DNA of 64,000 nt from Acidimicrobiales bacterium (GTDB lineage Bacteria; Actinomycetota; Acidimicrobiia; Acidimicrobiales; Bog-793): contig DATCDR010000036.1 in NCBI GenBank assembly GCA_036510575.1, positions 54,161 to 118,160 on the forward strand, in the 5' to 3' direction. Below the pieces are notes generated by a model, which was not told where the DNA came from, did not search any database, and worked only from the letters and a program-made list of their open reading frames with translations. Positions 1 to 64,000 of the stretch are shown piece after piece (the first letter of the stretch is position 1; the number at the start of each line of letters is the position of its first letter). Made by a program: the position numbers and the translations under genes.

Positions 1-7
1 ACATCGG

Positions 8-376
8 TCACGAGCGATCCTCGCGGGGTCGACGACGAAAGCGTGCGGTGAGGCGGCCAAGCGAGGTGTCCGCGCGTGCCTGCTCGCGAGCGACTTCGGC
101 TCGCGTCGTCGGCACTACGGCGTTCACGATGTCCTCAGCGGCGTCCAAGAGCCCGCCTATCTCCTCTGCGGGCTCATCGGGCTCTTCCTCGATCGCCGGC
201 TCGACTAGCGAGCCGTAGACCCATCCCGCGTCAGCGAGCCGACGCGAGTACTTCGCGCAGTTGTCCGGGCACCGCCACGGAGCCTCTGGAGCGAGATCGA
301 GCGTGCAGATACGCGCGACCTCACCGGAGGCATACGTTCTCGACTGATAGTTCTTGCACTCTTCGCGCATCGGCAC
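8..376 (-). CDS. Small Cys-containing hypothetical protein immediately downstream of sufB
   Basis: 122-aa ORF on the sufB strand, 43 nt after the sufB stop. Cys at positions 7, 24, 36 and 40, followed by an acidic Ala-rich tail. ATG at 370 is an alternative to the GTG at 376. No family recognised by eye. Confidence 0.4.
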   Translation of the reverse strand: MPMREECKNYQSRTYASGEVARICTLDLAPEAPWRCPDNCAKYSRRLADAGWVYGSLVEPAIEEEPDEPAEEIGGLLDAAEDIVNAVVPTTRAEVAREQARADTSLGRLTARFRRRPREDRS

Positions 377-419
377 GTGCCGAGTCTCCCTGGTATTCGA
401 AGTGGTTACGTGTCGCGGG

Positions 420-1817
420 TCAGCCGACCGAGCCCTCCATCTGCAGCTCGATCAAGCGGCTCCACTCGACCGCGTACTCCATCGGCAGCGTCCGAGTTAC
501 CGGCTCGATAAATCCGTTCACGATCATGCTCGTCGCCTGCGCCTCAGAGAGTCCACGGCTCATGAGGTAGAAGAGCTGGTCATCGCCGACCTTGGACACG
601 GTCGCCTCGTGGCCGATCTGCGCGTCGCGCTCACCGATCTCCATGTAGGGCTTGGTCTCTGAGGTTGAGTCCTCGTCGAGGATCAAAGCGTCGCAGCGAA
701 CAAAGGCTTTCGCGCCCTTGGCGCCCTCGTCGACGTGCACCTTGCCGCGATAGGTCGTGATGCCGCCATCCTTGGAGATCGACTTCGACACGATCGTCGA
801 CGTGGTCTCCGGCGCAGCGTGGACCATCTTGGCCCCCGTGTCCTGCTGCTGACCGGCGCCGGCGTAGGCAACCGAGAGCACCTCACCTGAGGCCTTCGGG
901 CCCATCAGGTACACCGATGGGTACTTCATCGTGAGCCGCGAGCCGATGTTGCCGTCGATCCAGGCAACGTGCGCCTCGGCTTCTGCGCGAGCCCGCTTGG
1001 TGACGAGGTTGTAGACGTTGTTCGACCAGTTCTGGATCGTCGTGTAGGTGATCCGACTCCCAGGGAGTGCAACCAGCTCGACGACCGCGGAGTGAAGTGA
1101 GTCCGTGGAGTAGACGGGCGCAGAGCAGCCCTCGACGTAGTGAACTTCGGCACCCTCGTCCGCGATGATCAAGGTCCGCTCGAACTGGCCCATGTTCTCC
1201 GCATTGATACGGAAGTAGGCCTGGAGCGGCATGTCGACCTTCACGCCTGGTGGCACGTAGATGAATGACCCTCCGGACCATACGGCGGAGTTGAGCGCTG
1301 CGAACTTGTTGTCGTTCGGCGGGATGATCTTTCCGAAGTACCGACGCACGATCTCTGGGTACTCTCGGATTGCAGTGTCCATGTCAGTGAACAAGACGCC
1401 GAGCCGTTCCAGATCCTCACGATTTCGGTGGTAGACGACCTCGGACTCGTATTGCGCGGTGACGCCGGCGAGGTACTTCCGCTCCGCCTCTGGGATCCCG
1501 AGCTTCTCGTAGGTGTTCTTGACCGACTCTGGGAGCTCGTCCCAGACATCGACCTGACTCTCCGTCGGCTTGATGTAATAGAAGATGTTCTGGAAGTCGA
1601 GATCGGGCATCTTCGTGGCGAACCACGGCATCATCTCTTTCAGCGAGAAGCGGCTAAGCGCTCGGAGCCGGAAGTCCAGCATCCACTTCGGCTCTTTTTT
1701 GATGCCGGACATCTCACGCACGATCTCTTCGGAGAGGCCCTTCTTCGGCTTGAAGACATAGTCCTCTTCGTCGCTCCAGCCAAGCTTGTATCGCCCGAGG
1801 TCAAGCTCTGCGGTCAT
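420..1817 (-). CDS. sufB: Fe-S cluster assembly protein SufB
   Basis: 465 aa, ATG start. Full-length SufB-like sequence ([25 protein letters not shown]..., ...[31 protein letters not shown]-terminus). Confidence 0.97.
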
Positions 1818-1972
1818 CTCGCTGCTCCGATCGATGTTGCGAAAAAGATGTGGGGGACTTCCCGCTGTGGGATTTCCCCTATCTGCATAGTAACAACTAC
1901 CCGGGCCAGGAACTCCGCGAAGAAAGTATGCAGCTCATTACCGTCATAAACCTCCTTGTGGGCCGCGACTTC

Positions 1973-3163
1973 TCATCTTCGTCGGCGAGACTCAGGTGCT
2001 CTTTGGACGACAAGCTTGATGACGTAGGACGCGATGTTGCCCGGGGGAAGAGCGACCGGGATGCCGTTCAGCTTGATGGAGACGGCGCGCGGTGCACCCA
2101 GGCGGATAAGGCGCGGACCGGTCGCGGAGTACGACGTCGACGTCCCTGCCCGGAGCGTGTCCATCCAGAGGTAGGAGCCATTCGTACGCCGCTGCGCGCC
2201 CAGCCAACAGGGTGCTGTGGCGGAGAACACGAGGGTGTAAGTGGCCTTTGGCACCACATAGGTTACGAGCAGATTCGTCGTCGACGTCGGATCGAGCACC
2301 GTCGGCGTCGTGGTCGTGGTCGTCGTCGACTTCGCTTTCGTCGCGCCACCGTTCCCAGGTGCGCTCGATGTCGTCACACCCGGCCTGGTCGCAACATTGG
2401 TCGGCGAGTGATCGAGCAACGCGACGAGCGCGCCTGCAATCACCAGAGCGGCAACGACGCCTGCTGCCGCGAGCTCGTGGCGTCGCCTCGAGCCAGACCG
2501 GGGTCCGACGCGAAGCTCACGCTGTCGCGGACCGTGGCGACCGTCGATTCGAGCGAGATCCACCGCCGGCACCGTCGTCGTGACATCGTCAAGCGCGTCG
2601 ACATCGTCAGCGCCGAATAGCAATGGCACCGTCGGCGCGCTGAGGCGGACCCGGGCCTCGATGTCGGTTGTTCGCCGGCCGTCAGCCACTATCCCGTACT
2701 CGCGATTGAATCGCGACCTCGCCACCATTCGTCCCAGCGCTGCCGCGGTGGCGTTTGGATCCACGACACTCCCGGTGGTCTCACGGACGTTCGGTATCGA
2801 TGGCAGGTCGTCAAAGAGCGGCATCCGCTCGATCTCGAGGCGCGGGCCGACGTCGGCGATCGGCTCTGCAAGGCTCGAAGGCTCGGCGATGCGCTCCTCT
2901 GCTCGTGCCGGGGCCGCCTCTTCGGCCCGCGACGCCGACGACAGCTCCGGGTCGAACTCGATATGTGGCTGGGCGATCTCATCTGGTGACGGGATGTGAA
3001 TCGGGGCACCGGCCTCAGTCCGCCTCGACACGTCGCCGAGCACGCCGAGCGCGGAGCCGTACCGTTCCATCGAACGCGCTGTCCTACGATCCGTTGCTGC
3101 ACTCAGCCACCAATACAGCAGGGCGAGCACGACCGGCCCACCGATCGCTACGAGGGCAACCAT
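1973..3163 (-). CDS. Membrane-anchored protein with Thr-rich linker and RodZ_C/DUF4115-like C-terminal domain
   Basis: 396 aa. Two hydrophobic segments (the N-terminal IGGPVVLALLYWWL and an internal AAAGVVAALVIAGALVALL), a poly-Thr run (STTTTTTTPT), and a C-terminal beta-rich region (TYTLVFSATAPCWLGAQRRTNGSYLWMDTLRAG...IKLNGIPV) typical of the RodZ C-terminal domain. No HTH seen. Confidence 0.6.
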   Translation of the reverse strand: MVALVAIGGPVVLALLYWWLSAATDRRTARSMERYGSALGVLGDVSRRTEAGAPIHIPSPDEIAQPHIEFDPELSSASRAEEAAPARAEERIAEPSSLAEPIADVGPRLEIERMPLFDDLPSIPNVRETTGSVVDPNATAAALGRMVARSRFNREYGIVADGRRTTDIEARVRLSAPTVPLLFGADDVDALDDVTTTVPAVDLARIDGRHGPRQRELRVGPRSGSRRRHELAAAGVVAALVIAGALVALLDHSPTNVATRPGVTTSSAPGNGGATKAKSTTTTTTTPTVLDPTSTTNLLVTYVVPKATYTLVFSATAPCWLGAQRRTNGSYLWMDTLRAGTSTSYSATGPRLIRLGAPRAVSIKLNGIPVALPPGNIASYVIKLVVQRAPESRRRR

Positions 3164-3249
3164 CGCACGGGTATCTCTGCGATCCAGCTCACGACACTAT
3201 TCAACCGCATGGCGCACCTCCGATCGTGCGCGCGCTGGTCTGATCGTTG

Positions 3250-4155
3250 TCAATCCGGCCACGCGAGGGACCCGTCCGGGAGGAGAACAAGGAGTCCGCC
3301 GTCGACGAGCTCGGAGGCGACAACGGCCGCGCGATCTCCCTCGCCCTGCCATCCCGCCACGGCCGCCACCGCCGACGACGCAATGGGCGCAGTGCGTGCG
3401 GCCCGGAGTAGTCGACCACGACCTTGCCGATTCGAGCCTGCGAATCTCGGCTGCGGACGAGATGTTGCAGCGGAGCGATGCGCTGGGTCGTCGCCTCCCT
3501 CGCGTCGCCATGCACACGCGTCGGCCGCCTGGATCGGGCAGGCGGCACAGCGCGGATTTTGCGATGTGCAAAGCGTTGCGCCGAGGTCCATCAAGGCGAG
3601 ATTGAACTCGCGTGGGCTCCTCTTCGACACCAACTCATCGACGGCGCGCTGCGCCTCTCTACGAGTGAGCGGCCTTCCCGCAACCGCCCGCGCAAGCACT
3701 CGCCCAATGTTGGTATCAAGCACGCCCACGGGCTCCTCGAAGGCAAAGGCCAATACGGCGCGAGCCGTATAGGAGCCGATGCCCGGCAGTGCCAAAAGAG
3801 CCCCGAGGTCGTTTGGCACGACGCCGCCGTGGCGCGACGTGATCGCTATTGCGCTCTCGCGAAGCGAGAGTGCCCTCCGGTAGTAGCCGAGACCAGCCCA
3901 AAGCCCGAGGTAGTCCCCGACCGATCTCGCGGCGGCTTTCCTCGGCGTCGGGAGAACAGCGATCGCGTCGGCGTAGCGCAAGGCGACTCGTGCCGCCTGA
4001 GTTTGCGCGAGCATTACTTCGGCCACAAGCACGCGCCACGGGTCGCGCTCGCTTCGCCACGGCAGTTGGTCGCGCACGTGTCGAGACGAACTCCACCATG
4101 CGACAAGGGCCAATGCCCCTCCCGTCCAGAAGGTGTGTGACTCAGCGTCGCTCAT
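3250..4155 (-). CDS. mutY: A/G-specific adenine DNA glycosylase (MutY family, HhH-GPD with 4Fe-4S loop)
   Basis: 301 aa. Motifs VAEVMLAQTQAARV, GLGYYRRA and LPGIGSYTARAVLAFAF, plus the Cys cluster CTSQNPRCAACPIQAADAC. Confidence 0.85.
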   Translation of the reverse strand: MSDAESHTFWTGGALALVAWWSSSRHVRDQLPWRSERDPWRVLVAEVMLAQTQAARVALRYADAIAVLPTPRKAAARSVGDYLGLWAGLGYYRRALSLRESAIAITSRHGGVVPNDLGALLALPGIGSYTARAVLAFAFEEPVGVLDTNIGRVLARAVAGRPLTRREAQRAVDELVSKRSPREFNLALMDLGATLCTSQNPRCAACPIQAADACAWRREGGDDPAHRSAATSRPQPRFAGSNRQGRGRLLRAARTAPIASSAVAAVAGWQGEGDRAAVVASELVDGGLLVLLPDGSLAWPD

Positions 4156-4167
4156 CTGCTCGGCAGA

Positions 4168-4596
4168 TCAGGTTGGTGCTGCTGTCCTCGTCGAGAATGA
4201 CAGCGACCAGTCGTCTTGAGCGGCGCCGTCGATCATCAACCGCCAGGCGAATCGACCACCCGCAAGGAGCGGAAGCGGCCCGAAGTTCAACGCCAGCGCG
4301 ACTGAGATGGGACTTCCCTCGGCGATCTCGCTCGGCCGGGCAACTTCGAAGTCGCCACGAACCTCGATCGGCTGGGTTCCTTCCTGGGTCTCAGCAAGCA
4401 CGGGCTGGCCATCCTCGTCGACCAAGAAGAGTTCCCAGTGATGCGGTCGATCCACTTCGGTCCAGTCGACGTCGATCTTGAGCGCGACGGCGCTCGGTGC
4501 AGGATCGGGCCCGATGAGGCTCCAGCCGCCACCGAGTATGTAGAGCTTCCCATCCGCTACCTGGGCCGAGTCACACAGCAGCATCGTCGCGCGCAT
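4168..4596 (-). CDS. Conserved-looking hypothetical protein
   Basis: 142-aa ORF with coding-like composition (MRATMLLCDSAQVADGKLYILGGGWSLIGP...). No family assigned by eye. Confidence 0.55.
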   Translation of the reverse strand: MRATMLLCDSAQVADGKLYILGGGWSLIGPDPAPSAVALKIDVDWTEVDRPHHWELFLVDEDGQPVLAETQEGTQPIEVRGDFEVARPSEIAEGSPISVALALNFGPLPLLAGGRFAWRLMIDGAAQDDWSLSFSTRTAAPT

Positions 4597-4677
4597 CGTG
4601 CAACCCTACCTGGCGACACGACGAGCACCCCGGCGGTCCTTCGAGGCTTGCCGGCTTGCCCGCTGTACCCTTACCAC

Positions 4678-5328
4678 GTGCCTGAACTTGGTCTTCGAAA
4701 CGACGTCTACCGCCGCCCGCTTGCAACCGCTTTGGACCGCCTTGGACTCGGCGCAGGATGGTCGTGTGTTGACGTCGGTGCTGGCGCTGGCGACGTCTCG
4801 GTCGCCCTCGCACGGCTCGTTGGCCGGACCGGTCGCATCTACGCCGTCGACAGCGATCCGCGCGCGAGAGATACCGTCGCGGCGGCTGCTGCTGCTGCTG
4901 GGGAGGCGCAGGTGCTCGCGATCACCCAGGCCGGAGAGGACCTCCGCCTGCCAGAGACCGTTGATCTCGCGTTCTGCCGGTTTCTGCTGATGCACGTGAG
5001 CGACCCTGCGATGGTCCTTCACCGGATGGCATCGGTCCTTCGACCTGGCGGCTACCTCGTCGCCCAGGAGCCGATCACGACCGCTGGACGCGTCGGTGGG
5101 CTCGCGATGTCGATGCCCGACGCCAAGCACCCCGACATCGGTGCGTTGCTTCCAGGGCTCGTCCGGGCGGCAGGGCTCGAGCTCGTCGATGCGTGGGCAG
5201 AGGCCCCAGCCGGAGCAGGACCGGGGGCGGTCGCGACCTACCTTGAGGAGCTGACCGAGGTGGATCCAGGAGATGATTCGGTCGTGCTGCCGCCGCTCGT
5301 GACCGTCATCGGCAGACAGCCGGCGTAG
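4678..5328 (+). CDS. Class I SAM-dependent methyltransferase
   Basis: Motif I VDVGAGAGDVSVALARLVG and IYAVD, plus downstream FCRFLLMHV and LRPGGYLV. The track ORF starts at 4438 but overlaps the convergent gene 4168-4596. I chose the in-frame GTG at 4678; the start is uncertain. Confidence 0.75.
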   Translation: MPELGLRNDVYRRPLATALDRLGLGAGWSCVDVGAGAGDVSVALARLVGRTGRIYAVDSDPRARDTVAAAAAAAGEAQVLAITQAGEDLRLPETVDLAFCRFLLMHVSDPAMVLHRMASVLRPGGYLVAQEPITTAGRVGGLAMSMPDAKHPDIGALLPGLVRAAGLELVDAWAEAPAGAGPGAVATYLEELTEVDPGDDSVVLPPLVTVIGRQPA

Positions 5329-5380
5329 CGAATGAGCGAGGAATCAGCGGGTTGCGGGCTCGACGCGATTCTGTCGAGTG

Positions 5381-6580
5381 TCAGCGCCTTTGCTTTGCTT
5401 GATTCGCGTAGAGCGCGACAACCTCTCCAAGCGATCTGTCGACGGTCATCAACGGTGCATTCTCGCTAAACCATTCTCGAGTAGCGATCCGAAGATCCTC
5501 GCCGCCGGCGATCGCGAGAGCTACGCCATTGGCCAACCCCGCTGCCGACGGCTCTACGACGAATCCATTCACGCCTTCGACAACGTGATGAACCGCCAGA
5601 TTCTGCGGATTCGATGCGACGACGATGGGTGTGCCAGATGCCAGTGATTCCACAGCCGAGATGCCGTATCCCTCACGCGTGGAGGCGACGATCGTGCAGC
5701 TGGCCTCTGCTCGCAATCTCTCGAGCTCCTCATCTGAGACAAAGCCCAGTTGATCGACGCGGGCGGAGACTCCGAGTTCAGCAAACAACCTCGTCATGAG
5801 ATCGGCCTCGGGACCGGTTCCTACGACGACGAGACGAAAGTCTGGGCGGCCAAGCAGAACCAGCCGCACCATCTCAGGCAAAAGGCGTACTCCCTTGTCG
5901 TGAATCAGGCGTCCTACGAAAAGTGCGCTCGGTGTCGCGGATCGCGCCGCGATCGATCGAGTCTCGATGGCGACTCTTGGCAGCAACCCCGCGAGCGTGG
6001 TGACGTCTCGCTTGTAGCCCTGCTGGCGAAGCAGGGCGCCAGCAGGGGACCAGAACACCAGCGCATGCTGGGTCAGCCGAATACAAAGCCACTGAATGAT
6101 GAATCCGAGCTCACCAGCGCCGCGTCCCGCGTACCCAATCCAGAACCGGCGTGGCCAGATCTCGAGCCAATCCACGTAGATCCTCGCGTCGCTGCCAAAA
6201 AGAGCCAGTCGCGCAGCAATCAGCGAGAAAAACGGGAAGTTCGCGAGTTGAACGACATCAACCTCTCGACGATGGCGAACGAACCAAAGGAACACACCCA
6301 GGCCGAAACGGAGCGGGGGGAACACCTTCCTCGTGCCATCAGGCTCATAAAGCTCGGATTCGGGCGCCACAACCACCACTTCCACACCGGGGATCTCCGG
6401 TGCGTTCGCTGCGCTCCACTGCAGGCGCGTCAAATAGCGAACGTTGGCTCCAGCCGCTTCGAGATACTCCGCCACCTCGCGATACCAGCGCTCCGCTCCC
6501 CCTGTTGTCCAGGGAAAGAGGCAGTCATAGACGACACAGACGCGAAGGCCGGCGAGATCAGTGCTTTCGGAGGTCGACAT
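5381..6580 (-). CDS. GT4-family glycosyltransferase
   Basis: From ATG at 6580 (MSTSESTDLAGLRVCVVYDCLFPWTTGGAERWY...). C-terminal GT-B signature ASTREGYGISAVESLASGTPIVV. The start overlaps the upstream stop by 1 nt (TGATG). The track's 518-aa version is an upstream over-extension. Confidence 0.85.
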   Translation of the reverse strand: MSTSESTDLAGLRVCVVYDCLFPWTTGGAERWYREVAEYLEAAGANVRYLTRLQWSAANAPEIPGVEVVVVAPESELYEPDGTRKVFPPLRFGLGVFLWFVRHRREVDVVQLANFPFFSLIAARLALFGSDARIYVDWLEIWPRRFWIGYAGRGAGELGFIIQWLCIRLTQHALVFWSPAGALLRQQGYKRDVTTLAGLLPRVAIETRSIAARSATPSALFVGRLIHDKGVRLLPEMVRLVLLGRPDFRLVVVGTGPEADLMTRLFAELGVSARVDQLGFVSDEELERLRAEASCTIVASTREGYGISAVESLASGTPIVVASNPQNLAVHHVVEGVNGFVVEPSAAGLANGVALAIAGGEDLRIATREWFSENAPLMTVDRSLGEVVALYANQAKQRR

Positions 6581-7563
6581 CAACCAGGCTTGTTCCCGGT
6601 TCGCGGCAGCGAACCGAGGGTCCGCTCGGATCGGGCGAGGTCGCGACGACCCATTCGTCCCCGCCAGCCATCGCGCAATCCCTCCACGAGCGCTCGACCC
6701 GAGGTCGACCAGTCCGAGGGTCGGACGCGGCTCAGGTTGTAAAGGCTCCAAATGACCCCAGCGCCAAAGACTCGACTCACACGAAGCGCAGTTGTTGGGG
6801 TCTCGAGCGCGAAGCGAAGCGGGTTCCTCGCCAGGTAGTAGGTCGGGTTCGAACTCATGAACCTCGACCCGGGATGGTCTGAGGATCCACCCATCTCGTG
6901 ACTCGCAAGTACCTCCCCTAGATAGCGAAGATGCCATCCGCGCTGCCGGGCGCGGTCACCCCAGTCAACGTCCTCGAAATACATGAAGTAGTCGTCTCGC
7001 ATCGGACCGACCTCGGCCCAGGCCGCGACCGACATGAGTGCGCTACATGAAGGTATGTAGTCACACTCGCTGCTCGCCGGCGGACGAGTCGCGCTCGCGA
7101 AATGTCCACGGTGCCAGACCACGGCGAAGAGGCGGCTCTGCACGGCGCCGGCGAACCACAGTCGGTCAGGGCGCTGTGAGTACGAAATCGCGGGACTGAC
7201 TACTGCCACATGGTCATAGCGGCTCGCCTCGTCGCGACAGCGAGCGATGCAGGAGGCATCAAAGGTCGCATCGTTATTGGCGAGGAATACCCAGTCGCAG
7301 CCGAGACCTTGCGCCCGCGATATCCCAAGATTGACGGCGCTCGCAAAGCCGACGTTGTCCTTCAAGACGATCAGATCGTCGCCCGGCACCACCGTTGCGA
7401 GCACTTCGATGTCCGACTCGGAGAGCTCCTGGGCGATGCAGATCAATGGATTGGGCCTGACCGAACTGGCGATCAGGCTCTCGATCGCCTGCATCGTTGA
7501 GCCGAGCGACTTCCAAACCACGACTACGGCTGCGACCCTTCGCGAAGATGAAGCGTCAGTCAT
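6580..7563 (-). CDS. GT2-family glycosyltransferase (rhamnosyltransferase-like)
   Basis: 327 aa, ATG start. VAAVVVVWKS...NVGFASAVNLGI...WVFLANNDATF is typical of GT2 (GT-A, DxD-type ND/DD). Confidence 0.8.
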   Translation of the reverse strand: MTDASSSRRVAAVVVVWKSLGSTMQAIESLIASSVRPNPLICIAQELSESDIEVLATVVPGDDLIVLKDNVGFASAVNLGISRAQGLGCDWVFLANNDATFDASCIARCRDEASRYDHVAVVSPAISYSQRPDRLWFAGAVQSRLFAVVWHRGHFASATRPPASSECDYIPSCSALMSVAAWAEVGPMRDDYFMYFEDVDWGDRARQRGWHLRYLGEVLASHEMGGSSDHPGSRFMSSNPTYYLARNPLRFALETPTTALRVSRVFGAGVIWSLYNLSRVRPSDWSTSGRALVEGLRDGWRGRMGRRDLARSERTLGSLPRTGNKPG

Positions 7564-7587
7564 ACCTGCAGGACTCCGACTGCGCGA

Positions 7588-8724
7588 CTATCGCCGCCGC
7601 GCACGAGCCTCGGCACTGACCTCTCGGTAGAGCTCGCGCCTGTCCTTGGTGATGGCGTCCCATGAGTGTCGCCGCTCGGCGAACGCGCGAGCAGCCTCGC
7701 CCATCTTCGTACGCAGCTCCGCGTCACCAAGAAGACGCTTCAGCGCCTGGGTGAGCGCCGCAGCGTCTCCTGCGGGCGTTCGGATGCCCGCTCCGGCGTC
7801 GTCGGCCTCCCACGAAATCTGACCCGCACCGTCGGCGAGGATCACGGGCAGACCGCTCGCCATCGCCTCGAGAGCGGTCAGCGTGAAGCCTCCCTCCTGA
7901 CGCGAGAAATCCGAGGGCAGCACGTATATCGCCGCGGCCGCATACCGATCACGAAGCTCGTCATCGCTGATTCGACCTACGAACTCAACCTGATCGGCCA
8001 TGCCCGCCTGGTTGGCTTGCCGCTCGTATTCCCCGCGCAAGTCGCCGTCACCCACCACGGTGAGGTGAAACGGTTCGCCGAGTTGCGAAAGCGCCTCCAA
8101 GAGGACGTCGAGCCCTTTGTAGCGGTGGAAACGATCGAGAATGCCGACGAACAACAGCTCAGTTCCACCATGGCGAGGTGGAGCTGCGAAGCGTTCGAGG
8201 TCCACCCCGGTCGGGATCACCGTGATCTTGGCTGCGATCGAGGGACTGAGGCTTCCTAGCTCATCTCGCCAGGCATCTGAGACGACGATGATCCGATCGG
8301 CCAGACGCAGCGTGATGCGGTAAAAGGTTGCCCGGTAGAGCCGGGCGGCGTAATCCGCAGCGCCCTCGCCCACTATCTCGTTGTAGAAGCTGACCACCGA
8401 GCCACGACCGAGCAGCCGCGCGATAAGTACTGACCAGTCGCACGACCACGGCGTCGGTAGGTGGGTGTGCACGACATCCCAGGGCTCACGGATCAGCGCC
8501 CATGGCAGGCCGAGGGTGATGTTCGTGTTGGCGATCTTCCACTTCCACCGAAGGCGCCGAATCGGCACGCCATCTCCGAAGTCCGCGCAGTTGCGAGGCT
8601 CATCGGCGCAGAGGACGAGCACATCGTCACCGTCGGCCACGAGCCGGCTACATACGGCTTGCGCGACATTCTCCACGCCACCTGTGAAGGGGGGATATCG
8701 CGGAGGGGTCTCTACCAAACGCAT
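7588..8724 (-). CDS. GT4-family glycosyltransferase
   Basis: From ATG at 8724 (MRLVETPPRYPPFTGGVENVAQ...). C-terminal EGGFTLTALEAMASGLPVI. The longer track ORF (to 8865) would overlap the divergent gene at 8851. Confidence 0.85.
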   Translation of the reverse strand: MRLVETPPRYPPFTGGVENVAQAVCSRLVADGDDVLVLCADEPRNCADFGDGVPIRRLRWKWKIANTNITLGLPWALIREPWDVVHTHLPTPWSCDWSVLIARLLGRGSVVSFYNEIVGEGAADYAARLYRATFYRITLRLADRIIVVSDAWRDELGSLSPSIAAKITVIPTGVDLERFAAPPRHGGTELLFVGILDRFHRYKGLDVLLEALSQLGEPFHLTVVGDGDLRGEYERQANQAGMADQVEFVGRISDDELRDRYAAAAIYVLPSDFSRQEGGFTLTALEAMASGLPVILADGAGQISWEADDAGAGIRTPAGDAAALTQALKRLLGDAELRTKMGEAARAFAERRHSWDAITKDRRELYREVSAEARARRR

Positions 8725-8850
8725 TGCAGCACTGTATCGTTGCGACCTCGCCGCCCACGGACCTAGGGACACTGCAATCGACACGGCCGTGAACCCCCTG
8801 ACGAGTACGCTGAGCCGCACGTTCCGGACTAACGCCAGTAGGGGAACCGC

Positions 8851-10083
8851 TTGATGAGCATGCAAAAGCCCGCCAGTGGATCGCTTCTCGTGTCTGTCGT
8901 GCTCCCCTGCCTAGACGAGGCGGACTCGGTTGGGCGATGCATCGATGAAGCGCGCCAAGCGCTCGACGAAGCCTCGATAAAGGCCGAGATCGTGGTGGTC
9001 GACAACAACTCCACCGACAACTCAGCCGACGTAGCGCGCTCACATGGTGCGCGGGTCATCTTCGAGCCGAGCCCCGGCTACGGAAGTGCGCTGCGAGCCG
9101 GAATTCTCGCTGCCTTCGGCGAGATCGTGGTCATGGCCGACGCCGATCTGACCTATGACCTTTCAAAGATCGAGCGACTCATCAGACCGGTCATGGACGG
9201 CTCTGCAGATCTCGTACTGGGCGAACGGCTCTCTGAAGCTCCAGCCTCGACGATGCCCTTCTTGCACAGAAAGCTCGGCACTCCAACGCTCACCTATCTC
9301 GTGAAGCGAGCCACGCACGGCCTGACCGTGAGCGACAGCCAGTCCGGGTACCGGGCATTCCGACGAACCGAGATCATCGAGCTCGGCCTCACCTCTACGG
9401 GCATGGAGTTCGCGTCCGAAATGCTGATACGAGCCGGCCGGAAGGGCCTCCGGGTCACCGAGACCAGCACCGGTTACCGCGAGCGAGTCGGTGAGTCGAA
9501 ACTGAACACGATCTCGGACGGCTGGCGACACCTTCGTCAGATACTCCTACTCGCACCCCAGATCATGCTGATCGCGCCAGGCGTGCTCCTGCTGGCTCTT
9601 GGTTGCCTCTTTAGTGTCTTCGGGCTCGTCGTTCCCTCCGGCCTCGTTATCGGCTCTCTTCGTTGGCAACCAAGCTTCATTTCCGGGATCGCCCTAGTTG
9701 TCGGGCTCCAGGCGCTCCTTGCAGGTCTCGTAATCGCGGACCGTCATAGGGCGCTCTTCGAGGCACCCTCGTCGAAGCCAAGATCAGCGCCGTCATTGGC
9801 GTCGATATGCCTCGTGCTCGGCATCATCATCACGATCGCCGGGGTGGCCATCGACGCCACGCTGTTCGCGCTGTGGCTTCAACATGCCAGGAGCATCACG
9901 CGCGTGGTCGCCCTCGCGGCCTTGGCGCAATCGCTCGTCATCGACGGCATTTCGATGATCGGCTTCGGACTGCTCGGCCCGGTTCTCGGGAGAAGCTGGC
10001 AGACCCCCGACTCCGCGATTCAGTGGACTGAGTCGTTTCTGGAGGACGGGGTGGTGGACTCCTCGACGGTTGTTCCGCTCTAG
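8851..10083 (+). CDS. GT2 glycosyltransferase with C-terminal multi-TM domain (polyprenol-phosphate-sugar synthase-like)
   Basis: 410 aa. N-terminal VSVVLPCLDEADSVGRCI...EIVVVDNNSTDNSADVA...MADADLTYD GT-A domain, followed by about 4 hydrophobic helices (LLLAPQIMLIAPGVLLLALGCLF..., LVLGIIITIAGVAIDATLFALWL...). Confidence 0.8.
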   Translation: MMSMQKPASGSLLVSVVLPCLDEADSVGRCIDEARQALDEASIKAEIVVVDNNSTDNSADVARSHGARVIFEPSPGYGSALRAGILAAFGEIVVMADADLTYDLSKIERLIRPVMDGSADLVLGERLSEAPASTMPFLHRKLGTPTLTYLVKRATHGLTVSDSQSGYRAFRRTEIIELGLTSTGMEFASEMLIRAGRKGLRVTETSTGYRERVGESKLNTISDGWRHLRQILLLAPQIMLIAPGVLLLALGCLFSVFGLVVPSGLVIGSLRWQPSFISGIALVVGLQALLAGLVIADRHRALFEAPSSKPRSAPSLASICLVLGIIITIAGVAIDATLFALWLQHARSITRVVALAALAQSLVIDGISMIGFGLLGPVLGRSWQTPDSAIQWTESFLEDGVVDSSTVVPL

Positions 10084-10389
10084 GTGGGACCTGACGCTGT
10101 GGGCCGTCGCGAGGTCGGCGACCATGCACGGTATCTCGGCGCCACAGCCACAAACGCCCCGACGGCTTGGGAGTATCAGGGTTAGGCGACATCGTCGACA
10201 CCGATCATGGCCAGCCCAACGACCGCTCGGTACGAGCGCACACTTCGCGACATTGACGCAGATGGGTAGTGACCAGATCGAAGCACCAACATACCCATGC
10301 GGCATCCCACATGGCCATCTTGAGGGGTTCCGCGACTGCCACTTAGAAGCGGGCTCAGCTGGCCAACACTCGCGATCGGCGCGAGCGGC

Positions 10390-11904
10390 GTGCCGATAGT
10401 GCCATCTGGTGACGACGCGGACCACACGGACCAGATCCAAACCCCAGGCCAAGTCGACCCCGCGCAAACGGCACTGCGCGGCGGCGTGCTCAGAATCGGC
10501 GGTTACTTCATCGGGATCCTTGTCGCGACCTTCTCCTCGGCCCTCTTCTTTCGCCATCTGGGAGTACTAAAGACGGGCGAGTACGTAACCGCTCTCTCAC
10601 TCGTGGCAATCGTTGCGGGAGTCTCGGACCTCGGACTCACCGCTGTGGGAATTCGAGAGATCTCCACCCGACCCCCCTCGGAGCGTTGGAGTCTCGCAAG
10701 CGACCTGTTGGGATTGAAACTCACACTCACAGCGATCGGTGGCGTGATCGTGACGACGATCACCTGGTTCGCGTACTCGACGACGCTCGCGGCCGGCGTC
10801 GCGCTCGCGGTGGTGGGCCTCGGACTGAGCGCAACCCAAGACAACTTCGCGATAGCGCTCGTGGTCGACCTGCGACTTGGGTGGGTCGCCGCGCTCGACC
10901 TAATGCGGAACCTGCTCACCGCGGCGTGCACGATCGCACTCGTGCTACTCGATGCCGAGCTCGTCCCTTTCCTCGGGATCTCGATCCCGGTATGCGCCGC
11001 CACGACGTTCGCCACGATCATCCTTGTCCGCAACGGACGATCTCTGGCTCCGAGATTTAACCTGCGGCGATGGCGGCAATTTGCCGCGACGGTGCTGCCT
11101 TACTCCGCCGCAGTAGCGGCCTCGACGCTTTACTACCGAGTGTCGATCCTGCTCGTATCAGCGATTTCAAATGGCCACCAACTCGGCTACTTCAGCGTGT
11201 CCTACCGTGTAATCGAGGTACTCACGGTCGTTCCCACCCTGTTGGTCAGCTCCGCCTTTCCTATTCTCGCCCGCGCGGCGAGAAGCGACCACGCCCGCTT
11301 CACCTACGCCATTCGAAAAGTGTTCGAGCTCTCATTCATCGTGGGAGCCTTTATCGCGGTGTCGACAGCGGTAGCAGCCCCGATCGCAATCGACATCATC
11401 GGTGGACCGCAATTTCGCCCGGCTGGCGTGGTGCTTGCGTTCGGAGGGCTGGGTCTCGGCGCGATGTTCATCAACGCGGTGTGGAGCTACGGGCTTTTGA
11501 GCCTCGGAGAGTTCAAGGCCATTCTGCGTATCAATACCTCGGCACTCATCTTCAACGCCATCCTCGTCGCACCTTTGGTCGAAATCGCGGGTGCCCGCGG
11601 AGCTGCGATCGGAACCTCGATCACGGAGGTACTCGTCGCCGTGGTCCAAGGATGGGCCTTCACCCGCACCGGACACCCCGTGCGCACATCACTCGGCATC
11701 GTGCCACGTGTCCTGCTTGCCTCTGGAATGGCACTCGTTCCGCTTGCCCTTACCGCAATTCCCACACTCGGAAGACTCGTGATATCTGTCGCCGTATTCA
11801 CCGCGATCGTGGCGCTCACGCATGCCATTCCGCGCGAGGTCTACCAGTTCTTGCCACTTGACCGCTTTCGCCACCGAACGAGGCGAGCAGGCTCACCGAG
11901 CTGA
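10390..11904 (+). CDS. Wzx/MOP-family oligosaccharide flippase
   Basis: 504 aa with about 12-14 hydrophobic segments. The N-terminal LRGGVLRIGGYFIGILVATFSSALFFRHLG and overall architecture are typical of polysaccharide-biosynthesis (PST/MOP) flippases. GTG start. Confidence 0.75.
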   Translation: MPIVPSGDDADHTDQIQTPGQVDPAQTALRGGVLRIGGYFIGILVATFSSALFFRHLGVLKTGEYVTALSLVAIVAGVSDLGLTAVGIREISTRPPSERWSLASDLLGLKLTLTAIGGVIVTTITWFAYSTTLAAGVALAVVGLGLSATQDNFAIALVVDLRLGWVAALDLMRNLLTAACTIALVLLDAELVPFLGISIPVCAATTFATIILVRNGRSLAPRFNLRRWRQFAATVLPYSAAVAASTLYYRVSILLVSAISNGHQLGYFSVSYRVIEVLTVVPTLLVSSAFPILARAARSDHARFTYAIRKVFELSFIVGAFIAVSTAVAAPIAIDIIGGPQFRPAGVVLAFGGLGLGAMFINAVWSYGLLSLGEFKAILRINTSALIFNAILVAPLVEIAGARGAAIGTSITEVLVAVVQGWAFTRTGHPVRTSLGIVPRVLLASGMALVPLALTAIPTLGRLVISVAVFTAIVALTHAIPREVYQFLPLDRFRHRTRRAGSPS

Positions 11905-11912
11905 GCCAAGCC

Positions 11913-12998
11913 TCAACGCCTCGAACTCGGATCCCGGGTCATGAGGTCCTCGACCGAGGAGAGAACCAGATCCTCAAAGCGCTCACGCGAGTAGCTCTTG
12001 CTCGCCTCGACCGCCGATCTTGAGAGCTCAGCGCGACGAGCACCGTCGGTCATCAACATCACCGTCTCGCGAACTAGCTCCTCGACCGTCTGCCATCGCA
12101 CTCCGACGTCTGGAGTTACGATCTCATGCTGGCCGCCGTCGTCGTAGACAAGCGGCACAGCTCCCCAGCTCATGGCCTCAACCGTCGAGATACCAAAGTG
12201 CTCGGCGGCTTGTGGCTGCGTCGGCTTTCGGCCATAGCCTGCCGCGTGCCAATAGAGACTGGCCTCGCCCAAGAGATCCACGAGCTCCACTTGGGGAACG
12301 TTCAAGGCAAACTCGATCCGATGGCCTGCGGCCTGCTGGCGCAGTGTCGCAAGGTACTTATCCGTCTGATGATCAACAGGAGCAGCGCCTGCCAAAACCA
12401 GCCTCCAGCCGCTCCGCACGGATTCCGGCAACGAGACGAACGCATCAATGAGGACGTCTTGTCGTTTCCTGTTCCCTGACGTGTTGAATCGACCGATCGA
12501 GAGAATCGTTTGCCCCTTGGCTGCAGCATCGGGCAGGCCACGGTCGATGGTGGGCGAGATCACCCGGGCGTTGATATGCCATCGACGCGTTGCCCACTCT
12601 CGGACGAAGTCGGAGTACACGACCGCCTGATACCCCCGAAGTATTCGGGCTCGTTCGAGTGCTCGAATAGGCCGCCACGGTCTGAATCTGGCGAACGGAA
12701 ACTGAACGATCAGGAGTGAGGAGTGAGCACGGCTCCGCGGTGGAATGTCGATAGTGACAACGACGGCCAGGTCAAACGATGCACTCTGGCGTGTGAATTC
12801 TCGGTCAGACATTGCCGACATCACGAAGTCGTCGGGAAGTCCCCGAGCCGAGAGCGTTGACGGTAGTGGAACATCGCGGCCACCGACCACGACATCGAAC
12901 GATCCTCGAATCGTCTCGGCGACCGCGAACATGTACCGCTCGCCGCCACCGAGCGTCGCTAGATAGGGGTCGTAGACGAGAGCTCTCGCTCTAGCCAC
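11913..12998 (-). CDS. GT4-family glycosyltransferase
   Basis: 361 aa. C-terminal EHFGISTVEAMSWGAVPLVYDDGGQHEIV GT-B signature. Confidence 0.8.
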   Translation of the reverse strand: MARARALVYDPYLATLGGGERYMFAVAETIRGSFDVVVGGRDVPLPSTLSARGLPDDFVMSAMSDREFTRQSASFDLAVVVTIDIPPRSRAHSSLLIVQFPFARFRPWRPIRALERARILRGYQAVVYSDFVREWATRRWHINARVISPTIDRGLPDAAAKGQTILSIGRFNTSGNRKRQDVLIDAFVSLPESVRSGWRLVLAGAAPVDHQTDKYLATLRQQAAGHRIEFALNVPQVELVDLLGEASLYWHAAGYGRKPTQPQAAEHFGISTVEAMSWGAVPLVYDDGGQHEIVTPDVGVRWQTVEELVRETVMLMTDGARRAELSRSAVEASKSYSRERFEDLVLSSVEDLMTRDPSSRR

Positions 12999-13366
12999 GG
13001 TGGCCCAGCGCAGAGGGACCCTGGCGCTCCCGAGCTGGATCAGTAAACGTCATTCGAGCGACCAACTCCTTGCCGGACGCGCGCCGAAAAAAGGGAGGCC
13101 AAAGCTGGGTCGCTTCGTCGCGAACCACGACGACCACGCCGATTGTGGGCACTGTTGACTCTCCTCATGACTCCCCTGCGGCCATCCTGTCATGCGAGTC
13201 CAACGAGATGACGACGTCAATCCACGACACTTCGGCAAGGAGAGACGGGTCCGGCTGCGACATCCTCAGCCGAGGAATACCTAAGTATCGCGTCCGCACG
13301 AGCGGGAGTACCACCTCGACAGCCGAATCAAAATAGGCTGTAACGAACTTCTCTGAAGGACGTGGC

Positions 13367-14194
13367 ATGGGAATCGTTACGTTTGGGCTACCTATTGATC
13401 TCGCACGTGAGCTCGTGCGTGCGGGCGGGCTTAGCGCTGCCGTGGAAAGCGGAACCTACCTAGGAGATAGTGCTATAGCACTTCGCGAGTTAGTTCCAAC
13501 GGTCGTAAGCATCGAGCTCCTAGATGAGCTTTATGAAAGGGCGAAACGCAACGTTGGAAATAGGGAAGGAATCGAGCTCCTAAAAGGCTATTCACCACTC
13601 GTGCTTTCAGAGATCGTAGATCAGCTACCAGGACCGACATTATTTTGGCTGGATGCACATGGGGGAACAGAAGGTGTTCCAGATCTCGATGCAGAATTCA
13701 GCGAATGTCCGCTGATGGACGAGCTCGCAGCAATTGCCAAGTCTCCCTTCGCTAACAGAAGCTGCATCGTCATCGACGACGCCCGCGCTTTTTTTGGACC
13801 CATGCTGCAACACGACCCAAGTCAGTGGCCGACGTTTTCGGAAGTGAGTGACTACCTCCGCACGATGGGCGATCGGTACGTCACCGTTCTCGACGATGTG
13901 ATCATCGCCGTTCCTTCCGATCTGCAATCGACCGTGAACGCCTGGTGGCGAACCAAACTCAGCCAGCGTCACGGCTATGAGGCACTACAAGAAAGAGTGC
14001 AGCAGCTCTCAGATCCGTCCCCGCTCGAGGCGTCCGTGCGTCTCGCTCGAAGCCTCTTGCCAGGGCGACTCCGCAACAGCGTCTCGCTCTGGCTGACGAG
14101 TCACGGCGTCAAGGCTCCAGCGGCGCGGCAGAACTACCTTGGGTCTGACCAGATCATCGGAGACGAGCAGGCGAAAGCATCGCCGCGCGGATGA
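13367..14194 (+). CDS. Putative class I SAM-dependent methyltransferase-like protein
   Basis: 275 aa, ATG start. VESGTYLGDSAIALRELVPTVVSIE resembles motif I plus an acidic loop. LFWLDAHGG and IVIDDA motifs are also present. The 5' third is visibly AT-richer than its surroundings. Confidence 0.55.
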   Translation: MGIVTFGLPIDLARELVRAGGLSAAVESGTYLGDSAIALRELVPTVVSIELLDELYERAKRNVGNREGIELLKGYSPLVLSEIVDQLPGPTLFWLDAHGGTEGVPDLDAEFSECPLMDELAAIAKSPFANRSCIVIDDARAFFGPMLQHDPSQWPTFSEVSDYLRTMGDRYVTVLDDVIIAVPSDLQSTVNAWWRTKLSQRHGYEALQERVQQLSDPSPLEASVRLARSLLPGRLRNSVSLWLTSHGVKAPAARQNYLGSDQIIGDEQAKASPRG

Positions 14195-14269
14195 TCTACA
14201 ACATCGAGAGCCGCACGGGCCCCAGCTCCCAACAGAACGTGCCGCGCCTGGCCGAGAAGGGTCTCGTCG

Positions 14270-16153
14270 TTGCGCGCCACAATCCCTGACAGCACCACTC
14301 GGTCCGTCGCGGACGCGCCTTCAAGTAATGGAACCAGGGCCTGGATTTCAGTTGCCGTTGTCCTTGCGTACTGCATCGCCGCGCTAGCCGCGAATTGGCC
14401 TGCATGGCCTGGCGATCCGTCGCTAATACGTCAGGGTGACCCGTCGCTCGTGACTTGGTTCCTCGCGTGGTGGCCGCACGCGATCTTGCGGGGTCAGAAC
14501 CCTTTCTTTACGACCGCCATGAACTACCCGATTGGCATCAACATGGCCGACAACGTTGGGATGGCGCTGCTCTCGCTACTCACCGCGCCGCTGACTCTCA
14601 CCGCAGGACCGATTGCCAGCCTCAATCTTTTGGACTGGCTGGCCTTTCCAGCTTCTGCTGCTGCTATGTACTTTGTTCTGCGACGGTACATCCGATGGCC
14701 TCCGGCAGCCTTCCTCGGGGGCGCTCTCTACGGCTTCTCGCCATACGTCGTCGGTCAGGCAAATCAGCACCTCTTTATCGCGATCATTCCGTTGCCACCG
14801 CTCATTTTCATGTGTGTGTTCGAACTCTTGGTACTCCGCTCGCCGAACCAGCGACGATGGGGCGTTGCGCTCGGGCTTTTGGTGGTGGCGCAGTTCTTCA
14901 TCGCGCAAGAGATCGCGGTTACGACCGTCGGGATGGGCGCGATCGGATTGGGGTTACTCGCCATCGTCAGGCCTCGGTCGGCTCTCCCGGCTCTTCGTCA
15001 CGCAATGGAAGGGCTAGTTCGAGCGGTCGTGATCGTCGTCGCGTGCCTCGCGTATCCGTTCTGGGCTGACGTCGCGGGTCCTGAGCATTACACCGGGGCT
15101 GCCCATGTCGGGGGTCTCAGTGCGGACCTCCTCGGAAGTGTTCTACCCACGTCGGAGCAACTCTTCGCGCCTGCGAGCTGGCTCGCCATCGGTAACAAGC
15201 TCGTTGCGGGCAATGTCGCGGAAAATGGGAGCTACCTGAGTATTCCGATCCTCGCTCTGGCGGCCTTCTTCGTTATTCGCTACCGACGTGACCGCTGGAT
15301 CCGATACGTAGCCGCCCTAATGGTGGTGGCATGGGTACTAACGCTCGGGTGGCGCCTAGTCATCGACGGAACACAGACGAGCGTTCCCCTGCCGTGGAGT
15401 CTCTTTCAGAACGCGCCGATACTCCAGAATCTGCTCGCTGTTCGCATCACGCTGTTTGTCTGGCTCTTCGCAGCACTTCTGATCGCCCTGGGCCTCGATC
15501 GCGCGTATGACGAGTTCAAGCTAGGTCGACGCAATTCGTTACCTGCATCGCACGGACCTTCCCAACGTACGCGGAGCGCTCTCCTGGCTTCGACCGTTGC
15601 GTTGCTGACGTGCGCGTCGCTTGTGGCACTCATCCCGAAGTGGCCCTACTCCGGCACCGCACCCGCCGGCGTACCCTCATATTTCACCTCTGGCGCCGCC
15701 AAGCAGATTCCCGTCGACAGCGTGGTTCTGATCTCTCCGTATCCGGTGCAAGGGACTCAGAGCTCAGAGCCTCTGCTCTGGCAAGCGGTGGCCGGCTTAC
15801 GCTTCAAGATCATCGGGGGTTATGGCGAGTTCGCGCTGCCAAACGGTGGTGCCACCGGCTACCCGGCCGCCCTGTCGCCTATCGCGATCGAGGACTTTCT
15901 CGGGAACGAAATGACCGGAGAACCAGGCTTTTTCGGATACGGCATGCCGCAACTGACCCCGAAGTCAGTCTCGCAATTCCGAACATTCCTGCGGCGGTAT
16001 CGGGTGGGAACCGTCTTGGACTCCAAACTCGGCTTGTACCCGGCGCCCGTTTATCAGCTTTTCTCGATGACGCTCGGCCCGCCGTCAGCCTCAGAGGGCT
16101 CGATCATGGCGTGGTACGGCGTCCAGAATCGTTTGCGCTCGAATCCCAAATGA
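14270..16153 (+). CDS. Large polytopic membrane protein with C-terminal soluble domain (GT-C-like candidate)
   Basis: 627 aa with at least 10 hydrophobic segments in the first ~430 aa, then a ~190-aa non-hydrophobic C-terminal domain. The first loop carries Asp-containing repeats (WPGDPSLIRQGDPSLVTWFLAWWPH). No named family assigned by eye. Confidence 0.6.
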   Translation: MRATIPDSTTRSVADAPSSNGTRAWISVAVVLAYCIAALAANWPAWPGDPSLIRQGDPSLVTWFLAWWPHAILRGQNPFFTTAMNYPIGINMADNVGMALLSLLTAPLTLTAGPIASLNLLDWLAFPASAAAMYFVLRRYIRWPPAAFLGGALYGFSPYVVGQANQHLFIAIIPLPPLIFMCVFELLVLRSPNQRRWGVALGLLVVAQFFIAQEIAVTTVGMGAIGLGLLAIVRPRSALPALRHAMEGLVRAVVIVVACLAYPFWADVAGPEHYTGAAHVGGLSADLLGSVLPTSEQLFAPASWLAIGNKLVAGNVAENGSYLSIPILALAAFFVIRYRRDRWIRYVAALMVVAWVLTLGWRLVIDGTQTSVPLPWSLFQNAPILQNLLAVRITLFVWLFAALLIALGLDRAYDEFKLGRRNSLPASHGPSQRTRSALLASTVALLTCASLVALIPKWPYSGTAPAGVPSYFTSGAAKQIPVDSVVLISPYPVQGTQSSEPLLWQAVAGLRFKIIGGYGEFALPNGGATGYPAALSPIAIEDFLGNEMTGEPGFFGYGMPQLTPKSVSQFRTFLRRYRVGTVLDSKLGLYPAPVYQLFSMTLGPPSASEGSIMAWYGVQNRLRSNPK

Positions 16154-16473
16154 GGCGGTCAGTTCGCTAGGGACATCGGTGGATAGATGCTGGTCGCTTC
16201 AAGGCTCAGCCGCGCACCACGACCGCTATCAGAGCTCGACTCGTTAGCAATCAGCGGATTCACGAGATCAAGTAGGGGTACTCCTCAGCTGCTTGGCCGA
16301 GCTTGCGAACAAGTGGCTGAAACAACGCATCGACCAACGAAGAGATCCAAGTCGGCGAGCGCAACTCGGATCGAACACGGACCGAATGGTGTCGCCCGAG
16401 GCGAGGCTGTCGCGCAGGCAAGATGGCGCCGCTTGCCGTAGGCGGGCTGGACCCGCGCAGTACGCTCGTCGCT

Positions 16474-17274
16474 ATGCCAACAGCCAAAGAAGATCTCCGG
16501 CGGCGGGTAGATGAACTTACCTGGTTTCATCAAATCGACCTTGGAGGCGGAATTGTTACGCCAGGCAGAGACAAGACCGCCCGCAAGCTAAAGGCGTTGC
16601 AATTGCCGTCACTTGCCGGCAAGACCGTCCTCGACATCGGCGCAAACGACGGCTTCTTCTCCTTTGCGGCCGAGCGTGCCGGGGCATCCCGGGTCGTCGC
16701 CGTTGATTCATATGCCTGGAGTAGCTCGTCCACGCCCGATGCGCCACTAGCGCAGACGAAGGCCGCCTTTGACCTCGCGCACGACGTGCTCGGGTCCCGA
16801 GTCGAGACGCTCGAAGCCGACCTGTACGACCTGACGGTGGAGGAAGTCGGAAGCTTCGACGTGGTGCTGATGCTTGGAGTGTTGTATCACCTGCGCAACC
16901 CGATGCTTGGGCTAGACCGCCTCGCCAGCCTCACCAAAGAGCTGATGGTGGTTGAGTCGTTGGTAGATCTGGTTTGGAGTCGTCGTCGAGTTGTCGGCTT
17001 CTATCCAACGGACGCGATCCCAGAGGGTGAGCCGAACTGGTGGGCTCCAAATCCGCTCGCGATGCGCGCCATGCTCCTTACCTCTGGCTTTCGCGAAGTT
17101 GAGGTCATCGGAGAACGCGGCGTCATCAGCAAGATTGGCCATACGGCCTACAACGCCGGCAACATCGTCCACAGCCGGATAATTGATGCCCGGAGCCGGA
17201 TAACCGATGGCCGCCTACCCCTCGATTGGACCTGGCTGAGTACGGACCGAGCCATCATGCACGCCCGTCGGTAG
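16474..17274 (+). CDS. Class I SAM-dependent methyltransferase (DUF1698/CmoB-like fold)
   Basis: From ATG at 16474 (MPTAKEDLRRRVDELTWFHQIDLGGGIVTPG...GKTVLDIGANDGFFSFAAERAGASRVVAVD...VLMLGVLYHLRNP). Confidence 0.8.
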   Translation: MPTAKEDLRRRVDELTWFHQIDLGGGIVTPGRDKTARKLKALQLPSLAGKTVLDIGANDGFFSFAAERAGASRVVAVDSYAWSSSSTPDAPLAQTKAAFDLAHDVLGSRVETLEADLYDLTVEEVGSFDVVLMLGVLYHLRNPMLGLDRLASLTKELMVVESLVDLVWSRRRVVGFYPTDAIPEGEPNWWAPNPLAMRAMLLTSGFREVEVIGERGVISKIGHTAYNAGNIVHSRIIDARSRITDGRLPLDWTWLSTDRAIMHARR

Positions 17275-17442
17275 GTGTGGTCTGTGCACCGACCACCGAT
17301 GGCTTCGCGGATCGTTGCTGGCGGCGGGAACCTGGTTGGCAGCGCCCACCAACAAGCAGCGCCGAGCAACACACCACGACGGACCTGACTCAGAGCTCTA
17401 GCGTCTCGTCCAACCCGAGGACCTCGGGACGCTTACCTCCGG

Positions 17443-18303
17443 CTACGGCTCGTTTTTTCTCGACAGGACAAAGACCTCACAGAGGTCCGGGCACCCGAGT
17501 CCCTTGGCGTCCATAACCTCACCGCCGAATTCAACGATCTCGATCCCCAGGTTCCCCTGCTGGAGAGAGTCGTACTTCGTCAGTTTTATTTCGCGCGAGG
17601 TTATTTCGAACTCGCGCAAACCGAGATAGAGAGCAATAGAGGGGAACAACGGCAGGAATTTCTCGGCAAGATCAAACCCAAAGCGGTGGTAGGCACGAGT
17701 ATGATCACCGTGGAATTCATCCCACGTAATAGGCGTGTAGTGGCCTTCAAGGATGGGAACCTGAAAAAAGAGCTTTCCGGTGGGTGATAGAAGACTGGAT
17801 AGACCACCAATAGCGTGGTGATAGTCAGGTATATGCTCAAGAACATGTGAGCAAATAATGATATCGAACTTTCCGAGAAGACCCGCATAAGTCTCCGGAT
17901 CTAGAAGGTCTATCTTCACGTCAGTTCGGTGCGCCGATTCGTCGAAGTCCGAAGCGACGTATTCTTTGAAGGCGCTACTGTATAGCGGTAGTCGGGTCGT
18001 GTAGCTTCTCGGCGAGAACTCGAGGACCGTGTAAGCCTTAAGATTCGAGTTCCTAACAATCGGCGCCGCTGATACCGAGCCGTCGAACTGCCGGAGTATG
18101 GCCTCGTACACGACCCGCTCCCGCGCAATGCTCCCGCAGGAAGGACACTCCAGACCCTCCGAATGTTCGGGTCCGAGATGCGGAAACATCTGGCCACAGA
18201 AGTTGCACGTAATTCTACGAATTGGTAGATGTCCAAGTGCACGAGTCGCTGATCTTCGACCCTTCGCGGCTAGGGCCTTTACCGCCGATGAGGTTGAAGT
18301 CAT
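17443..18303 (-). CDS. Zinc-ribbon + SAM-dependent methyltransferase
   Basis: 286 aa. N-terminal CNFCG...CPSCG Cys4 ribbon, then an FDIIICSHVLEHIPD...LSPTGKLFFQVP methyltransferase core. Low GC: about 45% in the 60 nt I counted at 17581-17640. Confidence 0.75.
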   Translation of the reverse strand: MTSTSSAVKALAAKGRRSATRALGHLPIRRITCNFCGQMFPHLGPEHSEGLECPSCGSIARERVVYEAILRQFDGSVSAAPIVRNSNLKAYTVLEFSPRSYTTRLPLYSSAFKEYVASDFDESAHRTDVKIDLLDPETYAGLLGKFDIIICSHVLEHIPDYHHAIGGLSSLLSPTGKLFFQVPILEGHYTPITWDEFHGDHTRAYHRFGFDLAEKFLPLFPSIALYLGLREFEITSREIKLTKYDSLQQGNLGIEIVEFGGEVMDAKGLGCPDLCEVFVLSRKNEP

Positions 18304-18471
18304 GGTCTCGCAAGGTTAATCGACCGATCCCGGCCGACCGGTGCCAAGACCCCGTCTCGTGATCTCTAAAGACATCTCCGGCCCGCCGACCTGGTCGCTC
18401 CCGAGACTCGAATTACCGATCGTTTCTGTGACGGTTGCCGCTCCCGGTGACGATTGACGGAGAAGATCGCG

Positions 18472-20346
18472 TCAATCAGTCCGAAACTTCCACAGCACGA
18501 TCGCTTCTTGGGGGGTGTCGTCGTATTGCGCCGATGCGGTTCGGATGAAGTACTTGCCGTACGTCTTCGACCAATCTTCGGTGCAAACCGAGTCGGTGAC
18601 CATCCAGCCGATCCCCGCTGCTGCGAGCTGCGATGCCTTAAGATCCCCTTTAATTGCTGAGACCCACACTGCGTTGATCTGGTTGTGTCGATTGGGCCAG
18701 GCGAGTCCGTCACCAAAGAACGCGACTCTTGCTCCCGTCGTGGCTTTGAATGTGGTCGGTCCCACACAGAGGTCGGTAAATATCAATTGATTGTTCGTCA
18801 CCTGGTGGGCGACCGTCTTCATAGCGTCGTAGACCGGGCCGGTGTACGTGAAAGTCTGACCTTCTAGCGACCGGTAGAAGCGGAACCAGTCGATCGATGA
18901 GGCACCCATTAAGCCCACGGTGATAACTGCGAGTGAAGCAACGAGGACCCGCCACCGTGGCGGCACTCTGTTTTGTCGAGCGAGCCGAGGGGAAAGATGG
19001 AGGGAGCACACCTCCAACGCCACTGGGATAATCGTGAATGCGATCAGCGCGTAACTGTCGATCCAAAACTGATAGGGCTCCTGGTTCGTGCCCCAAGCGT
19101 CATTCGTTGTCAGAAAGAACCAGGCTGCGATCGAACCTCCTGCATAGGCCACCCAGAAAGCCCGCCGACGTACAACTCCCGCGATCAGGATCATTACAAG
19201 CGGGACGAGCAGGGGGAGCGCGCACGCGAGCCCATGCTTCCAATCAACGCCGAGTCGAGCGGTGACCGTCTGACGGAAGTTGAGAAATGGGTCTCCGGCA
19301 TGAAGGGCTTCCGACACGCTGATCAGCTGCGGCGCTGCCGCGGCAGCGAGCGCTAAGAAGGGGGCGACTATTCGCCAACGCCACTTTGCAAGGGCCATGC
19401 AGAAGCCTGGAAGTGCTGGCAGTAGGCCGATCGGGAGGGTGTTCAGCCTTCCAATGGAGTTCGCGAATGACGGTCCAACTAGGAAGACGACCGGAAAGAG
19501 GGTCGCACTCAGCGCAATGGGCCACAGGCGACGATCGACCGCGAGGTGGTAGGCCGACAGTCCGTAGATCGCGAAGAAGAGGGCGGTGAAGAAACTGTAG
19601 GTGTCGACATTTGCGAGAAGTCCGACCCCAGCACCCACGAGTACGCCAGTGGCACCGAGCCGCCGGTCGCCGTGACGGACTGCTGCGAAGAGCATTAAGA
19701 AGAGCAGGCTGATGAGCACGAGCGCTGCTGCCGTGCTGTTGAGAGGGAACATCGTGGCGAACGGGGACCACAGCAGCCCGTGCGATTTAAGAGGTTGGTA
19801 CCAGACGATGCCGTGGAAGGAGAGCGTGCCAACGAGAAATGGGAGCGCTCCGAGGCAGGCCGCCCACCATCTGCGAGATACCAGGACTGCGCCCAAGCCG
19901 ACGCCGACGACGAGGATCACCTGGAGAGACACCCCGACGAAGTTCCACACCGCCGCTGGTGGCGCGTGGGTGATATATGAGATGAAGCCCAGCGCTGTCA
20001 GGTAGAGATGCGGATCGCTGAAATGTCCGGTCTCCGTAAACGGTTCGACGGAAGCGAACCGCCCCTGTGACCCATTCACTACAGCTGCAAACAAAGTGAG
20101 TTGATCGCCTTGGAAGAATGCTCGAAAGGAACTCCAGCCCCAACCAGGTCTAATTAACATCGACAGCTGGGTCATCAGGTAAATGAACACTGAGAAACCA
20201 CAGCCGGCAATGACGCCGATTGCCCTCGCACATCGGCTGCGATGCGCACTGTCGTGCGCTGACATATGCACCTCATCGGAGACGGGGACGTGTTCGCCGC
20301 TCAAGTCCCGGCCAGTCAGGGCGTCACCAGGAGAGGTCGGCAGCAC
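18472..20346 (-). CDS. Large polytopic membrane protein with C-terminal soluble domain (GT-C-like candidate)
   Basis: 624 aa with many hydrophobic segments through about aa 470, then a soluble C-terminal domain. Early loop motif FFQGDQL. ATG at 20265 is an alternative start. Confidence 0.6.
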   Translation of the reverse strand: MLPTSPGDALTGRDLSGEHVPVSDEVHMSAHDSAHRSRCARAIGVIAGCGFSVFIYLMTQLSMLIRPGWGWSSFRAFFQGDQLTLFAAVVNGSQGRFASVEPFTETGHFSDPHLYLTALGFISYITHAPPAAVWNFVGVSLQVILVVGVGLGAVLVSRRWWAACLGALPFLVGTLSFHGIVWYQPLKSHGLLWSPFATMFPLNSTAAALVLISLLFLMLFAAVRHGDRRLGATGVLVGAGVGLLANVDTYSFFTALFFAIYGLSAYHLAVDRRLWPIALSATLFPVVFLVGPSFANSIGRLNTLPIGLLPALPGFCMALAKWRWRIVAPFLALAAAAAPQLISVSEALHAGDPFLNFRQTVTARLGVDWKHGLACALPLLVPLVMILIAGVVRRRAFWVAYAGGSIAAWFFLTTNDAWGTNQEPYQFWIDSYALIAFTIIPVALEVCSLHLSPRLARQNRVPPRWRVLVASLAVITVGLMGASSIDWFRFYRSLEGQTFTYTGPVYDAMKTVAHQVTNNQLIFTDLCVGPTTFKATTGARVAFFGDGLAWPNRHNQINAVWVSAIKGDLKASQLAAAGIGWMVTDSVCTEDWSKTYGKYFIRTASAQYDDTPQEAIVLWKFRTD

Positions 20347-20613
20347 GAGGCTCAGGTTACGCGGCAGCCTCGGATTCGATATGGCATAGCGTAAACTGGC
20401 GTGGCGACACTCACCGACAGGCCCGGCAAGAGGGCTCTAGCGGAAGGGATCTGACTATCGGCGAGTTGCGTTTGTTGAGGCGCAATCGAGAACGTCGCGC
20501 CATGGCCGAGAGGATGAGTCGTCGTCCACTGGGCGTGCTCGGGACTGCTATTGCCACATGCACTGACCTTCTGCAGTGGTGCAGTGCAAAGCTCAGGCTC
20601 CAGCTCAGAGGGA

Positions 20614-22353
20614 CTATCCGCCGATCACGAGTGGCCCTTGTTCGAGGCGCGGACGGACCTTTTGACGCGCGACCACGGCCTGGAGCACGCCTGCGTTCAC
20701 GATTCGATACTTGATGTGAGCCTGCTTCAGCCCTGCGATAAAGATCGGCTCCGTCTCTAGATCTGGCCCGCCGACAATGTGGAATGGTGAGTCAGGCGTA
20801 ATCACGGCGGGGTTGACGAAGATCCACGCCGCTTTCGGGGAGGCCATCGCGGCGGCGTCGATGCCCGGCCATCGATCGAGATCGGATCCGATCCCCGAGG
20901 TGTCGATGACCAGCTTGCCGTCACTTAGGTAGTCGAGCTCATAGGCGACCCAGTAGTCGGCGTAGCCATACTTGATGCCCGCTGACTCAAGCGCGTCAGC
21001 CGCGGCGACTGCCGGTCCATCCGGGTTCACCCAGCTTCGACTAAATGTCGTCAATTCGACCCCGGTGAAATTGTGAAATGTATAGATCGACAGCGCGAGC
21101 CCAACCACGACGACGAGGCTCATCACAACCTCACCTCCGCGGAGCACTCGAGCCCACGACATGCCACGGAGCCGGTACCCGACCTCGTCGATACCGACAG
21201 CGATCGTCAGGGCAAAGAGCGGGCCGAGGTAGACGGCGTACCTACCGTCCGACCAGAACCCCGTACCTGGATTCTCGGAGTAGAGCACGGGGAAAAGGAG
21301 CACGCCAACGGCCAGCGCCGTTGCCCGTCCCCGTTTCCAAAGGCAGATCAGAAAGCTAAAGCCGCCGATCGAGATCGCGAGGACGGCAACGATCCACGAA
21401 AGCGTGGCACTGCTGAACCAAGCGCCCGTATAGGGCTCACGGAGCCCAAGCTGCATCGGCACGACGTAGAGGATGAAGGTATGAAAGTGAAGGTTGAGTT
21501 GCGTCCATATGGTGCCTTCCGCGCCGTTGAACGACGACACGTTCAGCGAAGCGAAATGATCTTTGACGTTGCTCCAGAGCCAGGGAAGCGCGCCGAGGAG
21601 AGCTAGCCCCAGCATCACACTCAGACGAAGCAGCCGGTCGCGGAGCCATCTGCCCTCGCGATTGCTGAGAAAGACCGCGAGGATGAGCAGCCCGGCGATC
21701 GGGTAGAAGTAGGTGATCTCCGGCATCGACCACCATCCGAGACCTACCGCGAACCCGAAGAGCGCGCAGTCAAGAAAGCCGCGCTTTATATGCAGTAGCT
21801 CTGGATAATCGAGCAGCCGAAGCGCCTCTAAGACGGCGACGAGACCACAGGCCATAGCCAGTCCCCGACCCTGGTAGATGCTCGAGGAGAAGATATTGAC
21901 CATAGGTGCGGCAAAGACAACTGCCCCAGCTAGCGCCGCAATTGCTCTCGACCGGACGAGACGAAGTGCGATCCTCCAGACAAGAACCGCTGCTGCTACC
22001 GAGAACAATGTCGGTTCGACGTGGAGCGCGAAGGTGGCGTGGCCGGCAATCGCGACCATGGCAGCAAGCGGATAGAACTCGGCACCGCCGTAGACCTGCC
22101 CGGGGTAGAAGGCCTGGAAGTGGCCGTGCAGGATTCCCTCAGCGAGCATGCCGGCGTTGGCCTCATCCGAACTGCTTGGCTGATGGAACAGCAACCAGAT
22201 CCGAATGACTGCGCCGATCGCGACTGTCACCACAACGAGCGCAGTGATCACGAATCGCCACGAGCCCGTTGCGGTCCTCCGGGCCTGGGAGAGCTCGAGG
22301 CGCGCGCCTACCTGTGGTTCGTCGATCACTTCACTACCAGGGGGATAGGTCAA
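20614..22353 (-). CDS. ArnT/PMT-like GT-C glycosyltransferase (GT39/GT83-type)
   Basis: 579 aa, polytopic. The first loop after TM1 has the acidic motif IRIWLLFHQPSSSDEANAGMLAEGILHGHF, as in polyprenyl-phosphate-sugar-dependent GT-C enzymes. Lies 34 nt downstream of the GT2 gene. Confidence 0.7.
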   Translation of the reverse strand: MTYPPGSEVIDEPQVGARLELSQARRTATGSWRFVITALVVVTVAIGAVIRIWLLFHQPSSSDEANAGMLAEGILHGHFQAFYPGQVYGGAEFYPLAAMVAIAGHATFALHVEPTLFSVAAAVLVWRIALRLVRSRAIAALAGAVVFAAPMVNIFSSSIYQGRGLAMACGLVAVLEALRLLDYPELLHIKRGFLDCALFGFAVGLGWWSMPEITYFYPIAGLLILAVFLSNREGRWLRDRLLRLSVMLGLALLGALPWLWSNVKDHFASLNVSSFNGAEGTIWTQLNLHFHTFILYVVPMQLGLREPYTGAWFSSATLSWIVAVLAISIGGFSFLICLWKRGRATALAVGVLLFPVLYSENPGTGFWSDGRYAVYLGPLFALTIAVGIDEVGYRLRGMSWARVLRGGEVVMSLVVVVGLALSIYTFHNFTGVELTTFSRSWVNPDGPAVAAADALESAGIKYGYADYWVAYELDYLSDGKLVIDTSGIGSDLDRWPGIDAAAMASPKAAWIFVNPAVITPDSPFHIVGGPDLETEPIFIAGLKQAHIKYRIVNAGVLQAVVARQKVRPRLEQGPLVIGG

Positions 22354-22387
22354 GCTGCGGAATCGCCTGTCACATCCGGCCCCGACG

Positions 22388-23086
22388 TCACTGCAGCTTG
22401 GAGAAGCGGAACCTCACCAGCGCGATAAGCGCACCGAAGCCGTCACGCCACGTGATCTTCTTCCCTTCCGACACCTCGCGCCCCGCGTAGGAGATCGGGA
22501 CCTCATAGATGCGATACCCACGACGCAGTACTTTCGCGGTGATCTCCGGTTCAAAGTCGAACTTGTTGGAAACGATGGTGAGCCCATCCAACACGCGTCG
22601 GTCAAAGACCTTGTAACAGGTCTCCACATCCGAAAGCGTCGTTTGGTAGAGAAGATTCGTCACGAGCGACAAGAACCGGTTGCCAAGCCAATGGAGCAGC
22701 AACATGTTCTTCCGCTCCCCGGTAAATCGGCTTCCGTAAACGACCACCGCCCGGTGTCGAAAGAAAGGTGCGAGCAGCTTCGGCCAATCCTCAGGGTCGT
22801 ACTCGAGGTCCGCGTCTTGGATGAGCAGCAGATCGCCGGTCGCCCGCGACAACCCAGTCCGGATTGCGGCGCCCTTCCCACGATTCCTCTCGTGCGTGAC
22901 CACCTGCACCGTCGAGTCGACGAGGACCTTCAGCACTTTCTCTGTGCCGTCGGTGGATCCGTCGTCGACGACGATCACGTCGATGACGAGCCCCACGTCT
23001 ACTGATCGAATTCGTCGCAGGATCTCTGCGACGGTGTTCCGTTCGTTGTACACCGGAACGATCACCGTCAGCGTCTTGTAGTCCAT
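22388..23086 (-). CDS. GT2 polyprenol-phosphate glycosyltransferase (DPM1/ArnC-like, soluble type)
   Basis: From ATG at 23086 (MDYKTLTVIVPVYNERNTVAEIL...VIVVDDGSTDGT...LLIQDADLEYDPED...). The track's longer start (23170) would run into the uxs 3' end. Confidence 0.8.
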   Translation of the reverse strand: MDYKTLTVIVPVYNERNTVAEILRRIRSVDVGLVIDVIVVDDGSTDGTEKVLKVLVDSTVQVVTHERNRGKGAAIRTGLSRATGDLLLIQDADLEYDPEDWPKLLAPFFRHRAVVVYGSRFTGERKNMLLLHWLGNRFLSLVTNLLYQTTLSDVETCYKVFDRRVLDGLTIVSNKFDFEPEITAKVLRRGYRIYEVPISYAGREVSEGKKITWRDGFGALIALVRFRFSKLQ

Positions 23087-23126
23087 ATCCTCGAGAGAGG
23101 CCAATTGCAAACCAGTTCTCCGTTCT

Positions 23127-24056
23127 CTAGACCAACGACGCGAAGTACTCGACCGTACGCGTGAGCCCAACCTTCAGCTCGATCTCCGGCTCCCATCCCA
23201 ATCCGGTGCGGGCGAGGGTGATGTCAGGGCATCGGCGCACAGGGTCCTGCTCGGGAAGCGGCGCGTACGTGATCCCCGAGCCCGAGCCGACGATCTCTTG
23301 GACAACATGGGCGATCTGTAACACCGTGCGCTCGTCGGGATTGCCGAGGTTCACAGGTCCGGTTATCTCGCTATCGAGTAGCGCAATCAGCCCGCGAACC
23401 TCGTCATCGACGTAACAGAGCGACCTTGTTTGTGAGCCGTCCCCGTACACCGTGAGAGGTCGGTCCTCGAGGGCTTGGACGATGAAGTTCGAGACGACCC
23501 TGCCGTCGCCCGGACTGAGCCTCGGGCCATACGTGTTGAAAAGGCGCGCAATAGCCACATCGGTGCCTTTCGCCCGGTGGTAGGCCATCGTCAAAGTCTC
23601 CGCGAATCGCTTGGCCTCGTCGTAGACACTCCGTGGTCCGATCGTGTCGACGTTGCCCCGGTAGTCCTCCCGCTGGGGATGGACGGTCGGGTCCCCGTAG
23701 ATCTCACTCGTCGAGGCCAACAAGTATCGTGCGCCGTCCTCCGAGGCGATGTCGAGAAGCTGGCGCGTCCCGTCACTGCCCGCGGCCATCGTCTCGAGTG
23801 GGTGCAGAAGATAAGCGGGCGGCGAGGCTGGAGAGGCAAAGTTCAGCACTGCATCAAATGGGCGCTCGACGTGAAATGGTCTGCTCACGTCGGCGATCAC
23901 GACGGACATGCGAGGGTCCGCCTCAAGATGCGAGAGGTTCGATCGACGCCCCGTCGAGAGATTGTCCAACGCCACGACCGAGTCGCCGCGTGCTAGAAGT
24001 TGTTCGCAGATGTGAGAGCCGAGGAAACCCGCGCCGCCGGCGACGAGAACCCTCAC
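23127..24056 (-). CDS. uxs: UDP-glucuronate decarboxylase (UDP-xylose synthase)
   Basis: 309 aa, colinear with UXS along its whole length. Motifs: GGAGFLGSH, NFASPASPP, ASTSEIYGDP, YDEAKR, FNTYGPR, DGRVVSNFIVQAL, YGDGSQTRS, PVNLGNP. Confidence 0.9.
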   Translation of the reverse strand: MRVLVAGGAGFLGSHICEQLLARGDSVVALDNLSTGRRSNLSHLEADPRMSVVIADVSRPFHVERPFDAVLNFASPASPPAYLLHPLETMAAGSDGTRQLLDIASEDGARYLLASTSEIYGDPTVHPQREDYRGNVDTIGPRSVYDEAKRFAETLTMAYHRAKGTDVAIARLFNTYGPRLSPGDGRVVSNFIVQALEDRPLTVYGDGSQTRSLCYVDDEVRGLIALLDSEITGPVNLGNPDERTVLQIAHVVQEIVGSGSGITYAPLPEQDPVRRCPDITLARTGLGWEPEIELKVGLTRTVEYFASLV

Positions 24057-25393
24057 GGGCGCCCGATACCGGAGTACGCAAACCCCGCTGCTCGAAGCGC
24101 TATCGGATCCAGCAGGTTCCGAGCATCGACGATCGCAGGAGTCGTCATGAGCTCCCCAACCTTGTCGAAGTCGATGTTCCGGAACTCATCCCACTCAGTC
24201 AAGATGGCGACGACCCGGGCTCCGGCACAGGCGTCGTAGGGGCTCGAGAAGAGCTCAACCCCTTCAAGGTCCTCTGCATTCGAGCCCGTCGCGACGGTCG
24301 GGTCGTACGCTCGAAGCACCGCTCCTTCAGCTCGCAGGCGACGGGCGATGTTGACCGCCGGAGAGTCGCGACGATCGTCGGTGTTGGCCTTGAAGGTCAG
24401 GCCCCAGAGCGCGACGTCAGCTCGCCCGAGCGAGCCACCCGCAGCGATCCGAATCTTTTCCACCACTCGGTTGGCGTGGTCGTCATTTTGGGCAATAACG
24501 GCGCGAAGCACCGCGAAGTCGTAATCGAACGACTCGGCGATTCGGACAAGTGCGGCGGTGTCTTTCGGAAGGCATGATCCGCCCCATCCTGGACCAGGGC
24601 TCAGAAAGTCGAAGCCGATCCGCTTGTCATACCCAAGAGCGATGATGAGATCACGCACGTCGGCGCCTGCTGCATCGCAGAGGGTCGCAATCGAATTAAT
24701 GAAACTCAACTTCGTTGCAAGAAAGGCATTCGCTGCGTACTTGATGGTCTCAGCCGTTATCGGAGAGGTGACGATCAGCGGAGCATTCGTCGAATCGAAG
24801 AGCTCCGCGACGCGCCGGGCAACTAACGGATCATCGACACCGACCACGATCCGATCAGGGTGCAGGCTGTCAGCTACTGCCGAGCCCTCGCGGAGGAACT
24901 CAGGATTCGAGACGACCGTCACGTCGGGACGCTCGAGCATCCCTGCAACCAGCACCGAGGTGCCTGCCGGCACTGTCGACTTGATCACGACCACCGCGTC
25001 ACGAACAAGCAGCGCGCCGATCTCGTCGATCACCACTTTCACCGCCGAAAGGTCGGCAGAGCCGTCGTCGCCTTGCGGCGTGGGGACACAGAGGAAGATG
25101 AAGTCCGCCTCAGGAATCGCATCCACCGCGGAGTTGACGACACGAAGCTTGCCCGAGCCCAATCCAGCCCGGAGCAGCTCTTCGAGATCCCGCTCAACGA
25201 TGGGAGACTTCCCGCTCGAGAGCTGCGCGTAACGAAGGAGATTCGACTCCGCGAGGACGACGGCGTGGCCGAAATGCGCCAACACGGCCGCGGTGACGGC
25301 CCCGACATAGCCAGCTCCAATGACCGCAACTCGCTCGGACCGGCCCACGTGCTCTCCTTCGCTCAGTCGTCTCGACAACCTTACAGTTGGCAT
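24053..25393 (-). CDS. ugd: UDP-glucose 6-dehydrogenase
   Basis: 446 aa. VAVIGAGYVGAVTAAVLA Rossmann motif and GGSCLPKD catalytic-Cys motif. Its stop overlaps the uxs start by 4 nt. Confidence 0.9.
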   Translation of the reverse strand: MPTVRLSRRLSEGEHVGRSERVAVIGAGYVGAVTAAVLAHFGHAVVLAESNLLRYAQLSSGKSPIVERDLEELLRAGLGSGKLRVVNSAVDAIPEADFIFLCVPTPQGDDGSADLSAVKVVIDEIGALLVRDAVVVIKSTVPAGTSVLVAGMLERPDVTVVSNPEFLREGSAVADSLHPDRIVVGVDDPLVARRVAELFDSTNAPLIVTSPITAETIKYAANAFLATKLSFINSIATLCDAAGADVRDLIIALGYDKRIGFDFLSPGPGWGGSCLPKDTAALVRIAESFDYDFAVLRAVIAQNDDHANRVVEKIRIAAGGSLGRADVALWGLTFKANTDDRRDSPAVNIARRLRAEGAVLRAYDPTVATGSNAEDLEGVELFSSPYDACAGARVVAILTEWDEFRNIDFDKVGELMTTPAIVDARNLLDPIALRAAGFAYSGIGRP

Positions 25394-25511
25394 GAGATTC
25401 TCTCGTTGAGCCTCGCCCTGATATTTCCCACGTGTCTAGTGGCGATTCGCTCCAAGGCCTCGGCAATCGTCACACCTGTTCGGTACTGCTCTGTCGGAGA
25501 AACAGGGGCCT

Positions 25512-27203
25512 TTGGCCACTGCCGCGTACGCTTCTCGAGTCAAGTCGCGGTCAGGATGCGGCTGCGGAGGAGGGACGGGCATCAACCGGCGGACGCAGTA
25601 TCTCATCGCCATCGCTCTCGCCATCTTCCCGATCGTGTATGGACTGTTCGGTCTCCATCTCGGCCAGGACATCGGCTTTGACACCTTGAACTATCACTAC
25701 TTCGGTCCGTACTGGCTGCTCACCAACCATCTCCACGACTTTGTACCCGCTCAAGAGCAGACGTACCTCAGTCCCTTGCTAAACGTCCCGACCTATCTCC
25801 TCCAACGCTCGATCTCGGCCCGAGAGGCGTCGTTCCTGATAGCGGCCGCGGAGGGCACGGCTATCGTCCCGCTTTATTTCATTGCCCGGCGGGTCACCTC
25901 GAATCGAGGTGTAGCCCTAGTTGTTGCAGTCCTCGGACTGTTCAGCGCAATCGCCTGGTCAGAGATCGGGACCTCGTTCGGCGACAACTTGGTAGCCATT
26001 CCCTTGATCACCTCGATAGCCCTCGTTGGGCGCTTTCACGCGACGACCGATCGCGACAAGGGGCCTGGCCGGTGGTTGCTTGTCGCTGCGGGTCTGGCGA
26101 GCGGAATAGGCGCGGGACTCAAGCTAGCCGAGGTACCGATCGCGCTTGGCTTCCTCGTCGCAATTCCGTTTCTCGACGACAGCTCTCGCGCACGAATCAC
26201 AGGATCACTGAAGTATCTGGCTGGCGCCATCCTCGGCGCAGGAATCGCCTACGGCTACTGGGCCTACGAGCTGATCTCACGCTTTGGTGGGAATCCCTTC
26301 CTCCCGTTCTTCAACAACATCTTTCACTCGCAGTTCGCCCCGATATCGAAGAACACCGACAACCGATTCCTGCCGCACGGCTTCCTGGAGTTCGTCTTCT
26401 ATCCGATCGTGTGGACCCTGCATCCGCATCACTCCGAAGAGGTGGGCTTTCGTGAACTGACGCTTCCGATCTGCGAGGTACTCCTCTTTCTCGCCGTCGC
26501 GACCAGGCTCTACCGGCTGGCGCGGACCAGGGAGTGGCAGCCGCTCTTCGCCAGTGGACTCGAGCGCTTTATCGTCATCGGATCAGTTGCGAGCATCCTG
26601 ATCTGGGCAGACGTCTTTGGCATCTACCGCTACATCACGGTTATCGAGATGCTCGGGTTCGTCCTGATTTGGATCCTCACGAAATCGGTCCTCGCTGGCC
26701 TCTCCCCTGTCTCGGTCAACATCCGGGCATTCGCCACGGTGATCGTGCTGCTCTTCATCCTCTGCGTCGCGACCGAGCAACCCGCCAACTTCGGGCGGTC
26801 AGGCTTTGCGGCCAAGTACTTCACGGTTTCTGTGCCGAAGCCGCTTCGGAGCGCGAACAACACCTTGTTGATGCTCGGCACAGAGCCCTACGGCTATGTC
26901 ATTCCATTCCTGCCACCGAGCACCGACGTCATACGGCTCCAGGGGAGCTTGGTCCCAACGGAGTACACGAATGCGCTGATCGCGGATCGGTTGAAGCGGG
27001 CGGCGTCCGTCTACATCATCTGGATGAGCGTGCAAAGGCGAGCTCAGTTTCTCCGCGACAATGCCTTCGAGTGGACCAACTTCGGATTTGGACTGGCGAC
27101 CACGTCGTGTTCTGCGTTCAAAACCGAGCGCGGTGACGAACGCGCGTACGTGCGCTACTGCCGGCTCGTGCCCGAGAGCGTCGCACCGGCGGCGCCCAGG
27201 TGA
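25512..27203 (+). CDS. Polytopic membrane protein, GT-C-like, paralog A
   Basis: 563 aa. Shares GQD[IV]x[FY]D[TS]LNYHxY, [ND]VPTYLLQ, GAGLK[LF]A[EQ]xPI and [IY]YRY[IL] motifs with the 28318-30132 product. TTG start, uncertain. Confidence 0.65.
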   Translation: MATAAYASRVKSRSGCGCGGGTGINRRTQYLIAIALAIFPIVYGLFGLHLGQDIGFDTLNYHYFGPYWLLTNHLHDFVPAQEQTYLSPLLNVPTYLLQRSISAREASFLIAAAEGTAIVPLYFIARRVTSNRGVALVVAVLGLFSAIAWSEIGTSFGDNLVAIPLITSIALVGRFHATTDRDKGPGRWLLVAAGLASGIGAGLKLAEVPIALGFLVAIPFLDDSSRARITGSLKYLAGAILGAGIAYGYWAYELISRFGGNPFLPFFNNIFHSQFAPISKNTDNRFLPHGFLEFVFYPIVWTLHPHHSEEVGFRELTLPICEVLLFLAVATRLYRLARTREWQPLFASGLERFIVIGSVASILIWADVFGIYRYITVIEMLGFVLIWILTKSVLAGLSPVSVNIRAFATVIVLLFILCVATEQPANFGRSGFAAKYFTVSVPKPLRSANNTLLMLGTEPYGYVIPFLPPSTDVIRLQGSLVPTEYTNALIADRLKRAASVYIIWMSVQRRAQFLRDNAFEWTNFGFGLATTSCSAFKTERGDERAYVRYCRLVPESVAPAAPR

Positions 27204-27339
27204 CAGCCGAGATCACGCTCACGACTACCACGAATGCTTGGAGTCCGCCAGTAGCATCGGCGCAGTCCAAGGCCGTGCTTTTCGTTTCTCGGGAGATGTT
27301 GCCAGCCGTATTCACCAACTGCAGCGGGAAGGTCGAGGA

Positions 27340-28062
27340 GTGAGCGATAGCGCAGGGGTCTCCGGCGAGCAGGGCCTGCAGACCGACGTACTCGACGAGC
27401 TTACCGCGGCTGTGAATTATCGGAACGTCCTCGCAGGGCTCAGCCTGCCATGGCTCGGCGAGCACGCTGTCGAGATCGGCTCAGGCAACGGCGACTACGC
27501 GAGCTCCTGGGTGGAAAAGGGCCAGCGGCTCACCGTCACCGAGGCGCTTGAATCTCGCCTGTCGACACTGCGAGAGCGATTCGAGGACAATCCGCTGATC
27601 GATGTGGCGGAGATTCGGCTGCCCTCTGAGATGGAGGCTACCTATTCCGCCGCGATCGCCTACAACGTGCTCGAACACATCGAAGACGACGTCGCCGCCC
27701 TGGCCTCGATGCGACGACTCGTCCGCGTCGGTGGCTACGTTGCAGTCATCGTTCCCGCATTCGAAATAGGGATGAGCGATTTCGACCGAAAGATCGGACA
27801 CTTTCGCAGGTACCGGACGAGCATGGTCGCCGAGCGAATGCGAGCTGCCGGTCTCGAACCGGTGTCGGTCCGCTACATCAACTTCGTCGGCCTCGTGATG
27901 TGGGTGCTGCTCGTTAGATGCCTGCACCAACCGCCTCGCAACTCTGCAGCACTGCGCCTCTACGATCGCTTCGTCGTGCCCGTCGTCGCGGCGCTTGAGT
28001 CCAAGGTCAGCTTCCCGTTCGGCCAGTCCGTCTTTGCTGTCGGTCAACGAGTAGGCGACTAG
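27340..28062 (+). CDS. Class I SAM-dependent methyltransferase
   Basis: VEIGSGNGDYASSW motif I, YNVLEHIEDD and VRVGGYVAVIVP. The track ORF (27061) overlaps the preceding gene, so I chose the in-frame GTG at 27340. The start is uncertain. Confidence 0.7.
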   Translation: MSDSAGVSGEQGLQTDVLDELTAAVNYRNVLAGLSLPWLGEHAVEIGSGNGDYASSWVEKGQRLTVTEALESRLSTLRERFEDNPLIDVAEIRLPSEMEATYSAAIAYNVLEHIEDDVAALASMRRLVRVGGYVAVIVPAFEIGMSDFDRKIGHFRRYRTSMVAERMRAAGLEPVSVRYINFVGLVMWVLLVRCLHQPPRNSAALRLYDRFVVPVVAALESKVSFPFGQSVFAVGQRVGD

Positions 28063-28317
28063 GGCGAAGTGCCTGGTGAAGCAGTCTGACGCCTCAGCTC
28101 ACCCGTGCTGGTTGAGTAAGCTCACCAGCCGAGGATGCGACGAATGCCATTGCGCGAGGACCCGGCCGATCAAGCTCGCCCGAAATGACCGACGTGGGAG
28201 AGATGACCTTTCTGGCTCGTAGGCCATGGTTGGCGCAGCCGCGATCTCAGGTGAGTGGTCTCTTCTCTCGACTCACCATGATCTCGTCGACAGGGTTGAC
28301 CCACACCTCGATCAACA

Positions 28318-30132
28318 TTGGCTAAGGCCTTTCGCATCACTAAAGACGGTGCGCTCGCGGAGTGGACTCGCACCGCTACCTGGGTCTGTTACTACCTGGC
28401 GATGATCGGGCTACCCATCGGCTGCGGGCTAAAGGCCGTAGCCATCGGCCAGGACGTCAATTACGACTCGCTGAATTACCACATCTATGACGCCTGGGCC
28501 TTCTTGAACGGCAGAACTTTCTCCGACTTGTTCCCTGCCGGCTCACAGACCCTCATCGACCCACTCATCGACGTGCCGACCTATCTGCTCCAGGCACACG
28601 CTTCGCCCCACGTCGCGGCCTTCACGATCGGCTTCGAGCAGGGTCTCGGTCCCGTTCTCACGATGGTCATCGTCTGTCGAATGCTGAAATCGCCGATACT
28701 GGCCGTGCTCGCCGGGCTAACCGCTGCCATCGCTGGTGGATTCGCCTCCGAACTCGGCAACGACATGGGTGACTCACTTCTGGCCCCGGTCTTCGCGCTC
28801 GCCGTGCTCTTTGCCTTCAATGCCATCCGCAGCACTCACTCGCCAGCCCATGTCGCAAGCGGGGCGAAACAGCGCTGGAGGCGCACCTGGCAACGGCTGA
28901 GACCTGAGTATCGGTGGTGGCTCGCCAGTGGGCTCGCTGCGGGAGCAGGTGGTGGCCTCAAGTTCGCACAGCTTCCGATAACAATCGGCGTCATCATCGG
29001 AGCTGCAGTCGTTGTCGGCTCCGTTCGGCTTCGCGTGTCGCGGCTCCTCTTTAGCAGTCTTGGCGGGCTCGTCGGCCTCGCGTTGACCGCCGGGCAGTGG
29101 ACCATCGAACTCTGGCAGCACTACGGAGACCCATTCGCGTTCATCGGTGGACCACTCGCCGGTTTCGCGGACCCCTACTTCGTCCAGGCAGCACCCACTG
29201 CAGCGGGAGCGGGGGGTCCGCTTCCTTTCCGAGTCGTCCAGACGCTCTGGTCGCCGGTGACGGCGTTCTTCCGCCCATTGGAGTTCTCCGAGCTTCCCGT
29301 GAAAGAGGCATCGCTCGCGGTCGCGACAGCGATGCTTTTTCTACTGGTGATCGTTGCGGTCATCACAGCTGTAGCCCTCGTCGTGCGGCGCGGGCGACCC
29401 CGACGGGGCAACTCTCGAAGCGTTGCGGCCACCGCCGTTGATGGCGCAACCGCTGACTTTGACTGGCTGATGATCTGCGTGCTCGTCGTGAGCGTGCTGA
29501 TCTGGGCCCATTATCTCGACATCTACCGGTACCTGATCCCACTCGAGGTCCTCGCCCCGGTCCTCGTCATCGCCCTCTTCCGACGCTTCACCGCTTTCGT
29601 CCGCTCGCCTCGACAACGAGCGCTGCTTCTGTCGCGAGCCCTCCCGATCTTTTTCATCGTTGTCAGCGTCTTCTCGATCGTGACCTCGGCGCCGTCTGGC
29701 TACTGGGACCGTGCACCATTTGGCGCGACATGGTCGTCGCTCACGACTCCGAAGATGCTGCAGAACGGCAAGACCAACATCCTCGTAGGGTTGAGCTCGC
29801 CGGGGTCACCATCGGCGTTCATGTTGACGCTGCTGAAGGGTCACTTCATCGCCGTCGGCGGATTATCGGGCGAGAGCTCTACCGACATGTTGACGCCGAC
29901 CACGATCAAGCTGGTCGACGCGACCTTCACCAAGGTTCGAAAAGACGGCGGCAGCGTCATCGGCTACTGGCGAAACGCTCCAACCGCCGAAGGCGCACTC
30001 AACCTCGTGAATGCAATAGATCCTTACAAAGAGCGGATGGGAACCTGTGTCAGTGAGTACATGACCGTCGCTTCCTACCTCCAGATCGTCACCTTCTGCC
30101 AATTCGTCCCGGCACAGGCGAGTAAGCGGTAG
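28318..30132 (+). CDS. Polytopic membrane protein, GT-C-like, paralog B
   Basis: 604 aa. Has the same motif set as 25512-27203 (see above), a central Arg-rich cytoplasmic loop and a C-terminal soluble domain. Confidence 0.65.
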   Translation: MAKAFRITKDGALAEWTRTATWVCYYLAMIGLPIGCGLKAVAIGQDVNYDSLNYHIYDAWAFLNGRTFSDLFPAGSQTLIDPLIDVPTYLLQAHASPHVAAFTIGFEQGLGPVLTMVIVCRMLKSPILAVLAGLTAAIAGGFASELGNDMGDSLLAPVFALAVLFAFNAIRSTHSPAHVASGAKQRWRRTWQRLRPEYRWWLASGLAAGAGGGLKFAQLPITIGVIIGAAVVVGSVRLRVSRLLFSSLGGLVGLALTAGQWTIELWQHYGDPFAFIGGPLAGFADPYFVQAAPTAAGAGGPLPFRVVQTLWSPVTAFFRPLEFSELPVKEASLAVATAMLFLLVIVAVITAVALVVRRGRPRRGNSRSVAATAVDGATADFDWLMICVLVVSVLIWAHYLDIYRYLIPLEVLAPVLVIALFRRFTAFVRSPRQRALLLSRALPIFFIVVSVFSIVTSAPSGYWDRAPFGATWSSLTTPKMLQNGKTNILVGLSSPGSPSAFMLTLLKGHFIAVGGLSGESSTDMLTPTTIKLVDATFTKVRKDGGSVIGYWRNAPTAEGALNLVNAIDPYKERMGTCVSEYMTVASYLQIVTFCQFVPAQASKR

Positions 30133-30201
30133 CCATCGAACTACGCCGTACGTCGGTCGTGACAACGGGCCAGCGCTCGAGCGCCATAGAACCAGCGGAA
30201 C

Positions 30202-31677
30202 ATGACGGAGGAGCAGCGCCGATCTCCGAGGTGCGTGGAAGACCTCGACACCACTCGGCCAGTACGATTGGCTCTGATACCTGGGCCGATTGTCTGGCTC
30301 CGCACCGCATTCAAGGAGACGATCGTGGCGGGTTCGAGTGCGTACTGGTTGGAGGCCGAGGCGAACGCCGAGGTTGGGTTTCCGCCCAGCGGACGGGTCT
30401 TTCGGCGGGGTCTCGGCAAGCTCATGTGGCCGTTCCTTAGCCATCAGGTCGCCGTCAATCGGGCGCTACTTGCCGAACTGGATGTCGTTCGCCAGCGCCT
30501 CGACCAAGCCGAGCAGCGACTGGATCGAGCCGACGGCGACCTCGCGCACCACACCGAAGTCCTCGTAAGGCACGAGGAGCCACTCGACCGATACGGACTG
30601 CACCTCACCTTGCTGCAAAAAAACGTCGAAGAACTCGGGAAGACGTTCGAGTCGGTGGCGGGCGAGCTGTGGACGAGCCGTGACATAGCGAGCACCGCAC
30701 TTCAAGAGACGCGGGCGCTCGCGCCGTCGGTAGAGGAGCTGATGCTGATACCCGGTGAGCTCCGCCAGATCGAGCAGCAGGCCTTCGCTCGATTCCACGA
30801 TGCGATGTCCGCGATGCGAACCGAGTTCGGTGACGTGAGCCAGTTGATCGAGGAGCGCTTCGAGGACTTCAAACGCCTCGAGATCGGGGTGCAGGACGCA
30901 CGCGGACGGCTCGTCGCGATCGAGATGCTCTTGAGCACGATCCGTCGGGGGTTGCCATCGGAACCATCCGCGCGCGAACTACCGACGACTCCTGGCACCG
31001 CGGATCTGATGTATGTCGGGCTAGAAGAGCTGATGCGTGGTCCGAGGGAGACGATCATGGCGCGCCTGACGGGCTATCTCGATGAGATCGCTGCACAGAA
31101 GAGTCGCGGGCCGGTCCTCGACGTCGGATCAGGCCGCGGCGAATGGCTGGCGATGCTGAAGGAAGCAGGCGCCGACGCGTACGGGGTCGAGATTGAGATG
31201 GCCTACGTCACTGGGGCACGCGAGCGCGGACTCGACGTCCGACACGAGGATCTACTCCCACATATCCGGTCCCTCAAGGACGCGTCACTTCGGGCGATCA
31301 CGGCGTTTCACGTCGTGGAGCATCTCCCGACCGAGTTGTTGCTGGAGTTCTTGAACGAGTCGCTCCGCGTGCTCGAACCCAACGGCCTGCTCATCTTGGA
31401 GACGCCAAACCCGGAAAACCTGATAGTTGCGGCATGCACCTTCTACCTCGACCCGACGCACCTGCACCCGCTACCGCCCTTGCTGCTCGAGTTTTTCGTG
31501 CGCTCCCGCGGCTTCGGGGAAACGCGCATCGAGTTCAAGAACCCGGCGATCGCGGCGCAGATCGCGATGCCGTCGTCGGCGAATCCTTGGTACAAAGAAG
31601 TTGCACCGATCGTCAATACCTTGAATGAGCGCTTCTTCGGCAGTCAGGACTACGCCGTGATCGCCCGCCGCTCTTGA
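30202..31677 (+). CDS. Coiled-coil + C-terminal class I SAM methyltransferase (module A)
   Basis: 491 aa. About aa 80-250 is heptad-like and charged (NRALLAELDVVRQRLDQAEQRLDRADGDL...). Methyltransferase motif I VLDVGSGRGEW lies at about aa 305-315, followed by FHVVEHLP and LILETPNPENL...FYLDPTHLHPLP. Paralog of 50726-52114. Confidence 0.8.
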   Translation: MTEEQRRSPRCVEDLDTTRPVRLALIPGPIVWLRTAFKETIVAGSSAYWLEAEANAEVGFPPSGRVFRRGLGKLMWPFLSHQVAVNRALLAELDVVRQRLDQAEQRLDRADGDLAHHTEVLVRHEEPLDRYGLHLTLLQKNVEELGKTFESVAGELWTSRDIASTALQETRALAPSVEELMLIPGELRQIEQQAFARFHDAMSAMRTEFGDVSQLIEERFEDFKRLEIGVQDARGRLVAIEMLLSTIRRGLPSEPSARELPTTPGTADLMYVGLEELMRGPRETIMARLTGYLDEIAAQKSRGPVLDVGSGRGEWLAMLKEAGADAYGVEIEMAYVTGARERGLDVRHEDLLPHIRSLKDASLRAITAFHVVEHLPTELLLEFLNESLRVLEPNGLLILETPNPENLIVAACTFYLDPTHLHPLPPLLLEFFVRSRGFGETRIEFKNPAIAAQIAMPSSANPWYKEVAPIVNTLNERFFGSQDYAVIARRS

Positions 31678-32906
31678 TCGGCACCTCCTCCGAGGGCGGT
31701 CGCGCACACGATGAGCTTTCAGCTGCACCGGCTGACCTCACGACCACTGGACTCGGTGTAAATGCGATCGCCAGCTTGTCGTCAACCACTGGGCTCTCCG
31801 AGGCAGCTCGACGTACGATCAGCGCCCTTCTTGCCGCAGGAATCAAGGTCTCGCTCGAGGACTATGACTACGGTGCCCCGCGAGAAGCTAATCGCTTCCC
31901 GCCCTCGTTCTCCTTCTTGCCGACGGGTCGCCCCTTCGACATCGACCTTTGCTTTCTCAATATCAACGAGATCGCGCTCGTTCCCGAAAAGTACCTGCGG
32001 GCTACCCGCCCCCGATACGTGATCGGGTCGTGGTTCTGGGAGCTCCCGGCCGTCCCCGGCCGTTTCCAATCTCAGATCCGTCGAGTCGACGAGATCTGGA
32101 CGGCTTCGCGATTCGTTCGAGACGTGTTCCAGCACTACACGGACCGCCCGGTGCGTGTGCTTCCGTGCGTCGTCGAGCCGTCACTCGACGCCTCGCGGAC
32201 ACGCCGGGACTTCGGCATTCCCGCCGGTGCCGTGGTCTGCCTGTTCAGCTTCGACGCGAACTCGACACTCGCAAGAAAAAATCCAAGGGCGGTGATCGAG
32301 GCCTTCCGCCGGGCGGTGCCTCGAGCAGCTCGCGGCGATTCAGCAATCCTCGTCATGAAATCCATCAACCTGCACAATTACCCAGAAGCTCGGCACTTCC
32401 TCGAACACGACTTGGCGTCGGTAGGCGGCGTGTTCATCGATGACGACCTCACACCCGGGGAGATGGGCGCACTCGTCGCGATGAGTGACATCTACGTCTC
32501 CCTCCACAGATCGGAGGGATTCGGTCTAGGCATGGCAGAGGCGATGTACTTCGGGAAAGCCGTCATCGGCACCGCATACTCGGGAAATACGGACTTCATG
32601 TCGGCGGCGAATAGCTGCCCCATCGGCTATCGGCTTGTCGAGGTGAGTCCCGCTGAGCTCCGTCTCAATCCCGGCGCCGAAAACGTCTACGAATATGGAC
32701 AGCTATGGGCAGAGCCAGACATCGACGAAGCATCAACGCGACTGCGATTTCTCATCGCCAATCCTGAGGCTCGGAAGAGAATCGGAGCGCGCGCGAGACG
32801 AACGATCGTGGAGCGCTACGGGGCGAGCACGGTCGGACGAACGATGAGCGAAGTGCTGCGCGAAGGGAACATCCTCCGGCTGCCAGAAGTCTCAGCCGCC
32901 ACTTGA
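31674..32906 (+). CDS. GT4-like glycosyltransferase (module A)
   Basis: 410 aa. GVNAIASLSSTTGLSEAARR..., IGSWFWELPAVPGRF, HRSEGFGLGMAEAMYFGKAVIGTAYSGN. Colinear with the C-terminal half of 48255-50612. Its TTG start overlaps the upstream stop. Confidence 0.8.
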   Translation: MIGTSSEGGRAHDELSAAPADLTTTGLGVNAIASLSSTTGLSEAARRTISALLAAGIKVSLEDYDYGAPREANRFPPSFSFLPTGRPFDIDLCFLNINEIALVPEKYLRATRPRYVIGSWFWELPAVPGRFQSQIRRVDEIWTASRFVRDVFQHYTDRPVRVLPCVVEPSLDASRTRRDFGIPAGAVVCLFSFDANSTLARKNPRAVIEAFRRAVPRAARGDSAILVMKSINLHNYPEARHFLEHDLASVGGVFIDDDLTPGEMGALVAMSDIYVSLHRSEGFGLGMAEAMYFGKAVIGTAYSGNTDFMSAANSCPIGYRLVEVSPAELRLNPGAENVYEYGQLWAEPDIDEASTRLRFLIANPEARKRIGARARRTIVERYGASTVGRTMSEVLREGNILRLPEVSAAT

Positions 32907-33124
32907 CGCGCGCACGACCAAGAAGTCCGTTAGCCGCCCATGCCGACCGGTGATTCGGCCTGCGATAGCACGCTCGTGGGACGCTTTGAGACTTCGCCCA
33001 TCCGGCACAGATGCTCGAGGTTGCGACGCCGGCAACGACGTCGGAATGACGACTGAGGACCGCGAACTTGACCAACCGGGGTCCGCGGCCGTCGCAGCTG
33101 GCCACGATTCTGAGCCTGGCACTA

Positions 33125-34018
33125 CTAGGCCAAAGGGACTTTGGCCGAGAAGACGAGATTCGCACCCGTGCCGTCATCTGCGGAGCCGACGATTCTCTCA
33201 GGTTCAAAGCCAACCTCGCGTAGGAGCTGTTGCACGTCACCTCCGAACTCGGTGTAGGCGAGCAGGTCGCCCCCGGCGGGCATGTAGCGAAACGGGCCGG
33301 CACCCCGCCCGTGATAGAGCGGAGCGACCTTATGGTCGACGGACCCGTCAGCGTTGATTTCCGCACGCGCGAATGTCATCGGACGGGAAGCGACGACCGG
33401 GATCGTGAAGATATGCCGACCGCCAGGCCGCAGGACCCGATAGGTCTCCCGGAGAGCTCGGCGGAAATCAGGGATGTGCTCGAGCGTGTCTGAGGAGAGG
33501 ACGATGTCGAACGAGTCGTCGACGTAGGTCAGCCGGCATATGTCCTCGTTCCTCGCGCCACCGACAACCTCCCCAAGCCGATCGCTTCCCCGGTACTCCG
33601 AGAATGAAAGATTGGGGAGCCGGTCGAGGAACCTTTGAAACGCGCCGACCGAGCCGATCGCGTTGATCTCAGCCACCGCGAGCGACCGGAATGCGGGCTC
33701 TTCGACGAGCTCGGAGACCGAGGCCGCCTTGTCGCCGTAAAGGCTGAGGAGAGCGTCCCCGATCCCCCGCACGCGAAGGCTCGAGTTGCAGGCCCGGCAG
33801 AAGAGGCTCTCCCTCCGTTGGTATCCGAAAAGTACGGCCGGGTCCTCGACATCGGCGAACTGCTCCGCCGGAATCACCCACGAGTTGAAGGTGAACGTCT
33901 CGGTCCCCCCGCACACCGAGCATCGCCCACGTTCGTCGTGCCGACGGTCACTCCGCCGACGGACCCGACGGAGGACCGCTGGTCCGAACCGCTCCTTCAC
34001 CCCGACGAGGAGTTTCAA
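33125..34018 (-). CDS. Zinc-ribbon + SAM-dependent methyltransferase
   Basis: 297 aa. CSVCGG...CRACN Cys4 element, then FDIVLSSDTLEHIPD...LRPGGRHIFTIP. Confidence 0.75.
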   Translation of the reverse strand: MKLLVGVKERFGPAVLRRVRRRSDRRHDERGRCSVCGGTETFTFNSWVIPAEQFADVEDPAVLFGYQRRESLFCRACNSSLRVRGIGDALLSLYGDKAASVSELVEEPAFRSLAVAEINAIGSVGAFQRFLDRLPNLSFSEYRGSDRLGEVVGGARNEDICRLTYVDDSFDIVLSSDTLEHIPDFRRALRETYRVLRPGGRHIFTIPVVASRPMTFARAEINADGSVDHKVAPLYHGRGAGPFRYMPAGGDLLAYTEFGGDVQQLLREVGFEPERIVGSADDGTGANLVFSAKVPLA

Positions 34019-34069
34019 GGTCGTCCGCTTTTCGGCGCTCTACCGGTTCGCTCCATATCGACTAGGAGC

Positions 34070-34864
34070 CTAATTGCCGGACTCCCGGCTCCTCAGGAAG
34101 AACGCAGAAGTCGCCTCGGGCACCCACCCGATTTCGAAGAGCGCGGAGGGATCCGCTCGATCGTGCAGCTGCGGCACGGACGGGCCGCGATCGGGCGCGG
34201 CCGTAGATTCGACGCCGAGGGCCGAGACCAGCTCCTCGACAGTGCGGAGCTCCCCTGAGCCGATCTGGACGACACCGCGGATTCCGTGCCGGACGACCGA
34301 CACAATCGCACGCGCGACATCGACTGCGAGGATGAAGTCGTGCTCACTTCCGGGGGAGCGCAGCTCGATCGGCTCGCCCCTTCCGCGTGCGGCGATCGCC
34401 TCGGCAACGAGCGCAGGTCGGCCGATCTCGGCGTCGAAGACGTAGTACGGGCGGAGCCAGGTGATCTCCCCCGAGTCGATCGCGGACTGGAGTGCCAGAC
34501 GGATACTGATCTTCGACGACGTGTACGCATCGAAGGACTCCCCACCCTCATCGAGCGACGTCCCCGTCCCGATGAACCACGCGCCGGACGCCCTGCATGC
34601 TTGCGCGAGCTCGATCGAGGCGGCCACCCAGCGGTCGTTGTCCGGAGACGACCGGTACCCTGCAGTGCCGCTCGCCGACCACGCGAGATGGACTACGACG
34701 GTCGGGGCGTGCGCTTGGATCAGCGCGCTCGGCACCCCAGCGGACAAGAGATCATCAACCCCTCGGTCGACAAGCACCAGCCGGGCCTCGGGAAGGTCCC
34801 ACTGTTCGAGCACGTACCGCCCAATCAGCCCGGACGACCCCGTGATCAGAACGCTTGCGGCCAC
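34070..34864 (-). CDS. NAD(P)-dependent short-chain sugar reductase/epimerase (RmlD-like, candidate 4-ketoreductase)
   Basis: 264 aa, GTG start. VLITGSSGLIGRYV Rossmann motif and YTSSK (YxxxK) catalytic motif. Confidence 0.7.
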   Translation of the reverse strand: MAASVLITGSSGLIGRYVLEQWDLPEARLVLVDRGVDDLLSAGVPSALIQAHAPTVVVHLAWSASGTAGYRSSPDNDRWVAASIELAQACRASGAWFIGTGTSLDEGGESFDAYTSSKISIRLALQSAIDSGEITWLRPYYVFDAEIGRPALVAEAIAARGRGEPIELRSPGSEHDFILAVDVARAIVSVVRHGIRGVVQIGSGELRTVEELVSALGVESTAAPDRGPSVPQLHDRADPSALFEIGWVPEATSAFFLRSRESGN

Positions 34865-34925
34865 GGTGGCGCCCCACGATCGGTGAGGTGGGTCAGGTAT
34901 TCGGCAGAGCTCACACCGCTCCCCT

Positions 34926-35240
34926 TTACGATTGCCCTGTGTGACCGGTGAGAAGGACTCGCCGCCCCTCCCAGAAAGCCGGATCGGGCGGGTTCGTTCT
35001 GCTCACGCTCACTCCGTAACCCAAGGCGCCTTCGCGCTCAACCACAGGCGGTAGAAACCGGAGCAGACCATGAACTCGGTAAAGCCGTGCGCAGCGTAAA
35101 ATTATGCGGCAAAGCATCGGCTTCGCGCCGGCCTCGACCATCGGCTTAGAACGAACCGCGGTCTCTTCGGAGAGCCGGCTCCCGAGACAGTCGGCAAGAA
35201 TCACGATCTTCATCCCACCGAGCTCTCCCTGCGTGGACAC
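34926..35240 (-). pseudogene. Frameshifted, internally deleted relic: 5' part of rfbF fused to a short 5' fragment of rfbG
   Basis: MKIVILADCLGSRLSEETAVRSKPMVEAGAKPML aligns with intact RfbF [34 protein letters not shown]. The homology continues in another frame (YAAHGFTEFMVCSGFY versus YAAHGFTDFLVCCGYK) after an in-frame TAA. The end, PDPAFWEGRRVLLTGHTG then stop, matches intact RfbG PDPTFWRGRRVLLTGHTGFKG. Confidence 0.8.
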
Positions 35241-35618
35241 CAGCTCTCGAAACGCTGACTATAACCAAGGGTCATCGGTACGACCGGGAAATCGAGCAGG
35301 CGAAGGGAACCGGAGTACTAGGTGCATCTTTGTGTCGCCGAAGGGAGTAGATAGTCGAGATTTGTGGATGAGCCCGACCCGCTGATCTAACCGCAACCAC
35401 CTCTTCTTGCAGCGAGCTCTATCGGCCAACACCCCTTTCGAGCGCCACACCCAGGCGCAGGAGACCGACGAGCTTCGGACCGTTGAGCGCGCGCCCTCGG
35501 TCGTCGGGGGACTCGAGAAGCTCGAGCGCCATCTCGAGCCCGGCAGGCAAGTCATCGCTCTTAGGGGGCGCCGTCTATGGTTTAAGTGTGAGTCGGTTCG
35601 CACGCTCCTCTGGGAGAC

Positions 35619-36584
35619 ATGGTGGACGCTGAGCCTCTGGTGTCGGTGATCGTGCCCGTCCTCAATGGCGAACGGCACATCGGCGCGTGCATCTCTTCGA
35701 TCCTCGATCAGAGCTACACAAACCTCGAACTCGTGATCGCGAACAACGCATCCACCGACCGCACCGCAGAGATCATCGCTTCCTTCGACGACGCGAGGAT
35801 TCGGGTGCTCCCGGACATCACAGAGCGCTTCGACATCCACTCCAACTGGACGCGCGCCGTCGGCTCGGCCCGCGGAGAGTTCGTCAAGATCGTCTGTCAC
35901 GACGACCTCCTGCTTCCCGAGTGCCTCACGATCCAGGTCGGCCTCCTCCGGGACCACCCAACCGCTGCACTGGTCGCGGGCCGGCGGAAGATTATCAACG
36001 ACCAGGACAAGGTCGTCATTCCCTCGAGAGGCCTAGGCAACCTGCTCAAAAACGAGAACCCGCGAGTGATCGCAGGGGATCTCCTTGCACGAGAGTGCAC
36101 GAGGGCGGGTACCAATCTTCTCGGGGAGCCCGCGAACGTGCTCATCCGGACCGCTTCGCTCCCGACGCCGCTCTTCGATCCGCGGTGGAAGTACGGCCTC
36201 GACATCGAGTTCTACGTGAGGTGCCTGACGGACCGCGATGCGGTCGTCGACAGTCACACATTGTGCTCCTTCCGGGTGAGCCCGACGCAGATGAGCGCCT
36301 CGCTCGCATCGGACCAGGCAAAGGAGCTCCGACTGCTATTCGAGGAAATCGAGCGACGACACCCAGATGTCGTGTCCCACAGCGACGTCCGCATCGGTGC
36401 CGCTCGAGCCCGCCTGCTCTCTCAGGCGCGGCGCCTCGTCTACCAGCAGATGCGACTTCAGGCGTACCTCAAGAAGCGCTTCGGACGGACCGAGTGCGTC
36501 GGCGCCCGTTCGACCGCGCACGACGCACCGGAGGTCGCGCCAGACTTGATACGCGGCGCAGCAACACCCAATTCTTCAGAGTGA
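35619..36584 (+). CDS. GT2-family glycosyltransferase
   Basis: 321 aa, ATG start. VSVIVPVLNGERHIGACISSILDQSYTNLELVIANNASTDRT...IVCHDDLL. Confidence 0.85.
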   Translation: MVDAEPLVSVIVPVLNGERHIGACISSILDQSYTNLELVIANNASTDRTAEIIASFDDARIRVLPDITERFDIHSNWTRAVGSARGEFVKIVCHDDLLLPECLTIQVGLLRDHPTAALVAGRRKIINDQDKVVIPSRGLGNLLKNENPRVIAGDLLARECTRAGTNLLGEPANVLIRTASLPTPLFDPRWKYGLDIEFYVRCLTDRDAVVDSHTLCSFRVSPTQMSASLASDQAKELRLLFEEIERRHPDVVSHSDVRIGAARARLLSQARRLVYQQMRLQAYLKKRFGRTECVGARSTAHDAPEVAPDLIRGAATPNSSE

Positions 36585-36594
36585 CACCGTCCTT

Positions 36595-36806
36595 GTGATC
36601 TACTACGGCGTCTTGTTCAGCCTTCTCACGTCGGCGCGCTTCAACCTAAACAACCCCTGGAGAAGCAGGCGGTCGATCAGGTGGCCGCGATCTCGGCTCG
36701 CCAGGCTGGTCGCACGTTAGGAGTTCTGTTGCGGTCCCCCTTCGTTGCAGGTGTTTTTCGCGTAACTACGTTGTGTCCGGACCGGTCACACGAACACGTC
36801 GAGTAG
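36595..36806 (+). pseudogene. Frameshifted N-terminal relic of the DMT/NIPA-like membrane protein gene
   Basis: VIYYGVLFSLLTSARFNLNN, then after a +1 shift near 36655, LEKQAVDQVAAISARQAGRTLGVLLRSPF. This aligns with the intact 40805-41779 product VIYGIVLSFAASVCFNLNNLMEKRAVDQMARLSVRRTRHMVVTLLRSPL. It terminates at the TAG at 36804-36806. Confidence 0.75.
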
Positions 36807-36903
36807 CACTCGGTCGCCACGGAGCTCGCAAGATGGGCGGCGAGCCAGACTAGGAGGGGTTTCCTCGAGGGTGCATCCCGGCAGGTTGGCGACGACGATC
36901 GTC

Positions 36904-37437
36904 TCAATGCGGTGGCCAGCTCGGCGCTCCCCGATCACGCTCCGAGATAACCGTCACCTCTAGCGGCCATTCGATTCCGACGGTGGGATCGTCCCAACGA
37001 AGCGACCGGGCGCTTTTTGCGACGTACGGCACGCTGATGAGGTACGTCATCATGCTCGCGTCCCGAAGAGTCTGGTAGCCGTGAGCGACGCCTCGTGGGA
37101 CATGTAGGGCGACTGGCTCACTCGCTAACAGGCGAACTCCAAGCCACTTGCCGTACGTCGGCTCACCTGGACGAAGGTCGACGAGAACATCGAACACCGC
37201 TCCGGCGTGGCACCAAAGCGTCTTCGCCTCGGCGTTCGGTTCGACTTGATAGTGCATACCCCGCACGGTGCCGGACCGGTCGTTCGTCACTATCGAGACC
37301 TGACACACTTCGGCCTCGACGCCGAAGGAACGCAGGAGGTCGAAATCCACCACGCGCCGAAAATCTCCCCGCTCGTCGCTGTGGAATTCAGTAGTTATGA
37401 GATAGACGCCGCGAAAGTCGAGCGCCTCCGCGTTCAC
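36904..37437 (-). CDS. NDP-4-dehydro-6-deoxyhexose 3,5-epimerase-like cupin (RmlC family)
   Basis: 177 aa. DERGDFRR...VRGMHYQ...KTLWCHAGAVFDVLVDLRPGEPTYGKW...HVPRGVAHGYQTL...WDDPTVGIEWP. Confidence 0.85.
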   Translation of the reverse strand: MNAEALDFRGVYLITTEFHSDERGDFRRVVDFDLLRSFGVEAEVCQVSIVTNDRSGTVRGMHYQVEPNAEAKTLWCHAGAVFDVLVDLRPGEPTYGKWLGVRLLASEPVALHVPRGVAHGYQTLRDASMMTYLISVPYVAKSARSLRWDDPTVGIEWPLEVTVISERDRGAPSWPPH

Positions 37438-38684
37438 GGCCCACCAATAACGGTCATCGCTGGGACAGCGAGCCAGCTGCGAGCGTCGGGCGTCAAGCGT
37501 TCAATGATCGCCGCGATCTCTGGTGCAATGTTCCAAGGCAGGACCAGGACGTCGCTTGGATCCGCGCCGGCGAGCTCGTCGGGAGGTACGACGCGGATGT
37601 GGCTTCCGGGAAGATACTTCCCCTGCTTCTCGATGCTTCCATCGGCGCAGAGGAGCACCTGGTCAGCAGTGACTCCAGCGGCATTGAGCAGCGTGTTCCC
37701 CTTCGCGGCGGCGCCGTAGGCCGCGACTCGGTCTCCTGCTGCTGAGCGCTCGAGCAACCAGGTTGCCAATCCTTCCACTGTGGAATGGCTTCGCTTTGCG
37801 AAATCGGTCCACAAGTCGGGCGACAAGAGCCCCGCCGTCGCTTCGTGGGCTATGGCGCGCGCGACGGAACCGTCGTCATGACCCTTTCCTTTCGGAATGA
37901 TCCAGTAGCGGTAGGAGCCGCCGTGGGTGGGGAGCTCCTCCACTCGGACGAGCTCGAGTCCGAGTGGGGCGACGGCTCGCCGTACCGCGTGCGCCGAAAG
38001 GTACGAGAAGTGCTCATGGTAGATCGTGTCGAATTGGGTCTTCTGGAGCAGGTTGAGGAACGACGGGTTTTCCACCGTGATGAGTGTCTCTGGGCCGGCG
38101 AGCGCGGCGAGCCCTGCAATGAAATCGTGCAGGTCTGGAACATGGGCCATCACGTTGTTTGCCGCGATGAGTTTCGGATGGCCGACTTCGGAGGCGATCT
38201 CGGCCCCGACATCTGCTCCGAGAAAGACCGACCTCGTGTCAATGCCGTCGGCTCGCGCGATTTCGGCGACATTGTCCGCCGGCTCGATACCAAGGGTCCG
38301 GACCCCCAGTTGCTGGAAGCAGCGAAGGAGATAACCGTCGTTGCTCGCGACCTCGACCACGAACGAGGAGTCGTCGAGCCCGAGCTCGCCGGTCATCCGC
38401 TCGGCGAACGACTGTGCATGGGCGACCCACGAGGTGGAGACCGACGATAGGTAGGGGTAATCGTTCTGAAAAATGCGTTCCGGCAGGACGAATTCGCCGA
38501 TCTGACCCAGTCCACACTCCGAACACACTGAGAGATGAAGGGGGAAGCACTCCTCTGGGGCATCGGCTGACAGCAGAAACTCGTTCGAGATCGGTTGCTC
38601 GCCGAGGTCGAGCACTGAGGTCAACGACTCCGACCCACATCCTCTGCAAACCCGGATTCCTCGATTCGTCAACGATTCACGCAT
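37434..38684 (-). CDS. NDP-hexose C-methyltransferase (TylCIII-like: zinc-binding N-domain + SAM MTase + C-methyltransferase C-domain)
   Basis: From ATG at 38684 (MRESLTNRGIRVCRGCGSESLTSVLDLGEQPISNEF...LSVCSECGLGQI...DYPYLSSVSTSWVAHAQSF...VVEVASNDGYLL). It overlaps the rfbG stop by 8 nt and the downstream epimerase start by 4 nt. Confidence 0.8.
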   Translation of the reverse strand: MRESLTNRGIRVCRGCGSESLTSVLDLGEQPISNEFLLSADAPEECFPLHLSVCSECGLGQIGEFVLPERIFQNDYPYLSSVSTSWVAHAQSFAERMTGELGLDDSSFVVEVASNDGYLLRCFQQLGVRTLGIEPADNVAEIARADGIDTRSVFLGADVGAEIASEVGHPKLIAANNVMAHVPDLHDFIAGLAALAGPETLITVENPSFLNLLQKTQFDTIYHEHFSYLSAHAVRRAVAPLGLELVRVEELPTHGGSYRYWIIPKGKGHDDGSVARAIAHEATAGLLSPDLWTDFAKRSHSTVEGLATWLLERSAAGDRVAAYGAAAKGNTLLNAAGVTADQVLLCADGSIEKQGKYLPGSHIRVVPPDELAGADPSDVLVLPWNIAPEIAAIIERLTPDARSWLAVPAMTVIGGP

Positions 38685-39777
38685 GTTCACGACTACGCCT
38701 TTCCACCTGAAACCTGTACTCGTCGAGTTGCTCGCCAGTGAGCTCAGATGCCGACTTACCGGATTGAACTCCCATATACCAGGACAACGTGAGCTCGACT
38801 GCCTCTTGCCAGTCGAGCACGCCTGACCAACCAAGGTCCCGCATGGCAAGCGTGGAATCGAGGGTCAAGGTTGCCATTTCGTGGTAGGTCGGTTCAGCCG
38901 TGGCCACCCACGGCTGCTCGGGGAGGCTGCCGCCAAGGTCGGTCCAGACCTTTGCCGCAAGTGTGACGATGTCTTGCACGGGAGCGGCGTCTAATTCAGT
39001 CGGTCCGAAGTTGTACGACTTCGAGACCTGGAGGTCGGTGGCGAGTGACTCGGCGAACACCAAGTAGCCGCGGAGCGGTTCAAGCACGTGTTGCCATGGC
39101 CGTACTCCTGCCGGGTTCCGAAGAACAAGCGTCTCGTCCGCCGACCAAGCACGAACCAAGTCGGGCAACAGACGGTCGAGTGACCAGTCCCCTCCGCCGA
39201 TGACATTGCCTGCGCGAGCGGTCCCTAGCCGAGTGCCAGTCGAGGGCCAGGCGGCGACCACGAGTTCGGCGGCTGCCTTGCTGGCGGCATACGGATCGAG
39301 ACCCCCAAGAAAACTTTGCTCAGAGAACGGCGTGGACTGTCGCGGGTCGTACACCTTGTCGGTGGTGATGACGAGACAGGCGATGACGCTAGGTGTCTCG
39401 CAAGCGAACCGAACAACGTCGGCAGTGCCTTGGATATTGGAACGAAAGGTGCGATACGGATCGCTGTAGCCGACCACGACGAGCGACTGGGCAGCGAGAT
39501 GAAGCACAACTTCGGGCGCCAACTCCGCTGCTGCTTGCTGCCAAAGCTCGGAGGTAATCTCGCCCCGCAGATCATGCACCCGAGCGAGACCCAGCTGCTC
39601 CCATAACGACGGCGTCGTGGGAGGTTCGGGAAGCGAGAGACCGATCACCTCAGCGCCAATAGCATCTAGCCAATACGCCAGCCACGAACCTTTGAATCCC
39701 GTGTGCCCGGTCAGCAGGACCCGACGACCTCGCCAGAACGTCGGATCCGGAAGATGCTGGCGCGACTCTCCACTCAC
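38677..39777 (-). CDS. rfbG: CDP-glucose 4,6-dehydratase
   Basis: FWRGRRVLLTGHTGFKGSWLAYWL, TTDKVY and YAASKAAAE motifs. I chose the GTG at 39777, which forms a GTGA overlap with the rfbF stop. The track start (39858) lies inside rfbF. Confidence 0.88.
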   Translation of the reverse strand: MSGESRQHLPDPTFWRGRRVLLTGHTGFKGSWLAYWLDAIGAEVIGLSLPEPPTTPSLWEQLGLARVHDLRGEITSELWQQAAAELAPEVVLHLAAQSLVVVGYSDPYRTFRSNIQGTADVVRFACETPSVIACLVITTDKVYDPRQSTPFSEQSFLGGLDPYAASKAAAELVVAAWPSTGTRLGTARAGNVIGGGDWSLDRLLPDLVRAWSADETLVLRNPAGVRPWQHVLEPLRGYLVFAESLATDLQVSKSYNFGPTELDAAPVQDIVTLAAKVWTDLGGSLPEQPWVATAEPTYHEMATLTLDSTLAMRDLGWSGVLDWQEAVELTLSWYMGVQSGKSASELTGEQLDEYRFQVERRSREHA

Positions 39778-40544
39778 TGCTGCAACCACGGGGCCTGCCC
39801 GGTGGCCCACAGCCGATTTAGCTCGTCTCGGTCGCGCAAGGTGTCCATTGGCTGCCAAAAGCCATCGTGGCGGAAGCAGGCGAGTTGCCCGGCTGCCGCA
39901 AGATGCTCGAGGGGCTCCGCCTCCCAGGCAGTGCTGTCACCGGCGATGAGGTCGATTACTGATGGCGATAGCATGAAAAATCCGCCGTTAATCCAAGCGT
40001 CCCCCCCCTCCGGTTTCTCCTTGAAGTTGACGACCCGGTCACCCTCGATTTCGAGGGCTCCGAACCGAGCCGGTGGTCGGACGGCGGTCACTGTCGCCAG
40101 CGTTCCCTGCTCCTCGTGGAAGGCCTTCAATGCAGTCACATCGATCGGCCCCACCGCGTCGCCGTAGGTCATGGCGAAGACGTCCTCCCCGTCGAGATAG
40201 GTAGCGACGCGGGCAATCCTGCCTCCGGTCTGGGTGGTGTCGCCAGTATCGACAAGCGTGACGTTCCATGGCTCGAGTTCGCGGTGATACACCGTGACTT
40301 CACCGTTGGACAGGTCGAAGCTCACGTCAGACCCATGGAGCACAAAGTTCGAGAAGTACTCCTTGATTACGTAACCCTTGTACCCGCAGCACACCAGGAA
40401 ATCGGTGAAACCGTGGGCAGCATAGATCTTCATGATGTGCCAGAGAATCGGCTTGGTACCGATCTCGACCATGGGCTTCGGGCGCACGGAGGTCTCTTCT
40501 GAGAGCCTGGTCCCGAGACCGCCGGCAAGGATTACGACCTTCAT
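39774..40544 (-). CDS. rfbF: Glucose-1-phosphate cytidylyltransferase
   Basis: MKVVILAGGLGTRLSEETSVRPKPMVEIGTKPILWHIMKIY...WINGGFF...FWQPMDTLRD. ATG at 40544; GTG at 40562 is an alternative. Confidence 0.9.
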   Translation of the reverse strand: MKVVILAGGLGTRLSEETSVRPKPMVEIGTKPILWHIMKIYAAHGFTDFLVCCGYKGYVIKEYFSNFVLHGSDVSFDLSNGEVTVYHRELEPWNVTLVDTGDTTQTGGRIARVATYLDGEDVFAMTYGDAVGPIDVTALKAFHEEQGTLATVTAVRPPARFGALEIEGDRVVNFKEKPEGGDAWINGGFFMLSPSVIDLIAGDSTAWEAEPLEHLAAAGQLACFRHDGFWQPMDTLRDRDELNRLWATGQAPWLQQ

Positions 40545-40564
40545 GCTGGACAGGGCTCCCACGG

Positions 40565-40602
40565 AACTCGCTAACTAGCGGACGATAAACTCGCTAACCA
40601 GC
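40565..40602. promoter_or_regulatory. Candidate operator: 15-nt direct repeat in the rfbF / DMT divergent intergenic region
   Basis: AACTCGCTAACTAGC (40565-40579) and AACTCGCTAACCAGC (40588-40602). 14/15 identical, with starts 23 nt apart. Confidence 0.3.
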
Positions 40603-40603
40603 C

Positions 40604-40614
40604 GACTATAAACC
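40604..40614 (-). promoter_or_regulatory. Candidate -10 element (TATAGT on minus strand) for the rfbF operon, conserved in the relic copy
   Basis: GACTATAAACC here and GACTATAACCA at 35258-35268, upstream of the rfbF relic. It is an AT-rich island in GC-rich DNA, about 60 nt upstream of the rfbF ATG. Confidence 0.3.
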
Positions 40615-40804
40615 AGCCCCCTCCCGTTGGGCCGGAACTCGGCTTACAGTTGAGTTGGCATCGCGGATGTGGCGGTGCGATGTGGTGCGCGCCTTGCTGC
40701 CGTCGGCAATGATTGCGTGTGCACTCGGTTCCTCGACAGCCAGAATCCGCGGCCAGCCGGAAGTTGTCCGTGGCATCTCCCGGCACGCTGGCGATGCACC
40801 CCTC

Positions 40805-41779
40805 GTGATCTACGGAATCGTTCTGTCGTTCGCCGCGTCCGTCTGCTTCAACCTGAACAACCTCATGGAGAAGCGTGCGGTCGATCAGATGGCAAGACTG
40901 TCCGTTCGCCGAACGCGGCACATGGTCGTCACGCTTCTGCGATCACCGCTCTGGCTGGGCGGCTTCGCCCTTGGCGTACTCGCGGTAGTGCTGCTCACCC
41001 TCGCGTATTCGCTCGTTTCGATCGCGATCGTCCAATCGATCTTCGGAGCGGGAATCGTCCTCCTGGTGCCGGCCTCCCGGCTTTGGCTAGGCGAGCACCT
41101 GGGAAAGCGCGAGGTTGGCGGGCTCTGCCTTATCATCTCGGCGGTCGTGCTGGTCTCAGTGTCGCTCGGCAGTTCATCCGCGCCCATCGACTCCCTTTCG
41201 TTGCTCCGAGTGATGGTCGTGAGCGGGCTCACGCTTGTGTCCGCGGGGCTCCTCTTCGGGGCGCTCCGCCGATCCTCGACCGACGTCAGCATCGCTTTGG
41301 GTGCCTCGTGCGGACTCATCTATGGCGTCGCGTCGATCCAGTCGAAGAGTGCGTCGGTGCTTCTTGAACATCGCGGGCTAGTGCACGGCATTGTCCGGGT
41401 TTTAGGGTCGCCCTACCCGTACGCGTTCCTTGTTGCATCACTCCTAGGCCTTGTGGTCTTCCAAGCGAGCCTCCAGCGCGTACGAATCGCGCTCGCGGCG
41501 CCAATGGTCAACATCGTCGGCAGCGCCTACACCGTCGGCGTGGGCATGCTCATCTTCGACGAGAGATTGCCCGCGAACCCTGCGCTCGCAAGTCTTCGCC
41601 TCGGTGGGTTCGCGGTCGTCCTCGTCGGTACGTGGATCCTCGCCACGGGAAATCCGGTCGTAGAGCGCGCTGCCGCCGTCCTTCCCGACAACGACACTGC
41701 CGAGATAGCGCCGAAAGAAGCGCCGCCCCAACTACAGCCAGACCGTCCAGATACGTGCCCGATCGACGGTTCCATCTAG
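40805..41779 (+). CDS. 9-TM DMT-superfamily (NIPA/EamA-like) membrane protein, candidate lipid-linked sugar flippase/transporter
   Basis: About 9 hydrophobic helices. I chose the start at GTG 40805 because the relic copy begins at the equivalent GTGATCTAC. The track ORF starts at 40655 with an Arg-rich, non-coding-looking extension. Confidence 0.6.
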   Translation: MIYGIVLSFAASVCFNLNNLMEKRAVDQMARLSVRRTRHMVVTLLRSPLWLGGFALGVLAVVLLTLAYSLVSIAIVQSIFGAGIVLLVPASRLWLGEHLGKREVGGLCLIISAVVLVSVSLGSSSAPIDSLSLLRVMVVSGLTLVSAGLLFGALRRSSTDVSIALGASCGLIYGVASIQSKSASVLLEHRGLVHGIVRVLGSPYPYAFLVASLLGLVVFQASLQRVRIALAAPMVNIVGSAYTVGVGMLIFDERLPANPALASLRLGGFAVVLVGTWILATGNPVVERAAAVLPDNDTAEIAPKEAPPQLQPDRPDTCPIDGSI

Positions 41780-42249
41780 ATCCTCGGCTCCACCTTTCTC
41801 GAAGCTTTCCATGCGCCAGGTCGAGGTTTCGCGCACCTTCGGCTTCGTAGTAGCCACCTCGACGATCCTTGGCCACCTAGCGGGATCGGAATCACTTTCA
41901 TCCATCGCTTGACGAAGGCAAGATCTGGTTCGGTCAGGCGGTCGCAGGTAGCCGGCGGAAAGGAATATCCGGACGCTCTGCGTTCATCCTCCCGATACTC
42001 GACCGGGCAGAAGCTTGCCTTGCGAAAAGGCCAACTGAGCGCGACGTCGAGGTTCACACCCGGACCTACGTAAAGCGAGAAGGCGCGACGGACCTCGCGT
42101 AGCATCAGGTGGAAACTTGAGAAACTCGTGAGTTCGTGCCCAGCATTAGGTGGCTGATGAGGAACCTCGCAGACCATGTCCCGACGTTGCGGAGCGGTTC
42201 GTGGGAGGCGTGTTCGTGGCTCTACCGTAGACGAGCTGGGCTCCATCAT
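41776..42249 (-). CDS. Hypothetical protein (possibly degraded)
   Basis: 157-aa ORF. The central part looks coding-like (LYVGPGVNLDVALSWPFRKASFCPVEYRED...AFVKRWMKVIPIPL), but the C-terminal tail is Arg-rich and junk-like and overlaps the DMT gene end. No family recognised. Confidence 0.3.
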   Translation of the reverse strand: MMEPSSSTVEPRTRLPRTAPQRRDMVCEVPHQPPNAGHELTSFSSFHLMLREVRRAFSLYVGPGVNLDVALSWPFRKASFCPVEYREDERRASGYSFPPATCDRLTEPDLAFVKRWMKVIPIPLGGQGSSRWLLRSRRCAKPRPGAWKASRKVEPRI

Positions 42250-42395
42250 CGAGGGCCTGATCGAGCGAATAGTGGCCGAAGACCGCCTCGCTGATCCCCT
42301 TACAAGTTCCTTCGCTCAGGTTCAGGGCTACCAACTACTTGGGGTCGCTTGGGTCAGCGTGATCACCACATGGGAGCAGATATGCATCGCTGACA

Positions 42396-43532
42396 TCACT
42401 CGGTGGAGTCGGGTAAATTGATCGATTCCTTAATGACATAGAGCGGTCGATGCTTGATCTCGCGATAGATCCGGCCGATGTACTCTCCGAGCACGCCGGC
42501 GCAGATCAGTTGAATGCCACCGAGGAACAGCAGCACACACATCAGCGACGCGTATCCTGGAATCTGGTCGGCAGGATGGATCAGTTTTCCTGCAATTATC
42601 CAACAGATGTAGGTCATGCTCGCCAACGTCACTAATGCTCCGAGTTGGAGGGCGAGCCGTAGCGGGCGCTCCGAAAACCCCGTGATCCCATTCACGGCCA
42701 GCCGAAACATCTTTCCCAGGTTGTAGCTCGTGGTCCCGCCGTGTCGGGGATCCCGGATGTAATTGATCGGTACCTGGCGGAACCCGAGCCAAGACACCAT
42801 CCCGCGCAGATACCTGCTCTCCTCTCTCATTGAACGAAGCGCGAGAACCACCTTGCGATCCATGAGGCGGAAATCACCAGCATCAATCGTCATCGGAGTC
42901 TCCGACAGGCGAGACAAAAGGCGGTAAAAGGCTCGGGCGCTGAGCACCTTGAGTGTCGATTCTCCGCGGCGCGCATCACGCACCCCGTAGACAACCTGCG
43001 CCCCCGCTCGCCATTCCTCAACCATTCGCGCGATGACCTCAGGGGGATCTTGGAGATCGCTGTCGATGACGACCACCGCATCTCCTGATGTGTGGTCAAG
43101 GCCACAAGTAATGGCGACCTGATGCCCGAAGTTGCGAGACAGCTGAATCACCCGCAGCCTCGTGTCCATCGCGGCGGCCTCGCGAAGGTGATCCGGTGAC
43201 TTGTCGGTACTTCCGTCATCGACGAGCACCATCTCCCAGCCAGCGTCCAGGTCAAGCCCGTCGAGTACGCAGCGACACCTGCGAACGAACTCATCGATGC
43301 ACTCTTCCTCGTGGTACACGGGCGCGACAACAGAAAGAGTCGGATGCGCGGGCGAGTCCACGACGATGATGGTATTCGAATCTATCTTCTTCGGCGCGGA
43401 GTCGATCTCGAAATCCTGCGTCGGCGTGCCCCTAACCGTCGCCCAACAGCGAGTGAGACTGCCTTGGGAACCGGTGTACTTACGCCGCGAGCTCTCGTGA
43501 TGTTGGCGCCGCCGAGAGAGCAGAGTCTGCAT
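42396..43532 (-). CDS. GtrB/ArnC-type GT2 polyprenol-phosphate glycosyltransferase with two C-terminal TM helices
   Basis: LSVVAPVYHEEECIDEF...LVDDGSTDKS...LSRNFGHQVAITCGLDH...VVVIDSDLQDPPEVI...AGDFRLMDRKVV, then two TM helices (LQLGALVTLASMTYICWIIAG, LMCVLLFLGGIQLICAGVLGEYIGRIY). The N-terminal ~70 aa may be an over-extension. Confidence 0.85.
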   Translation of the reverse strand: MQTLLSRRRQHHESSRRKYTGSQGSLTRCWATVRGTPTQDFEIDSAPKKIDSNTIIVVDSPAHPTLSVVAPVYHEEECIDEFVRRCRCVLDGLDLDAGWEMVLVDDGSTDKSPDHLREAAAMDTRLRVIQLSRNFGHQVAITCGLDHTSGDAVVVIDSDLQDPPEVIARMVEEWRAGAQVVYGVRDARRGESTLKVLSARAFYRLLSRLSETPMTIDAGDFRLMDRKVVLALRSMREESRYLRGMVSWLGFRQVPINYIRDPRHGGTTSYNLGKMFRLAVNGITGFSERPLRLALQLGALVTLASMTYICWIIAGKLIHPADQIPGYASLMCVLLFLGGIQLICAGVLGEYIGRIYREIKHRPLYVIKESINLPDSTE

Positions 43533-44066
43533 CGATGGCGAGGCCTCCTATCGAGGCTCGGGCGCGGTCGTTCGACTCCGAGCAGAGTTTGGAAGTGTTC
43601 CCCGAGGAAGAGCACCGCCCTGGCCGTCGTGTTGACAACGAGGTCCTTGTAGCCCCGTTGTGATCCGAACTTCGGCTAGCCCGATCGCCTACCATCCGGC
43701 CGTGGATGAGCGCGTGACCGTCGACTTTGCGTGGCAAGTGGTCGGTGGCGTCAGGCTCGATAGCAACTGTCGCCATTGGTCTTCGATGAATTCGCGTCGT
43801 CTGCTGGTACCCGGTGACCTTCCACCAGGTCGCCAACCAACGGTGCTCCAGGAGCTCGTCACCGACACTGTCAGCCTCGGCGGCCCAGAACAGGATGATA
43901 CTTTTGGGCGATTCTCGAAGCGCTCATCATGGGCACCCGCGCGATGGATGGAACAGCATTGATGCCACCAACTGTGTGCGCGCTGAACGAAGACAGTCGT
44001 GACTGCCGCGCGCCGAGCCTGGTCAGTGGTGTCCTCGAACGAGCGTTGTCGGCTCCGGCGCCTTAG

Positions 44067-46340
44067 GTGACTACTGCAGCGACATTCATAAGTCGCGAGC
44101 TTGCGATGCTCACATTTCTCACCCTTGCCGGGTCTGGGCCAGCTACTCTGCTCCGACGTGTGTGTGCATGGCCCGTACGGCTATCGCTCATGCCGGTCGT
44201 CGGGTTTTGCACCGCGACGTGTGTTTTCACAACGACAGCATGGTTCTTCCCGGCGTCGTCGACGTGTTGGATATTCCTGATCCTCGCCACGGGATCCTTC
44301 GGCCTCGCAGTGTTTCTCACAAGGTCGGACCGAAGAGTCTCGACGGCGGCAGCGGATCCGGTCCTTTCGGGCGCCCACTCCCGACGACGTCGCGTCCTGG
44401 TCGGATTTCTGCAATGCGGGATCGTCGCGGTGGTGGTCTCCATTCCCATCGCCCTGATCATGATCGAACAGCATTCTGTCGGCCCAGCGACGTACCAGGT
44501 TTACGACACAGACTCATATCTAGCTATGCAGGACGGCCTTCAACACCAGTCGCTCGACGAGGCGCGAGTGACTCATACCGGCAATAAGGACCTCGTCCAG
44601 AACCTCTACAGCAGTCTTGCGGATACGTCCCAAGACACTGAAATGTCCCCGGTGGCGGCGAACCTTAATGAACTACTCGGCCTCGATGCCACAGAGACCC
44701 AGAGCGCCTACCTCCTCGCCCTCCTCGTCGTCGGGGGGCTCGGGCTATTCGGTGCAATCTGCGTCGCGACTGGAACTGTGTCGTGGTGGGCAATATTCGG
44801 GGGCTGCCTTTTCGGCGGTGCATTCTTCATGCAGCTCTACTTCGACGGCAGCGAAGGAGCCATATGTGGGCTGATCACGCTCCTGCCATTGGGTGCTGTT
44901 TCCATTGCTGCCGTCAGGGCGAAGCAACGCCACGTTCTCATCGTGCCAGCCATCATTCTCTCCGCACTGTTCGCGCTGTATCCGATCTTCTTGAGTGTCG
45001 TGGGCGTAACTACGGGAGCGGCACTCGTCATCGCAACGTTGAAATCGGGAGCGCTGCGGAATCGCTCCTGGCGATCGACAATCAACGCGTCCGCGAGCCT
45101 CGTTGCGGTTATCGCGGTCGCTATCGCAATGGACCTGGTGGGCTTCCTGCGGGCGTGGCAGGTGTGGGTCCACGTGCTCAACACGAATTTCGCGAACGTC
45201 GGCTTTCCCAATTACCACCTAACGGCGACGGAATTCCCCGGCTGGTTTTTTCAGACGACCGGTTTCTACAGCTTTGCAACGCCGCCGACGCCGATGACCG
45301 GCACCATCGCCGCTCTCGTGGTGCCGCTCATCGTGCTCGCGGTTGTTCTACCAGCTGTCCGGCGCAACCCCTTCGCTTGGCTCGTCGTGCCAGCAGTCCT
45401 CACAGTCGTCATCGGCGCTCACCACCAAGTCGCCACCGAGTCGTGTTCATACTGCGAGGATCGCAATCTCTTGCCAATGAGCGTCCTTCTCTTCTTCCTC
45501 GTAGGACTGGGCGTGGTAATCCTCGCCCTCAAGCGCCCGCTGTTGGCCGTCGCGATCGCCTTACTCGGTGCGGGCTTCATGTCATATGCCGGCTACAACG
45601 AGAGCAACCGGTACGCGACGGGTGCGTATCTGCTACCAACATCATTGCGAAGTGTCGTCGAGAAGATTCCCACTCATTCTGGCACCGTCGATTTGGAGGC
45701 ATTCGACGCGGCGCCAAATGCGCCAGGCGAATTTCCCCTGGCTTATGATCTCGTCTACGAGGCAACAGATCACCAAGTTTCGGCTCCGGCAGACCAACTC
45801 GGCGATCCGGGACTGGCTTATGTATATGTGCATCCGCTCAACGGTATCCTGGGCGAAATATTCGACCCAAACTATCGATTCATTCTGACCAGAATCCCAT
45901 CCGTATCGACTACTCGGATAACCCTCGCGACAGGTCCGGGCATCGCACTTGAGGAGCGCGGGACGGGACTCGACGTGACGGTGGACGGTGGCCTGAGCGT
46001 TGCGCAAGCAGATGACTCGGATGGTGTGGCATACGTCGTGGGTCCGGTGAACTTCATCATCTCGGGGACGAGCCGGAGGACACCCTCCGTACTGTTCAGC
46101 CTCGCACTCCCGCCGAATCTTCCCCCAAGCGACCTCGCTGCCCTGAGCAGACTCGGGTCGATTGACACGTCCACGGAGACGTTCTCAGGTTGTGTCGGGA
46201 CCACTTCGGTCGCGACAGTGGACTCCGTGTACGCCCCCCGCGGTATCTCCGGACTCCACATCGGGACGGCAGCCATTCCAGGGAACCTCGGCATTCGTCT
46301 GACATCGATGCGGGCAACGGTGGCGAGGTGCTCCCGATAG
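44067..46340 (+). CDS. Very large polytopic membrane protein with C-terminal soluble domain (GT-C/YfhO-like candidate)
   Basis: 757 aa with hydrophobic segments through about aa 520. Early loop with YDTDSYLAMQDG. A ~230-aa C-terminal non-membrane domain. Divergent from the GtrB-like gene. Confidence 0.6.
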   Translation: MTTAATFISRELAMLTFLTLAGSGPATLLRRVCAWPVRLSLMPVVGFCTATCVFTTTAWFFPASSTCWIFLILATGSFGLAVFLTRSDRRVSTAAADPVLSGAHSRRRRVLVGFLQCGIVAVVVSIPIALIMIEQHSVGPATYQVYDTDSYLAMQDGLQHQSLDEARVTHTGNKDLVQNLYSSLADTSQDTEMSPVAANLNELLGLDATETQSAYLLALLVVGGLGLFGAICVATGTVSWWAIFGGCLFGGAFFMQLYFDGSEGAICGLITLLPLGAVSIAAVRAKQRHVLIVPAIILSALFALYPIFLSVVGVTTGAALVIATLKSGALRNRSWRSTINASASLVAVIAVAIAMDLVGFLRAWQVWVHVLNTNFANVGFPNYHLTATEFPGWFFQTTGFYSFATPPTPMTGTIAALVVPLIVLAVVLPAVRRNPFAWLVVPAVLTVVIGAHHQVATESCSYCEDRNLLPMSVLLFFLVGLGVVILALKRPLLAVAIALLGAGFMSYAGYNESNRYATGAYLLPTSLRSVVEKIPTHSGTVDLEAFDAAPNAPGEFPLAYDLVYEATDHQVSAPADQLGDPGLAYVYVHPLNGILGEIFDPNYRFILTRIPSVSTTRITLATGPGIALEERGTGLDVTVDGGLSVAQADDSDGVAYVVGPVNFIISGTSRRTPSVLFSLALPPNLPPSDLAALSRLGSIDTSTETFSGCVGTTSVATVDSVYAPRGISGLHIGTAAIPGNLGIRLTSMRATVARCSR

Positions 46341-46350
46341 CTACACGTCG

Positions 46351-46661
46351 ATGAACCGACGGCATAGGCAGCTGGCGCGCAGGTTTCCCCAACCGTTCGG
46401 CTTCAGTCGAGGTGCCAGATGCGTTCGCCCGAAATCCAAGCTCAGCCCTTCATGGACGTCGTCGACGCGATCTTGGTCGAGCGCGGGGCACCACCGAAGC
46501 AGCGCCACACGGTCTGGCGCACCCTCGAATGCCTGCGCGACGAGCACGCCTGGATCGACAGCGAGGTAACGATCCGGCGCCAGGGGAGGCAGCACCGCGC
46601 ACCTCCGCCGAGGTTGGTCGGTCGGCACCCCAGGCACGAGAAAAAGTCATCTCGCCATTGA
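46351..46661 (+). mobile_element. IS21-family transposase (IstA) N-terminal relic, frameshifted and truncated before the DDE domain
   Basis: RPKSKLS in one frame, then QPFMDVVDAILVERGAPPKQRHTVWRTLECLRDEHAWIDSEVTIRR in the next. This matches the IstA segment ...KLDPF..YID..L....AP.KQRHTA.RI..RL..EHGF.GSY.TV.RYV. No catalytic domain follows. Confidence 0.55.
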
Positions 46662-46780
46662 ACTAGCGACCGAGGCGTGTGATCGGCCTCGTGTCAACAC
46701 AGCCGCGTGACACTCCCCCTAGGCTGTGGAGCGACTGTAGTGCGGATGCTTCGAAGAGATGCCGCCGCGAACGGATAGAT

Positions 46781-47695
46781 TCAGTTCACGGACCAGGCAG
46801 CTTGTTCGAAGTCAGTCTGTACCGGTGATGCTTCACGAAACTTTTCTTTCCACCGTTTTGGAATCACCAGCTCTGAGAATCTCCATGTGATGCGGTCAGA
46901 CCAATTGGTACGGCGACGCCATTGCTTCAGGAATACAACGCCGTCGGTGACAGTGTCGATTAATTTCAAGTATCCGTCGATTTGATCGCGGGTCATTTCC
47001 TGAAGCGACGAAATCGACAGAGCGAGGTCGACTCGACCCAGGCGCTCAGGTGTCGCTTCGCCGGGAGTGAGAAATGTCAATTCTCGACCGGGGAAGAGCG
47101 TTGTGAGATACCAACGCGCTAACGATAGAGCCGGCTCGATGTCGATCACGGTATAACGCGTCGCGGGAAAAACCCCAAGTAGCCCATAGGCCGTCCGTCC
47201 GTAGCCCGCGCCGATCTCGAGGATCGACTCTGGCTCGCCGCCGCCGACAGCCCGGCGTATCGCGGCAACCTCGAGCGCTGTGTTGGCCAGGTCCTGGGAA
47301 ATGGGTGCGCCGCCCATCGTGACGGGCGGGGGGTTACCCAGTGCTGGTTCCCCGAGCCGCATCACGTCTCGGTCCCCTTCGTTCGACGCGTAATCCCAGA
47401 GCAACCGGGTGGAGAACGTATAGAGCCAACGTTGCAGACGATTGCCCGGTAATTGGTTCCACGTCACGGCATCGAAGTCTTGATGTTCGCGGGCCGCACC
47501 GAGCCAAGAGCGCGGCGAGGTACGGGTGATGAGAAAACGGAAATGACGATTCCACAGAAGTGAATACCATCGCCAAGACCACGTGAAATAGCGGAATGCT
47601 TGATGGCGCTTTATGTTCTCTTGGCCAAACTGCTCAAGAAGGTCTTCATGACGTTTACCGAGCCGTTGCCAGAAGACCGATGGTGGTGATTCCAT
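46781..47695 (-). CDS. Putative sugar O-methyltransferase
   Basis: From ATG at 47695 (MESPPSVFWQRLGKRHEDLLEQFG...). ILEIGAGYGRTAYGLLGVFPATRYTVIDIEP motif I region. Visibly lower GC than its neighbours. The upstream 73 codons of the track ORF look non-coding. Confidence 0.7.
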   Translation of the reverse strand: MESPPSVFWQRLGKRHEDLLEQFGQENIKRHQAFRYFTWSWRWYSLLWNRHFRFLITRTSPRSWLGAAREHQDFDAVTWNQLPGNRLQRWLYTFSTRLLWDYASNEGDRDVMRLGEPALGNPPPVTMGGAPISQDLANTALEVAAIRRAVGGGEPESILEIGAGYGRTAYGLLGVFPATRYTVIDIEPALSLARWYLTTLFPGRELTFLTPGEATPERLGRVDLALSISSLQEMTRDQIDGYLKLIDTVTDGVVFLKQWRRRTNWSDRITWRFSELVIPKRWKEKFREASPVQTDFEQAAWSVN

Positions 47696-48254
47696 GCTCT
47701 GGAACAGTATCGGTCTGGCGCCGATGACGCACCGTTTCTCGGCCCAGGTGCCGCTGTGGATCCGCGGTCCCAACGGAGGCAGTTGGATTCGCGTTCGCGG
47801 TGAGGCCGTCAATTCCGCATGTGCGGGATGGTCCTGCCCCCGAACGCGCACGTGGTCCTTCACGGCGCTATCGGGTCGGCGCAGTGCCGCACGGCTACGC
47901 GGTGTCGCACTCACCCCACGTCGTCAGCGCGAATGCCCACGAGTTTGACCGTCCGCATCGCGCGAGGCCGAGCGTCACGATCACCCATCGGGAGCGGTGC
48001 CATATATCGCGCCGCCCGAGGTGTACCCGTTCCTCGCCCTGCGGCCGACGCTTCTGGGCAACCTCAACGGTGCGGCGTGCTGACCTAGCAGCTGACTCCG
48101 CCTGCCACGGCGCCGACCGATGATCCGTGCCTGCAGTAGCACGCTCGGAGGAGCTCCGAGATTCCGCCTATTCGAGCAGCAATGCGCGTGACTACTCGCT
48201 GACATAGGCACGGATCCATGAAGTGACTGCCGGCTCGGCGCGAAGCGCAAGATC

Positions 48255-50612
48255 TCACAGCCGCCCGAGCTCGAACAGTCGCATCGCCATCTTGTTGCCG
48301 GCGGTGGCCGCATTGAACTGGCGTCGTATCGTCGCCGCCGCGGCCGCGCCGAGCCGAGTTCGCATCGAGTCATCCTCGAAAAGTGCCCGCATCCATCGCG
48401 CAGCCTGGTCGATATCTGGCTCCGCCCAGAGCGACCCGGCCTGGTACACCGTCTCGGCGCCGGGATTCAAGCTGAGCTCGGTGGCATCGACCTCGATCAC
48501 CTCGTAACCAACGAGCGCAGAATTCTTGGACGAACAGAACTCCATGTTGCCCGAGAACGCTGTCGCGATCACAGGCTTGCCGTAGTACATCGCCTCGGCC
48601 ATGCCGAGACCGAATCCCTCGGCACGATGCAATGAGACATACATGTCGCAACTCAAAAGAAGCTGCGACATCTGTTCGCCCGTGAACTCGCCGTCGATGA
48701 GCAGTCCATCGATCGTCGCCATCTGCTCCTCAATCACCGCCTTGGCGACTTCGAGCTTGGCAAGGTTCTGGGTCTTTAAGACCAGGAGTGGTCGATCCGC
48801 TTGTTGTCGAGGGAACGCTCGATGAAATGCTTCGATCACTGCGAGCGGATTCTTGCGAGCGATCGTGGAATTGGCGTCGAAATGGTAGAGCAGCACGCAT
48901 CGGTCACGTGGCAGCCCGAGCGCGCTGCGGTCCGCCGGCGGGACACGACGCGGCTCGACGATACAGGGCATCACCTCGATGGGAATTCCCACTTGGCCCT
49001 GGAAGGACTCCTTGACGAACTCGCTCGCCACCCACACCTCGTCAAGACGACGAAGCTGCGCCGCGAATCGATCGGGCACGTTCGGGAGTTCCCAGTACCA
49101 CGACCCGATGCGGTAGCGATCTCTCGGCTCGTCCTCCAGATAATCGTCAGAGACGAGTGACATCTCGTGGATGTTCAAAAAGTACAGGTCCGTGTCGTAA
49201 CAACGCCCCAAAAATGGAGCCATCAGCTGCTCTGACGTGCGATGCGGCGCAGACGATACGCCCGTCTCGAAGTTCTCCGAAGAGACAGCGACACCGGCAC
49301 CAAGGAGCGCCGCGACCGCGCGGCGACCAGCCTCCGCAAGTCCAGTGGCCGCGGACCAGTTGCCGATGGCGTTCACGCCCGTGGGGTAGCTGCGTGGCAG
49401 CTCAGAAGCGTCGTCCCCCGTCATTCCGGGTTGACGCCGTTTGTTCTCGACCCGAGTGCCGGCGATCTCGTCGATCAGACTCACATACTGCTCGGCGACC
49501 GCGTCAAATGACGCCTCGAGGCGCACGAACTCGCGTGCTGCCTCGCCAGCGGATCTTGCCCGCGTCAGGTCCTCCGCCAGATACTCGATACGCGCCACGA
49601 GTTCACCCCTCTCGTCTTCGGGGTTGACTGACACCAAGAGACAGAACCGACGATCGAAGTCGTGATTTTGCGGAACATCGCTCGCCACCACTACCTTCCC
49701 GGCCCCAAATGCACGCATGATCACGGAGCTCGTCTCGCCAGCCGTTGGCCAACGCAATGCGATGACGACATCACATTCGCGTACGACCTGGTCGAACGCG
49801 TCGCCCGACAGGTGCGTGAGAACCTCGACCATCTGCCGCATCTGGTTCGCCTCAATGAAGTCGAGGACGTCGTCGAGGTACTCCGGATCATCGACTCGCC
49901 CTGCGATGACGAGGCGTATGGCGAGGTCCTCGCGATCGCGAAGCTCTCTAAATGCCGACAGGACTTCGATCAATCGCTTATGCCGAGCGATCCCACCCAA
50001 CACCGCAAACGTCAGATGATCGGCAGGAGATTGTTCTGCCGGCACGGGGTACGAGCCCAGCCACACGTGTTCTAGGCGTGCGGTTGGCGAACGAAGCGAG
50101 AGCTCGTGCTTGGCCCACGGACTGTGAACCACCGTACAAAGCGACGACTCGATGAGGCGCTTGCTCAACAAGAGCTCGAGGCGATTGCGATCCTCCCATC
50201 GCTGGTTCCGATCGGGCTTGAAGTCGGCACTGTCGTCGGGCCGGTTCGTGCGGATCTCCTCGTAGTAAAGCGCCGAGTCCCAACCGCCGCAGAGTCCGAC
50301 GTAGAAATCAACGAGCGACGGATCGTGGAGGACCATCAGCCCGGGTCGGCGAAGCACCGGCGTGTGCATGTAGCCGTGGAATCCGAAGTCGTTGCCGAAG
50401 TGGTACACGTCAAGGTCGAACCCCGACGCGTCGTAGTCGCGGGCATCGATCACATCGACCAGGTCCGGCGCCCGCACCTCATCGCGTGACCTTGGAGATA
50501 CCACGGCCGTGATCTCGAACTTGGACGCCAGCGGCTCGAGCAGGCTGAAGCTGTAGTCCGCGATCCCAGAGGCCTGCGGCGGAAGCGGCGACCACCAGGC
50601 GATCCTCCTCAC
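48255..50612 (-). CDS. Two-domain GT4 glycosyltransferase (WbdA-like fused architecture, module B)
   Basis: 785 aa. The N-terminal GT4 (MRRIAWWSPLPPQASGIADYSF...TAGETSSVIMRAFGAGKVVV) is fused to a second GT4 colinear with the 31674-32906 product (GVNAIGNWSAATGLAEAGRR, IGSWYWELPNVPDRF, HRAEGFGLGMAEAMYYGKPVIATAFSGN). Confidence 0.85.
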   Translation of the reverse strand: MRRIAWWSPLPPQASGIADYSFSLLEPLASKFEITAVVSPRSRDEVRAPDLVDVIDARDYDASGFDLDVYHFGNDFGFHGYMHTPVLRRPGLMVLHDPSLVDFYVGLCGGWDSALYYEEIRTNRPDDSADFKPDRNQRWEDRNRLELLLSKRLIESSLCTVVHSPWAKHELSLRSPTARLEHVWLGSYPVPAEQSPADHLTFAVLGGIARHKRLIEVLSAFRELRDREDLAIRLVIAGRVDDPEYLDDVLDFIEANQMRQMVEVLTHLSGDAFDQVVRECDVVIALRWPTAGETSSVIMRAFGAGKVVVASDVPQNHDFDRRFCLLVSVNPEDERGELVARIEYLAEDLTRARSAGEAAREFVRLEASFDAVAEQYVSLIDEIAGTRVENKRRQPGMTGDDASELPRSYPTGVNAIGNWSAATGLAEAGRRAVAALLGAGVAVSSENFETGVSSAPHRTSEQLMAPFLGRCYDTDLYFLNIHEMSLVSDDYLEDEPRDRYRIGSWYWELPNVPDRFAAQLRRLDEVWVASEFVKESFQGQVGIPIEVMPCIVEPRRVPPADRSALGLPRDRCVLLYHFDANSTIARKNPLAVIEAFHRAFPRQQADRPLLVLKTQNLAKLEVAKAVIEEQMATIDGLLIDGEFTGEQMSQLLLSCDMYVSLHRAEGFGLGMAEAMYYGKPVIATAFSGNMEFCSSKNSALVGYEVIEVDATELSLNPGAETVYQAGSLWAEPDIDQAARWMRALFEDDSMRTRLGAAAAATIRRQFNAATAGNKMAMRLFELGRL

Positions 50613-50725
50613 GACGCCGCTCGCGAACAGCTCGGTATCCAGCGATCTTTAGCGATACGGCAAGTCGGAATGCGATCGGGTGTCATCCGAGCGAACTCGG
50701 CGATGGGCTAAGCGGCAACGAGGCT

Positions 50726-52114
50726 CTACGTCCGGCGAGCGACAACTGCATAGTCTTGTGGCCCGAACAAGTAGCGGCGAAGAACGTCCTGTATGGCCTC
50801 GAAGTCGGCAGCCCATTCGCTCTTCGGGTCGAGTTCGGGCAACGTGGCAAGCTCCTCGCGCTCGAAGTAACGAACCTCGACATCTGCAAAGCCACGCGAT
50901 CGAACAAGAAACGACAGCAGCTCCGCCGGCAGCGGGCGCTCGTGCGACGGGTCGAGGTAGAAGCTGTTGGCACCTACTGTCAGGTTCGCGGGATTCGGCG
51001 TCTCAAGTAGCAGCAAGCCACCAGGGGCGAGTGCGCGCATCGCGATATCGAGGAATTCGAGCAGAGCCTCAACGTCGAGATGCTCGACCACTTGAATCGC
51101 GGTAATTGCCGCCAAGGAGCGCTCTTGGACAGTTCGTAGGTGACGAGCGACATCAGAGACGAGCACGTCGAGCCCTGCCGCCTCCCACTCTGGCGCGTAG
51201 GTGGCGTTGACTTCGATTCCGTAGGCAGGAATACCAGCATCTTTCAACATCTCTAGTAGCTCGCCGCGCCCACAGCCGACGTCGAGCACCCGCTTTCCCT
51301 CGGGGAGATCTTTAAAATCCTCTGAATACGAGCCGAGCCGCTCCTTTACGAGTGCACTCGATCCCCGGAAGGTCGCCTCTAAGGCGCCGTAGATCGTGTC
51401 CATCCGTGAATCAGGACGAATTAGCATCACGTCCGGCTCGGGCAACGTCGATCGCACGCCGTCGAGCATCACGTCGATGCTTCCAAGGCGCTGACGGACC
51501 TCGGCGATATCACGCGAATACGCCACGAGCCGGCTCTCGACGAAATTCTGGATCTCGACACGCGAAGAGTCGAAGCGTTGCTCTTCTAGGCGCTGTTCCT
51601 CGAGGCGTCGCTCCTCGAAATGCTCGTCGTCCAAGGCTCGTTTGAGAGCTTCAAGATCGACCGCGAGATCAGACATCTGCCGCTGCGTGGCTCCCGCGCT
51701 CTGGGTGATCCGCGCGAACGCCTGCTCTTGGGCGAGCTCGATCCGAGTCGATAGCCGCTCACCAGTGAGCGCAAACGCCTCGTGGCGCGTGAGCGTCTTG
51801 CTGTGGTGCTCGAGGTCGGAGATGACCGTGTTCATCTTGATCTCGAGCGAGTCGACGCGAGACTGGGTGCGCGTGAGCTGTTCCAGTGCCGCTCGGTTGT
51901 AGTCGATCTGGGTGCGCATGACCGGCCAGGTGAGCTTCAACATCAAGCGTTGAACGAACCGCCGCTTCTGACCAGGCCTGAGGTCTGCGAAAAGTCCTGG
52001 ATCTGACAACTCGGCTCCTTGGTTATCGATTTGCGCCAGCGACACAGGCCCTGGCGCGGCGCTCAGCAGGGCCATGACCACCACGGGATCGGATCGGCGC
52101 AGGTAGCTGTACAC
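50726..52114 (-). CDS. Coiled-coil + C-terminal class I SAM methyltransferase (module B)
   Basis: 462 aa. Paralog of 30202-31677 (VLDVGCGRGELLEMLKDAG, IQVVEHLD, LLLETPNPANL...FYLDPSHERPLP, FLVRSRGF). The charged heptad-like N-terminal ~230 aa include the RLEEQRLEEQ repeat. Confidence 0.8.
   Translation of the reverse strand: MYSYLRRSDPVVVMALLSAAPGPVSLAQIDNQGAELSDPGLFADLRPGQKRRFVQRLMLKLTWPVMRTQIDYNRAALEQLTRTQSRVDSLEIKMNTVISDLEHHSKTLTRHEAFALTGERLSTRIELAQEQAFARITQSAGATQRQMSDLAVDLEALKRALDDEHFEERRLEEQRLEEQRFDSSRVEIQNFVESRLVAYSRDIAEVRQRLGSIDVMLDGVRSTLPEPDVMLIRPDSRMDTIYGALEATFRGSSALVKERLGSYSEDFKDLPEGKRVLDVGCGRGELLEMLKDAGIPAYGIEVNATYAPEWEAAGLDVLVSDVARHLRTVQERSLAAITAIQVVEHLDVEALLEFLDIAMRALAPGGLLLLETPNPANLTVGANSFYLDPSHERPLPAELLSFLVRSRGFADVEVRYFEREELATLPELDPKSEWAADFEAIQDVLRRYLFGPQDYAVVARRT
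51570..51614. repeat. Three imperfect 15-bp tandem units inside the coiled-coil region of the module B methyltransferase
   Basis: TCGAAGCGTTGCTCT / TCTAGGCGCTGTTCC / TCGAGGCGTCGCTCC on the plus strand. They encode E(R/Q)R(L/F)(E/D) pentapeptide repeats (FEERRLEEQRLEEQRFD) on the minus strand. Confidence 0.6.
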
Positions 52115-52224
52115 GGAGAGTAATACGGGCGTCTCGACTCATGAACGGCTCAGCGGACCTGCGACACTTTGCCACCGTAGTCTCGCGACCCACGGAGTCA
52201 CGACTCAAGCGCTGAAGACAGGGC

Positions 52225-52797
52225 CTACGCTGCGCGTTTGGTCCACCTGCCACCACGAACCAACGCGATAGTCCGGTGGAGAAAGCGGTTCAGGATCGGG
52301 ACGCGACGAACCGTTCGGCTACAGCTAATCAATATCTTGTAGCTCGCCTGCTGGTGAACGGCCTCGAGCTGGCCACCTGCAGTGACGAGTGCAGCGGCAA
52401 CGGCGTCGTAGACCTGAGCAAGGGAATTCCAGCGCCGGTCGAGCTCGTTCGCCCGTCGTTCCGAGTGAAAAAGCGCTACTTCGAGCGCGTAAATCTTCGC
52501 CGCCTGCTTTTCTCCCTCGCTCTCGAGACTGCGGATCTCAAGATCGCGCATCTTCTCGATCTCGACGAGCTCCCGAAGGCGTAGTTCCAACTCGGCGAAG
52601 TAGACGTCGCGAGCCGCAAGCTCCCGTTCTCGCAATGCGACCGAAGGAAGCGTGGTGACCGTTCCAAGCGTCGGCGACACCGCCTCGAGCCGACGTGGCC
52701 CGACGGTAACGGGCTCTGAATTCTGATCAGCGTCGGCATCTCCATTTGACTCGGGCAGCCGCACAGCGACGTCCGAATTCCGGAGGGTCTCGCTCAC
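52225..52797 (-). CDS. Coiled-coil protein
   Basis: 190 aa. The central segment is heptad-like (RERELAARDVYFAELELRLRELVEIEKMRDLEIRSLESEGEKQAAKIYALEVALFHSERRANELDRRW). Its start overlaps the upstream GT4 stop by 4 nt. Confidence 0.6.
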   Translation of the reverse strand: MSETLRNSDVAVRLPESNGDADADQNSEPVTVGPRRLEAVSPTLGTVTTLPSVALRERELAARDVYFAELELRLRELVEIEKMRDLEIRSLESEGEKQAAKIYALEVALFHSERRANELDRRWNSLAQVYDAVAAALVTAGGQLEAVHQQASYKILISCSRTVRRVPILNRFLHRTIALVRGGRWTKRAA

Positions 52798-53954
52798 TCG
52801 TGTCCCTTCGTCAAGGTCGATGTTAAGACGCTAGTCATCAACGACGGCCAAATGCTGACATGTCGACTTTCGTTCCATCGCCGACCCTGCTCGGCCAGTA
52901 GTTCGCTGTGCTCATCCCAGGCCTTTTGATCCAACAGCAGCTCAGCGACGCGGGCAGCAAATGCACCTTCATCGTCGGCGACAGGAAGCAACCCATCGAC
53001 ATCAGAAGGAATACTTTCCGCTCCGATCGATGTCGAAACCGTGGGAACGCCAAACTGCAACGCCTCTACCGTCTTCAACTTCACCCCTGAACCGTACCTG
53101 ATAGGCACTATTGCAACGCGGAGCGCGTCGTAAAAGCGCTCGAGATCGGGCACGCGGCCAAGGAACTCAATCGACTCACAAGCGAAGCGGAGAACCTCTT
53201 GGGGAGGGTCGTCGCCAGTGACGAGAAGCCTCGCGCCGGGCACCCTCGCGAGCACGAGCGGCCAGACGTGGCGGGCGAACCAACGAAGACCATCGGCATT
53301 CGGGGAGTTCCCTCCCGCACTCCATCCGGCGACGAACCCGACGTTCGAGCGTGCCGCGAAGCCCGCGTGGCTCAAGGTGGCCTTGGCGAGCAGCGGCGCG
53401 TTAACGACGACTGGCGCCTTCGTAGCGCCTGTCAACAGCTCGGCTTCGTCGGCAGAGATACAGACCACCGCGTCGACCTCCGAGGCGATCGACTCCTCGA
53501 GCTCGCGCATCGCCGCGGCCTCCGCCAACAAGGTCTCTTTTATTCGGCCGGTGGCGAGCGCTGACTGCCGCTCGATCCTGCGGAAGTAGAGGGCCTCGGC
53601 GTCGTAGATGACCGGGACACCGGGCAGATACGTCCGGATGATCGCCGCAACGCGCTCGTAGTTGTGCGGCCTTGAGATGATCACTGCCGAATACGAGCGG
53701 CCACGCTCACGCAGGCTTCCGAGATGATCCTCGAGTGCGACCTCGATCAGCTCCACGTCGGCTGGAAGATGCGCGCTCTCACCTTCTCCGACTCCGAAGG
53801 TCGGATAGAGCGCCACGTGGGCGCCAACGAGTAGCTGGAGTTCCGCAATCGTGTCGATCATCCTGGGATAACCGGACCCGAGCGCGGCGTCGGGAATCCT
53901 GTCCTCGACGAGGAGCACCCGAATATCTGCCGGGGGAACGCCTGGTGTCGTCAC
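52794..53954 (-). CDS. GT4/GT-B-like glycosyltransferase
   Basis: 386 aa. C-terminal IRYGSGVKLKTVEALQFGVPTVSTSIGAE signature. Its start overlaps the citE-like stop by 4 nt. Confidence 0.7.
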   Translation of the reverse strand: MTTPGVPPADIRVLLVEDRIPDAALGSGYPRMIDTIAELQLLVGAHVALYPTFGVGEGESAHLPADVELIEVALEDHLGSLRERGRSYSAVIISRPHNYERVAAIIRTYLPGVPVIYDAEALYFRRIERQSALATGRIKETLLAEAAAMRELEESIASEVDAVVCISADEAELLTGATKAPVVVNAPLLAKATLSHAGFAARSNVGFVAGWSAGGNSPNADGLRWFARHVWPLVLARVPGARLLVTGDDPPQEVLRFACESIEFLGRVPDLERFYDALRVAIVPIRYGSGVKLKTVEALQFGVPTVSTSIGAESIPSDVDGLLPVADDEGAFAARVAELLLDQKAWDEHSELLAEQGRRWNESRHVSIWPSLMTSVLTSTLTKGHE

Positions 53955-54898
53955 GCTTCGACCTCCCGGTAGCCGCGGGCTCTTCCGAGCACCGCTAGTG
54001 CCATCTTCCGACTTGCTTCATCGAGCATCTCGCCGCCGTCTCGAAGTGCTCCGAGAGCCTTATCGGTCGCCGCGTCGTCAAGCGTGCCGAGTATGGCCTC
54101 TGCGCGAGCGACGTCTTCACGGCTCGGCGTGAAGACCTCGTTCAAAATCGCCACCTGGTCGGGATGGATCGCCCACTTGCCGTCGAAGCCGAGCACCGCC
54201 GCCCGCGTGGCGAGCGCCCGCAGGCCGGCATCGTCGTCGAGCCGAAGATAGGGTCCGTCGAGCGCCAAAATTCCAGCTACCCGGGCGGCGAGCAACACCT
54301 TGGACAAGATGAAGTGGAAGTGATCGCCCCCATATGCGCTGACGTCTGCCCCGCCGACGAGCGCCGGCATCCCGAGCGACGCGGAGAGGTCGGCACGCCC
54401 AAGTGCGACGGAGTCGACGCGGGCCGAGGCCATGCAGATCTCATCGACGTTCGCCAGTCCGAGCGCGCTCTCGATCAGCACGTCGATACCGATTGACCCA
54501 ATGGTCAGGCCCGCAGCGAACTCAAGATCGTGCAGAACAAGATCGAGCGCTACGACCTCTGCGGCTGAGTTCGTCTTCGGAAGCGCGATCGCGTCAAGTC
54601 GCGTCGCAGATGACGTGACGATGGCGATGAGGTCGCCGATCGTCAAACCAGATGACCAGGCGTTCACGCGGACGGTCACCACGCGGTCCGCGAAGTCGAG
54701 CGACGCGAGTGCCCGCGAGGTCACCTCGCGGGCAAGCGCCTTGGCGTTCGCGGCGACGGCATCTTCTAGATCGATCAGCAGTGCGTCAGCGGGAAGTGTC
54801 GTCGACTTCTCGACAAAACGCTGGTTGGACCCGGGAAGGGCAAGCATCGAGCGGCGAGGTCTCGCGCGACGTCGATCCTCGTTGGTAGTAGCCGGCAT
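53951..54898 (-). CDS. HpcH/HpaI aldolase / citrate lyase beta (CitE)-like acyl-CoA lyase
   Basis: 315 aa. RRSMLALPGSNQRFVEKS...ADALLIDLEDAV...VRVN...DAIALPK...IESA motifs of the CitE/malyl-CoA lyase family. Confidence 0.8.
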   Translation of the reverse strand: MPATTNEDRRRARPRRSMLALPGSNQRFVEKSTTLPADALLIDLEDAVAANAKALAREVTSRALASLDFADRVVTVRVNAWSSGLTIGDLIAIVTSSATRLDAIALPKTNSAAEVVALDLVLHDLEFAAGLTIGSIGIDVLIESALGLANVDEICMASARVDSVALGRADLSASLGMPALVGGADVSAYGGDHFHFILSKVLLAARVAGILALDGPYLRLDDDAGLRALATRAAVLGFDGKWAIHPDQVAILNEVFTPSREDVARAEAILGTLDDAATDKALGALRDGGEMLDEASRKMALAVLGRARGYREVEA

Positions 54899-54901
54899 CG
54901 A

Positions 54902-56137
54902 TCAGGCCTGAAGATCGTCAGGGACGAGTTGTTCGGTGATCAGCCGCTCAAATCTCTCGGGACGGCCGTCGACGAAGCGCCGACAAAGCGGCAGTCCCTC
55001 GACATAACACGAGATGTACGAGCGCCACGTCGGGTCCATCAAGAACTCGATCGACTTCTCCGCCCTGGCAGGTGGTAGAAGACCGAAGTGCGCGATCTCC
55101 TTGGCGACCACCTCTGGCGAAGCTCCGTCCTCATGAAGGCGGAACGCCGCATTGGCACGAACCGCTTGTAGCGCCTCACCTGCCTCGGCGACGACGGCGA
55201 CGACGTCCGCGTCATAAGGGATGCCGAGCGGCACCAGGTGCTCTGCTACCAGCTGTTCGGGCCGCTTGCCCATCACGACCTCGAGCCCGAGATCGGCGAG
55301 TCCTTCGGCCAAGAGGCACTGTGGGGTGCCGACTAAGAAGATCGACTCCTCATAGAAGTGGCGGCGGCGGACGAGCCCCACCTCTTTTCGGGTGTGCTCG
55401 GTGTGGTGCCCCGGATAGGCCTCGTGGGCGACGAGGTGCGCGAGTGAGCTCGACAGCACCGGAAGATCGGTATTGATCGCGACTTTGCTCGTTAACTCGC
55501 CGAGGTAGTAGTTAAAGCCGCTCCAGGGCTTGTTGGTCACCAGGTCGAACTCGACCGACTCGCCATCTGGCAGGCCAAAAGCGGCGTAGGTGCGCGCCCG
55601 CAGATCCTCTGCGAGGGAGGCGATCGCTGGTCGGAGCAGCTCCGGCGGCACGGCAAGCGACTCACGCCAAGCGATCAGGCGCTCCGCGAGCGGCCCGGAT
55701 CCGGGCACCACCGACTCCAGGTTCTTGTGCGCCTCGAGGATCTCCTCTTCTGGAAAGCGCGTCGGGCGCACGCCGTAACAAGCAGCAACCTCATCGGCGT
55801 AACCAATCGCCTCGCCGCTAAGGATTCGGGCGCTCGTCAGCAGTCCGATCGTCTGGGCGCGAAGCCACCTCCGACGCCGGGCATCCTCGCCCTCGACGGG
55901 TTGCCCGGCGTCGGCCATCGGTGAGCCGAGCGGCTCGCCGGCGTCAAGGGCGGCGAGCAGGGACCGCACGTCGCGCTGCAACACGTCGGGACCAACCATC
56001 GGAGCGGTCGCGGCAAAGGCGGCGAGCGCCGGCGGACCGTAGTACGCGTCGACGAATCCGTCGATATGGCGACCAAGAGCAAGTCCGAGCTCGATGTATC
56101 GGGTTACGAGCCCGCCGGTGGAAGTCGAGGGAGCCAC
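54902..56137 (-). CDS. DUF885-family protein (metallopeptidase-like HExxPGHH motif)
   Basis: 411 aa. Contains HLVAHEAYPGHHTEH, characteristic of DUF885. Confidence 0.65.
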   Translation of the reverse strand: MAPSTSTGGLVTRYIELGLALGRHIDGFVDAYYGPPALAAFAATAPMVGPDVLQRDVRSLLAALDAGEPLGSPMADAGQPVEGEDARRRRWLRAQTIGLLTSARILSGEAIGYADEVAACYGVRPTRFPEEEILEAHKNLESVVPGSGPLAERLIAWRESLAVPPELLRPAIASLAEDLRARTYAAFGLPDGESVEFDLVTNKPWSGFNYYLGELTSKVAINTDLPVLSSSLAHLVAHEAYPGHHTEHTRKEVGLVRRRHFYEESIFLVGTPQCLLAEGLADLGLEVVMGKRPEQLVAEHLVPLGIPYDADVVAVVAEAGEALQAVRANAAFRLHEDGASPEVVAKEIAHFGLLPPARAEKSIEFLMDPTWRSYISCYVEGLPLCRRFVDGRPERFERLITEQLVPDDLQA

Positions 56138-56183
56138 GCACGAGAGGCTACCGTTTTGCCCCGCTCGGACCTCGGCAGGGCCG

Positions 56184-57176
56184 CTACTGCTGTCGGGCGA
56201 ACCCGAGAAGCTCAGAAGGTGCCCGGCACTCGGCTCGGCGAAGCGCGAGCTGCGGAACCGCCCGTCCTCGCGGCCCGACCACAGCAGCTACCCGCTCGGC
56301 CTCGAGGAAGGCCACGTGCCGATGGTGCCGAGTCGAGCGCACGCCTCCGCTCCCACGAAGGAGGGCGAAGTCGTCATCCTCGTCGTCTTCGAGGTCGAAA
56401 CCGGCGAGTGCCGTCGCATCTGTCGAGACGGTCCGGTCCACGATCTCGGCGAACAGCTCAGCAGGCAACACCCGGCCGACACCGGTTGTGACCCAACAGG
56501 GCACATCCGCCATGCTCGCGGCAGTCGCGAGCACTTTTTGGTCCCGGTCGACGAGAAATCCGGATGGCCCGGCGGCGAGCGCCTCGAGCACCAGCAGATG
56601 AGGTCCCTCGCCCATCATCTCGGCGCCCTCGACATCGAAGTCGCGCGCATCGATCCCGATGACGTCAGCCACCCTGCTCAGCCGTCGGAGGACCTCGTTT
56701 AAGCGGTACGGCATACCAACGACGGTGACCGACAGATCAGGACGCAGGTTCAACGCAGCTGCGAGACCTGCCTTGGCTGGAATCACCACGGAAGCACCGC
56801 CTGGAAAACTGGCAGCGAGCTCCTCTGCCGTCGGGTCGTCCGCGAGTGCTTCGATCGCGGCATAGGCCGCATCGAAGGGTTCATCGGCGACGATCACCTT
56901 CGCGGCGACCCACCACAACGGGCCGCAACTCGGGTGCGCCTCGATCAGCCGCCGACAGGCAGGGACGAGGGCCTGCGCCTCGTAGGTGAGCGATCCGAGT
57001 GCCTCCGCCGCTTCTTGCGCGAGTAGGACCGGATCGACGTCGCCGGCGCGGGCGACGTGACGAAGCCTCTCGATCGGATGCACGATGCCGACGCTACCGG
57101 CGCGCGTGGCACCTGTGGCGCCTGTGCAGCAGTTTGGCCCAGAAAACACAGAAAACTCGGCCCTACTTGCGATCAC
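56184..57176 (-). CDS. Hypothetical protein
   Basis: 330-aa ORF with a coding-like central part (HPIERLRHVARAGDVDPVLLAQEAAEALGSL...), an acidic DLEDDEDDD patch and an Arg-rich tail. Family not recognised; start uncertain. Confidence 0.45.
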   Translation of the reverse strand: MIASRAEFSVFSGPNCCTGATGATRAGSVGIVHPIERLRHVARAGDVDPVLLAQEAAEALGSLTYEAQALVPACRRLIEAHPSCGPLWWVAAKVIVADEPFDAAYAAIEALADDPTAEELAASFPGGASVVIPAKAGLAAALNLRPDLSVTVVGMPYRLNEVLRRLSRVADVIGIDARDFDVEGAEMMGEGPHLLVLEALAAGPSGFLVDRDQKVLATAASMADVPCWVTTGVGRVLPAELFAEIVDRTVSTDATALAGFDLEDDEDDDFALLRGSGGVRSTRHHRHVAFLEAERVAAVVGPRGRAVPQLALRRAECRAPSELLGFARQQ

Positions 57177-57205
57177 AAGGTCCCACCACTACCGTCGCTC
57201 GGATC

Positions 57206-58327
57206 GTGCAACTCCCCGATCTGCCCGTACGGGCCAGGCGAGCAGTCCGAAGCCAGCGCGCAGTCGCCCCTCGGGTCGCGACATGCTTCGCGCTCTCCAT
57301 CCTTGGATGGATGGCCGTCCCGACGAGCCCGAGCGATGCCACGTCGAGTACGACGCTTCGTGCCGAGGCGGTTCATCTCGCCGGCGAGATCGACACCTTG
57401 AACACCAAGATCGAGATCCTGTCCGAGGAGTACGACCAGGCGTCTGGACATCTGAGCGTGATCCGCCATCAGCTCGCCGGTGACGAGCACGCGATCACGA
57501 TTGCACAGTCGAACGTCACCCTCGACACGGCAAAGCTGACGAATCAAGCAGTGAACGCCTACGTCAACGCCGGAGCCGAGACCGCGTTCTCTGCGGTGAT
57601 CTCAAAGAGCGGCAACTCCTTGCCGCTGCAGCAGACCTACCTCGCGGTGGCTTCGGGAAACCTCTCGAGCGATGTCACGACACTCGAGAACTCCAAGTAC
57701 GCACTGCACGAGCGCGGACTCGCGCTCTCGAGCGAGGAAGCACAAGCTGCTGCCACAACGGCGACGCTGGCCGCTGCCCAGTCCAACGCCGCCAACCTTG
57801 CGAGTCAGCTGAGGTCGACGCTCGATGGAGTGAACGGTCAGCTCGCGACCGCCGTTGCCGCACAAGAGGCGGCACAACAAGAGGCTGCGAACCAGGCTGC
57901 CGCTGCGGAAGCGGTCCAGGCGAGCGTGGCGACGCCGCCTCCCGTCGTTGCACCTGCGCCAACGACAGCTGGTAGCTCAACAAGTGGCGCGAGCGCTATT
58001 CATGCAGCCGAGACACAGCTTGGCGTTCCCTACGTCTGGGCCGGTGCGTCACCTGGGGGCTTTGACTGCTCAGGCCTGGCGATGTGGGCATGGGGACAAG
58101 CAGGTGTGAGCCTTCCCCACTCCGCCCAGGCGCAGTACGACTCGGTCGAACACGTCAGCCTGAGCGATCTCGAGCCGGGCGACCTGATCTTTTATGCAGA
58201 TGGTGGGTACATCTACCACGTCGTGATGTACGTAGGCGGGAACGAAGTGATCCAGGCAGAAAATACCGGCACGAACGTCATGTACACCTCGATCCCGCCG
58301 GGTCCCTACGGGGCAGGAAGGCCCTAG
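57206..58327 (+). CDS. Secreted NlpC/P60 peptidoglycan endopeptidase with N-terminal coiled-coil (RipA-like architecture)
   Basis: C-terminal GVPYVWAGASPGGFDCSGLAMWAWGQAG...GDLIFY...HVVMYVG catalytic Cys/His core, with a long Ala/Gln-rich coiled region upstream. I chose the GTG at 57206 to avoid overlap with the divergent gene; the start is uncertain. Confidence 0.8.
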   Translation: MQLPDLPVRARRAVRSQRAVAPRVATCFALSILGWMAVPTSPSDATSSTTLRAEAVHLAGEIDTLNTKIEILSEEYDQASGHLSVIRHQLAGDEHAITIAQSNVTLDTAKLTNQAVNAYVNAGAETAFSAVISKSGNSLPLQQTYLAVASGNLSSDVTTLENSKYALHERGLALSSEEAQAAATTATLAAAQSNAANLASQLRSTLDGVNGQLATAVAAQEAAQQEAANQAAAAEAVQASVATPPPVVAPAPTTAGSSTSGASAIHAAETQLGVPYVWAGASPGGFDCSGLAMWAWGQAGVSLPHSAQAQYDSVEHVSLSDLEPGDLIFYADGGYIYHVVMYVGGNEVIQAENTGTNVMYTSIPPGPYGAGRP

Positions 58328-58347
58328 CCCGACAATACGCGGGCGAT

Positions 58348-58875
58348 CTAGCTCCTCGAGCGACGCGCGATCTCGAGCCCTGGCGCGAACCATGGCGCGA
58401 ACTCGGCGGTCCGCGCTGCGTCATCGAAGGCCTCAGGCGGCAACAAGCGCCACTCCGCTACCTCGCTCGGGTCCGGGTGGATGATCCCCGCGATGCCGCC
58501 GACGAGCACCCAGTCGAACTCATGCTCGATGAGGCCTGAACTCGAGCAACTCGCTCGGTAAGTGAAGTTGCCAACAACTCGCAACTCGCAGGTGATGCCG
58601 AGCTCCTCTTTCACGCGCAACTCCGCTGACGTGATCAGATCCTCGCCTGGCTGGGGGTGGCTGCAGCAGCTGTTCGCCCACATCAGCGGGAAGTGGTACT
58701 TCGTGGCTGCTCTTCGCTGGATCAACAAGCTGCCGTCGGGCGCGAACAAGAAGACGGAAAAGGCCAGGTGAAGGTGGCCGGGCGGCTGGTGCACCTCCAG
58801 CTTGTCGGCGACGCCAACCTCAGTGCCGTCGACGTCGACCAGGACGGCCTGGCTGCGCCCGAACTCTTCAGCCAC
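58348..58875 (-). CDS. idi: Isopentenyl-diphosphate delta-isomerase, type 1 (Nudix)
   Basis: 175 aa. HLAFSVFLFAPDGSLLIQRRAATKYHFPLMWANSCCSHP...RVKEELGI. Confidence 0.88.
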   Translation of the reverse strand: MAEEFGRSQAVLVDVDGTEVGVADKLEVHQPPGHLHLAFSVFLFAPDGSLLIQRRAATKYHFPLMWANSCCSHPQPGEDLITSAELRVKEELGITCELRVVGNFTYRASCSSSGLIEHEFDWVLVGGIAGIIHPDPSEVAEWRLLPPEAFDDAARTAEFAPWFAPGLEIARRSRS

Positions 58876-59050
58876 CTGTCCTCCTCGCTCAAATGGTTCG
58901 CCGAATCGTATCGACCCGAGGCGCGGATCTCGGGGATCTAGCCCAGGCGGTGCAAGAGCACCTCGACGCCTCCCGCCGCTAGCTCGGAGCCGGCCGGCGA
59001 GCCGTGTTCGATCTCAGGCGGCAAAGCGCGATGAACTCGTTCATATGGCG

Positions 59051-59083
59051 TTCACAAATCCGATACGACATCGAAATCGAAAG
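59051..59083 (+). promoter_or_regulatory. Candidate GlnR-type operator upstream of glnII
   Basis: TTCAC-aaatcc-GATAC-gacatc-GAAAT-c-GAAAG in an AT-rich island about 95-125 nt upstream of the glnII GTG. It is a partial match to the actinobacterial gTnAc-n6-GaAAc box. Confidence 0.3.
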
Positions 59084-59177
59084 CTGCAAACGTAGGCGGG
59101 TGGACCCTGGCGGCCCCCTTATCAGGCTGCCTGGGTCACTGCCCGAAACCATTTGAGACCAACCGTAGGAGTCGTAC

Positions 59178-60185
59178 GTGAGCTACCAAGCTGAGTACAT
59201 CTGGATCGACGGAACCGAGCCGAGTCCGCTGATGCGTTGCAAGACGAAGATCATGGCGGACGGGAAAGAACCGCCGATCTGGGGATTTGACGGCTCCAGC
59301 ACGAATCAGGCGCCAGGGAAGGCCTCGGACTGCGTGCTCCAGCCCGTCTTGGTGCTGCCCGACCCGATCCGAGGAGGCAAGAACGTCCTCGTGCTCTGTG
59401 AGGTGCAGCTCACCGACTTCACGCCGCACCCTACGAACACTCGCGCGACCTGCGTGGCGGTAGCCGAGCGGTTCAAGGACCAGGAGCCGATGTTCGGCAT
59501 CGAGCAGGAGTACACCTTCTTCAAGGACGGTCGGCCGCTTGGATGGCCAGAGATCGGCTACCCGGCTCCCCAGGGTCCGTACTACTGCGGCGTCGGCGGC
59601 GAGTTCATGGTCGGGCGCGACATCGTCGAGCGCCACACCGCGGCTTGCATCGAGGCGGGCATCGGCATCGAGGGCACGAACGCCGAGGTCATGAAGGGCC
59701 AGTGGGAGTTCCAGGTCGGGATACTCGGCGCCCCGGCGGTCGGTGACCACCTGTGGGTCGCGCGATGGCTATTGAACCGCATCTCGGAGGACTACGGCGT
59801 CCAGGCGAGCTTCGCGGCGAAGCCGATCCCAGGTGATTGGAACGGAGCGGGAGCGCACACCAACTTCTCAACCAAGGCCATGCGGGCCGATGGAGGCTTC
59901 GACGCGATCGTCGCAGGAGCCGAGGCACTCGGCACCCGCGTCGAGGAGCACATCGACGGCTACGGAGCTGACATCAAGAGCCGCCTGACCGGCGCGCACG
60001 AGACTGCACCCTGGAACGAGTACAGCTACGGCGTGTCGAACCGAGGTGCATCCGTCCGAATCCCCTGGCAGGTCGACAAGGACAAGAAGGGCTACCTCGA
60101 AGACCGTCGTCCAAACGCCAACGCCGACCCCTACACGGTCTCACGTCTCGTGATGGAGACGATCTGCGGAGCTGCAGCGAAGTAG
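59178..60185 (+). CDS. glnII: Glutamine synthetase type II
   Basis: 335 aa. MSYQAEYIWIDGTEP...WGFDGSSTNQAPG...EQEYTFF...NAEVMKGQWEFQ...NGAGAHTNFS. AGGAG Shine-Dalgarno sequence 6-10 nt upstream of the GTG. Confidence 0.92.
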   Translation: MSYQAEYIWIDGTEPSPLMRCKTKIMADGKEPPIWGFDGSSTNQAPGKASDCVLQPVLVLPDPIRGGKNVLVLCEVQLTDFTPHPTNTRATCVAVAERFKDQEPMFGIEQEYTFFKDGRPLGWPEIGYPAPQGPYYCGVGGEFMVGRDIVERHTAACIEAGIGIEGTNAEVMKGQWEFQVGILGAPAVGDHLWVARWLLNRISEDYGVQASFAAKPIPGDWNGAGAHTNFSTKAMRADGGFDAIVAGAEALGTRVEEHIDGYGADIKSRLTGAHETAPWNEYSYGVSNRGASVRIPWQVDKDKKGYLEDRRPNANADPYTVSRLVMETICGAAAK

Positions 60186-60206
60186 TTCCGGCTCCCTTTG
60201 TTACGT

Positions 60207-60252
60207 CGAACGCACCCAGTGGCCGCTTTGGCCACTGGGTGCGTTCGCTTTT
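60207..60252 (+). terminator. Rho-independent terminator after glnII
   Basis: Perfect 17-18 bp stem GAACGCACCCAGTGGCC (60208-60224) / GGCCACTGGGTGCGTTC (60230-60246), a 5-nt loop, then GCTTTTC. Confidence 0.8.
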
Positions 60253-60335
60253 CGGCCTTCGTCGATTCATGACCCGTCGTCTAACCTCTCGCCTCGTGAC
60301 CGGCCAGATGCCGGAACGGACTTGGGGAGGTCAAG

Positions 60336-61166
60336 ATGCGGTTCGCGACGGTGAGAACGGCTTCGGGCACGAGCGCAGCGCGACTCGACGGGGATGACCT
60401 CGTTTTGTTGAAGGCGACCGACGTCGGCGCGCTACTCGCCGAGGGCGATCTCGATCGAGCAGGTCACGACGAGTCCGGCGGCTCGGTCAAGGCAGCAGAT
60501 GCGGACTTCGCAACGTTGGTGACTCGCCCGTCGAAGGTCTTCTGCGTCGGCCTCAACTATCGGAGCCACATCCTCGAGACCGGCAACACCCTCCCGGAGT
60601 ACCCGACGCTCTTCGCCAAATTCACCGCGGCGCTGATCGGCGCGCACGACGACATCATCTTGCCGAGCGTCTCACAGCGTGCGGACTGGGAAGTGGAGAT
60701 CTGCGTCGTGATCGGCTCCCCACTCCGGCATGCGAGTCGCGAGGAAGCACAACTCGGCATCGCCGGCTACACGGTGTTGAACGACATCTCCATTCGCGAC
60801 TACCAGCGGCGCACGAGCCAGTGGCTCCAAGGCAAGACCTTCGAGAACACCACACCGGTTGGCCCCTACCTCGTCACCGGCGACGAGATCGGCGAAGGCC
60901 TCGACCTCGAAGTTCGCTGCGAGGTCGACGGCCAGGTGATGCAGCTCGATCGCACGAGTGAGCTGGTGTTCGGGGCGCTCGACGTGGTGACGTACTGCTC
61001 GGACGTCCTCACGCTGCAGCCCGGTGATCTGCTCTCCCTCGGCACGACCGGTGGCGTCGGTGATGCTCGGGACCCGAAGGTCTCCCTCAGGGCGGGTCAG
61101 GTAGTTCGCACTTCCATCGAGGGCATCGGCGAGTGCGTCAACACCTGTGTCGACGAAGTCGCCTGA
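60336..61166 (+). CDS. Fumarylacetoacetate hydrolase (FAH) family protein
   Basis: 276 aa. KVFCVGLNYRSH...PTLFAKF...WEVEICVVIG...GYTVLNDISIRD...TFENTTPVGP...GDLLSLGTTGGVG. Confidence 0.85.
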   Translation: MRFATVRTASGTSAARLDGDDLVLLKATDVGALLAEGDLDRAGHDESGGSVKAADADFATLVTRPSKVFCVGLNYRSHILETGNTLPEYPTLFAKFTAALIGAHDDIILPSVSQRADWEVEICVVIGSPLRHASREEAQLGIAGYTVLNDISIRDYQRRTSQWLQGKTFENTTPVGPYLVTGDEIGEGLDLEVRCEVDGQVMQLDRTSELVFGALDVVTYCSDVLTLQPGDLLSLGTTGGVGDARDPKVSLRAGQVVRTSIEGIGECVNTCVDEVA

Positions 61167-61219
61167 TCAACCGCTCGACTTATCGGCTCGCGAGTTCGAC
61201 GTGAGGTCGTACTGAGGAG

Positions 61220-61468
61220 ATGCCACTCTTTTCCAGTAGGCGGACGCACGCGACGAGCGAAGATATGCCAGAGGCCAGGCTGCGCAAGGCCGAAGCAGCG
61301 TCGCAGGCGCGTCTTGACGCGATGCACGCCAGGGTCGAGATCGAGAGCAAGCTCCGCGACATCGGTCAGCTCATCTACGGCGAGCGGACCGGGCGATCAG
61401 AGGGGGGTGACGCCGAAGTGATCGACCGCCTCGTGGAGGAGATCCGGGCACTGGAGTTTCCAAGCTGA
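61220..61468 (+). CDS. Small hypothetical helical protein
   Basis: 82-aa ORF (or 67 aa from the internal ATG at 61265), charged and helical (ARLRKAEAASQARLDAMHARVEIESKLRD). No family recognised. Confidence 0.3.
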   Translation: MPLFSSRRTHATSEDMPEARLRKAEAASQARLDAMHARVEIESKLRDIGQLIYGERTGRSEGGDAEVIDRLVEEIRALEFPS

Positions 61469-61501
61469 GGCTCGCAACCAAGCATCTGCTTCGACGATGC
61501 C

Positions 61502-62428
61502 TCAGTAACCCAGCCGGTCGATGACCTCGGTTCGACGCTGCCAGTCGCGTTCGACACGCACGACGAGGTCGAGATAGGTGCCGTCTGGCAACTGCGCCCT
61601 CGCGGCCTCGCCGGCAGCTTTCAGCACCGCACCACCGTGGCCGATCACGATTCCTTTTTGCGAGTCGCGCTCGACGAGGATCTCACAGCGCACATAGGGC
61701 CACTCCCACTCGACGACCCGGCACGCGATCGAATGCGGCAGCTCCTCTCGTGCCACTCGCAGCAGCTGCTCACGCACGAGCTCGGCGACGAAGACCGGGT
61801 CCGGCGTGTCACGCACGACGTCCGCGTCGTAAAAGCGAGGACCAAGCGACAAGCGACCGACGAGGTGGTTCACGAGCTCGGGAACACCCCTGCCGGTCCG
61901 CGCCGAGACCGGGAAGAACTCCGAGTCGTCAAGACCGAGCTCCGTCTGGGCGTGTTCGAGCTGTTCGAAGACTTTTTTCGGGTCGACGGCGTCGAGCTTG
62001 TTGACGACGACGATCGAATTCTTCGGAAGCCTGGCCGCGACGAAGCGATCGCCCGGACCGATCGGTGAGGATGCCTCGATCACTAACACGTTGACATCAA
62101 CGTCGGCAAAGGTCGCTGTCGCCGTCGCGTTCAGCCGCGTGCCGAGCTCGGTTCGAGGACGGTGGATGCCGGGCGTGTCGACAAAGACGATCTGATAGCC
62201 CTCACCGTTCAAGACGCCCCGGATCGCGGTGCGCGTCGTGTTCGGGTTCCACGACGTGATCGAGACCTTCTCGCCGAGGATCCGGTTCAAAAGCGTCGAC
62301 TTGCCGACATTTGGTCGACCGACGATCGAGACGAAGCCGGATCGGAAGCCCTCGCTCGGCTCACCTTCATCGTGAGCAGGTGCGCCCGTCGTGGCGTCAT
62401 CTGAGGTGGCGTTCACTGGATCGCTCAC
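61502..62428 (-). CDS. era: GTPase Era
   Basis: 308 aa. GRPNVGKST (G1), DTPG (G3), NKLD (G4), plus a KH domain at the C-terminus. Confidence 0.93.
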   Translation of the reverse strand: MSDPVNATSDDATTGAPAHDEGEPSEGFRSGFVSIVGRPNVGKSTLLNRILGEKVSITSWNPNTTRTAIRGVLNGEGYQIVFVDTPGIHRPRTELGTRLNATATATFADVDVNVLVIEASSPIGPGDRFVAARLPKNSIVVVNKLDAVDPKKVFEQLEHAQTELGLDDSEFFPVSARTGRGVPELVNHLVGRLSLGPRFYDADVVRDTPDPVFVAELVREQLLRVAREELPHSIACRVVEWEWPYVRCEILVERDSQKGIVIGHGGAVLKAAGEAARAQLPDGTYLDLVVRVERDWQRRTEVIDRLGY

Positions 62429-63723
62429 GGACGGCTCTCCTCGGGGGCGACCCCCGCATGTTCTCGGCGGATCAGCCGCACCGTTCGAATCCGACGGGCC
62501 TGCACGCGTTCCACGACGAGATCGTAGGGCCCTACCGTGATCCGATCGCCTTCTCTTGGCACCTGCCCGCGAAAGTGAAACGCGAGACCGCCAATGGTGT
62601 CCCAGTCCCCTTCGGGAAGATCGACATCGAGGACCTCGTTGACCTCATCGATCGACATCTGACCCGGAATGAGCAGCTCGATGTCTGAGAGCCGCTCGAG
62701 GCGTGGCGAGTCGCGATCAGACTCGTCGGCGATCTCGCCGACGAGCTCTTCGATCAGGTCTTCGAGGGTGACGATGCCAGCCGTCACGCCGTACTCGTCG
62801 ACGACCACAGCCAGATGGAACTGCTCTTGTTGCATCTCTTTTAGGAGTGGCGCGACGCGCTTGGTCTCAGGGACGTAGCGCGGCTCGCGCGCGCGCGTGC
62901 TCACCGGCTGGTCGTCGAGATGACTCCAGCTCGCCTTCACGAGGTCGCGGGAGAGCACCACACCGGTAATGTCGTCGACGCTCGTCGCGAACACCGGGAT
63001 GCGGCTCAGTCCAGAGCTGATCGCCAACTCGAGCACGGCCCGGCACGTCATCGAGCTCTCGACGGCGACAACGTCGGGACGAGGCACCATAACCTCACGA
63101 ACGATCGTGTCGCCGAACTCGAAGATCGATGTGAGAAGCGCTCGCTCCTCCTCCTCAATGACGTCGGCTTCGACCGCGACGCCTGCCATCGCCAATAACT
63201 CCGACTCGGTCACGTCAGAGTTTGTCCCGGAGTCGTCGAGAGGGACGACAAAGTCCGTGATGCCTTGCATTAACGACGACACCGCTCGGATCGGCAGGAA
63301 CTTGATCAACACCGAGACGATCGGGGCGGAGAGCAGTGCCGCGCGGTCGACTCGCTGCACCGCCCAGTTCTTCGGAATCGACTCCGCCACGAGGAAGATC
63401 ACGAAGATCTCGAAGATGACGCCCGCGGCAACACCGGCGGTGCCGAAGAGCCTGTTCGCCACGAGGCTGACGAGCGAAGCGGCAACTAATTGACAGATCA
63501 TCACGAGAAGCAGGACCGGCCCGAGAAAGTTCTGCGGGTTGTCGACGAGGCGCTCAAGTGAACGAGCCGAACGACGGCCGTCCTCGACGAGCGACCGCGC
63601 TCTGGCCTTGGTGATGCTCACGAGACTGGTCTCGGCGATCGCCAGAAGTCCCGAACATGCGACGAGTACGACGACGGCAACGAGCATCACCGCCTGAGCC
63701 GCCCCGAAGCTGGCAGCTATCAC
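62425..63723 (-). CDS. CNNM/HlyC-CorC family protein (DUF21 + CBS pair + CorC_HlyC)
   Basis: 432 aa. Has an N-terminal 4-TM DUF21, [13 protein letters not shown]-like repeats and a C-terminal transporter-associated domain. 4-nt overlaps with ybeY and era. Confidence 0.85.
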
Positions 63724-64000
63724 GGCGTCTCGGGCTTGTTGTCACGGTGGTGAAGCTTGAGCAACTCTTGCTCACGTGCCTCCATGATCTCGGCCTCGTC
63801 GTCGATCTCGTGGTCCATGCCGAGGAGGTGCAAGATCCCGTGCACCAACAACAGCGCCAGCTCGTCTTCGTAGGTCCCGGCGTGTTCGGGCGCATTGCGG
63901 AATGCGACCTCTGGGCAGATCACGATGTCGCCGAGCAACACTGGGGCGTCGTCGAGGCTCGGCGGCTCCCAACCGGGACCGGTCCCGCCGGCGTCGGGCA
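63720..64000 (-). CDS. ybeY: Endoribonuclease YbeY (partial, 5' end beyond window)
   Basis: [11 protein letters not shown]...[18 protein letters not shown] zinc-binding H-x3-H-x5-H motif. The frame stays open to the window edge. Confidence 0.88.

Follow-up and report, generated by a model that had tools for sequence, protein, structure and literature searches.

The locus considered here, a glycan region of ∼35 kb in an Acidimicrobiales genome, raises the question of what is transferred, from what donor and onto what acceptor, by two large membrane proteins that we refer to as A and B. A first-pass annotation of the DNA had described the pair as unassigned GT-C-like paralogues of 563 and 604 aa, separated by one SAM methyltransferase, with A reading divergently from a ugd-uxs operon, and had proposed that the lipid-linked donor produced by the neighboring genes serves both. 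The ORF list for the window, by which we mean the complete 64,000 nucleotide stretch that was analyzed, gives the same coordinates and lengths for both ORFs, the reading frame between them does match a methyltransferase and the gap from A to ugd is 118 bp. The features on which the argument depends are collected in Table 1.

Table 1. Features of the glycan locus referred to in the text (positions within the window).
Feature	Coordinates	Strand	Description
Second polyprenyl-phosphate-type GT2	8851..10083	+	410 aa; GT2 domain; four C-terminal TM helices
ArnT/PMT_2-like GT-C	20614..22353	-	579 aa; homologues with PF13231, named GT39 or ArnT-like
Soluble GT2, polyprenyl-phosphate glycosyltransferase type	22388..23170	-	Glycos_transf_2 E=5e-34
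uxs, UDP-xylose synthase (UDP-glucuronate decarboxylase)	23127..24056	-	human UXS1 E=1.5e-100, full length
ugd, UDP-glucose 6-dehydrogenase	24053..25393	-	three UDPG_MGDP_dh domains, E down to 5e-49
ORF A	25512..27203	+	563 aa; predicted GT-C fold glycosyltransferase, unnamed family; 11 TM helices + C-terminal β-rich domain
SAM methyltransferase, class I	27340..28062	+	240 aa from GTG 27340; Methyltransf_11/12 matches
ORF B	28318..30132	+	604 aa; divergent A paralogue, same predicted fold and conserved residues

Several of the gene starts required a choice. The methyltransferase reading frame is open from 27061, and the 333-aa version would overlap A; the GTG start is likely, given a Shine-Dalgarno-like GGAAGG..GAGGA and orthologues of 240 and 239 aa in two related loci (L081 and L086). 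For B an alternative ATG at 28402 would give a 576-aa product, and the database protein P0202 may be B annotated from there; we favor the TTG start because the N-terminus is conserved in homologues. The ORF of the soluble GT2 overlaps the uxs stop codon. Promoter and terminator sites in the region 25300-30400 were no more numerous than in shuffled sequence. The locus encodes three further large membrane proteins, of 579, 624 and 627 aa; compared with A and B as possible additional paralogues, they proved to be unrelated.

The two proteins are anciently diverged paralogues. BLASTP aligns them with E=4e-31 and 27% identity over 476 colinear residues, and their Smith-Waterman score of 404 is to be compared with 49.5±8.9 for shuffles confined to 20-aa windows, so that the transmembrane pattern is preserved (z=39.8). 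All six motifs that had been reported as shared occur in both proteins and in the same order, beginning at residues 51, 91, 150, 157, 200 and 371 of A and 44, 85, 144, 151, 211 and 402 of B; two of the patterns as originally written need slight correction, in that A has GQDIGFDTLNYHYF and, in place of GAGLK, B has GGGLKFAQLPI. B retains D46, D50, D70, D152, K215, R404, Y405, C577 and C594 and differs in the PFFN loop, and B-type proteins form a separate clade of 15 sequences.

The pair belongs to a family of considerable size. At 50% identity the full-length matches form 6,563 clusters with a cutoff of E<=1e-3 and 2,735 with one of E<=1e-30, and they come from Acidimicrobiia, Alpha-, Beta- and Deltaproteobacteria and Marinimicrobia; one member carries the RefSeq name "hypothetical protein". 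A check on conservation of the Asp residues among homologues had been suggested, and an alignment of 201 of these shows it: D57 is found in all 197 ungapped sequences, D53 in 190, D76 in 193 and D158 in 192, with Glu in 7 more. H62 is present in 197, K204, R373 and W365 in every one of the 201, and a C-terminal Cys pair (C533 and C550 in A) in ∼94%, with Y374 conserved as well. Overall, conservation of D53, D57, D76, D158, K204 and R373 is 95-100%, and the family can be described by the motif set G-Q-D-x3-D-x2-N-Y-H, D76, S-E-x-G...G-D, G-L-K, Y-R-Y-x4-E and the C-terminal Cys pair.

The suspicion of a GT-C-like fold is borne out by structure prediction. AlphaFold (AF2) models of A (pLDDT 91.8, pTM 0.91) and B (pLDDT 84.4, pTM 0.86) each contain 11 TM helices and a C-terminal β-rich domain, with short helices following TM1 (residues 56-100 of A, 49-94 of B). 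When these models are compared with the PDB using Foldseek the top 25 matches of A and the top 17 of B are all GT-C enzymes, and the solved structures recovered include DPY19, AglB/STT3, Pmt4, ArnT, AftA/B/D, ALG3/9/12 and PimE. TM-scores to the solved enzymes are modest, 0.26-0.46, and transporters appear with probability <0.2 only. As judged from the models, then, A and B are members of the GT-C fold superfamily. The acidic motif after TM1, which had been taken to face outward, is near-invariant in the 201 homologues; as to its sidedness, a basic N-terminus is followed by an acidic loop 1, and the count of Lys plus Arg in short loops, inner versus outer, is 10 versus 2 in B and an even 6 versus 6 in A. 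The two conserved Cys residues of the C-terminal domain were also counted toward an extracytoplasmic placement of that domain. From hydropathy, charge and the models we infer that D53, D57, D76, D158, K204 and R373 lie on the outer face of the membrane.

What these proteins act on is best approached through the genes that accompany them elsewhere. Outside Acidimicrobiia a GtrB-like GT2 lies directly downstream of the family gene in 53 of 61 loci, and in 45 of the 61 GtrA is present too; an N-terminal GtrA fusion occurs in some members, and a Polaromonas plasmid carries the same GT-C/GtrB/GtrA cassette with RefSeq annotation. Adjacency and fusion of this kind indicate that family members would use a polyprenyl-phosphate-linked sugar. 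The cassette was found in none of the 19 loci from Acidimicrobiia, and in the 64-kb window there is neither a match to GtrA nor an ORF of 70-220 aa with at least three TM segments. Near homologues of A occur in non-glycan contexts too. The methyltransferase was considered as a general partner of the family and rejected, as it accompanies family genes in the window lineage and on one Polaromonas plasmid only, and the two methyltransferases resemble each other only generically. Likewise, the apparent ugd and uxs genes of one proteobacterial locus (L070) are generic relatives, at 28-30% identity, and were left out of the counts.

Taken together, the fold, the conserved residues and the coupling to GtrB/GtrA lead us to a probable assignment of A and B as GT-C paralogues that take one sugar residue from a polyprenyl-monophosphate-sugar donor and attach it to a glycan of the cell envelope. 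Both would act at the outer surface of the cytoplasmic membrane, and the acceptor would be the glycan built by the surrounding locus. The near-invariant outward-facing residues would form the active site, with D53 and D57 serving either as catalytic base or in a metal site, D76 and D158 as further acidic ligands, and K204, R373 and Y374 binding the donor phosphate. The co-conserved methyltransferase may methylate the donor sugar or the acceptor, and the altered loop after TM7 of B suggests that its acceptor or its linkage is not that of A.

The identity of the donor is a more delicate matter. The product of uxs matches ArnA at about 1e-20 only, against 1.5e-100 for human UXS1, so that on sequence it is to be regarded as a true UXS. 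The best NCBIfam matches of the soluble GT2 are AglJ, PpgS and ArnC, and its best PDB matches are ArnC (1e-19), Dol-P-Man synthase (8e-18) and GtrB (1e-10), making it a candidate synthase of a lipid-linked pentose. The block comprising the PMT_2-like GT-C, GT2, uxs and ugd on one side and A and the methyltransferase on the other is intact in L081 and, despite relocation, in the rearranged genome at L086, where A is retained with 54% identity; the methyltransferase orthologues (68-78% identity) always follow the A orthologue. The A-B pair is conserved in L081, and B is absent from L086. At another locus, L010, ugd-uxs-GT2 is again found 5 kb from a family member. We infer that the best candidate for the donor of A is polyprenyl-phosphate-xylose, a lipid-linked pentopyranose that ugd, uxs and the ArnC-like GT2 would produce. 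A fuller version, in which the PMT_2-like enzyme, A and perhaps B all xylosylate an envelope glycan of Acidimicrobiia, possibly to give O-methyl-xylose, is put forward tentatively and is, we think, rather doubtful as a whole; no description of lipid-linked xylose in bacteria was found in the literature searched.

The principal competitor, to which we assign a substantial if minority probability, is that A and/or B draw on some other lipid-linked donor, either the product of the second GT2 or a housekeeping polyprenyl-phosphate hexose, and that the product of ugd-uxs-GT2 is consumed by the PMT_2-like GT-C, which follows these genes on the same strand just as ArnT follows the Arn genes. The second GT2, with TM segments at 238-367, is nearer the GtrB-like enzyme of the cassettes (30% identity, E=6e-25) than the soluble GT2 (9e-18), and at locus L084 a 66% orthologue of it accompanies two B-type genes in a setting with no A-type gene and no ugd or uxs within 10 kb. 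Against this stand the persistence of the link between A, the methyltransferase and the ugd module through rearrangement, the recurrence of the module at L010, and the precedent for one donor serving several GT-Cs that is provided by Rhizobium, where RgtE serves RgtA-D. The original proposal of a shared donor from next door thus holds up in part: it is plausible for A, which stays with the ugd module, and less so for B, given that the operon has a GT-C of its own, that the window encodes a second lipid-sugar synthase and that B-type genes occur without ugd or uxs.

A different alternative is that A and B are divergent members of GT87, that is, polyprenyl-phosphate-mannose-dependent mannosyltransferases of the PimE/DUF2029 type, and here the curated models are informative. 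Searches of Pfam, NCBIfam and PDB sequences with A and B gave no real match, weak matches of B to DUF3780 and dystroglycan being chance and far under cutoffs; specifically, neither protein matches PMT_2 (PF13231), nor GT87 (PF09594) at E<=0.1. The family as a whole is less isolated. Four of 33 aligned homologues match GT87 at E<=0.1, two of them, P0026 and P0028, with 40 and 39 bits against a Pfam gathering score of 25, and the family consensus reaches 28.4 bits for GT87 (cutoff 25) and a higher 32.4 bits for PMT_2 (cutoff 26.1), the PMT_2 matches of individual homologues being few and all under threshold. Because the consensus touches both models about equally we place the family between PMT_2 and GT87. 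The earlier statement that the pair is not obviously in a named family therefore stands for A and B themselves, which no curated model matches; the family is not, however, unrelated to DUF2029/PimE, which had been named among those set aside. Membership in GT87 is nonetheless unlikely. Although PimE is among the fold matches, it comes only 11th in the list for A and 13th in that for B, at TM-scores of 0.26-0.30, behind DPY19, OST, PMT, ArnT, Aft and ALG enzymes, and no sequence match to solved PimE or any other PDB sequence was obtained, either with a 33-sequence family profile or with a GT87-positive homologue as query. Moreover, the solved PimE chain, at 383 residues, is without a C-terminal β-rich domain.

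Since A and B are adjacent, co-oriented and conserved as a pair in L081, and since some solved GT-Cs operate as paralogue pairs, they might also form an obligate heterodimer with one regulatory partner, in the manner of Pmt1-Pmt2 or EmbA-EmbB. We regard this as improbable, because L086 and 80 genome loci have A and no B, L084 has B-type genes and no A-type gene, and B retains every invariant residue. Finally, that A and B are some other polytopic membrane protein, a transporter, polymerase or ligase resembling GT-C, might be read from the modest TM-scores and is very hard to reconcile with top fold matches that are all GT-C, a conserved acidic loop after TM1, tight coupling of the family to GtrB/GtrA and a consensus that matches both PMT_2 and GT87.

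Enzymes of the GT-C class decorate bacterial surface glycans after export and so influence antigenicity, phage receptors and envelope properties. The family described here is large, widespread and unnamed, and its members are, on the sequence evidence, most likely lipid-linked-sugar transferases. With no curated model and no name the genes are annotated as hypothetical, and the highly conserved GT-C/GtrB/GtrA cassette has therefore been overlooked; defining the family by its motif set would improve annotation. The sugar and the acceptor could be sought in cultured carriers, among them Niveispirillum, Nitrospirillum, Azospirillum sp. B4 and Polaromonas JS666, and the Arn-like xylose operon beside A is a testable lead toward a new lipid-linked donor. 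Should the xylose-donor reading be true the A/B family would merit a glycosyltransferase family of its own. The family extends a known mechanism; it does not overturn current understanding or amount to a new kind of biology.

It is useful, in closing, to compare the A/B family with systems that have been characterized. Two curated families lie nearest. One, GT87 (PF09594; PimE, formerly DUF2029), shares the Asp-bearing first outer loop; unlike PimE, the A/B family has the C-terminal β-rich domain with its Cys pair and is ∼150 residues longer than the solved chain. ArnT/PMT_2 (PF13231; GT83/GT39-like) is the other, with the family consensus over its cutoff, ArnT among the fold matches, and the Arn logic of ugd, decarboxylase, GT2 and GT-C repeated next door to A; the true PMT_2-type enzyme of the locus is, however, the unrelated 579-aa protein, and neither A nor B matches the model. 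By description, A and B also resemble GT136, represented by Citrobacter youngae ORF12, in which 11 TM helices are combined with a small helical domain following TM1 and a β-rich C-terminal domain (Kelly et al. 2024, PMC11127046); the layout is shared, the Asp-x-x-(E/N)-Tyr spacing after TM1 is similar and a late Arg-Tyr pair in the membrane domain is found in both. GT136 systems employ, in place of a GT2, a polyprenyl-phosphoribose synthase that depends on PRPP, along with a flippase of the MATE or SMR type (PMC11127046), whereas the partners of the A/B family are GT2 enzymes and GtrA, and no such synthase is present among the scanned window ORFs. NZ_CP032687.1 is listed as carrying a GT136-type system (PMC11127046); a tblastn search with A of plasmids that included it gave no match at E<=1, and the GT136-type gene there was not located. 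Lastly, three-component GtrA/GtrB/Gtr-type systems differ from the window copies, which are without GtrA and whose nearest GT2 is soluble, ArnC/DPMS-like and on the other strand, and the named Gtr-type families of Pfam and NCBIfam have no detectable sequence relation to A or B. They are alike in the GT-C fold, in the placement of the family gene upstream of a GtrB-like GT2 and GtrA outside Acidimicrobiia, in the GtrA fusions and in the two polyprenyl-phosphate GT2s that the window encodes.

The two membrane proteins A and B of the glycan locus, listed with their neighbors in the Table, belong to a family that forms its own branch of the GT-C clan, lies between PMT_2 and GT87 and is a clear member of neither. 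That they form a real, related pair, as had been claimed in a first-pass annotation, is borne out by a pairwise alignment that is colinear across 476 residues with 27% identity (BLASTP E=4e-31); the Smith-Waterman score is 404 versus 49.5±8.9 for controls shuffled within 20-residue windows so as to preserve the hydrophobicity pattern typical of membrane proteins (z=39.8). All six of the motifs annotated as shared are present and in the same order, although two of the patterns are slightly off, with one ending in NYHYF in A and another reading GGGLK in B. The annotated layout, a SAM methyltransferase between A and B with the pair divergent from ugd-uxs, likewise stands. GTG 27340 is the likely methyltransferase start, because it is accompanied by a Shine-Dalgarno-like sequence and gives a product of 240 residues, in line with the lengths of its orthologues (240 and 239 aa) on two related contigs. 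The closest genomic relatives of A are from Acidimicrobiales/Acidimicrobiaceae metagenome-assembled genomes, and a hypothetical protein recorded for one such Acidimicrobiales genome has 100% identity to the 579-aa membrane protein of the locus.

Features of the glycan locus in window coordinates
Feature	Position	Strand	Remarks
GT2, GtrB/DPMS type	8851-10083	+	four C-terminal TM helices
Polysacc_synt_3 protein	10390-11904		MOP flippase-like; follows the preceding GT2
627-aa membrane protein	14270-16153	+	polytopic
624-aa membrane protein	18472-20346	-	polytopic; after 579-aa protein
579-aa membrane protein	20614-22353	-	PMT_2/ArnT-like GT-C; after GT2
GT2	22388-23170	-	after uxs
uxs	23127-24056	-	after ugd
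ugd	24053-25393	-	divergent from A, 118-bp gap
ORF A, 563 aa	25512-27203	+
Class I SAM methyltransferase	ORF open from 27061; likely start GTG 27340		between A and B; Methyltransf_11/12 matches
ORF B, 604 aa	28318-30132	+
491-aa protein	30202-31677	+	stop overlaps GT4 start
dTDP-4-dehydrorhamnose 3,5-epimerase	36904-37437		adjoins sugar C-methyltransferase
Sugar C-methyltransferase	37434-38849

Searches of Pfam-A and NCBIfam (E≤0.1) gave no match for A or B, and neither protein matches PDB sequences, profile search included. A profile search covering 1.84 billion representative proteins returned 6,563 clusters of homologues with E≤1e-3, of which 2,735 also pass E≤1e-30, with full-length matches mostly of 510-650 aa; members are labeled "hypothetical protein" in their source records, as they are in RefSeq for copies on Polaromonas and Bartonella plasmids, and the majority are without a Pfam match. 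Two homologues exceed the GT87 (PF09594) threshold (40 and 39 bits, cutoff 25), a few more give PMT_2 or GT87 matches below threshold, and the majority consensus of 201 aligned members scores above the cutoff for PMT_2 (32.4 against 26.1 bits) as well as for GT87 (28.4 against 25 bits), placing the family between the two. The annotation of the pair as belonging to no named family is therefore correct for curated models, but a softer wording, "between GT87 and PMT_2", is called for. What emerges is a large unnamed family within an enzyme class of well-known mechanism, no surprise to specialists, that merits a family definition.

The assignment of the pair as GT-C-like is supported by confident AlphaFold2 models computed with family alignments (pLDDT 91.8 and pTM 0.91 for A, 84.4 and 0.86 for B), each of which comprises a long TM1, a short-helix loop, ten more long helices and a C-terminal strand/helix domain. 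Top Foldseek matches in the PDB are exclusively GT-C glycosyltransferases for both proteins: DPY19, AglB, Pmt4, ArnT, AftB, ALG12, AftA, PimE, STT3, AftD and Emb for A, and ALG9, STT3, AftD, ALG3, ArnT, DPY19, PglB and PimE for B.

Residues nearly or fully invariant over the 201 members (A numbering) include the acidic positions of the loop motif on which the GT-C reading had focused, D53 (190/201) and D57 (197/197 ungapped), along with D76 (193/201), G51 (185/201), N60 (187/201), Y61 (196/201), H62 (197/201), P88 (198/201), G153 (196/201), D158 (192/201, with E in 7 more), Y374 (197/201), E379 (192/201) and the cysteines C533 and C550 (189/201 and 190/201); G198, K204, W250, P262, W365 and R373 are found in every member. 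B retains each of these residues. Both proteins have a basic N-terminus and an acidic first loop, and with the N-terminus inside, the model helices would put all conserved motifs in outward loops or outer helix ends and the C-terminal domain outside, a location that fits its conserved Cys pair. The K+R count of the short loops in B (10 inner versus 2 outer) is biased; that in A (6 versus 6) is uninformative.

In a neighbor-joining tree with 201 leaves all 15 B-type proteins group together, their nearest neighbors outside the clade are A-type proteins, and the common ancestor of A and B covers 45 of the leaves, so that B is an old, fast-diverged paralogue in an Acidimicrobiia-centered branch; a recent tandem copying of A runs against this tree. 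The loop after TM7, G-N-P-x2-P-F-F-N in the family, is altered in B (P265 to A, N268 to G), as would fit a different acceptor or donor. Family duplication recurs, since a second glycan cluster, L084, contains two B-type paralogues of 613 and 619 aa in direct tandem (10001-13860), together with FdtA/DegT/acetyltransferase genes and a DUF2079 protein.

It had further been proposed that both proteins use a lipid-linked donor made next door. The neighboring uxs encodes a genuine UDP-xylose synthase by sequence, with an E value of 1.5e-100 against human UXS1 versus about 1e-20 against ArnA. The adjacent GT2 best resembles ArnC, Dol-P-Man synthase, AglJ and PpgS and so belongs to the polyprenyl-phosphate glycosyltransferase class. 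With ugd and the 579-aa GT-C these genes are co-directional and form one unit (20614-25393, minus strand) that looks like an Arn-type pathway which would deliver lipid-linked xylose rather than Ara4N; no description of polyprenyl-phosphate-xylose in bacteria was found in the literature searched. A functional tie of A and its methyltransferase to this module is supported by retention of the block [PMT_2-like, GT2, uxs, ugd / A, methyltransferase] on two related contigs, L081 (co-directional unit at 2-2802, A 70% identical) and L086 (unit at 4979-9778, A 54% identical), and by a more distant Acidimicrobiaceae genome (L010, 93-3009) where ugd-uxs-GT2 lies 5 kb upstream of one family member. L086 lacks both B and the 624-aa protein, and its xylose block is repositioned relative to the GT4-GT2-GT4 / 4-TM GT2 / flippase-like block. 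Counting against the tie, however, the module includes a GT-C of its own, the locus encodes another GT2 of the polyprenyl-phosphate type, which bears four TM helices at its C-terminus, some relatives of A lie away from any glycan cluster, and the tandem B-type pair of L084 accompanies a 66% orthologue of that 4-TM GT2, with neither ugd nor uxs within 10 kb. A donor supplied by the xylose module is thus plausible for A, and B may use it or another.

The 4-TM GT2 is a putative second lipid-linked sugar synthase of the locus. The 624- and 627-aa proteins, without a family and unrelated to A, B or each other (the 579-, 624- and 627-aa proteins show no similarity to one another or to A or B), may be further GT-C-like enzymes; the latter gives faint PTPS_related and DUF6541 matches and has a 43% orthologue beside the L084 pair. 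The region 4438-38849 carries an unusually large number of methyltransferases (at least 8, with starts at 4438, 16423, 17443, 27340, 30202, 33125 and 37434, among others), which together with the epimerase neighboring one of them suggests a heavily methylated deoxy-sugar glycan. The 491-aa protein combines a long coiled-coil-like N-terminal region (weak Leu_zip match, residues 118-247) with a methyltransferase domain at the C-terminus; judging from these domains, it may be a methyltransferase that terminates chains or controls their length. The flanks of the locus, 420-5328 in the window and 134-4936 in L086, carry the same SufB, RodZ-like, HhH-GPD glycosylase and methyltransferase genes, and the window locus is much larger and rearranged relative to L086, suggesting a hot spot of glycan-gene gain.

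Relatives were compared at 80 genomic loci, 19 from Acidimicrobiia and 61 from Rhizomicrobium, Niveispirillum, Nitrospirillum, Azospirillum, Rhodospirillaceae, Massilia, Desulfobulbaceae, Marinimicrobia and others. Counting only enzymes at least 50% identical to that of Niveispirillum irakense, a GtrB-like GT2 lies directly downstream on the same strand in 53/61 loci outside Acidimicrobiia and in 0/19 within; GtrA comes next in 45/61 and 0/19, respectively. The 64-kb window encodes neither GtrA nor any other small polytopic protein, a further point that weakens the tie of A to the xylose module. The order GT-C, GT2, GtrA is Pfam-confirmed in N. irakense, and two representatives have an N-terminal GtrA fusion. 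On Polaromonas sp. JS666 plasmid 2 (L085, NC_007950.1 185983-197368) RefSeq lists, in this order, a methyltransferase, a hypothetical protein that matches A with E=2e-47, a glycosyltransferase and a GtrA family protein. On this conjugative plasmid, type IV pilus genes including pilV directly precede the cassette, a position that hints at pilin or pilus-tip glycosylation. In three-component extracytoplasmic glycosylation a GT2 loads sugar onto polyprenyl phosphate, and after flipping by GtrA the sugar is transferred by a GT-C (PMC11127046, PMC8035078). The GT-C/GT2/GtrA cassette bears the signature of such a system and speaks for a lipid-linked donor.

Membership of A and B in GT87, PMT_2/ArnT or GT136 is not demonstrable. 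By description GT136 shares their layout, with similarly placed Asp/Tyr and Arg-Tyr, and differs in its partner, a PRPP-dependent synthase (PMC11127046). A tblastn search with A gave no match in a plasmid collection that includes NZ_CP032687.1, listed as carrying a GT136-type system (PMC11127046). Among known systems, it is the GT-C component of the Gtr type that the A/B pair would work like.

Follow-up and report, generated by a model that had tools for sequence, protein, structure and literature searches.

Why does an uncultured Acidimicrobiaceae-like bacterium hold, within its gene cluster for a cell-surface polysaccharide, a broken second sugar-synthesis operon in the form of short stubs? 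In the window, the whole 64,000-nucleotide stretch of DNA that was analysed, rfbF, rfbG and a DMT-like permease gene are present as decayed pieces at 34852-35270 and 36595-36806, which are 76-88% identical in nucleotide sequence (E 3.5e-27 and 2e-10) to intact copies at 38677-41779. The second operon is reduced to stubs because an intact copy adjoins it, and the result is a recombination scar of a type well known in polysaccharide clusters. An earlier note on this DNA had described a divergent rfbF-DMT junction that is simply present twice, which does not hold: the unit that collapsed is the whole rfbF-rfbG-C-methyltransferase-RmlC-SDR operon. The region is very probably what is left of a complete canonical CDP-sugar operon that was pruned beside a diverged intact cassette.

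The intact cassette

Cassette 1 was delimited as a homologous block and by family profiles, and its minus-strand genes are divergent from a plus-strand permease gene:

36853-41779, both strands: intact cassette 1
36904-37437, minus strand: RmlC-like protein
37434-38684/38849, minus strand: 3-C-methyltransferase
38677-39810, minus strand: rfbG (NCBIfam TIGR02622, 352 bits; cut-off 278.45)
39774-40544, minus strand: rfbF (NCBIfam TIGR02623, 417.7 bits; cut-off 300.25)
40805-41779, plus strand: DMT-like permease, divergent from rfbF

Because RfbF and RfbG exceed their equivalog cut-offs, the nucleotide of the cassette 1 sugar is predicted to be CDP; the RmlC-like protein falls under the dTDP-specific cut-off (136.6 versus 155.75). 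The intact rfbF has a dN/dS of 0.05-0.08. Cassette 1 is 85-88% identical in nucleotide sequence to the related loci L019, L020 and L021, and the boundaries of the locus are mosaic, homology to these three breaking at 36853-36892, about 50 nt beyond the RmlC stop, and homology to L023 at 34110 and 40593. RmlC is followed in L019 and L021 by methyltransferase, acetyltransferase and aminotransferase genes, and in L020 by IS3 fragments.

The degraded second cassette

The second cassette consists of stubs, of the intact genes that accompany them, and of a control region:

35214-35270, minus strand: retained rfbF' 5' control region, with a -10-like TATAGT (35263-35258) within TGGTTATAGTC, a GGGAG ribosome-binding site (RBS; 35229-35225) and an ATG (35213-35211)
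35058-35213, minus strand: rfbF' 5' stub, codons 1 to ~54, with a 5-bp deletion and a mutated GGxGTR loop
34935-35050, minus strand: rfbF' 3' end (codons ~250-262, weak) and rfbG' 5' end, the latter being aa 32-54 of a 393-aa ORF and ending at the GHTG of the NAD-binding motif
34852-34913 (start approximate), minus strand: RmlC' tail, the last ~20 codons with a 1-nt deletion, overlapping the GTG start of SDR264 at 34864
34070-34864, minus strand: SDR264, short-chain dehydrogenase/epimerase family (Pfam Epimerase, weak RmlD_sub_bind match)
33125-34018, minus strand: MT297, intact SAM-dependent methyltransferase (Pfam Methyltransf_11 and related), last gene of the collapsed cassette
35619-36584, plus strand: GT2_321, intact family-2 glycosyltransferase (Pfam Glycos_transf_2, E 3.9e-20)
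36595-36806, plus strand: DMT' stub, start codon and ~60 codons, truncated at about 36775-36806

When the two regions are aligned as nucleotides, their similarity is well above chance: 35058-35213 matches 40384-40544 (76% over 161 nt, E 3.5e-27) and 36638-36685 matches 40845-40893 (88% over 49 nt, E 2e-10). With a tblastn match at E 2e-8 for RfbG, this bears out the proposal of the earlier note that the rfbF, rfbG and DMT-like fragments are decayed homologues; its further proposals, that they belong to a second CDP-sugar cassette and that this cassette was reduced once redundant with the intact one 1.7 kb away, are also supported. The homology is joined by reproducible disabling lesions (frameshifts and large deletions, in four identical assemblies), and the functional counterparts rfbF, rfbG, C-methyltransferase, RmlC and DMT are all intact at 36904-41779.

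RfbF residues 2-61 are matched by tblastn at 35228-35052 across two frames, the frame change being a 5-bp deletion that the alignment places at 35100/35101. An internal deletion of ~563 bp follows the 5' stub, after which a collinear C-terminal piece, missed by the earlier note, lies at 35050-35012 (weak alone, E 0.1). The repaired peptide is 66-68% identical to the intact RfbF of the window, L019 and L020. The first 34 residues had been said to match almost fully; they are homologous, but 24 of the 34 (71%) are identical in the tblastn alignment. The catalytic N-terminal nucleotide-binding loop, LAGGxGTRL in the family and LAGGLGTRL in the intact copy and in relatives, reads LADCLGSRL in the stub. 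Instead of the full-length TIGR02623 frame of ~255 aa, 35213-35012 retains codons 1 to ~54 and ~250-262, and no Pfam domain was found in the 104-aa ORF of the rfbF' stub.

RfbG aa 32-54 (PDPxFWxGRRVLLTGHTG) are found at 35003-34935, with 78% identity over 23 aa (E 2e-8), and over 18 aa this piece shares 94% identity with the RfbG of L039 and L043. The nucleotide block 34988-34936 is 75% identical to 39750-39698, collinear with the intact copy where its rfbF and rfbG overlap. The complete SDR fold of TIGR02622, with Tyr-x-x-x-Lys downstream of GxxGxxG, is gone, for the 23 remaining codons run to ...LLTGHTG and then to QS and a stop. A third remnant, also missed by the earlier note, is the tail of the RmlC-like epimerase, whose peptide ...LTDRGAPPWPQAF matches the intact tail ...SERDRGAPSWPPH. 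Alone it is weak (E 0.05 for 8 aa), and it and the RfbF' C-terminal piece gain weight only from their position and collinearity.

Pieces of the known five-gene operon account for almost the whole of the 420-nt stub. IS, aminotransferase, acetyltransferase and C-methyltransferase remnants were sought in the stub region and none was found, and Rfam detected no RNA family in 32800-42000. Two junction stretches, of ~78 nt (36775-36852) and 21 nt (34914-34934), are without an assigned origin.

Are the lesions genuine?

The apparent second copy could be an artefact of chimeric metagenome assembly, or of errors that break true full-length genes. The sequences matching the window are metagenome contigs with no isolate genome among them, and some related long-read contigs (e.g. 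L021) are full of frameshifts. However, four contigs (two ENA assemblies, one Logan, one JGI), representing four samples and three assembly pipelines, share 100% identity over the 2051-nt stretch 34860-36910. Errors cannot yield deletions of ~563 bp and ~2.7 kb or substitutions in catalytic motifs, and L005, a relative that has diverged to 85% identity, shares GT2 and the DMT' stub. Given four identical contigs and deletions that span hundreds to thousands of bases, sequencing error is not the source of the lesions, and an artefact is hardly credible.

A collapsed five-gene operon

In 34 actinobacterial genomes there is a conserved operon rfbF-(rfbG)-3-C-methyltransferase-RmlC-SDR, with a homologue of SDR264, 41-56% identical to it, as the last gene. 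This homologue is downstream of the 3-C-methyltransferase in 34 of 34 and of the RmlC-like gene in 33 (L048 is without an RmlC match), rfbF is upstream where the locus extends far enough, and in many of these genomes the RmlC stop overlaps the SDR start. In the window the order is rfbF' 5', rfbF' 3'/rfbG' 5', RmlC' 3' and SDR264, and the RmlC' tail aligns with the RmlC-stop/SDR-start overlap of L025, L027, L031, L035, L039 and L043. From the rfbF ATG to the SDR start there are about 3590 nt in L031 and 349 nt in the window. Because the SDR homologue ends the conserved operon in 34 genomes, the stub can be read as a collapsed form of it, shrunk from about 3.6 kb to 349 nt. The remnants share the gene order and the stop/start overlap of the canonical operon, as found in Acidothermaceae bacterium B102 (L031) and Nocardioides spp., whereas in the window about 90% of the operon ahead of the SDR has been lost to deletion or frameshift, and a separate cassette encodes the enzymes that are missing. 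In a limited literature search, no description of the product of the rfbF-(rfbG)-3-C-methyltransferase-RmlC-like-SDR operon was found. An apparent internal RmlC deletion in L025 proved to be a scaffold gap of Ns and no lesion.

From its operon position and a weak similarity to the structure of dTDP-4-dehydrorhamnose reductase, SDR264 would be a 4-ketoreductase, the surviving terminal enzyme of the collapsed operon. MT297 is 87% identical in amino acid sequence to its L023 counterpart and is under purifying selection (dN/dS 0.11), and a 53% identical homologue follows RmlC in L019 and L021. L023 offers a parallel to the window: there the same promoter and RBS, with the ATG and one further codon, run straight into rfbG at codon ~62, in front of another gene, and a 41-nt remnant of the SDR264 3' end lies beside MT297. 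It was considered whether the window rfbG', which ends at aa 54, and the L023 rfbG remnant, whose alignment starts at aa 55, are reciprocal products of one breakpoint. This idea was rejected because what aligns as 'aa 55-61' in L023 is the RBS/ATG region translated in frame, and the rfbG remnant proper begins near codon 62.

The glycosyltransferase and the permease stub

The earlier note had placed GT2 in a former intergenic region, and its model was that the rfbF-DMT junction was duplicated about 5 kb away, that GT2 was later inserted into one intergenic region, and that this copy decayed. Both sides of the junction do occur twice, the -10-like element included; the intergenic region of the stub copy, at 405 bp plus GT2, exceeds the 260 bp of the intact one and is unrelated to it beyond about 60 nt from rfbF'; and an IS lies just upstream of GT2 in L005, which indicates a spot prone to insertions. 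Against the model, L022, L025 and L027 all keep a GT2_321-like gene with a DMT-like gene directly after it on the same strand; L005 has the same GT2 and DMT' stub, without the frameshift and cut earlier; and the DMT' start codon is only 11 nt past the GT2 stop. Neither inverted repeats, nor a target-site duplication, nor transposase remnants were found around GT2 in the window, so that an IS or transposon insertion is not indicated, and the model leaves the RmlC' tail at the SDR start unexplained. We consider this model very unlikely, and the intergenic placement of GT2 is not supported; the GT2-DMT pair is most likely native to the second cassette.

DMT aa 46-74 and 71-109 are matched by tblastn at 36580-36773 with a frame change between them, a 1-nt deletion near 36655, and many DMT homologues align to the stub from residues 1-2. 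The description of GT2 and the SDR as functional-looking stands: GT2_321 is 86% identical in amino acid sequence to its L005 counterpart with a dN/dS of 0.18, as expected under purifying selection, and the operon retains the SDR homologue in the 34 genomes. A metagenome scan with the GT2 protein returned distant GT2s only (28-37% identity), in uninformative contexts. An attempt to join L005 (IS, GT2 and DMT' stub) to L020 (intact cassette and IS3), which come from the same sample, found no shared sequence beyond the DMT similarity. The IS upstream of GT2, flanked by a CTAG duplication, was seen only in L005.

Duplication or merger?

How did two cassettes come to lie side by side? The stub is 76% identical to the intact rfbF of its own genome and 76-80% identical to orthologues in other strains. 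Counted by codon position (1/2/3), its differences number 8/5/21; pS is 0.37-0.54 and pN is raised (0.12-0.13), over 52 codons only. The third-position bias indicates that the two copies diverged while both were functional. A recent tandem or segmental duplication is not what is seen, for the copies are not closest relatives, their pS is 0.37-0.54, and they are not adjacent head to tail; the same pS and the equal distance to orthologues of other strains speak against the local duplication of the earlier model. Its wider claim, duplication or recombination of two CDP-sugar cassettes followed by decay, is thus right about a second cassette and its decay but not about a simple or recent duplication. 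A merger of two diverged cassettes would fit the sequence comparisons better than recent duplication in place.

No relative with the two cassettes intact and adjacent turned up among the contexts of GT2, DMT and SDR homologues, and the intermediate is thus hypothetical. In no genome was rfbF found divergent from GT2-DMT; in L025 and L027 (Acidimicrobiaceae), GT2_321-like and DMT genes are divergent from C-methyltransferase, RmlC and SDR genes, the divergent partner of GT2 being the C-methyltransferase.

Pruning into a hybrid pathway

A history consistent with these observations would start from an ancestral minus-strand operon rfbF'-rfbG'-3-C-methyltransferase'-RmlC-like epimerase'-SDR264-MT297, divergent from a GT2-DMT' pair, that came to adjoin the diverged cassette at 36853-41779 with its working first four enzymes and permease. 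Redundant genes would then have been lost, in an order that we can only infer: one deletion would have removed about 563 bp within rfbF', another about 2.7 kb from rfbG' codon ~55 to RmlC' codon ~157, DMT' would have been truncated after about 60 codons, and two small frameshifts would have been added. What survives is what has no duplicate elsewhere, SDR264, MT297 and GT2, together with the rfbF' promoter-like element, RBS and start codon and the RmlC'/SDR start overlap. The present locus is probably a hybrid pathway in which cassette 1 would make a CDP-4-keto-6-deoxy-3-C-methyl-hexose intermediate and the remnant cassette would supply the final reduction, a methylation and a transferase. Annotators are thereby warned to treat SDR264, MT297 and GT2 as functional partners of the rfbF-RmlC genes, which lie 2-5 kb distant.

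Sequence comparison confirms the GACTATAA(A)CC element that the earlier note had seen upstream of rfbF (35258-35268 and 40604-40614). On the minus strand it reads TGG(T)TTATAGTC, and it precedes rfbF without variation in the stub, the intact copy, L019, L020, L021 and L023; in high-GC loci the TGGTTATAGTC motif occurs upstream of rfbF only. Between the stub and the upstream regions of four intact rfbF genes, the -10-like motif, GGGAG and ATG do not vary, with diverged flanks. A promoter and terminator consensus scan gave nothing relevant and did not flag the retained -10-like element; as far as conservation can be a guide, it would be a promoter, and the surviving rfbF' 5' elements probably still drive SDR264-MT297 through a ~350-nt leader.

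Could the stubs themselves be selected elements, either a leader/promoter cassette, possibly with the 95-codon fusion ORF that runs open from 35213 to 34926 despite the frameshift, or a spacer/terminator between the convergent GT2 and RmlC? As a leader they could let SDR264-MT297 share the control of the intact rfbF operon. Neighbouring bases have diverged around a perfectly kept -10-like motif, GGGAG and ATG, the 5' control region and the RmlC'/SDR overlap are spared exactly by both deletions, the independent L023 deletion likewise keeps promoter, RBS and ATG, and the DMT' stub persists in two lineages at dS about 0.36. However, motif retention is equally expected under recent inactivation, alternative frames often stay open at 62% GC, searches of the stubs for Rfam families, terminators and a promoter consensus gave no match, and the L005 DMT' stub is cut at a different point. 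Selection on the stubs is therefore possible but doubtful. Less likely still is that deletions in this clade repeatedly drop the coding part of the operon and always spare the rfbF promoter, RBS and ATG, as a 'promoter-capture' leader of which the window and L023 would be two examples; surviving downstream genes may then stay under the same control.

As a further speculation alongside this unlikely reading, the odd split operons of other Acidimicrobiaceae, L025 and L027 (rfbF-rfbG / inverted GT2-DMT / C-methyltransferase-RmlC-SDR), could be viewed as alternative resolutions of the same double-cassette intermediate. If so, the window would be a snapshot of operon re-wiring by duplication and complementary loss.

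Relation to known systems

Modular recombination that leaves gene fragments is the textbook mode of evolution of O-antigen and capsule loci. The window is reminiscent of the O-antigen clusters of Salmonella enterica, in which wzy remnants are found in groups B1 and D1, group D2 derives from D1 and E, and the remnants have been used to infer cluster ancestry (PMC3715488). In both cases the surface-polysaccharide loci are modular, non-functional remnants stay behind from serial deletions after a second gene had assumed the function, and different lineages retain different pieces of one gene (PMC3715488). The Salmonella clusters also carry the CDP-sugar genes ddhA/ddhB, equivalent to rfbF/rfbG. 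Unlike Salmonella, the host here is an uncultured high-GC actinobacterium (Acidimicrobiaceae-like) and not an enterobacterium, a whole five-gene sugar operon has collapsed rather than a single wzy gene, the junction has no H-repeat or IS, and the function is split between two cassettes and has not moved outside the cluster. This is an ordinary phenomenon comparable to the Salmonella O-antigen remnants, in a new organism, and no new mechanism is involved. Its value is as an unusually complete record of one evolutionary step in the surface-polysaccharide locus of a poorly known uncultured actinobacterial lineage, in which two diverged sugar cassettes appear to have been merged and pruned into one non-redundant hybrid pathway.

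TDP-sugar pathways to 3-C-methyl branched deoxysugars usually combine a C-methyltransferase with three further proteins: a reductase, a 4,6-dehydratase and one resembling a 3,5-epimerase. The cassette 1 C-methyltransferase matches solved sugar 3-C-methyltransferases of the TylC3, KijD1 and TcaB9 type (PDB 4rv9, 5t64, 3ndi) with E values of 1.9e-70 (the best) to 7.4e-58, and it is accompanied by proteins of the same three kinds. Unlike in the TDP-sugar pathways, the nucleotide in the window is predicted to be CDP, and the setting is a cell-surface polysaccharide cluster instead of an antibiotic cluster.

Locus and gene map

The window has a G+C content of about 62%, and at about 13-54 kb it holds a large gene cluster for a cell-surface polysaccharide, with glycosyltransferases, methyltransferases and sugar-nucleotide enzymes. 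By exact look-up its proteins occur on metagenome contigs, and homologues are labelled Acidimicrobiaceae or Acidimicrobiales. The genes considered here are listed below; a prime denotes a decayed remnant copy.

Genes of the two cassettes
33125-34018, minus strand: MT297, SAM-dependent methyltransferase
34070-34864, minus strand: SDR264, short-chain dehydrogenase/epimerase-family protein, GTG start at 34864
between SDR264 and GT2_321: stub region
35619-36584, plus strand: GT2_321, family-2 glycosyltransferase
between GT2_321 and the RmlC-like gene: DMT' stub, GTG at 36595
36904-37437, minus strand: RmlC-like gene
37434-38849, minus strand: sugar 3-C-methyltransferase (C-MT), matching solved sugar 3-C-methyltransferases, E 1.9e-70
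38677-39810, minus strand: rfbG, NCBIfam equivalog TIGR02622, 352 against a cut-off of 278.45
39774-40544, minus strand: rfbF, NCBIfam equivalog TIGR02623, 417.7 against a cut-off of 300.25
40805-41779, plus strand: DMT-like permease, GTG start at 40805

A second, collapsed cassette

A blastn search of the whole window with 34800-36950 returned two significant non-self matches: 35058-35213 (rfbF') to 40384-40544 (161 nt, 76%, E 3.5e-27) and 36638-36685 (DMT') to 40845-40893 (49 nt, 88%, E 2e-10). At the protein level, 35228-35052 corresponds to RfbF residues 2-61 and 36580-36773 to DMT residues 46-109, each spread over two frames, and 35003-34935 to RfbG residues 32-54 (78%); a weak, collinear match to the RfbF C-terminus at 35050-35012 lies ahead of the rfbG' piece. 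The frame changes are due to a 5-bp deletion at 35100/35101 in rfbF' and a 1-nt deletion near 36655 in DMT', and about 563 bp have been deleted at 35057-34989, since this stretch spans 69 nt in the stub versus 633 nt in the intact gene. The earlier note had described a decayed second rfbG-rfbF/DMT junction and had called for a nucleotide alignment of the two regions, naming an absence of similarity or sequencing errors as what would undo it. The similarity is significant and four contigs (ENA, two; Logan; JGI) agree at 100% identity over the whole 2051 nt, so the observation stands. Its "almost residue for residue" match of the first 34 RfbF' residues was overstated, the identity counted from the alignment being 71%, and the nucleotide-binding loop reads LADCLGSRL, mutated from LAGGLGTRL. 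By every membership test the stubs fall outside functional RfbF or RfbG, and they classify as gene remnants and as derived from the canonical operon.

What might this operon have looked like? The minus strand directly 5' of SDR264 encodes ...LTDRGAPPWPQAF*, which matches the intact RmlC-like C-terminus ...SERDRGAPSWPPH* (asterisk, stop codon) and overlaps the SDR264 GTG start at 34864; alignment with relatives identifies about 62 nt (34913-34852) as the final ~20 codons of RmlC, one nucleotide of which has been deleted. Scanning genomes with an alignment of SDR264 yielded 34 loci, spread over Acidimicrobiaceae, Acidothermaceae, Nocardioides, Marmoricola, Frankiales, Sporichthyaceae and others. 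The SDR homologue lies downstream of the 3-C-methyltransferase in all 34, and an RmlC-like gene sits between the two in 33, the exception being L048, where an RmlC match was not found. In every scanned locus extending that far rfbF is upstream of the SDR homologue; rfbG is either part of the operon or found a few kb 3' of it. In many of the 34 the RmlC end overlaps the SDR start. The RmlC' tail at the start of SDR264, together with this conserved order, argues that the stub is a canonical rfbF-rfbG-C-MT-RmlC-SDR operon, collapsed by two deletions: the one of ~563 bp separates the promoter-like region and the rfbF' 5' end from the rfbF' 3' end, which adjoins the rfbG' 5' end, and another of ~2.7 kb separates these from the RmlC' tail, followed by SDR264 and MT297. 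The rfbF ATG and the SDR start are 349 nt apart in the window versus ~3590 nt in the related locus L031, and 34914-34934 (21 nt) is the sole part of the stub without an assigned operon piece.

The intact gene of the window and that of L020 are each 76% identical to the rfbF' stub, and those of L019 and L021 80%; L019, L020 and L021 are related loci on other contigs. In a small sample of 52 codons, differences at codon positions 1/2/3 number 8/5/21, pS is 0.37-0.54 (versus 0.22-0.27 between orthologues of cassette 1 and 0.70-0.83 in comparison with L027), and pN is raised, at 0.12-0.13. The third-position bias and the pS and pN values suggest that most of the divergence arose while both copies were functional, with a shorter period of relaxed constraint following. 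On these 52 codons, a merger of two diverged cassettes fits better than in-place duplication followed by decay. The decayed second CDP-sugar cassette of the earlier note is thus retained, and simple duplication is not.

A retained, putative control region

Three elements are shared without change by the stub, the intact copy, L019, L020 and L021, and the sequence around them has diverged.

35263-35258, minus strand: -10-like TATAGT, within TGG(T)TTATAGTC
35229-35225, minus strand: GGGAG
35213, minus strand: rfbF' ATG

Among high-GC loci the TGG(T)TTATAGTC motif occurs upstream of rfbF only. A consensus scan called no promoter at the rfbF' control region, and RNA families gave no match in the stub region. 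SDR264-MT297 is probably transcribed from the old, putative rfbF' promoter via a ~350-nt leader. L023 (9586-9830 / 3688-3777) is an independent parallel: the whole CDP-sugar cassette is absent, and what is left of rfbF (promoter-like element, RBS, ATG and one further codon) is joined to rfbG codon ~62. This fusion leads into a homologue of the window's 757-aa gene, and next to the MT297 orthologue 41 nt of the SDR264 3' end persist. We infer that the deletions that survive are those sparing the promoter, because distal genes would still need it. Separately, a 23-nt tandem duplication (AACTCGCTAACTAGCGGACGATA / AACTCGCTAACCAGCCGACTATA) at 40565-40610, between the -10-like element and RBS of intact rfbF, is absent in L019, L020, L021 and the stub copy.

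GT2_321 and the DMT' stub

The GTG at 40805 is the true DMT-family start, because many homologues begin there; its DMT' equivalent at 36595 lies 11 nt 3' of the GT2 stop. A GT2_321-like gene is directly followed by a DMT-like gene in L022 (58% and 50% identity), L025 and L027, and in the last two the pair is divergent from C-MT-RmlC-SDR, the same topology as in the window; the order in L007 and L008 is GT2-RmlC-like-SDR-DMT. L005, 85% identical to the window in nucleotides, has the same GT2 and a DMT' stub that lacks the frameshift and is cut earlier. GT2_321 is under purifying selection (dN/dS 0.18), and repeats, target duplications and transposase fragments were looked for in its flanks in the window and not found. 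The conserved pairing, shared topology and purifying selection make GT2_321 most probably an original gene of the collapsed cassette; an insertion into a former intergenic region, where the earlier note placed it, is set aside. Upstream of the GT2 in L005 (105-1870) is an IS with a 505-aa DDE_Tnp_1/DUF772 transposase, inverted ends (..GTTGGACAA..) and a CTAG target duplication; the equivalent window site, 35420/35426, is empty. The L019 contig, which has an intact rfbF<->DMT cassette, bears another DMT-like copy that is frameshifted (12117-12946; 54% and 40% identity, two frames) and lies upstream of a GT2_378 homologue. In the clade of L019 and the window, DMT genes may have been duplicated and have decayed repeatedly.

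A hybrid locus

L019, L020 and L021 are 85-88% identical to the window in nucleotides only across about 36853-41779 (cassette 1), the homology ending ~50 nt beyond the RmlC stop. There, 3' of RmlC, L019 and L021 carry a methyltransferase (53% to MT297), a hexapeptide acetyltransferase, a DegT aminotransferase and a GT2 (~50% to GT2_321), which looks like an amino-sugar variant without the SDR. Divergence in the flanks is similar to that in the cassette (GT1_410 87% identical in nucleotides to L021, right flank 86% to L020), so there is no sign of a recent arrival of cassette 1. As read from sequence, the window joins a cassette-1-type operon's front half to SDR264, MT297 and GT2, the back half of a canonical reductase-type cassette, each predicted function being kept once. 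An unlikely reading is that the stubs are a promoter-capture leader, or that a double cassette was resolved in complementary ways; the latter would account for the split operons of L025 and L027. O-antigen loci are classically known both for remnants that serial deletion left once a function had been replaced and for clusters recombined from two parents (PMC3715488); the window's case is of the same kind, in a new lineage and a different operon.

Directly 3' of RmlC in L020 (2078-2841) are IS3-family transposase fragments (HTH_Tnp_1, HTH_21; no rve domain), at the same breakpoint where the window goes over to the DMT' stub. On both sides of 41955-48196 L020 and the window are collinear, and an epimerase and a different GT2 stand in L020 in place of window ~42266-48196 (GT2_378, the 757-aa gene, MT377), which makes a second cassette swap at this locus. 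Two inverted paralogous two-gene modules (30202-32906, plus; 48255-52114, minus) bracket the variable centre holding both cassettes, MT491-GT1_410 matching MT462-GT1_785 (C-terminal half) at 36% and 48% in amino acids. A ~60-80-nt element, GCCGACCG.TGAT.CG..CCTGC..TAGCACGCTCG..., without an Rfam match, lies on the same strand just 3' of both GT1 paralogues (32926-33004 and 48112-48174); it begins with a small hairpin and is kept in L020 too.
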